64,000 bases of DNA from Enoplolaimus lenunculus (Eukaryota). The stretch lies in the NCBI GenBank assembly GCA_030248215.1, contig JASANG010000295.1, positions 434,001 through 498,000 on the forward strand, read 5' to 3'. Positions within the stretch are counted from its first letter, which is position 1; each line of letters begins with the position of its first letter. The translations under genes were made by a program, and so were the position numbers. The notes beneath the pieces are model-generated. The model saw nothing but the letters and a program-made list of their open reading frames with translations. It did no database searches and was not told the origin of the DNA. This document shows, one piece after another, positions 1 to 64,000 of the stretch.

Positions 1-706
1 CAGCAAGGATTTTTAAAAGTAGGGCTACGTTCTGCAAAAATGTCGAATGAGAGTTTCTTGAGTTCCTAAATAGCAATCATTTGCACCTACACAGATGTAA
101 AAAAAAATTGTAGTCCACTGTGCTAACAAGCGAGCTTGTTGGTTATCTAGAATGTTGAGCTGCAGACGTTTCTGCTGCTACTTCAAAAAAATCTGTTAAT
201 TACTCGCATGAAAACACAGTACTACTTCTATTGTTATCCAAGCTCACTTACTCGACGCGGGCTTGAAATACAAGCGATTACGGAAGAGTGTAAGCGGCAT
301 TTTTGTGAAGGTAAGGTGGCAACATAGTAACCGGGACTCATAGCCTTTTGCATCTGTCTGTCGTTGGAGGTCATTCGGCAAAATTGAAAAAGCCGAATCG
401 AACAATGTTCTGCAATACGTATATGTTTGAATTTTCAAACAATAAAAATTTTAAATAACTTCTAATATAAATTAATATTTTTGTTTCCGGTGACAAATCT
501 TAGATATGAGGCACGGCGCGAAATAATTGCGTTTGCGAAAACATAGATTATTAGTTGGAATACTAAATGTCATTAGTTTTTTTGCAGGTCGGAAAACAAC
601 GCTACAATTTTACTAAGTTTTGGCTTTGCGTTGGTATTCCTAAAACAATCGATCTATATATCACAAATTTGCAAAATGCAAGTCTCCGATTCGCATTCAA
701 AACATT

Positions 707-3700
707 AGCAATGAATGAAAACTCGGTACCACTCTGAATGCTACCCCACCATTTACCAACTCAGTCACACACCGCAATAATACACAGAACGCCAGCAATG
801 AATGAAAATTCGGTACCACTCTGAATGCTACCCCACCATTTGCCAACTCAGTCACACACCGCAATAATACACAGAACGCCAGCAATGAATGAAAATTCGG
901 TACCACTCTGAATGCTACCCCACCATTTACCAACTCAGTCACACACCGCAATAATACACAGAACGCCAGCAATGAATGAAAATTCGGTACCATTCTGAAT
1001 GCTACCCCACCATTTACCAACTCAGTCACACACCGCAATAATACACAGAACGCCAGCAATGAATGAAAATTCGGTACCATTGTGAATGCTACCCCACCAT
1101 TTGCCAACTCAGTCACACACCGCAATAATACACAGAACGCCAGCAATGAATGAAAATTCGGTACCACTCTGAATGCTACCCCACCATTTGCCAACTCAGT
1201 GACACACCGCAATAATACACAGAACGCCGGCAATGAATGAAAATTCGGTACCACTCTGAATGCTACCCCACCATTTGCCAACTCAGTGACACACCGCAAT
1301 AATACACAGAACGCCGGCAATGAATGAAAACTCGGTACCACTCTGAATGCTACCCCACCATTTACCAACTCAGTCACACACCGCAATAATACACAGAACG
1401 CCAGCAATGAATGAAAACTCGGTACCACTCTGAATGCTACCCCACCATTTACCAACTCAGTCACACACCGCAATAATACACAGAACGCCAGCAATGAATG
1501 AAAATTCGGTACCACTCTGAATGCTACCCCACCATTTGCCAACTCAGTCACACACCGCAATAATACACAGAACGCCAGCAATGAATGAAAATTCGGTACC
1601 ACTCTGAATGCTACCCCACCATTTACCAACTCAGTCACACACCGCAATAATACACAGAACGCCAGCAATGAATGAAAATTGGTACCATTCTGAATGCTAC
1701 CCCACCATTTACCAACTCAGTCACAAACCGCAATAATACACACAACGCCAGCAATGAATGAAAATTCGGTACCACTCTGAATGCTACCCCACCATTTGCC
1801 AACTCAGTCACACACCGCAATAATACACAGAACGCCAGCAATGAATGAAAATTCGGTACCACTCTGAATGCTACCCCACCATAGACACACGAACAGGGAG
1901 AAGGACGGAATTACCAACTCAGTCACACACCGCAATAATACACAGAACGCCAGCAATGAATGAAAATTCGGTACCATTCTGAATGCTACCCCACCATTTG
2001 CCAACTCAGTGACACATCGCAATAATACACAGAACGCCGGCAATGAATAGAAAATACGGTACCACTCAGAATGCTACCCCACCATTTGCCAACTCAGTGA
2101 CACACCGCAATAATACACAGAACGCCGGCAATGAATGAAAACAAATAAACAAAAAAAATTCGGTACCACTCTGAATGCTACCCCACCATTTGCCAACTCA
2201 GTGACACACCGCAATAATACACAGAACGCCGGCAATGAATGAAAATTCGGTACCACTCTGAATGCTACCCCACCATTTGCCAACTCAGTGACACACCGCA
2301 ATAATACACAGAACGCCGGCAATGAATGAAAATTCGGTACCACTCTGAATGCTACCCCACCATTTGCCAACTCAGTGACACCGCAATAATACACAGAACG
2401 CCGGCAATGAATGAAAATTCGGTACCACTCTGAATGCTACCCCACCATTTGCCAACTCAGTGACACCGCAATAATACACAGAACGCCGGCAATGAATGAA
2501 AATTCGGTACCACTCTGAATGCTACCCTACCATTTGCCAACTCAGTGACACACCGCAATAATACACAGAACGCCGGCAATGAATGAAAACTCGGTACCAC
2601 TCTGAATGCTACCCCACCATTTACTAACTCAGTCACACACCGCAATAATACACAGAACGCCAGCAATGAATGAAAACTCGGTACCACTCTGAATGCTACC
2701 CCACCATTTACCAACTCAGTCACACACCGCAATAATACACAGAACGCCAGCAATGAATGAAAATTCGGTACCACTCTGAATGCTACCCCACCATTTGCCA
2801 ACTCAGTCACACACCGCAATAATACACAGAACGCCAGCAATGAATGAAAATTCGGTACCACTCTGAATGCTACCCCACCATTTACCAACTCAGTCACACA
2901 CCGCAATAATACACAGAACGCCAGCAATGAATGAAAATTCGGTACCATTCTGAATGCTACCCCACCATTTGCCAACTCAGTGACACATCGCAATAATACA
3001 CAGAACGCCGGCAATGAATGAAAATTCGGTACCACTCTGAATGCTACCCCACCATTTGACAACTCAGTGACACACCGCAATAATACATAGAACGCCGGCA
3101 ATGAATGAAAATTCGGTACCACTCTGAATGCTACCCCACCATTTGCCAACTCAGTGACACACCGCAATAATACACAGAACGCCGGCAATGAATGAAAATT
3201 CGGTACCACTCTGAATGCTACCCCACCATTTGCCAACTCAGTGACACACCGCAATAATACACAGAACGCCGGCAATGAATGAAAATTCGGTACCACTCTG
3301 AATGCTACCCCACCATTTGCCAACTCAGTGACACCGCAATAATACACAGAACGCCGGCAATGAATGAAAATTCGGTACCACTCTGAATGCTACCCCACCA
3401 TTTGCCAACTCAGTGACACACCGCAATAATACACAGAACGCCGGCAATGAATGAAAATTCGGTACCACTCTGAATGCTACCCCACCATTTGCCAACTCAG
3501 TCACACACCGCAATAATACACAGAACGCCAGCAATGAATCAAAATTCGGTACCACTCTGAATGCTACCCCACCATTTGCCAGCTCAGTGACACACCGCAA
3601 TAATACACAGAACGCCGGCAATGAATGAAAATTCGGTACCACTCTGAATGCTACCCCACCATTTGCCAACTCAGTGACACACCGCAATAATACACAGAAC

Positions 3701-3963
3701 GCCGGCAATGAATGAAAATTCGGTACCACTCTGAATGCTACCCCACCATTTGCCAACTCAGTGACACCGCAATAATACACAGAACGCCGGCAATGAATGA
3801 AAATTCGGTACCACTCTGAATGCTACCCCACCATTTGCCAACTCAGTCACATACCGCAATAATACACAGAACGCCAGCAATGAATGAAAATTCGGTACTA
3901 TTCAGAACGCTACCATACCATTTTGCCAACTCATTGACACACCGCAATAATACACAGAACGCC
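707..3963. repeat. 87-bp tandem satellite, about 37 copies
   Basis: The unit aatgaatgaaaattcggtaccactctgaatgctaccccaccatttgccaactcagtcacacaccgcaataatacacagaacgccagc recurs at 87-bp spacing (710, 797, ...), with a few SNP variants and no unique spacers. Confidence 0.97.
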
Positions 3964-4289
3964 ACGGACAACTCGTTCCTTCTCGCCCAGCCTACCATCT
4001 CGTCCTTCCCTTGCCCTTTACCAAAACTTGGCCTTGTAAATAAATTGAAATCCAACCTCGTCGCACACGATAAGATTTTTGATTCTTATTATGCCGGCGG
4101 TCAATATTTATCTTCGGGTATATTGCTTAAATTCAAACAACTCAAACCGCAAAACCATGCGCTGGCAAGGTTTAATTAAAGGAAAACGCGGTATATAAAT
4201 AACCAACTAGTAACCCGGTTGAATATATATACATATAGTTTGTTTCTCTGGGCAACATAAACATAAATAACAGACTAGGCAGATTAAGT

Positions 4290-4915
4290 AAATACGCACC
4301 CCCCAGCTTGCGTTTGCCCAAGAATGGTTCGATTTTAAAAAATTTTGCATATTCAAGCTTCTCATGGCCTCTCCTCATCATTTCACGCCTAAATTTGAAA
4401 ATTTGAAAAATTCGATTTTTTTCAAGGTCCCAAGGTCCCCCTTAAGACCCAAAAAAATTTTTCGTCAAAATATTCGAAAAACTATATATTATTTTCAATG
4501 GAGCTTGATGAGCTGAGTCGAATGGTGTTAAAGTTACCGTAATCAGACGATTGGTTAGCGAATTATGATCAAATAACTGATTTGGCGCCGTAACAAATCG
4601 TTGGCAACGCACCAAATCAGTTATATTTGACAATAGCTCGTTTACCATTCATCTGATTGCGAAAAATTTAACACCACTGGACTCAGCTCCGCATGCTGCA
4701 TCAAATGGTATATCACTTGACAAACTTTTTGACAAAAAAATTTTGGGTCCCAAGGGGGGACATTACCTATGACATTACAAAATCGAATTTTTCAAAAATT
4801 CAAATTTAAGTGTGAAATGGTCAGGGGAAATCATGAGAAGCTCAAATATGCAAAAAATTTTATATCTAACGATTTTTGGGTAAACGCGGGCTGGGGAAGG
4901 ATAACCGAGAAAATA
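4290..4915. mobile_element. ~600-bp fold-back non-autonomous DNA element (MITE-like); related copies at ~40880-41560, ~43835-44210, ~47830-48040
   Basis: The left arm (...catttcacgcctaaatttgaaaatttgaaaaattcgatt...gacccaaaaaaattttt) is the approximate reverse complement of the right arm (aaaaaaatttttgggtc...aatcgaatttttcaaaaattcaaatttaagtgtgaaatg). The same motifs recur elsewhere in the window. Confidence 0.75.
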
Positions 4916-5962
4916 CGATATGCGTTCCTGTATGTTTCATTTCACAACACAACAAATACTACCAAGAATCCCACCGGAAAAATACTTATTGAATCGAAAT
5001 CGAAACCGAAATTTTGAATATTTTGTTGGTCAAAGGTTCCACTGGGCGCGAAGATAAGCGAAAGGCAAATGGGTATAGCCTCCAACGAAATTTATTTCCC
5101 ATTGAATAGTTTTATTAATTCCAGATGTGAACTCAATGCTTTCGACCATCTAACATACATAATAAGCTACGTATTTGCGGTCAACCTTAACAAATTCTTT
5201 TTCAAAAACCCTGACAAGGAACCAAAATTGTTCACCAACTCATGGACCGAATATATTTTATCATTTACATATTGATTACAAGACAACACAATGCATATAC
5301 CGATAGATAACTCATTAGCACGCAACATAATCACTGTTTTACATATCCCCTTAGCCAAACCAAATTTTTATCCAGACAACGTGATTTCAATTGCTACAAA
5401 TTACCATTATGTTTAAGCTTAATACAATATCAAATCGCAAGTCACGCAATATTGATTACATATAAACCGTTCGTTATTCTTGTCAAAACACATCATCTAC
5501 GCATCTTATCCGTTTGAACTACAAATCCAAAGGGAGTGATTCAAACCATGATGGGCTTCGACGTCCTAATACAAGGCAAAACCAATATTTTGTATTAAGA
5601 TTTAGTAGCAAAATTGCGCCGCTTGGTCTCTAGCTCAGATTTCGCCACTATTAAATATTTCACCTCCGTCATAAATCTCTGGCTCCGCATCTGTACACAA
5701 GCTCTACATATACGGGAAAAATATTTTTTTTACCATTTTCACTACGTGTAGATCACATCTAAAATCTCATAATCACAATCTCAATATATAGATAAAGCAC
5801 GTAAAATCAATATCCTTAGAGAGCTCTCCGTCTAAACCATCTACAATATCTATGCTATTTTCAAACTTAACATAGCTAGATAACCATACGCATACAGTAG
5901 CACACTACGTTCCATCCAAATATCTGAGACTACCTCGCAAGCCACACGACCGCAAATTCTTG

Positions 5963-5999
<37 letters not shown>
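5963..5999. repeat. (CAA)n microsatellite
   Basis: About 12 consecutive aac/caa units. Confidence 0.95.
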
Positions 6000-8252
6000 T
6001 AGCTATATCGCTAACATATGGGTTCATATAACCACATTCTTGAAACATAATACAAATAACAGAGACAAATTTGACAAACACCAAGACGCAATTGATTGAA
6101 TAGTAAAGTAATCGGAAACAGATTAGCAAAGCTGTCAAAATGGCAACCAGGCTTTCACAACCGAAAATAGTGACCACCTAAGCTACAATATTCAGTGCAG
6201 TTTGACTTAAACAATTAAAATAAAAAATGTTTCACTCTTATTCTGGCCGATATCATACAAACACCAGACAGACAGTTTTAACCCGTGATGGTCCCTATTT
6301 ACATACTTATTGTTTGTACAAATCCCTTCGTGCCAAAGCCAAATTCGAAAATACAAAACGCAATGGAAGATCAAAATTACCCGACACACCACAGCTAATT
6401 TATCATCGGCGCATTTAACTCGATACCGTTTCCGTCCAAGATTTGCAACACTAACCAGAACTATGCGTACAACTAATCGCTGTGACTGCAGCCAAAGCGC
6501 AACAATTTTAATTGATGTCACTTCAACACGATTCAAATTTGTCAAACTTTTAAATTTAATTGAACAAAAGATATAAAATATGTGTACACACTACGTATGT
6601 ATGTCTGTACCTAAAAATAAATATTGCTTAGAAAGAAGGCATATAGAAGGAAGATGTGGAGATAAAGTCCGTCCCAAATTTTGAAAAGGAACTAAAACAG
6701 TGGCACTACAGGCTTTAGAATGACTATGTTGTATTCTAAAAGCCAAAAATTCTTTCTCACTAGATCGCAAATAACATTTACCACCTCAAAATGAAATTCA
6801 GGCAAAACACCTGTGTGAACTATACGGACATAAAGTGGCAGTGTCTGGCGCTGTTTGAGACGTCTATCCTGAAAACTTGGCAATGATTCTATCTAATGAT
6901 GCCAATATTTGTCTGTAAAATTTGTGTATCCACTCAATCTGACTTGTAAGTGCAAGCAAAAATACAGAGTGTTTCAATTTTGTGTCGTGGAAAATATCGT
7001 TATCGATGCCGGGGCCATGTCCGAGTTCAGCAGTGTATGTCGACTTAAATTAAAAACGACGTTAGCACGTAACGTATGCGTTCCCTTACAATGAAAACAA
7101 ACATATAAGACAAAAACGCTAAATCCCACCCGAAATCAAACACTTGAGTCTACCCACTCAGCGGTACTTCAATTCTATTCCAAGTCACCACTCGAACATC
7201 TGTCCATAAGCTTTAAAGACAATTAATTACAAAACCTCTAAATTAAACAGAAACACGAACCAAAATCTACAAACAAGTATTGTAATTCGCAAAATTAAAA
7301 ACTCACGGCAATATTACCAAATATCCGGAACCTCAGTTATAGTTTATTCATGGGTAAAACAAATAAGTAGTCATTTTCTAACGGTCATAGCTGGTAATCA
7401 AATAGCCGGGTATAAATAAGTACAGGCGCTAGCCAATCGTAGACTTTGGTTGTACACAAAAGGGTTGTCATATCGCGAAGTCTATACCGTTGTTTAATCA
7501 TTAACATTTGATGTGGGGGCAAATTGTAAAAGAGCCATGAAATGATTGTCCCTCTGTTTCCTGAATTTGTGATTTTAAAGCCGCACCAGATTCCCTTAAA
7601 ACAGTAATACAATACGATTATTAGTTTCATGCGTTGCTCTACCCAATTTTTAAAAATCAAATTGATTTACACAGGATCACGAGTAAATTTAATGAGCTCA
7701 TACGCTATGTATTATAGATCGAATACACGTACATAGGCATGCTCTCGGTCAATTAGCCACGTATAAGCTAGCGGTGATGTAAGCGCTGTATATATGTATG
7801 TAACAAAATAACCAAACCTACAAAAAATTAAATTACAGCTCAGCTCAAGCTCAATATTTAATAAATTTAGATTGCAAGCATAACAAAAATATGACAAGTT
7901 CTGCAACCAAATTTTTTGATGACACTTAATTTAATAGCCACATAGTACTATTTGTTTACAAATTTATGCTTTCGCAGGAATTGGCATTAAAGTGTTTCCT
8001 AAAATACTCATCTGTGTCACGTCGAAAAACTAAAAGAGCGAAAGTGCAGTTAGAATAACTGAATGCATGCAATGGGCTGGCTTCTTCCTTTCAAACATGG
8101 TGTCTAGGTTGCCTCCCCTCCCCCTCCCCAAACGTCTTGCAGTTAAACGAATTTGTAACTAAAAAATAAGTAATACACACTTAAAAACAGATCAAAGGTC
8201 CGCCTACCCCGAAAAAATTCTAGTACCACCGGTGCGCTTTGCAACAACTTAC

Positions 8253-10440
8253 AAATGAGATCATAGGTATATTTTGAGCAGCAGCAATCGTCGCTTCTAC
8301 ACTACACGTCTCTTCAGGGCCAATAAATGCAACGACACCACGGTCCCATTGTTCCATCACAAATCTCACACCTAAAGTACGGTTGCACATATATCCATAT
8401 ATATACAGTTAGCCTAACATCTCAAACTGAAAAGCCTTGTTCACAAGCTACTCACAACAGCTATTTGACATATAATATCCGTAAAACATAACGCACGTAA
8501 GTTGATTCGCCTAGAACGTCAATAGATCATACACAGAAATGAGTGACAGTCTTATGTATAGGATAAACGGTCAACTAATCGTCGAAATTTTGCTCTTTGC
8601 TATCAATCTTTACTTGACTAATTTTTACATTAAGAACTACGTATAGCTGTAACGGGACGGGATTTTCTTGCTTGTGGCTGGACTCCAGCTCGAAACGTTA
8701 AGACTAAAACCATACAGACCCACTTCCGCCTACATAAAAAAAGGTCGCCTAAACTAAAAACTAGTCCACCTTCACATTCGTAAGCATTAATAGCGAATTT
8801 CTAATTAGATTTAAATATACATTGTTTGGTAGTAAATCAATGATTTGCTTTCAAAGCCAACATCCAATCTTTACACAACTCTAGCAACACATACTGTCTA
8901 AATATCGACCATGAGTGTCGCTGAAAATGTACGACAATTGAGTGAACGGCAACCGTCCTGAATCTCGATTAACCACTTCCACCGCATAACGCAAAGCGCC
9001 CGATATTCTGTGGCCTATAATTACAACCAGTTATTAATACAATCCAAAAAGTGTACAAAGCGAGTTCAAATGGTTTGCTTATATATAACACATGCCTGCG
9101 CCATGGTCCTGAACCAAAACCTATAATATATACCAAATTAACCAAGAACAGAGTTGCTATAGCAAAAGTTTTGCGCTTGGCATTATTGTAAAGCCCAAAC
9201 ATTTTGACTTAAAAACTTACTCATAAGAAACAAAATCTTGTTGGTGTGACGTTATACAAAAATTCATTTGAGTGCTATTTGCTAACCAAATTACCTTTCA
9301 TTCGCTGCAGATTGGAAAATAAAAATTATGTTTGCAATAGAGCAAAAGTTACTAAATTCTTCAATTACACAGCATAATGATATATTAAGTTACGTAAACA
9401 GTTAATATTTCAAACAAACAGTACTAGCCCAATGTAGAAAAAAGCAACATACTTTCTTTTTTAAATTTCTGTATACAGGGGCGTAAGAAGGGTTTCGAAG
9501 GGAGAAACGTTAAACAAAAATTTCAAATGAGGGGTTTCTTGCGTCACCAACTACAGCAGTCCCTAATATCAAAGGTCAAAAACCGCAAGCGAGGGGGTTG
9601 ACCTGTATTCCTCCTTCACTTTGTATACTTTACACTAACGCCTAACCTTGTAAATTGACGGGCACTTCACCATAATTTTTGTGCTGCAGAAGTCTTGCCT
9701 TTGCGGCAATATCGGGAGCGTGCACACTGCCGTCTGGTCCACTCTTTGACAGCATAACCATGCTGCCGAACAAATAACCTAACAAAAGCGATTTCGGCCG
9801 CCCATGTTCGTCGTATTTAATTACCGACTGCGCACGACGTTTGCTACGACTGTTAATGTTGTGAAGCCTATGCAATGTCACGGTTTTGAAGAACGTGCTC
9901 GAGTTCCAATTGGTTTCAGGAAGACCCCACGATGTAAGGAAATCGGAATCGGAATACTAAAATACCCAAAACAGCAATGCACTATATACTATCTTGGGCG
10001 CAGGTATAGTCACGTAAAATGTTTTAGTAAAATAATTCAAACAAGTCACAGTCTGTAAATGCAAGGCTGATCCAATCAGTACTTAACAGGTCACATTTCA
10101 GTGAAGTTACCATACAATCATACAAATTTTATTGTCAAAATCCTCAGTACGTATGTAATCTTTAGCAAATAAATTTGTTTCGCTATGCACTATATACATT
10201 TTTATGTTATTTCAAATATTATAGTTTGGATACCGATATGTCAGTTCTCATACGAAATGCGTGAACTTGGAAATAACAAATAAATCGACAATATATTTAT
10301 ACCTCATTCCACCGAACTGCGTGGTTTGTTTTGTTTGCTGAGGGTGTGGCAATTATGGTCAAATCATGGCACAACGTCATTAATGATACTGCACAGAAAA
10401 AACCAGCAAATCCTAGATACAATTCCTGAGCAAACGTCAT
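8253..10440 (-). CDS. Receptor-type guanylyl cyclase / natriuretic-peptide-receptor-like gene, 5' exons only (10440-10303, 9956-9647, 9014-8895, 8371-8253); probably continues leftward
   Basis: Four GT-AG bounded exons splice in phase (0,1,1,0). The product is a signal peptide MTFAQELYLGFAGFFCAVSLMTLC, then ...RSKRR...LLLGYLFGS...GHRISGALRYAVEVVNRDSGRLPFTQLSYIFSDTHG...SVRFVMEQWDRGVVAFIGPEETCSVEATIAAAQNIPMISF. This is the characteristic N-terminal part of the ANF-receptor (periplasmic-binding-fold) ectodomain of membrane guanylyl cyclases. Downstream exons were not identified, so the cyclase domain itself is not seen. Confidence 0.8.
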
Positions 10441-10570
10441 ATGACTAGCTGACTTATCGATATTTTTATCAAATTACGGGCCATAATGGCACAAAATGCC
10501 GCTTTGTACTGCGGCACGGTATCCCTGAAAGAAACATTAACCTTTAGCTGGTTGATACAAATATATAACT

Positions 10571-10944
10571 CAGGGTGGCAACAAAGTTTCGGATTCAGAT
10601 TCGGTTCAGATTCGCAAAAAATTTGTGGTTCGGATTCGGTTGTGAAAAAGCCGAATACAAAATCCGAAATGCTCGGCAATATATTTTTCACTTTTAAACA
10701 ATAAAAACTTTAGGCAACCTGTTATACGTATTAATAAAAAAATTTTGTTTCAGGACACAAATATCAAAACTGAGGTCGGGCATGAAATATATTAACGTTT
10801 AAAAGTTAAGCGGCTGACATCGCTTGACATTCTGAAACAAACTATACATGTAACTGAAGTTTGCAACATGCAAGATTCGGCTCGGATTCGGCAAATTAGC
10901 AAGGGATTCGGATTCGGTGAAACCGTGGATTCGGTGCAACCCTG
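10571..10944. mobile_element. hAT-like MITE
   Basis: TIRs cagggtggca...tgcaaccctg. Flanking 8-mers atataact / atatagct match at 7 of 8 positions, consistent with an 8-bp TSD. Internal ggattcgg repeats. Confidence 0.75.
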
Positions 10945-11234
10945 ATATAGCTATATGAAAACATGGAAGTGCATGCATGCGGCTAAGGCAACCAACGTGG
11001 TGTTAACAGTAACAACCCGTACATCGCTACCAATGCTAAACAATTTTAATATTGTGTACTGTTCGAAGTATTTGATTCTTGCAAAAGCGTATGTTTATTG
11101 AATTAACTATTAGCTCAGATTTTTCATTTTGCTTCAGTATGACAAAAACAACCGTCTTCACTTGCTATTAAACGTATGTAATCGCAATAAAATGTTTAAT
11201 CTGTCGACTTTAAAAACCGATTAACATTCGGGCC

Positions 11235-14200
11235 GGGCCTTTACGGCGGTGCATGCATCAACAGCTCAAACACCGTTCTTTTTGATGCATGGCCGTGATC
11301 CAGATTTTCCGGAAGAAAATCCGTTCTACTCAGTGTTGCTTGCGACTGTTGCGGATCTCCAAGCTAAAAATTTAATTTTAACGTTGTCGAAAGTAAAGCA
11401 TGGGACGATTTTGACAAGCGAACAAAAAATAGGCAATTTACGGTAGGATATATCGTAATACTGAGAAATCGTGAAAAGTTCGACATAAAAGAATTTCGAA
11501 TAAATCTCACTCTGAATTCGAAAAGATATAGCGGGTCAAGGAAATTGGTGGTCCCAACGGTAAATTGCCGTACTTGGGCTCAACGCCACGTAAAGATGTG
11601 TTGTACAACAGAAGCCTGGTAAAACATTTACGCATGGAAAGAAATTTCGGAGGATAGCCAGGACACACTGTGTGCACAGTAGCGCTGGAGATATGACTGC
11701 GATGTTGCCAGTGGATTTTGTTTCACGTGGTTTAAGTACTGACTGCTAATAAGTTCGTATTTAATGCTAATAACTGTGTCAAAAACAGCATTAATACCCT
11801 TCCTTTGTGTGACAACTGCAACTGTAAATTTCATTCCGATTATTTCGTTGTTCAACAACAACGTCGATTGCTAGCGGTTGATCCGTGTGGTATCAATTTG
11901 TCGCGAACTGCAAGCGATACATTTCACAGCAATTGGGTTGTTGTCATCGTCGACATCGTTCGTTGTGCAAACTCGACGGCAGCGATAGTAATGGGTGAGG
12001 TGTTTATGTAGGTACCACCGCGATTAGTGACTCGGGACAAAGTCCTTTCTTGTCATTCGTTACAAGCGTAGATTCAGACGAGTTCGATGAATCGAGAGTG
12101 GGAAAAGCCACGGTATACTGTCGTGAGTTCGAATATGGGGCAGATTCGTCGTATGATGAAGTAGATTAGTTCAACCCGTACGAACATCATATCGTAGGAC
12201 ATCGAGGGAGTCGAGTCAATTTGTCGTACGATCGGATGCAGCAGTGCGATCAGTACTATAAAGCATATTACGTACGACATGTTACGCATGTGATGCCGAA
12301 TGACCGGATGAGGCGACCGTTTCCAAATAGTTGTTTTTTGTACGTGTCACACAGTTGGTTACGTGGTCGTCATTTTTTGGGTCGGCGTGGTAACAATTCG
12401 GGCGAACGATTCAGATTTTCACGATAGAAGATACCGCGTTCATCATTGACATTCAGGCGCTTGGCTTATAATTGCCGCCCGAGTTGTACGAGTTCTTGAA
12501 ATGATCCAGATTTCGCGACAATCTAGTGGTGCAAGACGGCGGATAAGATGACCTGGGAAGCAGGGTTCTGCGATGGTCATGGTGAGAGGGACCAGCCGTT
12601 TCTTGGATCTGCAGTTGATCCAAGGTCACAAATGTGACGAAAATCGCCGTCTTCGACGCGTGTTGATCCGGTAATGTTGCGAGATCAAGTGAACGTCGTA
12701 AATTGTAGTCGCGAGGGAGTCGCGTCCGAGTTGTTCAATGCAATTGGCTGGAAGCTTGGAACAATGGTGGAGAAGAATTTACGCGTACTGGTGGATACGC
12801 AGACAACGGGGTCTTCAGAAATGTGGCAGCTGTACCAACGAGGGGAATTGGGATATCTTCGCGAAAAAGAAAACCAGTTCCGTAGAAGAAAAGGCAAAGT
12901 TCATGGTAAGACCCAGTTCCGTTTACGATTCAAGTTGGTAGCGTTCACGCGCGAAAACCACCGATCACCGCGTTCGAAGTAGTGTGTGCGTGGTCGTCGG
13001 CATGACCGTCTTCAAACGATCAGTTGATACCGTTAGTACGTGGAAGTGTGGCGAAGAAGCAATTGGATTCAGTCCAGAAGAACGATTACTTAGAAGCGGA
13101 GGATAAAGTTAAAACGTATAAGTGAAATGTTAGCGGAACGTGGATTGTTCGATGGCGTCTTGTGTGGACAAGGCAAGGTGGAGCGGATATCAAGCCGGCA
13201 GTGGTTGTTGGTGCGGCACTTCCGAATGTGGGGACCAGTAGCTCGGATCAAACAATTGACGTGACGTCTGGCAATACCATAATTGAGTCTGCTATGTCGA
13301 TAAGTGCGATATTGCCGTTGTCAGAAGAATTCAACCGTAGTGAGGCCGTGTCGACCGGTCATCCAACTGTTGTGCGCAAGGTGTTGTCGTTCGAAGACGC
13401 AATGACGTCGAAGGATGTCGACATGCGCGATGTGTTAAGGCGGATCGATATTAAGTGCAGTGCCGACGTCGAACTAATCCTACCATCAGATGTGAAGGGT
13501 CCGCCTGTCTTTATAACGGCGGAGGCGTTTAAGTTAGCGTTAAGACAGACGGAGAAGCGCATGGTGGAAAAATTTTAGCGTAATACGATGCAGCAGGCAT
13601 CTTTAGTTTCGCCTGTGCAGCAGCCGCCAGCGGTATCTCCATCATCAGAACCAGCCTCGGAGGAGTTGGAGCAATTAAAAGAACATGGGCGTGTAATGGA
13701 GGAGCGGCAACACGTGTTAGTAGACGTAATGTGGAAATACGAGAAGATTTGATCATATAATGTCAACGGTGCTGGATTTGTTGCCGGAAGCTTCTGCGGA
13801 AGGCGCAATCGTTGACCAGGATGAAGAGGAAACCGCCGACGCAGTGACGGTCTGCATTCCCAGTCACGACGGTGACAAGCACCGGCATCACCGGAAATTT
13901 ATTTACCGATATCGCGTACTTTGCTTGTAGAGCAATACAGGAATACGAAAACGAAAGTCGTGCCGCATTATCAGATTTTTAAGAAGCTGTATGTCAGCAG
14001 ACGTTATTGGCCCGAACGCAATAGGTTCGACAATGCCAACATCGAGTACATACTGCTGGAGAAAGTGAAGCCGACTGATTCGAAATTTGTTCAATGACCA
14101 TGGCGGTAACCACGAAATAGCAATTGACGAGTAGTGTGGTGAACGTCATCAAATCCAGTAGGCGTCGCTGCATTTCAATCGGAATATCGAAAACGATAAT

Positions 14201-15308
14201 CCGCAATGTCATCCGTGGACGCGGTGAGGTTGATGATGAAGAAGAAGAGGATGATAATGGGGAAAATGTTGAGGAATTGAGTAGTGGGCGAAGGCCCAAG
14301 ATCCGGAATATTCGGGTAGCAAAGAATCGTCGGAGTAAAACGGCGGAAAGCACCACCGTAGAGAATTCCGGAGTCCGAGTCGCGAGTACGAATTGCCACC
14401 TCAATCGGAAGAAGAGAATGTATCGCAAAAAAAGAAACAAAACGTCACATTGGTGACGAAGGTGACGTTTCTCGTGATGGCACATGTGCTGCTGGCATGA
14501 GTACTACGGCGCAAGTTGGAGTACGCAAACGTTGTCGGGTACGCCATGCAACTCCACGAATCAACCACATAAAAAATGTTATGGTAGGGAACGCGAACGT
14601 CAGAGATCACGCGAAGGACGCTGGATCGGGGATACCGCAAAAAACGGCACGACAACGGAAATCAAGGCGCCGCCGTTAGGAATGGAAATCGTCGTTGCGA
14701 AAGAAAATTGATGTTCATGCATGTAAATACGTTGAAAGAATGAGACATTATTGAATGTTTCGTTATTGGTATATGTATGTAGTCATTAGTCAATATTATG
14801 CCATCGAAGCCGGTCGTTTGATCCACGTTGGTGAATTCACGGGTTAGCTAGCTAGTCGTATGGGCTTGTTTGCGGTTTAGTCAGTATTGTTTTCTTGTTT
14901 TCCAATGCATTATTTTTACTCTGGAGTTGGATATTTCTCGGATTCCACCTGAATGGTGACGGTTTGCTGTATTTTGAATTTAATCGAGATTTAAGTAAAT
15001 TCTGTGGTCGCGTATTGTTCAGTCGTTGGCTGGAATTTCCGTTAGTGAACTTTTGCAAAACTTGCGGATGTGGAGTTAATTTTAATGTGCAAATCCTTTG
15101 GGTCTGCAACCGTGTAACATAACTCCGTGGAAATTAGATTTGCGCGTGAATTTTTAGTAAACCTTACTGCCGTGTGGTTTGGACTGAGCCGTATCGAATA
15201 TTGGGGTAAGCCTACGTTGACCTTCGTGAAGATCTAAATTCACTTACGTTCGGTCCCAATTCAGATTCGCCGGAACCGACGGGGTCGTATCTAAAACCTT
15301 CGTTAACA
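11235..15308 (+). mobile_element. Decayed Ty3/Gypsy-like 3' remnant: integrase C-terminus followed by broken extra ORFs and a possible LTR
   Basis: VHASTAQTPFFLMHGRDP matches the Gypsy integrase motif H.STG.TPF.L.YGR.P and is followed by FTVGYIVILRN. The next ~3.5 kb is GC-richer than its flanks and contains stop-interrupted Cys-rich and charged ORFs. Boundaries are approximate. Confidence 0.45.
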
Positions 15309-16509
15309 TTTTGTGCTTTTGCACCTATAATTTAGATAGTAACATGAGACTGCCTGCGTACAGTATAAACTAATCGCATTTCAAATTAGACGGCTAGTCA
15401 AAAGCATCGAAAAGATGAAGCGACGGTGTAAGCATATTTACAAGTTTGCTATATGCCTAACGACAGTTTGTAAAGGCACTAGCTATGTGTTTACACGACT
15501 ACACAATCATGTTTTGACAGTAACAAAATGTAAAGAAAAATTATTTGGTACTACCAGTGTCGAAGCCATAAATCTGTACAACAAAAATGGATGCCGGTAC
15601 ATACAAAATCAAAAAAGCTGCACTGAAATAGCATCAAGATTTTAAAACATAAAGTAATTTCATTCCTGTCTGACAGGCTTCTATTGCGGACGCCCATGGT
15701 TTGAATTATGTGCCGAATGTCGATTCAACACCGGAGCTGGAGGCAGACCTGTTGTTTCATCAACCCTGGTGTCCTCTTCGCTATTCGGTTTCAAGCCATT
15801 ATTTATTTTTATTCTAGTTTGGATGACATGGATTCCTGTAACCTGACAGAAGACATTTTTTACCGTTTAAACTTCACTATGGGATATCCAGATGCCCGCA
15901 GTAAATGTTACAAATGGTCCAGAGCTGGGTGCGATCTATGTTATTTTATGAAACTCTGTTAGAATGTTAAATAGAACTAGATTCTTTACATAGCTCACGG
16001 ATAACACTGACATAACACTAAACATAATCTATAAAGGCCATTTTTACGGTCAAAGTAACCAGTAACCAGTGCGTCTTGACACTACCTATAAAAATAGGAC
16101 ACTGTATGAAAGGACTACTGTAGTACATTTGTTTTAGCAAACACTGTGTACAAAGAAATCATTTCACATGTAGTCATAAAAACCGCTAGTACTTACAGAA
16201 CCCCCAGTGCGAGTCTGCCTTTCGTTATTGGTCCATACCTAGAGATCTTGTTTCATGCCTAAGCTGCATGATGTGCGTTGTCATCAGGCCCGAATTATTG
16301 CATCGTTTTTCGATACTACTGTTATAAGGTGGTAGATGTGACATTTTTTTACAACAATGCTCGCTTGCATATAAATCGGTGGATGGCCCTTTAGTTTACA
16401 ATACTTCCATGACATGAGTATGCTGCATTAACGATACTCCGAGCAGGATGGAAACGGGTAGTAAAAATAACGAAAACAACAGAAACAGAAGCAGATAGTG
16501 ATAAAACAA

Positions 16510-17495
16510 TGGAACAGTAGGGACAGCGGGGAAAGCGTGACAATTGGAATAGCGGGACAGTCGGAACAGCGGGACTGTTGGGACAGCGGGACGGTCGGAA
16601 GGACAGTTGGAACAGTTGGGACATGGGACAACGGGACAGTCAGGACAGTTGGAATAGCTGCGACAATTTCGACAGCGGGACAGTTGGGACAGTTGAACAG
16701 TTGGGACGAATAGTGAGACAGTTGGACAGTTGGGACGGATAGTGAGACGGTTGGGACTATGGGACAGTCGGGAAAGTTGGACAGCGGGCCAGTTCGGACA
16801 GCGGGATCGTTGAGACAGTAGCGGGAAAGCTATGACAGTTGGGACAGCGGGACAGTCGGAACAGCGGGACTGTTGGGACAGCGGGACTGTTGGGACAGCG
16901 GGACTGTTGGGACAGCGGGACAGTTGGACAGTTGGACAGTTGGGTGGGAGAGCGGAACAGTTGGACAGTTAGACAGTTGGGACAGTTGGGACAGCGGGAC
17001 AGTTGGACAATGGGACACTTGGGAAAGCGGGACAGTTGGGACTGCGGGACTGTTGGACAGCGGGACAGCTGGACAGCGGGACAGTTGGGACAGTTTGGAC
17101 AGCGGAGCAGGTGGACAGTTGGATAGTTGGGACAGTTGGGATAGTTGGGATAGCGGTACTCCTATGCCAGGTGGGACAGCGGTACTTCTATGCCAGGTGG
17201 GACAGCGGGACAATTGTGAAAACGGAACAATTGGGACAGTAGGACAGTAGGTACTGTGGGACGTTTGGACAGTTCGGACAGGGGGACAGGGGGACAGTAA
17301 GACAGTTGGGACCTTTGCACAGTTAGCACAGTTGAACAGTTGGACAAGTTGGGACAGTTGAGACAGTGAGACAGTTGGGACAGCGGGACAGTTGGGACAG
17401 CGGGACAGTTGGAACAGCGGCACGGTTGGAACAGTTGGGACAGCTGGGACAGCGGAACAGTCGGAACAGCAGGACAGTTGAAACAAAGGACAGCT
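16510..17495. repeat. Degenerate G-rich minisatellite (GGGACAGTT / GGGACAGC units)
   Basis: About 1 kb of 8-9-bp units with strong strand asymmetry. Confidence 0.9.
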
Positions 17496-18728
17496 GGACC
17501 CACAGCAAGAAAAAGCTTCTCCACATAGACAAATTTTCTGTGGATCCTAAACAGGATGAAGGATTGTCGCCCACAAAACACCCACACTAGGCAATTCTTT
17601 ATTGCAACACTTATCCTGCTCAGTGTCAGTGTCCCTTGAAACTGGGAGTCAGGGTGTGCTACAACACCCCCATCAAAAGGAAAGTAAAGATTGCCCCTAC
17701 TACGGCACATTCTCAGTATATATGGGGTCACAGGGGTTGCAACCCCCCTTGAGAAAAGTAAAAACTGTCCCTACTACATCGCATTGTCAGTATATAGCTG
17801 GGTATAACCGGTGCGGCTCCGGCTCCGGCAGAAAATCGGCCTCCGGCTTTCGCTCCGGCTCCGGTAGAATTTTCGCCGGCGTTTCCGGCAATTTCGATAG
17901 TAAAATTTTGCATAATTTTGCAACATTTATCTATTTAGCGCGTTTCTTTTTACTTCCGTCACAATTTTCAGGAAAGAATTTCCGAAATTTCGCAGAAAAT
18001 TAGCGTAAAACTAAACAAACAACTTAACAACATACTGTAGATATTGGCTAAAATTAACTAATTTACCACCATTTTTACAACCTAATTTCTACTCACATCC
18101 TGCTCCTGCTCTGGTATTTTTCTCATGATATTCGCACAAATGTCACGCAGTATCATATGACAAACGTCTATTTGTATACGACGATCGCTTGAGAATTGAT
18201 TTGTAAACCAATGTCATGTGAAATTTACGTTTTGTCTACACAACCGCCAGATCATAACATTTAATGTTGACGTCGAATCAACTTGGACAAACGTGTTCCA
18301 AGCTGACCACCCAGTTATAACGTGATCCCCGCATTATACCTGAACACGATTACACAGGTCAAAGATGTGAGTGGGTAAAGTACGCGCGCTGCGCTTTAAT
18401 ACCTGCGGAAATTTTATTTTTTTACCTGTGGGTATACCCGCGTAAAATTCCTTTGACCGTTACCCGTCTTTACCAGCGCAAAATTCCTTTACTATTACCG
18501 TCCTTACCTGCCCTTATTTTTTCTTCCATTGCTGCTGTCTTTCAAATAGTCGCAAATAATTTTTGATTTAACAGAACATTTCATGAGTGTAATATTTATT
18601 TTTCACTCATACGGTAAGAACCACAAATTTTTAATCGCGCTTGCCAAAATTTTCTTACCCGTACCCGCATTACCCGCGGCTACTTGCGGGTAATGTGGAA
18701 CTCTGACACCACTGGGTGCATCTTAAAT

Positions 18729-18850
18729 TTAACCCCTTCTCACATTGAATTGCCTATAGGCAACTCAGCGCAGTGGATATACAAGTTCGAATCCTAGCAT
18801 AAAAGTAGGTCTCAGGGGAAATAGAAAATATTCATGTGAGAAAGGGTTAA
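18729..18850. mobile_element. Short internally deleted piggyBac-like MITE
   Basis: ttaa-ccccttctcacat...atgtgagaaaggg-ttaa. Same termini as the element at 49988-50258. Confidence 0.75.
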
Positions 18851-18937
18851 GCGAAAAATTTTCAGTTTACTATCTTTAATGTATGTAGCGACTTGGCCAA
18901 ATCGTTGTAAACAATATATACTTATTGGCTTAAACGA

Positions 18938-19347
18938 ATACCGTAGTGACCCAATTAAGAGGGCGGAAGAATGATATTTATATGGCCTCTCCAGGGGTAC
19001 CCCCGTTGAACCCGTACGGCGCTACCCTCCGTTACTGATATATCCCCTATTAAGGCAACTATCCGTTTAATTAAACGTTTATTTGTGTTGTGTCAAAAAC
19101 TTGAGCGATAAATGCAAGGTTATTATCAGGAATGTATTTTCAAACCTTAAAAGTATGCGTTAAAGTTTTGAACTCAACTTTATTTGGTCATGGAGGCATT
19201 TATGCACCACAGTTAGGGACAATTGACATTTATGGACTGTAATTAGGGTTTTGGCGCTCTATCTGCTTATGAATTTTATTAGAGATACGGACTCCTATTG
19301 ATTGAGACTGAAAATGGGACCCCCTCGTATTCGGATCACCACAGTAG
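18938..19347. mobile_element. TA-flanked MITE (Tc1/mariner-pogo-like); other copies at 55057-55497, ~53766-54407, ~56230-56388, ~48580-48722
   Basis: The TIR consensus tactgtagtgacccgaataagaggg occurs in inverted orientation at both ends. The internal sequence (aaaagcttgagcgataatgcaaag...atttatggact) is shared with the 55-kb copy. Confidence 0.7.
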
Positions 19348-19386
19348 TGATTAAAATAAACTAAACGAAACTGAAATGGAAAACGG

Positions 19387-19615
19387 TGTAAGAATTGTGG
19401 CATATTAATATAGTAATTATCATTAACTTCATAGTGCCGTATTACCATAACATTTTATTGACAAATGTAACAAACACGAATATAACAAAACTAAAGCACC
19501 GAAGAAGTCACAGTGATTTCCAAAAGGTTAGCCAACCTCCCAGCGCTTACACCGCCTACACTCAATTGCATATGCAAAACGCTTATTGCAGCTAGGCAAT
19601 ACATGCGGCGCCACA
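19387..19615 (-). repeat. 3' LTR (229 bp)
   Basis: tgtaagaattgtggcatatt...atacatgcggcgccaca. Both ends match 25625-25694. On the minus strand it is preceded by the purine-rich tract gtgggggtag (19616-19625). Confidence 0.92.
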
Positions 19616-20285
19616 CTACCCCCACGGTTAAAAGCGGAGCTATATGCTCCAGAAATTGAAGCATTCTGATTTTTAAATCGAACAAACTTTCTTACACTGA
19701 CATGTTCTGAAGGAACCGGGTGAACAATTTCTAATTTTGTCTTGTCCTTGCTTATTGCTTCTTCTGCTGCACGAAGCGCATAGCGTAATCTGCTTTGACG
19801 AGTGTGTTCACAAAATGTAAAACGAAATATATCAGCGTAGTGAACGAAAGCATAGCGATTTGTAATAAAAAACTGAACAGCGCGAGAGTATTTAGGCTGC
19901 CTTAAGTGCTCGAGCGGTGTTCCTTTAATGGTTACAATTCGAGCGGGCCACAATGGAAAATTCTTTACTTCTGCGTTAACAATACTACCAATTGGAAGAC
20001 TTTCCGGGTTAAAACAAACGTAGTTTGCGACCCGCGATCTCAAGCAAGACTTTTTCTCGTAATTTTCGTTAATTTTAAAATTACGAGGTGCATTACTCAA
20101 AATAACCTCTTCACTGGGCATGTCTAGGAATGCTGGCTTGATGCGATCGATTGAGATGCGATTCGGCACCTCATTCTGCTCAAGCGTGACGGTCTTTCCA
20201 TCTCGGCTAATGACTTTATGGGGCCCTGTGTATCGCGGCTCGAGAGAGTTCTTCGGAGCAGTATCTTTCACCCAACATATTCACA
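19528..20285 (-). CDS. pol: Integrase C-terminal region: GPY/F motif followed by a PWWP domain (~19760-20010)
   Basis: LEPRYTGPHKVISR...ISIDRIKPA is the GPY/F module. It is followed by PIGSIVNAEVKNFPLWPARIV...AVQFFITNRYAFVHYADIFRF...RLRYALRAAEEAI, which follows the PWWP consensus (G.LVWAK.KGYP.WPA.V...V.FFG...AWV...I.P). A frameshift near 20370 separates it from the integrase core. Confidence 0.85.
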
Positions 20286-20371
20286 TGATTGAAGCTCTTT
20301 GGGCACGTAGTTCGACACTCTGTGGTTGCGAACAGGTGCTGAAAAAATTTTCACACCCGACAAAAAAGATT

Positions 20372-21259
20372 CTAAAACGCATGTGAAAAAACTGGGCATT
20401 CTGGTGTATGTGAGGAAAAGTAGTATCCAGGCAGATCTAAAGTTTTACCGTATAACACCTGCGCTGAATTGACGCCATCTTTATTAATTGTGCAGCGTAT
20501 GCCTAAAAGTATGAATGGTAAATGCCGCGTCCAATTGACGGAATCACATTTAGCGCGTAGCGCAGCTTTCAGAACGCGATGAAAACGCTCTACTGCACCA
20601 TTACAAGCCGGATGATAGGCGGTTGTGCGTTTTCTCGTGATTCCATGTTGTCGCATCAGCTCATTCCAAACAGCGGATTCAAACTGCGCACCACGATCTG
20701 AAATAAGTATACGGGGTACGCCAAGCCGGCTTACCCAATTATTGATAAACGCACTAACAACTGAATTGGTTGACATGTCAGGCATTGGCACAGCCTCTGG
20801 CCATCGAGTAAATCTATCAATAAGAGTCAAAAGGTATGAACAACCGTTTGACCGAGGGAGAGGGCCAACGATGTCTATATGTACAGTATGTAATCTGGCA
20901 GAGGTCGGGATATTGCCGACCGGACTCTTCGTGTGCCTACCCACCTTACTGGCCTGACACTCCCGACAAGTTTTGCACCAGAGCCTAATTTCTTTATTCA
21001 TACCAGGCCAAATATATCTTTGCGCTAAAGTACGTATGGTGGCGTTCGAACCAGCGTGAGAAGTACCATGAAATTCCTGAAAAAGATGACGTCGCAAAGA
21101 AACAGGGACATAAACCCGATGTGTATTCGAAGTTGCATCACAAATCAAAATTTTATCATTAACAACAACAACTCTTTTAAGAGGTAATGAAGTGGTTTGG
21201 AAGAAATGCTGCAGAGAATCATCCTGTTTCTGTGCATCCGCAATGACATCGTCACACAT
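20372..21259 (-). CDS. pol: Integrase zinc-binding and catalytic (rve) core
   Basis: HHCC motif (FHGTSHAG...CRECQASK), VHIDIVGPLP, LIDRFTRWPEAVP, ISDRGAQF, TTAYHPACNGAVERFHR. Confidence 0.97.
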   Translation of the reverse strand: MCDDVIADAQKQDDSLQHFFQTTSLPLKRVVVVNDKILICDATSNTHRVYVPVSLRRHLFQEFHGTSHAGSNATIRTLAQRYIWPGMNKEIRLWCKTCRECQASKVGRHTKSPVGNIPTSARLHTVHIDIVGPLPRSNGCSYLLTLIDRFTRWPEAVPMPDMSTNSVVSAFINNWVSRLGVPRILISDRGAQFESAVWNELMRQHGITRKRTTAYHPACNGAVERFHRVLKAALRAKCDSVNWTRHLPFILLGIRCTINKDGVNSAQVLYGKTLDLPGYYFSSHTPECPVFSHAF

Positions 21260-21286
21260 GGAAGTAACGGCTGCACGCGAAGAACG

Positions 21287-22540
21287 TTACAGAGCATCAG
21301 CGACTATGTTATCGCTTCCTGCAACATGTACAATATTGCAGTTATGCTCAGAAATATAAGAAAGCCAACGACAATGCTGCGGGGTGGCATTTTTCATACC
21401 AAACGCATGAACTAAGGGTTTATGATCAGTCCGGATAGTGAATTCCGCCCCAAGCAACCAGTTGAAGTGTTTCAATGCGGCATAGATGGCCAATAGTTCC
21501 CTGTCGAAGGTTGACTTTTTTTGTTCGGTTTCTGAAAGTTTTCGAGAAAAAAATGATAATGGTTGACGTTGCCCATTAAGTAATTGATTTAAAGAGCACC
21601 AACGGCTATATTAGAAGCATCCGTTGTGATCTCAAGTTTAGCGTTAGCAATAGGATAAATCAATCTACAACTGTTATATAATGCAATTTTTAACGAAGAA
21701 AACGCATTATCAGCTTTCTGATTCCACACCAAAATGTACTTAGGCGTTCCTTTTGCGTTGCGAGTCATGTCAGTAAGAGGGGCCGCTATTTCCGAAAATT
21801 TTGGGATGAACCGATGATAAAACGCCGCCATCCCTATAAAACGCCTCAAACTCCGGACCGTAACGGGTTTTTCATACTCACAAATCGCGTCTACTTTAGC
21901 CGGTACTGGTCTAAATCCATTAGAAGAGACCTCAAAACCAATAAAGTTTGTTTTTGTAACCAAAAATTCGCATTTTGCAATTTTTAAACGCAAACCATTT
22001 GCCTGCAAACGCTCAAATCTTATTCGTAAATGGTCAAGATGTTGATGTACGTTCTCGCTTGCAATAATTACATCATCGAGGTATGCTATCGCAAACGGAC
22101 AGCCCTGCAGTACGGTGTCCATCAAACGCTGAAAAGTTTGCGCGGCATTGCGCAACCCGAAAGGCATGCGCTTATAGATGAAAAGCCCAAAAGGGGTTGT
22201 GATTGCAGTTTTCAGCCGGTCGCTTTCAGCCACTGGAACCTGGTGATAGGCGGACACCAAATCAACCTTCGAAAAAATTTTACAGTTCCTTAAACGGTTT
22301 ATCAAATCCCCAATGTTAGGCATTGGGTAGCGGTCTGGCACAGTCACCCTGTTCAGTTAGCGGTAATCGCCACAGGGTCTCCAAGGCACTATACTATCAG
22401 ATTTCGGAACCATATGGAGGGGAGACGCCCAGGGCGACTCTCCTCAATACACAATTCCTTGTTTTTCCAGTTGCTCAAATGATTTCTTTGCTATTTCTAG
22501 TTTTGCACCGAAAATTCTACGCGGTCTAGCAAAAACAGGG
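21287..22540 (-). CDS. pol: Reverse transcriptase and RNase H (frameshifted pieces)
   Basis: PDRYPMPNI, FSKVDLVSAYHQVP, TAITTPFGLF, MPFGLRNAAQTFQR, YLDD, TTDASNIAVGA, TDHKPL, GSDNIVADAL. Confidence 0.97.
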
Positions 22541-22795
22541 TATCCCTTAGTTTCAATCTGGTGTACGGCGGAATGTTGAACGGTGTCACCGGTTGACAAA
22601 TTATCAAAAAGTGCTTTATACTCCAATAAAATGCGCTGCAGTCCATTGTTCGGTTGATTTCCGATTGATAAAATGCTATTTGGACCGATACCACGTTCCG
22701 AGGAAGGCTCTAAATTTTGCGAGTTCCAACGATCCCCAGTAACTTGAGGACTCCGAACCAAACGAAAATTTCGGCAATCAACTATTAAATTATTT

Positions 22796-23111
22796 TTATA
22801 CCAAAAGATCGAACCCCAAAATTGGCTGTGAAACATCTGCAATTATAAAATCCCACAAAAAATTTTGTCGCAGTTGGGGAATACAAAAACTTATCGTTTT
22901 AGTTCCAAATGTGGGAACCAGTGAGCCGTTTGCCGCGTAAAAACTTCCTCGCTTCCGAATTAGAGTTTGAAATGTCCCCAGCAAACGACCTTGGCCAAAA
23001 ACTCTTTACACTACCGGTGTCTGCCAGAAACTCTCCGATTTTAGGTGCAGCGACTGTTATAGTGCGGACTCCGGTCCCTGTCGCTTGGGGACCGGAGAAC
23101 CTACATTTCCC
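22796..23111 (-). CDS. pol: Retropepsin-type aspartic protease (frameshifted)
   Basis: FLADTGSVKSF active-site motif, followed in another frame by AANGSLVPTFG...WDFIIADVSQPILGFD. Confidence 0.9.
23049..23111 (-). promoter_or_regulatory. -1 programmed ribosomal frameshift signal at the gag-pol junction
   Basis: Heptamer G GGA AAT (23111-23105) lies in the gag frame (P-G-N). A 7-nt spacer precedes a perfect 10-bp stem (23097-23088 with 23078-23069). Loop AGCGAC is complementary to downstream GTCGCT (23054-23049). The -1 frame leads directly into the protease DTG motif. Confidence 0.85.
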
Positions 23112-24098
23112 GGCCCGCGTACGATCCATTCACAAGATTTTCTGCAGTTACGAGCCCGTGGACCAAATCTTGAATGATAAAAACAAAGTTGTCGATTATT
23201 AGATCCATATCTACTCTGCGATTGTGAACCACGTGTCGAGCTAGAACGAAAAAGACCATGGAAACTTTGGTGTCCACTCGCCCGGTGGATCGGGCGAGAT
23301 CGATTTAGCCCACTCATCTGCCTACTTAGTTGGGAAATACAGTTGGACATCACCTTAATCTCCGACCGCAAAACAATCGACTTTGTCAGTTGGCTGATCC
23401 TCATTCGCAATAGCTACACACGTGTCCGACGTCAACCCTGGGGACAATTGCTCTAAAATTTTATCTGCTAAACTAGCCAACTTCTCAATGTCCATATCAT
23501 CCACAACAGCCAAAGAAATCCGAACTTTTTCGGGAAGAGTCGCCATAAATCGGAGCTTTACAAGTTCTGAGTGTCTCGGTGCCTTACCTTGTAGCTGACG
23601 CAACAAAACCGATGGTTAACGGTCACCCAAAGTTTGTTGCTCCAGCAGTTTTCGCAACTGCATTTCCTCACTCTGACCAAAAAACTTGAGCACGCAATCT
23701 TTAATAGCTATGTAACTGTCAGTGGCTTTAGTGCCACTGTCAATCATCACGTTAGTTGGAAGTGCGTTTAGTAAAGCATTCCGCTTTAACGTGTCCGAAA
23801 GCCCTTCAATGAGCGGCTCAATCTGCGTAAACCACACGCGAACGTCACGTTCGTAAAACTCAGGAAGCTTTGGCAGTCGGCCGTCAACAGTACTTTCCGA
23901 TGTTGTGGACTTTGATGCATCACCAGCCCACTTAATAGCCACACTTACTACACCTTGTGGCAAAACAGCTAAAGCATCCACGATTAATCTTTTTGTTCCT
24001 GGCATGACAAAATCCATATCGTGTTCATTTATCAGCTGGAGTGCCTTTGAAAGTATCTCTTTATCATACTTATCCAGTGCCTTAACATCCAGCTTCTG
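23057..24098 (-). CDS. gag: Gag (one premature stop at ~23616 and one frameshift at ~23400)
   Basis: LPKLPEFYERDVRVWFTQIE, LGDR*PSVLLRQL, and the C-terminal CX2HX9CX3C motif typical of CsRn1-clade Gag. Confidence 0.88.
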
Positions 24099-24150
24099 TG
24101 GGCCAGGATTGGGCTCAATTCCAGTCATAATCAGCAAAATTCTCAATTTT
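24099..24150 (-). other. 2A-like (StopGo) peptide no. 2, variant motif
   Basis: KLRILLIMTGIEPNPG/P immediately before Gag. It has G rather than D at the first position of D(V/I)ExNPGP. Confidence 0.7.
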
Positions 24151-24605
24151 GTAGCATGGCGAGCGGTAATTCCTGGAATAATAATGGCGCTCACATCAAA
24201 CTCCCCAGTAACTGGAGATTGGTATGATCTTGTTGCATGGGCACTATCAAACAACCAGATTAAAACAAACAATACATCGAAGAGGAAAATATAGCCTCGT
24301 ATCCACATTGTTAGTGTAGGGTGTGAGGCGCTACGCGGTTCAGAGGCGGTCTTTGTAGTGCGTATCCTTTGCTGCAAAACTTGTTTCGTCATCGGTAAAC
24401 TCTGCATTGAAATTGCCGCTGAATAACTACAAAAAATAGTTTGAGTTCGTTCACTTCCTTTGTGATCTCTTCGGGGCGCCTTATGACGATTCCGAGTCAG
24501 CGAATTCTCACAATCTTTGGTTAAACCTTGAGACTGAGCTGTGACAACATGGTTTAAAAAATTACCATGACCTTCACACAAACCACCAATTCTGGGGCGG
24601 TGAAC

Positions 24606-24949
24606 CTTTAGAACTTCATTAGCTAAGGAACAAATAATACGGAAACGCTGCGACCCAAGATGTATACCGCCGTACCATCGTGTGACAATAACAAGAATAT
24701 TAAATGTGCCAGACATCTCTAACAACGCCAAAAGTCGCCTACCTGCACCATACTCGCCATCATCCTGGTAACCGGAGTCAAGTCCCATCTCCTTCACAAA
24801 CCGATATGCATAAATGTTATGTGTAGCACACGCTACCTTTCTACTTGAAGATAGCAAATTATCAACTACCGCATGTACATCATTAACTGAGAATACAGTT
24901 GCTATATGAGCCTGAAAAGTGCTTTTCTTAAACGAAAATGGTGAGCCAG
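24606..24949 (-). CDS. IMPACT/YigZ-family 'ancient' (UPF0029) domain within the retrotransposon ORF1
   Basis: GSPFSFKKSTFQAHIATVFSVNDVHAVVDNLLSSSRKVACATHNIYAYRF...QDDGEYGAGRRLLALL...NILVIVTRWYGGIHLGSQRFRII closely follows the animal IMPACT C-terminal domain (STFQAH, ATHNIYAYR, DDGE..AG.RLL.L, V.RWYGGI.LG..RF). It is in frame with 2A no. 2 and Gag. Confidence 0.92.
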
Positions 24950-24990
24950 AAAAAAATTATTTTCGCCGCTGGGCTTACAATCATGCAAAA

Positions 24991-45781: not shown

Positions 45782-47428
45782 CCATATCAATACTATTTTT
45801 GCAAAAATTCTGTATAGCCTCCGGGTGATGTTTAGCGTTTTATTGACGCCCCTGGCGGTGTCTTGCCTCATTCGGAATGACGTCGCATTGTTTCTCAGCG
45901 AAAGCTGAGATACAGGTGTCAGGGAATCATTCCCATGTCCGTACAGAGTATCTCGCCAGACTAGACTTCTGTCTAGAGCATGCCTAGGCTCAAAATTTAT
46001 TTGGTGACCGCTGTTAATACTTAGCCATAGCATACAGTAGGCATTCTGGTCAATAAACATTTTAACTAGATGGTCACTATAAATCTGTAGCGTGCGTCAC
46101 AACAATACGTTTCGGTTGCACACCGGTGTTACTTATGGAAACTTGTTAGACGTCTATTCAAAGTATAAAAATTTATTTAACCGAACACAAAACGATATGA
46201 GGTGAGTTTGTAAAACCTATTTCTTTAATTTTCTAACTGATTTTCCATGTATATGTAATAAATTTTAGAAGTTATACGCCACCATACCATATTTAAAGAA
46301 ACAGTCACTGTATTCAACGGCACCAGCTTCTCGTTTTATAGAGGTACATACGTTCAGACAAATATTCATTTGTTCTTCATTCAGTGGTTTTACCATGTTC
46401 GTAAACGGATAGTAAAAATAACGGAAACGGGAAACGGATACTGAAGTATAAAAACATTTCAAAGATGATTTATTTTTCTACCAATACAACTGAAGCATAT
46501 AAACATTCATCGGACTTTCTAAAATTATAAAGAAAAATAGCGGATGCTCTCAAGTTTTTGATGAATCTTGTCATTTTCAAATCGAATTGCATAGCATATC
46601 TGCAATGAAAAATTGCTTGATTTATACGTGATTTATAACTAATTATGAACATAAAATAACTGAATTTTCGGTATTTTTATAATGCAAACGGACATCGAGT
46701 TTTATCGGATACAGACCTCCGGGATACATTCTGGTGGTTACTGTACAATATTATACGATTGTTCTTCATCCATCTATCCATTGGTTTCTACTTTCGTTTA
46801 AACCATGCTGTAAGTTGACCTCTGAGGTCTAAACTAGTTCAACCTTAGCAAACTTGAGTAATGTTACGGTCTAACACATGTATTTAACCATTTTTATTCT
46901 CGTCAGCAAAAACTAGCAAAATAATTTCATTTGCGCCGTCAATACGTACATCAAACACCAAATACAATACAAATAACTAATTGTAATCCGAAACATCGAC
47001 TCGACAATTAGTCGAATATAATTTTGTTTCCGCTAGGATAAGATAATGCATACGCGGTTCAGAAAATTTCCAGGGGGTGATTTTATAACCAAAAAAATTT
47101 CTTAGGGGAAAAACTGTAAAGTAAGAACCTTATAATTTTGTCACCAAAAATTATCAAAGGGAAAAAATTGTAAGGTTTTATCACAAAAAATTTGTGAGGT
47201 TAAAAATTGTATTTTTTACAAAAAAATGTCTGATGGGGTAATATGTAGGTAGGGACCTTACCATTTTATCACAAATCCTGACGGGGGGGTGTACGCCTCC
47301 ACCCATCCCCCCTCCCCTCTGGATCCCTGCTAGTTGGTTAAATAAAAGAGGAGAAGATGAAAAAGGCTTCAAGTGTAATTTCAAGTCGTACATTTGTCAA
47401 CTTTTCCAACTTTCCCACTTTGTTAAGC

Positions 47429-47720
47429 TAAAGCCCATGCTTCATGTGCAAATTTTTGCAGCGAGAACTCGCAGCTGGAACTAGCACAAAATACTTGCAG
47501 CTACAAGTATTTTTAAAGGAAAACTGCAATTGACAAATCAAACTGCAGGTGCCAGAAATTCAAGCGACTTGCAACCACTGCGTTCACAGGTGCTAATTAA
47601 GTTAAATTGCATGAATTTTAGTGAATAATTTGCAGCTGCAAGAACTTCAAAGCTGCATTGTGACCAAACTTGCGCTTGCAAGTTTTTGCTGCAAAAACTT
47701 GCACGTGTGAAAGGGCTTTA
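47429..47720. mobile_element. MITE with imperfect TIRs, possibly PIF/Harbinger-like
   Basis: taaagccc...tgtgcaaatttttgcagc pairs with gctgcaaaaacttgcacg...gggcttta. Confidence 0.55.
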
Positions 47721-48722
47721 GAAATATGTCTCTGGTCTGAAACTAATAGCAACGAGCCAATAGGTTTGATTGATATCCAGGTCCGATTTAGCCTGATGCC
47801 CCTACATATACTATATTAGACCAAAATTATTCAGGGTCTTTTCCGTTATTCCTCCAGCTAGCGCTCGTCCGAAAATGGTTCGATTTTGAAATTTTGTTTG
47901 CATATTTGAGCTTCTCTAGACCAGCCTTCCCTTGATCATTTCACGCCTAAATTTGAATTTTTGAAAAATTCTATTTTTAAAGTTTCAAGGCCATGAAGGC
48001 TGACCCATGTGTCCCAAAAAAATTTTGTCAAAAAGTTTATTGAGTTTGAGCTACATTGTATTGTTATCTAGACACAAAATAAATCGTCTTTTATATTCAA
48101 GAAATATTCTCTGGAATTTAAGACAATTATGTCTTAATACGGACTCCAGAAATAAATGTCTTGAGTTAAAAATGTTTTAATTCTTAAATTTTCCAGAAAT
48201 ATGGGCCCGAAATTTTTCTGACTTTAAAGCCTGAAATTAAAATCTTTGTTTCATGAACGATTAAGACAGATATTTCTGAAATATAAGACAAAGTTATTTG
48301 AAATGCAAGTCAAAGATTTTCCGGAGAAACCGACTCCAAAATTAGGGCTAACGCAACCTAAGATACGTACAAGACGTAAACTTCTTATAAATTGGCAACA
48401 GTAATTTTTTGAACAGAAAACTTTTATGTTTTAATCGTTTCAGACACAAATTTCTGAGCTGTTTAAGGCTATTAAAATGTCTGAAATATCAGACATTTAT
48501 GTCTTGAAAATTCAAGAAAACAGACGTATTGAAATGTTAAGAAATTTAACGGATAGTTCCAATGATGAATATATATCAGCAGCGAAGGGCGGGTTAAAAA
48601 TAACTCAAAGTCCGGAACTGAATAACATGGGATACGCTCTGGAGAGGCCAAATAAATATCAGTTCCCCTCAGGAGACGCTAAATAAATATCAGTCCCCCC
48701 TTTTATTCGGGTCACTACAGTA

Positions 48723-51319
48723 CTATTGTTTTTCGTGTTCAAAAAAATTTGTCACATTTGTCAGCTCTAAACCAAATTTTTCATAATATAGCTTCGACAA
48801 TTTATTGAGGTGTCGTTTAAAATGAGTTCCACCAAGCGATTTTTCTGTCTCACTGAAGCGGTTGCGAACGCATTGACAAGTATCGTTTTGAAGTGGCCAA
48901 TAGAAGAAGCCGTACCGAGTGACCGGGCTACAAGGACTCAGCCAAAATCGGCGGCTCTGGACCGTGTCGGAATCGAGTAATGAACGCTTGGTTAATGATC
49001 TCCCAGTATCAGCAACTAGTGGATTGTAGTCAATTTTGGCGATTTGACATGGTGGATAATCTTTCGACTCGAAATTTCTTTTCGATTTAAGCCCTACAAA
49101 ATGTACTACGCGCGTAAATTTGTTTGCGTTCTCGTGGAATTCATCCACGGCTGAAGTGGCACGAAAAAATCGATAATGATATATTTTGATATAAAAATAA
49201 ACGAATTTCATGGCTGTTTAAGGCTATTAATGTGTGAAATACGAGACATTTACGTATTGAAAATCCTAGAAAGCAAGAGTCTTTAAATTTTAAGACATTT
49301 TATTTTGCGTGTAGTTCAAAAGGCGAGCTACGGGATGCAGTGGTAGATTATAAAAGTAGTTTAAGAGGCGGGATACGTGGCGCAGTGGTACAGTGTAAGG
49401 ATCCATACGTCGCTAATTTGAAACCACCCGTGATCCGCTGTTTCAGCTGCTAAAAATGTCTGAAGTCTCGGATCTATAGAGAGTGACAGGCCCACCTACA
49501 TGGATCAACATTAAAATTTTTGTATTAAGCCATATATACATATACTGACACTGCGTTTGGCTTCTCGTTCGTTCGCACGTGAGCTTTTTTCATTATTATA
49601 TACATATAGTGTAGTTCCTATGGTGAAAAATGTCTAGTCCTTGCACTCATGACCAGTATTTAACTTACCCGGGTAGTTATGTTTTCTCCTGTTTTCAGGT
49701 GAATTAGAATAATTTGGCCGTTTTAAAATCACTGTTTCGTCTAGCCGTTTCTTCGGTGTCGATACAATTGTGGTCGCTTTTGTACAAGTAAACACAGTAA
49801 AATATGGCCGCGTATGAACTGTCACGACTAAATCGATGCAGGTATCTGAAAATAAAAAGTCAAATTAAACCCTTGCAATTAGCAAAATACTAAAGAATCA
49901 CTGTGACTAAAAACCTATTATACTAGGCAGCGATAAATGTTGGACGAATGGGCGACAATTCGCCGCCTGACTACTTGTCGCTTTCGCTTAACCCTTTCTC
50001 ACATGAATATTTTCTATTTTGCCTGAGACCTACTTTTATGCTTGGATTCGAACTCCGGTGACTGGAGTGGGAAGCGTATGCCATCAACACTCAGCTATAG
50101 GAGCTTGACGCTCGAGCCCAAGGGGGCTCTCACGTCTTGTGGTGATTTAGTACTATGTATACGTGTTGCAATTGTTCAACAAGGTGCGATATACATTATT
50201 TAACGTATATACACTGCGCTAAGTTGCCTATAGGCAACTCAATGTGAGAAGGGGTTAAGTCAAAACATAAATATTAATTATAAGCTTATGCGCAATAATG
50301 GGCAACAAATTGTCGAGTCGACGAGATTTCGAAGCACAAGTTGTCGGGTAACAACTTTTCGGGCGACAAGGTTTTGGGCGACGAATTGAAAATGGAAGCA
50401 TCGTATTCTGGTTGCGAGCATACTTCATAAGGGGTGCAGCAAAAGCGGAAGTAACCCACCCTCCACCTTTTGAAAACCAAATCTTTGCTTTGAGGTTATG
50501 ACTAAAATTGCGTTTGGCTATTCGCTTGTTTCGGTCACAGTAATTGTTTCGTTACGCCTCTACGTAGGATTGGACTAAACTTGCAGGTGTGACGGGCAAT
50601 CACTTTGGTAATTACCGAGCGTGTTCAATCGTCCCAGCCTATCGGTACGACCGCAACGCCGCTTACCAATTGAACAATTGCAGTATATTAAGCTTTGAAA
50701 AATTAAACTATTTATAATAATATATACATACAGTGCCGGAGCAGGCAGGGGTGGGGGCTCTCCCCAAGTTTCAGGGTGGGGGGCCCCAAATTCGCGAGCG
50801 AAGCGAGCGAGACGCATTTTAAACTTAAGCGGTTTTTGTTTCAACCGGTTAGGGTGGGAGCCCCTTTAAGGGTGGCAGCCCCACAAATGGGGGGTATGGG
50901 GGGTTCATATTGCGTGTGAAGTGCAAAATCCCACCTTTCTCACAATCTCCACAAAACCGTAACTTGCTAAACTTTGCCACACGATTATAAAACACGGTTC
51001 GTGCGTTTTCGGCATATATCGATGTTGCAGCGTCGGAATCTGATTCAAGCGCCTGACAAATCCCAATCACAGCACTTGTACCGTCTGGAATCTTGCATAA
51101 ACTATCGTTTTCAAGTGCAATTATTGCAAAATTATGCGCTACATCCGGTTCAGTGTTGCGGCTGATCCGGGTATAAACGAATTGAGGTGAGTTTGACAGT
51201 GTCAGCCGACACGGAAGTATTGTCGGCTCTTTCTTTTTAGTATCTGGTTTTGTAGTTCCTGATGTACTTGTGATGGTTTCAGTAGGAAACTCAGCGATTA
51301 CATTGACAGGATGAGACAT
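48723..51319 (-). CDS. Highly divergent Runt-domain protein, ~329 aa. Exons 51319-50935, 49845-49669, 49150-48723
   Basis: SNSPQFVYT...FAIIAL...IPDGTSAVIG...ENARTVFYNRVAKFSKLRFCG...KG^DTCIDLVVTVHTRPY...KATTI aligns by eye to Runt (TDSPNFLCS; F.VVAL..VPDGT.V; NATA..KNQVARFNDLRFVG; LTITV.T.P). Both GT-AG introns are phase 1 at the same positions as in the neighbouring Runx gene (exon 2 is 177 versus 180 nt), and the spliced frame is open. Confidence 0.75.
49988..50258. mobile_element. piggyBac-like MITE containing a tRNA-like segment; partial copy at ~38225-38390
   Basis: ttaa-ccctttctcacat...atgtgagaagggg-ttaa. The minus strand carries tagctgagtg...ggagttcgaatcc (A-box and B-box-like). Confidence 0.75.
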
Positions 51320-54300
51320 CCTTGATGATAGTATACTGGAGTTTACAAAGACTAGGCGTTATCACAACAGAAAGCATATTGAATCATATGTATATATCAT
51401 AAAGCTGGAACGCCCACAATGCGTTATGGGCTTCGTTCCAGGTTTATTTTTGTGCTAAAAATGTTTACGAAAAAAAATTAAATCAAATTAATTAAATAGT
51501 AATCATAGCTTAAGATTTAGACATATTTTCTCATGCTAAGGGCTTTGGAAAATGCTTACACTACTGTTACAGCCTTGTTCTAAGCGTTGACTCAATTTTT
51601 TAGGATGTTCATGTGGCAGATATACAGCAACTGCTATCACTAGTATAAACTTACATTAAAAATTCATTTTCACTTCTTGTGAGTGCAAGTAAAATGTACA
51701 ACTTTTTATAATTAAATTTTACTCTTGTGGACGTTCCCAAACATTTGAGCATAGGGTTTAAAAGTTATAATCTTAAGAACAACGTTTGCTTTTTGACGGA
51801 AAATTTGTACCAACTGTAGCTCAACCTACGTCAACATACCTAGTTTTTAAGAACATTTCGGGTTACGCTATACTCGCCGCGCGTCGTTGTGCGTATGCGC
51901 GCCGCGCAGTAAAATTATTTATTAGAAATTCCCTAAAAAATTTGGCCTGTATTTTTGTTAGTAACGCACAGCGGCGCGCGGTGGCGTGCGATACCGTGCG
52001 GTAGCGCACTGCGGCGTGTGGCGACGTTTGGCACAGAAATGTATAGCGCAACCCTAGTAATTTTTTAAAAGTATGTAAACGAACTAGGATAGAGTAGATA
52101 TTATTAAAATATAAAGAAGTATATACTGAGTGACTAGTAAACAAGTGTTTTTCAAGTGCGAGAGCCGGGACTTTTTGAACAACGTAAAAAACAAGACGCG
52201 AAAGGTAAAAACATTTTATGTCCAACATTGATACAAAAGTTTATGAGCAGTGATCCACGTCATGTATCGGGGCTTAGACAGTTGGACTGAAGACTTAGAG
52301 ACTAGAAAGCTAAGGCTTTGGCTTACCCTTGAACTAGGCTTATGTTTTTGCTCAGGCTTAGATTTAGTCGTAGGCTAGGTTTATGCTTATTCTTAGTAGG
52401 CAGGCTCGTGCAGTTAAGAAGGACCTGTGTAGCCATCGAAACCTTTACTTCACATTAAAGTTATAATTGTTTCTGTAAAATAGTATACGTTGCAATTTCT
52501 GTCTTAATATATTAAAAGTTTAAAAATAAAACAATTTGCTAAAACTGTTTTAAAACTTCATTGATAGTTAAAACCGTTTCGCCATGCTGACTACAAAATT
52601 GATGACATTAAAAATCTATGTTAAGATTTTATTTACCTTAACCGGAATTAAACAGCGACAGATCCTATAGTTTCCGACAGGCAGAGTGCAATTAATAATG
52701 ATGAAAATACTTCGCAGACGTGAAGCCAAACATAATTTTGCTACTAAATATCAATATTAAGCCTTGGTTTTGTGTCATTGTTGTGTTTCTGTATATATGG
52801 TGTACTTTATTCCGGTTGCGCGGCTAAGGTTTGAGTGGACTTAGTACCTAATTATTTATCTTGTGGACTGACTGCATGCCGCGTTGTAACATAACTGTCT
52901 TGTTGCATTTTTACGCGTGATACGTAATTGCTTTGAGCATTTCATTCATTATGTAAAATTTACTTAGTGTATTAAATTGCAAAGTCAGTTGTATTTTGTT
53001 AAAAAATATAGTTTACACGCCCACAAACCAAAACAAACGGCAGGATTGCAAAAAACCGTGAAAAAAAATTAAAAAATATAAGAGCGAATTTTCACTGGTA
53101 GACGAGATCAGCGCTTACAGGTTCAAGGTGGCGGGGGGGCACCGAGACCTTGGTCCTCGCGCCAACAGCGATTAAAGCCAAAGTTTTGTGCTAAGAATTA
53201 AGTGTTAAAATTGCGTTCGACTTCAATTTGGTTCGTTCGTATGTTTCGTTTTAGCATTATTTATGGTGCGGCGATTTACACTAGAACATTCTCGATCCGC
53301 CATCACTGGAGTTCGGTTGAAGACAAAAGACTTTTTATTTATATGTTTATACTTCGCAGTAAGCGTTTTTTTCCTTGAAAACATTAATTACTAATATTAA
53401 AATATTGAATAGTTTGCTCAAAAATGGAAAAATTGTTCCTGCATGTTAACCGCGCAAAATAGTAATTTAGTTGAAATACTTAGACCTGAATTAGAAACTC
53501 AAGCCATGCCCTGCAATAGCAGTCAAAAATAAAATTTCGCGTTAAGCGTGAACACTGCGTTTGACTTTTCGCTCGGTTTGATCGCAAGCGTTTTTTACTA
53601 TCGTCCGCGGGTACCCGCGGGTAACCGCGAATCGGGTAAAGAATTTCAGGCGCAGGGTATACCCGCGACAAAAGATTTGTATCACGCGGATAAAAAAATT
53701 GGCAGTTCTTACCCTTGCCAACCTTTTATGTGTTAACATGCAAAATATCGGCTAGTAACTAATATAGTGACCCGAATAAGAGGGAAACTGACATTTATTT
53801 GGCCTCTCCAGAGGGTGCCCCCCTGTTATTGGGTTACGGACTGTTATCCGGAAACGGAAACGGATATCCGGTTGCACCCTGGCAAACAGTCATCTGATAT
53901 TTATACTAGCAAAATATTGATAAGAACAACGCATGTCGGTTCAATATATAAAGCGGGGTTGTGATGCTAATCATTCAGCTAATAAGGGAACGTGAACTAC
54001 TTTGAGTAAGCTTCCATATCTTACGTAACGTGATATTGTCTGTTTTACTTCTGGTCAGATGCTGTGTAGTTTTATACCGGTGCTTCATTTAGTTGGGTTT
54101 CAAATTTTGTTGTTTAGTTTATAAAAGCTTCATGTGTAAAATTCATTGAAGCTATAAACGTAAAACTTCATTAACTTGCAAATCATCAGCAAACTTTAAC
54201 ATTCTGGTTTTACTTCAGTCGCGGGTAAAAGGTGGGTCGCGGGTAGATCTTTTTAGCGCGGGTATGCCCGCGGGTAAGAAATGCATTACGTGGGTAAAGC

Positions 54301-57300
54301 GCGGGTGCGTAAAAAAATCCTTACACACTTCCAGTTGTGGTCCGCCACTATTTAAATGAATTGTAAAAAATAAAACAAATCCCCCTCTTATGCGGGCCAC
54401 TACAGTATGTTTTTACGCTGATGAGTATTGAGCACTTAAATTTAATGTTAAAAATTCTATTAAAGTACTACCTAGCTAATTTTTATACTCAGAATTTAAG
54501 TGTATTGTTAACAATTCAAAAATGCCGTTTTTACTCTGACAATACTGTTGATGTTGGCCAGTTTAAACCTTACCATGAAGAGCTTGTGCTGAAAAATTGA
54601 AATTCAGTACTAGCATGTGTACTCCTACACATAAAACAGGTTACGGTGAAAACGGCAGCGAAGCGTTACACAGGGACGAAAGAAACTTTTTTCCTAACCT
54701 GGCGAATTGATTTAATGCTCTCGTTAACCTAAAATTAAACTAGCCACTTACAGAATTACGAGATATTTTTTCTTTTGTTAGGAGGGGCCGATTGACCCTC
54801 CTTTTCCTACGTGCTTGGTTTTACATAAATGTTCTGTAAATATGCTTTGATCTTGTCGCTCGCTTTAAAGCGAAGCTAAAACTAAAAAGTTTCATACGTA
54901 AAGCATTGTTCCAAACCTATTTTACAGCATTTTATTTTAAAAACTCAGCTAGTAGAAATCGTCAAGTTTTAGACAAAACATTTCACTGTACAAACGGAAC
55001 CGTGGATCTTAAAAAGCTTACATTTCTAAGATCTCAAACAGTATTAAGAAAAACTTACTGTACTGACCCGAATAAGAGGGGGACTGATATTTATTTGGCC
55101 TATCTGGAGGGCACCCCCTGTTATTCGGTTACGAACTGTTATTTATTTTTTACTCACGCTCCGCCATTCTTCGTTACTAGATATGTATCCAGTACTGCAG
55201 TTATCCGTAGAACTAAACGTTTGTCTTGTATCAAAAGCTTGAGCGATAATGCAAAGTTATACTTAGGAATGTACTTTCACAACTTAAAATTATATTTAAA
55301 GTTTCGAACTCAGCTTTATTAGGTCCCGGAGACATTCAATCACTACTTTTAGGGATAATTTACATTTATGGACTCTAATTAGAGTTTAGGGACTCTATAC
55401 GGTTACGGACTCATACTACGGATACGGACTCGTATTGAATAAGACTCAATATGGGTACCCCCTCTTATTACTCTCTTTTATTCGAGTCACTACAGTACAT
55501 GTGCAAATTTTTTCGAAAGCCAGCTGGTGCATTAAATAAGACAATCCAAACTTTTAGGTAATCACTGATGTTAAGGTGAATATTGTAATATTTCAACGAA
55601 TAAATGTAGTTCTGTATATATTTTAACGCCGATCCAAGCATAAAACTAGTATTGTTTTATCTTTATAAGGGACGTCATATTCACAATAATCAAAAATATA
55701 AAGTATTTTTCGGCAAAACAGTCCAAAGCATATGAAATGTTTTAACTCAACTCGAGTATTAAGTTATTTGTAGCCAGCGCATACATACATCGGCATCTGC
55801 TTAATACGAAACGAGCCTCGGAAGGACATAAAACTTAAAAAAATTGGATTTTTCAAAAATTAAAATTTTGGGGCAGAAAGATCAGGAATGGTCATGAGAA
55901 CAGGTACTTAATATATGTGCAAGATGTGGATCGTGTTTCCCATGCGGCCAAGAAAAATCTGGCTCTTCTACAGAATATTGACATTATTTCATGAGAGCAA
56001 GTATGTTATCAATATTTCGATATCTTCTTCGCTCCCCAGGTTTCTTTCACTATATCTGAGCATCCTACTGGCATAGCCAATGGCGGATCCACGGGGGGGG
56101 CACCCCGGCCGTGGACCCCCCAACAGCATCTCGACAAAAATTATATAGTGTCAATTGCTGTTCTTCTACGCTGTTTATTTCTCTGTATTATACACAATAG
56201 TATAAGCACGCTTTAAAGTTTCTTGGCCCTGGAGTCATTTATGCGCTACAATTAGGGATAATAGACATTTATGGAGTCTAAACAAGGGTTTAAGGACTCT
56301 ACCCGCTTGCTGACTCTTATTAGGGATACGGACTCCTATTAATTGGGACTCAAAATGGGGACCCCCTCTTATTTGGGTCACTACAGTATGGGTCAAAAAT
56401 AAGTTTATTACCTGTGAAATTTTGGCCCCCATTTTGAAATCCTGGATCCGCCACTATGCATAACCAACGGGGCCATCCAGGCAACGGCCTCCCAACAGGG
56501 ATCTACAATCCCTCCAATTTGACAGATAACGAAATATTTTGGATTCAAATATTGTTTGAAATTGCACTTGCATATCTCGTTTGCTTTGCTTTCGAAGTTT
56601 TTTTTCACAATTTCATTAATTGACGCAGTTCTTTGCCATAGTAATAAACACGGTATGCATGAAAATGTTAACTGAGAGTACTTCGGTTTATCTCCGTAAT
56701 TACGAAACTATGCTAGTTTTTAGCGTAATTCAAAACGACAGAATTTTTAGTTTTTTAATGATTTGTTCAAAAGTTTATAAAATCCATTCGCAATTCTTAC
56801 ATTCCGGTGATGTTTAGGCTACAGCAATCGCTTAAAAGGTGCAAAATATCAGGCATATAAGCTGAAGTATTAATGTAAAATTTTTAGCTACAATATACAT
56901 TTGGCAAAAAAACTGCTAAAACACTGTAAAATATGTGATTGCAAAAGTTATGAATGGGCAACAGTTCGCGGAATCGGAAATGACTAGAATTTTAGCACAA
57001 ACTACTATTTTGGCAGAGGTGTTCAATATTTTAGAGTTTGACTTTATAGCACATGGATTGAATATAAAAGTAAAATCCAAAATACGGCTTCGTCAAACGT
57101 AGTAAAGTAAGCTAAAAATAAATTCACGGAGGTTGTTTTATACGATGTTTGCATATTTAAAATTGCTAAAAATAATACGCGGAACTATATATAGCGCTGT
57201 ACACTGAAGTTAAACCAGAATTTTAAAGATTGCTGGTCATTTACACTTTAATGAAGTTTATGTTTATAGCTCAAAGTTTGTTTGATAATCGCTAAAACTA

Positions 57301-58224
57301 AATATGTTCCACAAACTTTAGAATTTGTAGCTTTAGCATTGAACAATCTTCGGTTTTCAACACTCACTGACTAGCTGTTCTAGCGTACATTGTTCACGTT
57401 TAACACATTAAAAGTTGGCGCGTTGGTAACAACTGCCGTTTTTTACCCGTGTAATGCCAATCATTACCTGCGAGTATACCCGCGCCTGAAATTCTTTACC
57501 CGACCCGCGATTACTCGCGGGTACCCGCGGGTTTTTCCAACTCTGTTTGAAGAGACCCCATTTCCGCCAAAACAGAGCTGTATTAACATTGGGAAGATTG
57601 AACCTGGAATATACACCGTAACCGTGTACAATTTAACATAAAATGTCTAAAAAATTTTGAAGCTGACTTCACTCCTCAGAGACAGCCTATTGCATCTTTT
57701 GCCGAAAATGTTATCTTCGGAACTGTGTCCATCCGCACGACTGTCAACGTTTTCTCTCTGTCGGCCGGGACAGCCAGGATAGCTTCGAGCCCGCTCTGTG
57801 GCTTGGACTTAGGCATTATGTTTTAGGTTTACGCTTAGGCTTGGGCTCTGGCGCAGGCTCAGGCTGCGCCTTGGTTTTATGGGTTAGGGCCCGGTTGTCA
57901 AAGCCACCCAACGAAATTATTGACAAATAGTTGTCCCGACTTCTCACAGTCCTGCGTAACTCAGCAAAAATATAAACCCAAAGCTGTCGCGACCGTCACG
58001 ACAAATCCAACGAAAACATAAGCTCGAAGCTTACCCGAATGTCCCAGCCGACCCAGAGGAAACATGAGCTAGAAGCTTTCCCGGTAATCCTGGTTGAGCT
58101 TTAAAAATATCGGCTCGAAGCTGTCCGCCTACCCAAGTAAAATCATGGGCCACAAGCTGTCCTGCCGTCCTAACAGAGATATTGGTTCAGGAGCAGGGTG
58201 CAGCCGGAGGTGAAAAATATCAGA

Positions 58225-58357
58225 GCCGGAACACGAGGTCAACAAAACAGCCGGAACCCGAGGTCAACAAAACAGCCGGAACACGAGGTCAACAAAACAG
58301 CCGAAACACGAGGTCAACAAAACTGCCGGAACACGAGGTCAACAAAACTGCCGGAAC
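58225..58357. repeat. 25-bp tandem repeat, about 5 copies, inside a dispersed gccgga-rich repeat family (also ~17800-18000, ~26110-26230, ~27390-27484)
   Basis: gccggaacacgaggtcaacaaaaca at 58225, 58250, 58275 and onward. Confidence 0.9.
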
Positions 58358-59494
58358 CAGAGCCGGAGGTGACACAAAATTAAGTAATTTAAACGGTGTT
58401 AATCTTAACAAATATCAATAAATCGTTGTCAAAAATTTTGGTTTCAGGTTTTTTCAATCTCGAAGATTTGTTCTCAAAATAGTACCAAAACGTAAAGTCA
58501 AACGCATCGAGCGATACAATTTTTATAAAACTATAAAAAATTTCCTACCGAAATTGCCGGAACTTCCGGCAGAAACTCTTCCTGAGCCCGAGGTCGATTT
58601 TCTGTTGGAGCTTTAGCTGATGGCAAACGTCCGATAGTACCCTGTGCAGCAGTGTTTACGGTTGCACTCCGGACCTATTACTGAGTCACGAATAAGCGGG
58701 ACGCCACTCTCAGAGTAACATTGGTCGTCGACTGGCAAATGTATCTTAATTTTACACGTAATATAATACAGTCATACAGATTATACATTAACACTGTTGA
58801 AGAGTGAAACAATAGTTAATAAAAGTGTACAGTTCTCAACATGAAATTTATTGAGTCATTCATATAGTTTGCCAACGACAGTTTCGCAATATTGAAAAAT
58901 AACCAAAAAGTTTATAAAATAACTAAAACTTTAACTAATAATAACGTTTTATTTATTTCTTCTCTTGCACCTATCATCTGTTGACAATTCACTATAAATT
59001 GGCGGACCGTAGTTCAATTTAGTCTGCTATGGCGGAAGCAGTGGTGTCTTTGCCCAAATGCCCTCTGCCGTCATGGAAATCTTCCATAACCCTTTGCTTC
59101 TGGGATATATTAAAGACATCACGAACCTTGCCTTTTGTTATGTAACGTACTGTCTTTATAAGTGAAGCACTGAGTTTAATATTGAGCGTAGCTTTCTTGT
59201 CAACTCTTTAATACTGTTTACGCTACTGTAAAAAATGGTACCCACATGCGAGTCCTTAAAGTTCTAAATTGCAGCATTTCCAAATTTCAAATGTCCCCAC
59301 ATCCAGTATTCACCCACCAGATAATTCCCACACCCTCTGAACGGCGTATATACTTCGTCACTTTATCACCCATACACATGCCACTTCATCAATATGTTAT
59401 AGACACGACAGCAGTTTTGTCCTGAGTCTGTCTGAAGTGAGTCCACCTTTTATATAAGACATAGTTTGTCCGAAGGGACTCTGTTTTAGCGAGG

Positions 59495-59770
59495 TATCAC
59501 GACAATTCGTCGCCGAGCCACTCGTCGGCCAACTTGTCATCGACCCTGACAACCTGTCGCTCGACAACTCGTCGACCTCGACAAAATGCCGCACCGACAA
59601 CTCGTCGATCCGACAACTTGTGGCCTGCAAGTATACTCGACAAGTTGTCGGGGCCGACAAGTTGTTGGGGCGACAAGTTGTTGGGGTTAAAGAGTTGTCG
59701 AGTTGTCGGAACAAGTTGACTTGTTCGACGACTTGTCAAGATCGACAACTTGCCGGGGGCCTCGAGTTGT
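59495..59770. repeat. cgacaa/ttgtcg-rich inverted-plus-tandem repeat, probably a MITE; related patch at ~50300-50390
   Basis: Repeated cgacaactcgtcg in the left half and cgacaagttgtcg in the right half. Confidence 0.6.
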
Positions 59771-62700
59771 TTGGCAATGAATCGTCGTAGATTCGTTTAG
59801 CGATTGTACAGAGTCTGATAGAAGAACTGTTATTGTCAGACACCGAAAAATACAACTCAGTATATTCGCTGTTAAAGTCCTAATATAAGAATAATAACTA
59901 CTGTTTTGTACCGCCATTGCAGCCAAGTGTGTGGACTTTGTTTCCAGGAGCGCAGACAGTCTAACACGGATGACCCATTGACGTATCGCACCAGCGTGCA
60001 ATTATATTTCAGAAGAACGCAAAGCAGCGCTACAGAAACCCGATCGTTCATTTTCAACAAAATTCTAGCATGATATTGGCTTAATTAACGTGTGTGTACA
60101 CTGACGGTGAAACGAAGCAGTCACAGAACCAAGGACAAACAATCTTCTTAGGGATGCTTTAAACCTTTGCCATGCGCTGTCCGCAGCCGCACACCAACGC
60201 ACGTCCGCCGCATGTCACAATTGCTGTCATAAATTTTTTGTACATGTCAGGCGTGTTGCTAGACGCCGACTCGATAGGTCGTAAGAATAAAGTTGAATTT
60301 GCAAATTTTAAGAATGACTTGCAAATTAAAAAATAGTTTATAAGCCTTCTTTTTAAGAAATCAGTGCAAGAAAAGCTTTTTAACTAGTCCCAAAGTTAAA
60401 AAATCAACTCACTCGACGGCACACTTCCATAAAACTACGATAAATTTTACCAAAATTACCGCAATCTTCGGCAATAAATCTACCGGAACCGAATCGGAAG
60501 CTCGAGTTTTGGCAGTGCAAGAGAGAATACATACTTCCGGTTGTACGATGCTAAATATACATACCCACATTACATGGCAAACCTAATTGTACGAAAGTGC
60601 TCTTCTCATTGCTGTCAGCACAAGAAAGTTTAGGTACAAGCCACAAAAATAAGCATTACATTCAATATCGAATAAAAGATTTTGAGTTCGCATGGTTCAC
60701 AACCTTGAAAAGTTTGCCAGGCAGCTGTTTAAGCAGCATAAATCAAAAATATACCTTTATGTACGCTTGAATGAAAATAAATCAAATTACACCTTACGAT
60801 GTGTTTCGTTTCTTTGAAGCTTAAAGTTCTTTCCAATTTTAAGATAAAACTTCGGTTTTTATTCCGATGAAAAACGAACGCTTCCGGCATATTTAGCTGC
60901 GTCTATGCTACAATTTAGCAAAGAAAAAACAAGTCAATGGTATCTTCAAATAAAATTCAGGGGCTTGACTCTAGTTTCAAACGTGAACTGTAGCATTGTC
61001 TAAGTTGAACGTGCACTTAGGTCAGTTTAAGTACAAAAATTAAGAAAAATTTCCAAGCCGTTCCCGGCTGTTAAAGTTTACAAGACCTATTACAAAATGG
61101 TGATAGACTGCACATATTTTAAAAAAACAGGAACTTGACGCCGTCAACGAAAACCTACATCAAGTAAGCAACAAACCACAACAAATCACTGTTGTGTTTA
61201 AATAAAGTTAGTTTATTGAGGCGAGCTTTTTTCTAAATTATTAAGGGCCATCTTCTCAAATGTGAATAGCAACTCTATAATCAGTTAGTAATAGGTTTCC
61301 AAACTGACTAACCATTGCAGATGTTTAAATCAAAATTGGTACAGAAACGGAGCAAGTCATATACGTATTTAAAATGTGCTGATTTTTGAGCCTCAACATT
61401 CACTGGTTCAAAAGTTATAAGACCTATTACCAACTGTTGATAGGTGCTTCACACATTTGAGAATGCGGGCCGAGATTACCGGTATATAATCAATTTTCAA
61501 CGTTGCATCGTTTCCCAGGGGAGAAATCTATTCGCCGTCGTGACATATCATTATTAATTTTCAATGTTAATCATATAGTTATTGTTGTTGTAGGGATACC
61601 ACTGGATCCGTGACTCTGCTTAGTTGGAAATTTTCTGGGGAAACCCGGGAGACGCGAAATTTGAGCGTATCGGGTTAGAAAACCACTGGTTGAGATGTTT
61701 TTGGAGCCGTAGCGGGGTATTCACCTGGGGATCCAAGTGTGTGACCCGTGGGTGTAGTACTCCGTAGGCGCGAGATTTGGTGGTTTCAAATTTGAGATCT
61801 AGGTCCAATTAGGCGGTTGAAGTTGTTTTGGCGAGTCTCTAGTTTTTTGAAAGGCCAAAAGGAGGACGGATACGAGTAGTTGTAATTTTATTTAGTTGGT
61901 TTTCGACGGAATGACGCTATTTTGTTCGAATTTGGGTTGAACGCGTAGAAAAATTATGTAACGGTTACGTGCTGAATAAGGTTAGCTAGCTAGTGTTTTT
62001 CAGGGGATTTTGGCTTTTAAAAATGGCGTTTCTGTGTGTTAAAAATGTTCTATATTGTGTGTTTTTGTAACGCGGTAATTTACTATGGGTTTGAAAATTC
62101 TAATGAAGGAATATTAAATTTTCATAAAATAACGTATTGTTAAGGGAATGCTGGGTTTGAAAGATGATTTAGTCTTGGATAAACTCGCGGTTTGTATTTT
62201 CTTTTTGGTGGAAAGTAACGCTCGTACCGGGGCAGCCGGTACAAGCGCTGTACGGGCTGTACCGGTGCAGGTGGCTGTACATGGTTTTCTGATTGAAAAA
62301 TGTTGTAACGTGCGTTCAGGAGAAAAATTATTCGTTAGCGCGATTTTGAGTTGGGTTAGTCTCCGGTTGAGTCTAGCTCGACTCAACCGTGGTTTTAACC
62401 CAATTGCATTCAAATCATTGTAAATAACAAGTGAACTAATATAATATCATTATTTTGGATAAAGAGATTTGACTGGTGCAATTTATACGCCAAAGCGGAA
62501 CAAATATTATTGTGAATCTACTGCGGAGACGAAACTCACGAACTTTGCTAAAACATGGACCGAAATGCCGGGGAAACTCCGCCACGAACTCCTCCCCCTA
62601 CGAAATTCGCGTCGTCTATATCGGAAACGATTCCTGTGTCGCCTAAAACGTCGACTCAGTTGAACCCACTCGCGGAGGAGTTTCGTCCGTCAACTCCGAA

Positions 62701-64000
62701 AGGGGGCCGGTGGGCGGCAAGTCCACCGGCTCGGGAAGATCTTGCAGCATGGGAGACCACGCTACAACGAGAGGCGGAACAGGTAAAGAGCCCTGTTTTA
62801 GTTGAGTCCATAGGTAAAACCCAGAAGAATAGGTTCTACTAAAATTTCACGCATAATACGGACATAATAAATGTTGTATAATGTGTTATCGGATTTTTGA
62901 CTTTCTAATAAACTACAGGTGTCCAGTTCTGTAAGGGATAATAGCCCAACGATTTCCGGGTGTGTTCGAAATTTTGTTTCAGTATCAATTTTGAGATTGC
63001 TGTTTTACCAGATTGGCGCGCCATTATCCTTGTTAGATCCCCGCAGGACGGGGTTGTTTTTGTTATTTCGGACTCAGACTTGCGCGATTCACGACCGAGC
63101 AAGTCTGGGTCGGAATTTGTTATCGTGTCCGTACTGGGGATGGATATATTTCTTTTTCCTTGTTCCTTTTTCTTTTCCCGGTTGATTTTTGGGCCCTGAG
63201 CATTGAACGGTTATTGCGTATAGTAAAAATTTCTACAGCCCTAGAAATGGGCGGTGCGGTCCCCGTATTTGTTTTTCCTTTTTGACCACACCCTTTTACC
63301 AAGAACTTATTTTTCCCCGCACTCCGAACTTTGCCTGCCCACCGGATGGACAATATAATTTTGCCACGATGGTCAGAAATTTTATCTGGGGGCAGGAATG
63401 CGCGAGGATAAGAGTCTCCTAGCCCCAAATTTTTTTCGGGATAAGTGGCGTTTTGGAAGCATTCGCCGGCTTGCGGCCGGCAAGTAATTTTTACCAAACG
63501 GAATTGTGCGCTACGTTTTTATTCAATAATCCGGTGGCGATAAGTATTTGCATTCAGGTGGTGAATACACTGCGAGCCCGAGATGGGAAACCCATCCCGG
63601 ACATGATCGAGCGGAGTAGCATAACTAGACACAGCAGCCGGCTTCGATCAAACCATAAGGGGTACCCGCCAAGGATGAGTGGCAAGGACTTTCGATCCAG
63701 GGTAACCTACCTTATAATTGTAGCAACAACAAAACCAGGACAATCCCTGTCTGTGTCAATATGTGCGTTTTTGTAATAACCTCCACAAGAATTTATTAGG
63801 TTAAAACTAGAATTGTTATTTTTATTAGCAAATTTATTTTTTTGCCAAAAATTATATTTTCGTTTTTGTTTTTACAATCAAAAACCCCATATATACAGCC
63901 AAACCTTCTGCGTGTAATCCATTCAAAAGTACCCTGTTCATTCATTAGCATTGTTCGTTCGCTTTGGACACACTCTGGAACGTTTCTTTGGAAAAAATTA

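What the first reader, a model, noticed from the sequence alone, without database searches (positions are those of the whole stretch)
19760..20010. PWWP histone-reader domain at the integrase C-terminus
Seen: after the GPY/F motif the frame continues into GSIVNAEVKNFPLWPARIV...VQFFITNRYAFVHYADIFRF...LRYALRAAEEAI. It retains the F, W and F positions that form the PWWP aromatic cage. Established: chromoviruses place a chromodomain at this position, and HIV-1 integrase is tethered to H3K36me-marked gene bodies by the PWWP of host LEDGF/p75. Inference: this element encodes its own PWWP tether in cis and may target integration to H3K36me2/3 chromatin. That would be a PWWP analogue of chromoviruses in a non-chromovirus clade.
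Basis: partly seen in the sequence, partly recalled or inferred. Interest (0 to 1): 0.82.

Follow-up and report, generated by a model that had tools for sequence, protein, structure and literature searches.

The report
Retrotransposon integrase with built-in PWWP reader
A decayed jumping gene in an apparently animal genome ends its integrase with a PWWP domain, the chromatin-binding module that HIV borrows from its host, and a dozen divergent relatives carry the same fusion, which likely tethers new insertions to nucleosomes, possibly those of active genes.

Summary
Observation confirmed. Window 19735-20004 (minus strand) is a true PWWP domain: Pfam 39.2 bits against a cut-off of 25.6, and a confident fold matching solved PWWP domains at Z 10-11. 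It follows the integrase GPY/F module of a full-length, decayed Ty3/Gypsy element (19387-25694) with CsRn1-type Gag. This copy is frameshifted between the integrase core and that module. Two intact Pol relatives carry RT, RNase H, integrase and PWWP in one frame, and ten partial relatives show the same join. The PWWP bearers form one integrase clade (97/92); one BEL/Pao-type protein carries the same PWWP subtype. The aromatic triad is complete in 9 of 14 domains, but the LEDGF E49 position is Arg/Lys in 11 of 14 and never acidic, so H3K36me specificity is plausible but untested. Targeting was not testable (no genome or reads). Six full-text searches showed no element-encoded PWWP; chromodomain and Tudor analogues are published. 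This scan had no earlier PWWP-retrotransposon finding, though it noted PHD, Tudor and chromodomain analogues on other DNA. The element also has an IMPACT domain and 2A motifs before Gag. Verdict: new variant of a known kind, interest 0.72.

The parts
19383..19386 (.). 4-bp target-site duplication (ACGG), left copy
   Evidence: flanks
19387..19615 (-). 3' LTR (229 bp, TG...CA)
   Evidence: 52/53 and 17/17 identical to the two ends of the 5' LTR
19616..19623 (-). short purine-rich tract next to the 3' LTR (putative PPT)
   Evidence: read from sequence
19675..19689 (-). RVxF-like motif (KFVRF) that marks the usual end of the integrase tail; relatives mostly stop soon after it, this copy's frame runs on into the LTR
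19735..20004 (-). PWWP domain (Pfam core 19759-19989); cage positions F108, W111, F137 of the 250-aa ORF
20005..20127 (-). variable, low-confidence linker
   Evidence: pLDDT 45-58; 20% mean identity, 26-121 aa among 10 members
20128..20280 (-). integrase GPY/F module (GPH in this copy), in frame with the PWWP
20275..20402 (-). two frameshifts between integrase core and GPY/F module in this copy
   Evidence: tblastn with P0001 and P0003
20375..21286 (-). integrase H2C2 zinc finger and catalytic core
   Evidence: PF17921 E 2.8e-18, PF00665 E 1.6e-15
21290..22815 (-). reverse transcriptase and RNase H, broken by stops and a frameshift
   Evidence: PF00078 E 2.4e-27, PF17917 E 5.8e-19
22802..23030 (-). 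protease region (ADTGS at 23010-23024), frameshifted
23132..23185 (-). Gag CHCC knuckle (C-X2-H-X9-C-X3-C)
   Evidence: signature defined in PMC2582038
23619..23897 (-). Gag N-terminal domain (DUF7041-like)
   Evidence: E 8.2e-5, below cut-off; tblastn to Gag of L004 and L007
24099..24122 (-). 2A/StopGo-like motif GIEPNPGP, in frame between IMPACT and Gag
   Evidence: fits (D/G/C/N)(V/I)ExNPGP of PMC12846837
24609..24929 (-). IMPACT/YigZ (UPF0029) domain at the front of the 446-aa Gag ORF
   Evidence: E 2.7e-28, 98.5 bits; yeast IMPACT homologue 6bqi, E 5e-17
24991..25017 (-). canonical 2A motif GDIESNPGP, one frame off the IMPACT ORF in this copy
25603..25620 (-). primer-binding site, 4 nt from the 5' LTR
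   Evidence: similar sites in CsRn1-like loci L004 and L006
25625..25694 (-). 5' LTR, 70 bp, lacking about 160 internal bases relative to the 3' LTR
25695..25698 (.). target-site duplication (ACGG), right copy

Best explanation
This is a decayed copy of a Ty3/Gypsy retrotransposon lineage whose Pol ends integrase core - GPY/F module - linker - PWWP, and the PWWP likely acts as a built-in nucleosome tether that would bias integration toward H3K36-methylated chromatin. Shown: the domain, its fold, its in-frame fusion in intact relatives and its retention across one diverged clade. Inferred: one ancestral insertion of a host PWWP (most similar by profile score to the HDGF/LEDGF type) between the GPY/F module and the old terminal motif of integrase. 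Inferred from LEDGF: each integrase subunit of the intasome presents a PWWP on a flexible linker; its basic surface grips nucleosomal DNA and its F/Y/W-W-F pocket takes a methyl-lysine where the H3 tail leaves the nucleosome, so several weak contacts add up and integration occurs nearby. This would do in cis what HIV-1 does in trans through LEDGF/p75.
For: PWWP above the Pfam cut-off in the window and in 10 of 12 Gypsy-type relatives. P0001 (1128 aa) and P0002 (1100 aa) carry RT, RNase H, integrase and PWWP in one chain. Among 10 members with all three parts, the PWWP keeps 33% mean identity and a fixed core spacing while the linker keeps 20% and varies from 26 to 121 aa, which points to selection on the domain. 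On an integrase tree built without PWWP or linker, the 7 PWWP bearers tested group at 97/92 (31 rows) and SH-aLRT 96 (59 rows, quick tree). Full aromatic triad in 9 of 14 domains, T47 equivalent in 13 of 14, A51 equivalent in 11 of 14, net positive charge in 13 of 14. Best single-domain PDB matches of the family profile are LEDGF and HDGFL2 (46 bits). The position is the one where chromoviruses carry a chromodomain (PMC5053271 passage) and Gypsy-10_Ec32 a Tudor domain (PMC12477816 passage).
Against: No binding or insertion data: no genome is held and no reads were obtained. The E49 equivalent is Arg/Lys in 11 of 14 and never acidic, and E49A in LEDGF mainly costs specificity. DNMT3B also has Lys there but has Asp at the T47 position (alignment), which this family lacks. 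5 of 14 domains lack a full triad and the M15 position is polar in 5 of 14. P0115 sits inside the clade and has no PWWP, so the domain is dispensable or was gained after P0115 branched. The mean identity of the PWWP (33%) is lower than that of the GPY/F module (49%). All 11 relatives looked up are single-member clusters without context.
Confidence: 0.55

Rival explanations
1. The PWWP is a mark-independent DNA or nucleosome clamp: it raises integrase affinity for chromatin or target DNA through its basic face, and the pocket is kept mainly for folding.
For: Basic residue at the E49 position in 11 of 14; incomplete triad in 5 of 14; positive net charge in 13 of 14. W21 and F44 belong to the hydrophobic core in LEDGF. 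PWWP-DNA complexes (Shuguo, HRP3) are among the fold matches.
Against: The Y18 position, which affects specificity more than affinity in LEDGF, stays aromatic in 10 of 14 while switching among F, Y and W; T47 and A51 equivalents are kept.
Confidence: 0.28
2. The PWWP reads another methyl mark (for example H4K20me or H3K79me) or a non-histone partner, or serves a step other than target choice, such as nuclear retention of the pre-integration complex or evasion of silencing.
For: The pocket rim differs from LEDGF. An HDGF2 PWWP structure with an H3K79me3 peptide is among the matches (3qj6). That some PWWP domains bind H4K20me is recalled, not tested.
Against: Closest solved relatives are H3K36me readers. 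The position at the integrase end fits targeting, by analogy with chromodomains.
Confidence: 0.13
3. The PWWP is a passenger: a host exon or nested fragment captured in this copy, or a chance neighbour, with no role for the element.
For: This copy is dead, with at least 4 in-frame stops and several frameshifts in Pol, and its PWWP ORF is cut off from the integrase core.
Against: 12 diverged relatives have the same join, 2 in intact Pol chains. The old terminal motif still follows the PWWP in 8 of 13. Leave-one-out profile scores are 76-114 bits for members, against about 22 for a cellular-type PWWP protein.
Confidence: 0.04

Closest known systems
Chromoviruses (Ty3/Gypsy elements with a C-terminal integrase chromodomain, e.g. 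MAGGY; PMC5053271 passage; Grau-Bove preprint section)
   Same: Gypsy Pol with a Royal-family methyl-lysine reader fused after the GPY/F module; presumed tethering role.
   Different: Reader is a PWWP, not a chromodomain; lineage has CsRn1-type Gag; expected mark is H3K36me with a DNA co-contact, not H3K9me; function untested here.
HIV-1 integrase with LEDGF/p75 (PSIP1) PWWP (PMC3616739 and PMC3663649 passages)
   Same: Same domain type, and LEDGF/HDGFL2 are the best single-domain PDB matches; W21, F44, T47 and A51 equivalents mostly kept.
   Different: Encoded by the element in cis rather than recruited from the host; no integrase-binding domain needed; E49 position is Arg/Lys.
CsRn1-like LTR retrotransposons (CsRn1, PwRn1, AgCR1-14; PMC2582038 passages)
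   Same: CHCC Gag knuckle, 4-bp target duplication, similar primer-binding site, GPY/F module, no env frame; sister to CHCC-bearing elements on the integrase tree.
   Different: The paper reports no chromodomain in these elements; the CsRn1-like loci L003-L009 show no PWWP (L007 is cut by its contig end before the tail). This element adds a PWWP and an IMPACT-2A leader.
Gypsy-10_Ec32 of Ectocarpus (C-terminal Tudor; PMC12477816 passage)
   Same: A non-chromo Royal-family reader at the C-terminus of a non-chromovirus Gypsy element.
   Different: Tudor rather than PWWP; a brown-algal host; the main text of that paper has no mention of PWWP.

Membership tests
PWWP domain (PF00855) | Profile score above the curated cut-off | tested here: met
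   39.2 vs 25.6 bits; 10 of 12 Gypsy-type relatives above, P0006 and P0016 below
PWWP domain (PF00855) | Five-stranded beta-barrel followed by a helix | tested here: met
   Strands E100-103, 111-115, 132-137, 143-147, 151-153 and helix 163-183; Z 9.5-11.1 to solved PWWP domains
H3K36me-reading PWWP (LEDGF type) | Aromatic residues at Y18, W21, F44 | tested here: met
   F108, W111, F137 in the window; complete in 9 of 14 family domains (the table was anchored on the W)
H3K36me-reading PWWP (LEDGF type) | Pocket rim M15, T47, H48, E49, A51 | tested here: inconclusive
   T47 13 of 14 and A51 11 of 14 kept; E49 position Arg/Lys in 11 of 14, never acidic; M15 position polar in 5 of 14 (P0006 has an insertion and is mis-anchored there)
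H3K36me-reading PWWP (LEDGF type) | Basic DNA-binding surface | tested here: inconclusive
   Net charge positive in 13 of 14 by residue count; surface not mapped; window has Glu at the K14 position
H3K36me-reading PWWP (LEDGF type) | Selective binding to H3K36me2/3 nucleosomes | not testable with these tools
   Needs biochemistry
Ty3/Gypsy LTR retrotransposon | LTR-PBS-gag-PR-RT-RH-IN-PPT-LTR order with target duplication | tested here: met
CsRn1 lineage | Gag CHCC signature C-X2-H-X9-C-X3-C | tested here: met
   23132-23185; definition
CsRn1 lineage | tRNA-Trp primer-binding site | tested here: inconclusive
   Site resembles those of L004 and L006 and of 8 of 120 viral-collection loci, but no tRNA-Trp gene was found to pair with it; the Trp assignment of this sequence is recalled
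CsRn1 lineage | Pol phylogeny inside the clade of named members | tested here: inconclusive
   Sister to unnamed CHCC-bearing elements; joint branch only 86/78; no named reference was in the tree
Chromovirus | Chromodomain at the integrase C-terminus | tested here: not met
   Pfam finds PWWP and no chromodomain in the window ORF or in the relatives
Chromovirus | Phylogenetic placement in the chromovirus branch | not tested
   No named chromovirus was in the tree; Gag features point to the CsRn1 side

The most novel reading that the evidence does not exclude
A retrotransposon lineage has internalised the LEDGF strategy: it encodes its own H3K36me2/3 reader on integrase and aims at transcribed gene bodies, and the same PWWP subtype has passed between Ty3/Gypsy and BEL/Pao elements as a portable targeting module. 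It would be a natural cis-acting counterpart of HIV-LEDGF tethering and a counter-example to the view that transposons avoid readers of active chromatin.
Probability: 0.4. Interest if true: 0.85.

Novelty: new variant of a known kind. Interest (0 to 1): 0.72.

Why it matters
Element-encoded readers described in the papers I could read are chromodomains, PHD fingers and one Tudor domain, and the rarity of bromodomain fusions has been read as avoidance of active chromatin (Grau-Bove preprint, section 10). A PWWP on integrase would test that idea directly, because H3K36me3 marks transcribed gene bodies. It gives a natural cis version of the best-studied retroviral tethering system, and a small domain whose mark preference can be measured with standard nucleosome assays. 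If the pocket proves mark-blind, the family shows how a captured reader is re-tuned into a plain chromatin clamp. The BEL/Pao-type carrier suggests that targeting modules move between LTR superfamilies.

Tried and rejected
No genome is held for this window and no sequencing runs were obtained, so copy number, insertion sites, expression and the reality of the frameshifts in reads remain open. A near-length protein search with the 250-aa ORF found 0 of 275 candidates. PWWP-pattern scans confirmed 0 of 187 metagenome and 0 of 71 viral stretches. ESM Atlas: no usable hit for the P0003 tail; the P0001 PWWP matched generic PWWP clusters at 0.91-0.94, none listed with integrase families. The single-sequence fold of P0015 failed (mean pLDDT 34) and is not used. 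The careful 59-row tree did not finish; the quick tree and a 31-row careful tree are quoted instead, from 121 qualifying rows (most distant loci dropped). No donor tree for the PWWP was built, because only one cellular-type PWWP sequence was in hand. No Rfam hit in 18000-27500. No tRNA-Trp gene in the window or in 120 pattern loci. IMPACT scan of viral contigs: 0 of 18 confirmed. No complex prediction was run, since methyl-lysine cannot be modelled there. Rejected: chromodomain or Tudor identity; chance or single-copy capture (relatives).

Full report
OBSERVATION. Pfam gives one family for it, PWWP, residues 98-174, E 1e-9, 39.2 bits against a cut-off of 25.6. All 25 PDB sequence matches are PWWP-bearing proteins, led by DNMT3B and HDGFL2. 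AlphaFold2 on a 12-sequence alignment models residues 91-180 at block pLDDT 90-98 as five strands and a long helix, with a separate three-strand module at residues 22-43 and a low-confidence linker. Foldseek's listed rows are PWWP domains. VIA-align gives Z 11.1 (DNMT3A/3B entry, rmsd 3.5 A, 92 residues), 10.8 (MSH6, 2.1 A, 81) and 10.2 (HRP-2, 2.8 A, 82). The domain is real.

THE ELEMENT. The ORF is the end of a 6.3-kb Ty3/Gypsy element on the minus strand. It has LTRs at 25625-25694 and 19387-19615, an ACGG duplication on both sides, a primer-binding site 4 nt inside the 5' LTR and a short purine tract before the 3' LTR. Pfam finds RT, RNase H, the integrase zinc finger and core in order. 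Gag carries the C-X2-H-X9-C-X3-C knuckle that PMC2582038 gives as the CsRn1 signature; that paper also names a tRNA-Trp primer site, a 4-bp duplication in PwRn1, a GPY/F motif and no chromodomain (passages read). The copy is dead: the stretches that align to an intact relative hold 4 in-frame stops, and the alignment changes frame several times, twice between the integrase core and the GPY/F module (frames -1, -3, -2 between about 20400 and 20275). In this copy the PWWP is in frame with the GPY/F module only. No reads were obtained, so I cannot say whether every break is real. Runt-domain frames elsewhere in the window suggest an animal host; this is an inference.

THE FAMILY. A search for longer proteins found 1 hit among 403 candidates, P0001, an 1128-aa Pol annotated RT, RNase H, integrase and PWWP; its tail found P0002 (1100 aa, same domains; 2 hits among 253 candidates including itself). 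phmmer over 1.84 billion representatives gave 125 hits. A family profile detects a PWWP in 14 of the 126 proteins fetched: 12 Gypsy-type proteins, P0015, and one cellular-type protein (P0061). Of the 12, two are whole Pol chains, four have part of the integrase core, three start at or just before the GPY/F module and three keep only its last words. Ten of the 12 pass the Pfam cut-off; P0006 and P0016 do not. The 11 proteins looked up are single-member clusters from Logan, JGI, ENA or NCBI, with no informative name. Among 10 members with all three parts, mean pairwise identity is 49% in the GPY/F module, 33% in the PWWP and 20% in the linker, whose length runs from 26 to 121 aa. Leave-one-out profiles score members at 76-114 bits (window 80) and P0061 at about 22; the best single PDB domain scores 46 with the full profile (LEDGF, HDGFL2). 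The elements thus share one PWWP subtype.

ORIGIN. On an integrase tree without linker or PWWP, the window copy and the six relatives long enough to include form one branch with P0115: 97/92 in a 31-row careful tree and SH-aLRT 96 in a 59-row quick tree; both were drawn from 121 qualifying rows, most distant loci left out. The sister group holds the CHCC-bearing loci L005-L008 and P0098; the joint branch is weak (86/78), and no named element was in the tree, so 'CsRn1 lineage or its sister' is as far as I go. None of 82 loci fetched by integrase patterns shows a PWWP. P0115 has no PWWP and ends soon after the GPY/F module in an RVxF-like motif. That motif occurs in 43 of 99 PWWP-less tails (3.7 expected from shuffles) and after the PWWP in 8 of 13 bearers. 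I infer one insertion of a PWWP between the GPY/F module and the old terminus, with loss in P0115 or a gain after it branched. P0015 joins DUF5641 (a BEL/Pao integrase tail, recalled) to the same subtype; one case suggests, but does not show, exchange between superfamilies.

THE POCKET. Using the LEDGF numbering of PMC3616739 (passages) and the alignments, the window has F, W, F at Y18, W21, F44. Across 14 domains (window, 12 relatives, P0015) the triad is complete in 9; Y18 is aromatic in 10, F44 in 12; T47 is kept in 13 and A51 in 11; net charge is positive in 13 (rows were anchored on the W, and P0006 is mis-anchored after an insertion). Against: the E49 position is Arg/Lys in 11 of 14 and never acidic, and the M15 position is polar in 5. 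PMC3663649 (passages) reports that W21A and F44A may disturb folding, while M15A, Y18A, H48A and E49A mainly reduce specificity; nucleosome affinity there comes largely from DNA contacts (1.5 uM against 17 mM for peptide). DNMT3B has Lys at the E49 position but Asp at the T47 position; this family has neither acid. The window copy also has Glu at K14 and Ile at G46, unlike most relatives.

MECHANISM. Best reading (0.55): the PWWP tethers the intasome to nucleosomes through DNA and a methyl-lysine pocket, biasing integration toward H3K36me2/3 chromatin. The domain, fold, fusion and clade-wide retention are shown; tethering, mark and bias are inferred. Rivals: mark-blind DNA or nucleosome clamp (0.28); another mark, partner or step (0.13); passenger (0.04).

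WHAT IS KNOWN. Six full-text searches paired PWWP with retrotransposon terms and listed 1, 3, 3, 0, 0 and 1 papers. I read passages of PMC5053271, which treats PWWP only as the LEDGF tether and chromodomains as the Gypsy analogue. I saw only listings for PMC6877644, PMC10018349, PMC13117020, PMC9065133 and PMC6673722; none announces an element-encoded PWWP. The Grau-Bove preprint (10.1101/2021.11.30.470311; passages and section 10) surveys 823 chromatin-TE fusion models, names Chromo, PHD, SNF2_N, SET 'and others', and notes that bromodomain fusions are rare; its two PWWP mentions are unrelated, but its Supplementary Table 6 was not seen and could list PWWP fusions, and the journal version is not held. 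PMC12477816 (passages) reports a C-terminal Tudor domain in Gypsy-10_Ec32 as the first for a TE and has no PWWP in its main text. Gao et al. 2008 is not held and is cited through these papers. Repbase, Dfam and GyDB were not searched. Earlier findings of this scan hold no PWWP-retrotransposon case but list PHD, Tudor and chromodomain analogues; one led me to the Ectocarpus paper.

SECOND FEATURE. The 446-aa ORF before the Gag stop begins with an IMPACT/UPF0029 domain (yeast IMPACT homologue 6bqi at E 5e-17) and reaches Gag through GIEPNPGP; a canonical GDIESNPGP lies just upstream in another frame. Both fit the core motif (D/G/C/N)(V/I)ExNPGP of PMC12846837 (passages); PMC3708506 (passages) describes 2A motifs in non-LTR elements and warns that the core alone is not sufficient. 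One search found no paper on IMPACT in retrotransposons. Whether relatives share this leader is open.

VERDICT. Observation confirmed; interpretation partly supported. New variant of a known kind (reader fused to the integrase end), with a reader type for which I found no report. Interest 0.72; the boldest reading (cis LEDGF-like targeting to gene bodies, shared across superfamilies) has probability 0.4 and would merit 0.85.

Noticed in passing
window 24099-25017 (minus): Before Gag the element has a canonical 2A motif, an IMPACT/UPF0029 domain without RWD (Pfam E 2.7e-28), a hydrophobic stretch and a second 2A-like motif in frame with Gag. This suggests IMPACT is released as a separate protein. 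A full-text search for IMPACT + UPF0029 + retrotransposon found 0 papers. Whether relatives share it is unknown: none of 82 loci matched, but none belongs to the PWWP clade. Deserves its own follow-up.
   Followed up: partly
protein P0015 (ENA, 8091-bp contig): BEL/Pao-type integrase tail (DUF5641, 35.3 bits vs cut-off 23.1) followed by a PWWP of the same subtype (leave-one-out 88 bits; 34-41% identical to members). One case only; the BEL/Pao link of DUF5641 is recalled.
   Followed up: partly
window 19675-19689; tails of CsRn1-like integrases: An RVxF-like motif (the pattern of PP1-docking sites, recalled) ends many of these integrases: 43 of 99 PWWP-less tails against 3.7 expected from shuffles, and 8 of 13 PWWP bearers. 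Possible phosphatase recruitment, untested.
   Followed up: partly
window 25625-25694 vs 19387-19615: The 5' LTR lacks about 160 internal bases present in the 3' LTR; the shared 70 bases differ at one position.
   Followed up: partly
window 35368-36021 and 50849-51358 (minus): Two Runt-domain frames (E 3.3e-31; E 6.6e-6, divergent), with long polyglutamine frames at 28809-31253 and 33527-34474 that share a repeated segment. Suggests tandem RUNX-like genes and an animal-type host.
   Followed up: partly
window 26355-26909 (minus): zf-RVT-like frame (E 0.0015, below cut-off), probably the end of a LINE next to the element.
   Followed up: no
window 595-3800; 16400-17500; 58199-58387: Tandem arrays: an 87-bp unit in about 35 copies, a degenerate 8/17-bp array, and a 25-bp unit.
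   Followed up: no
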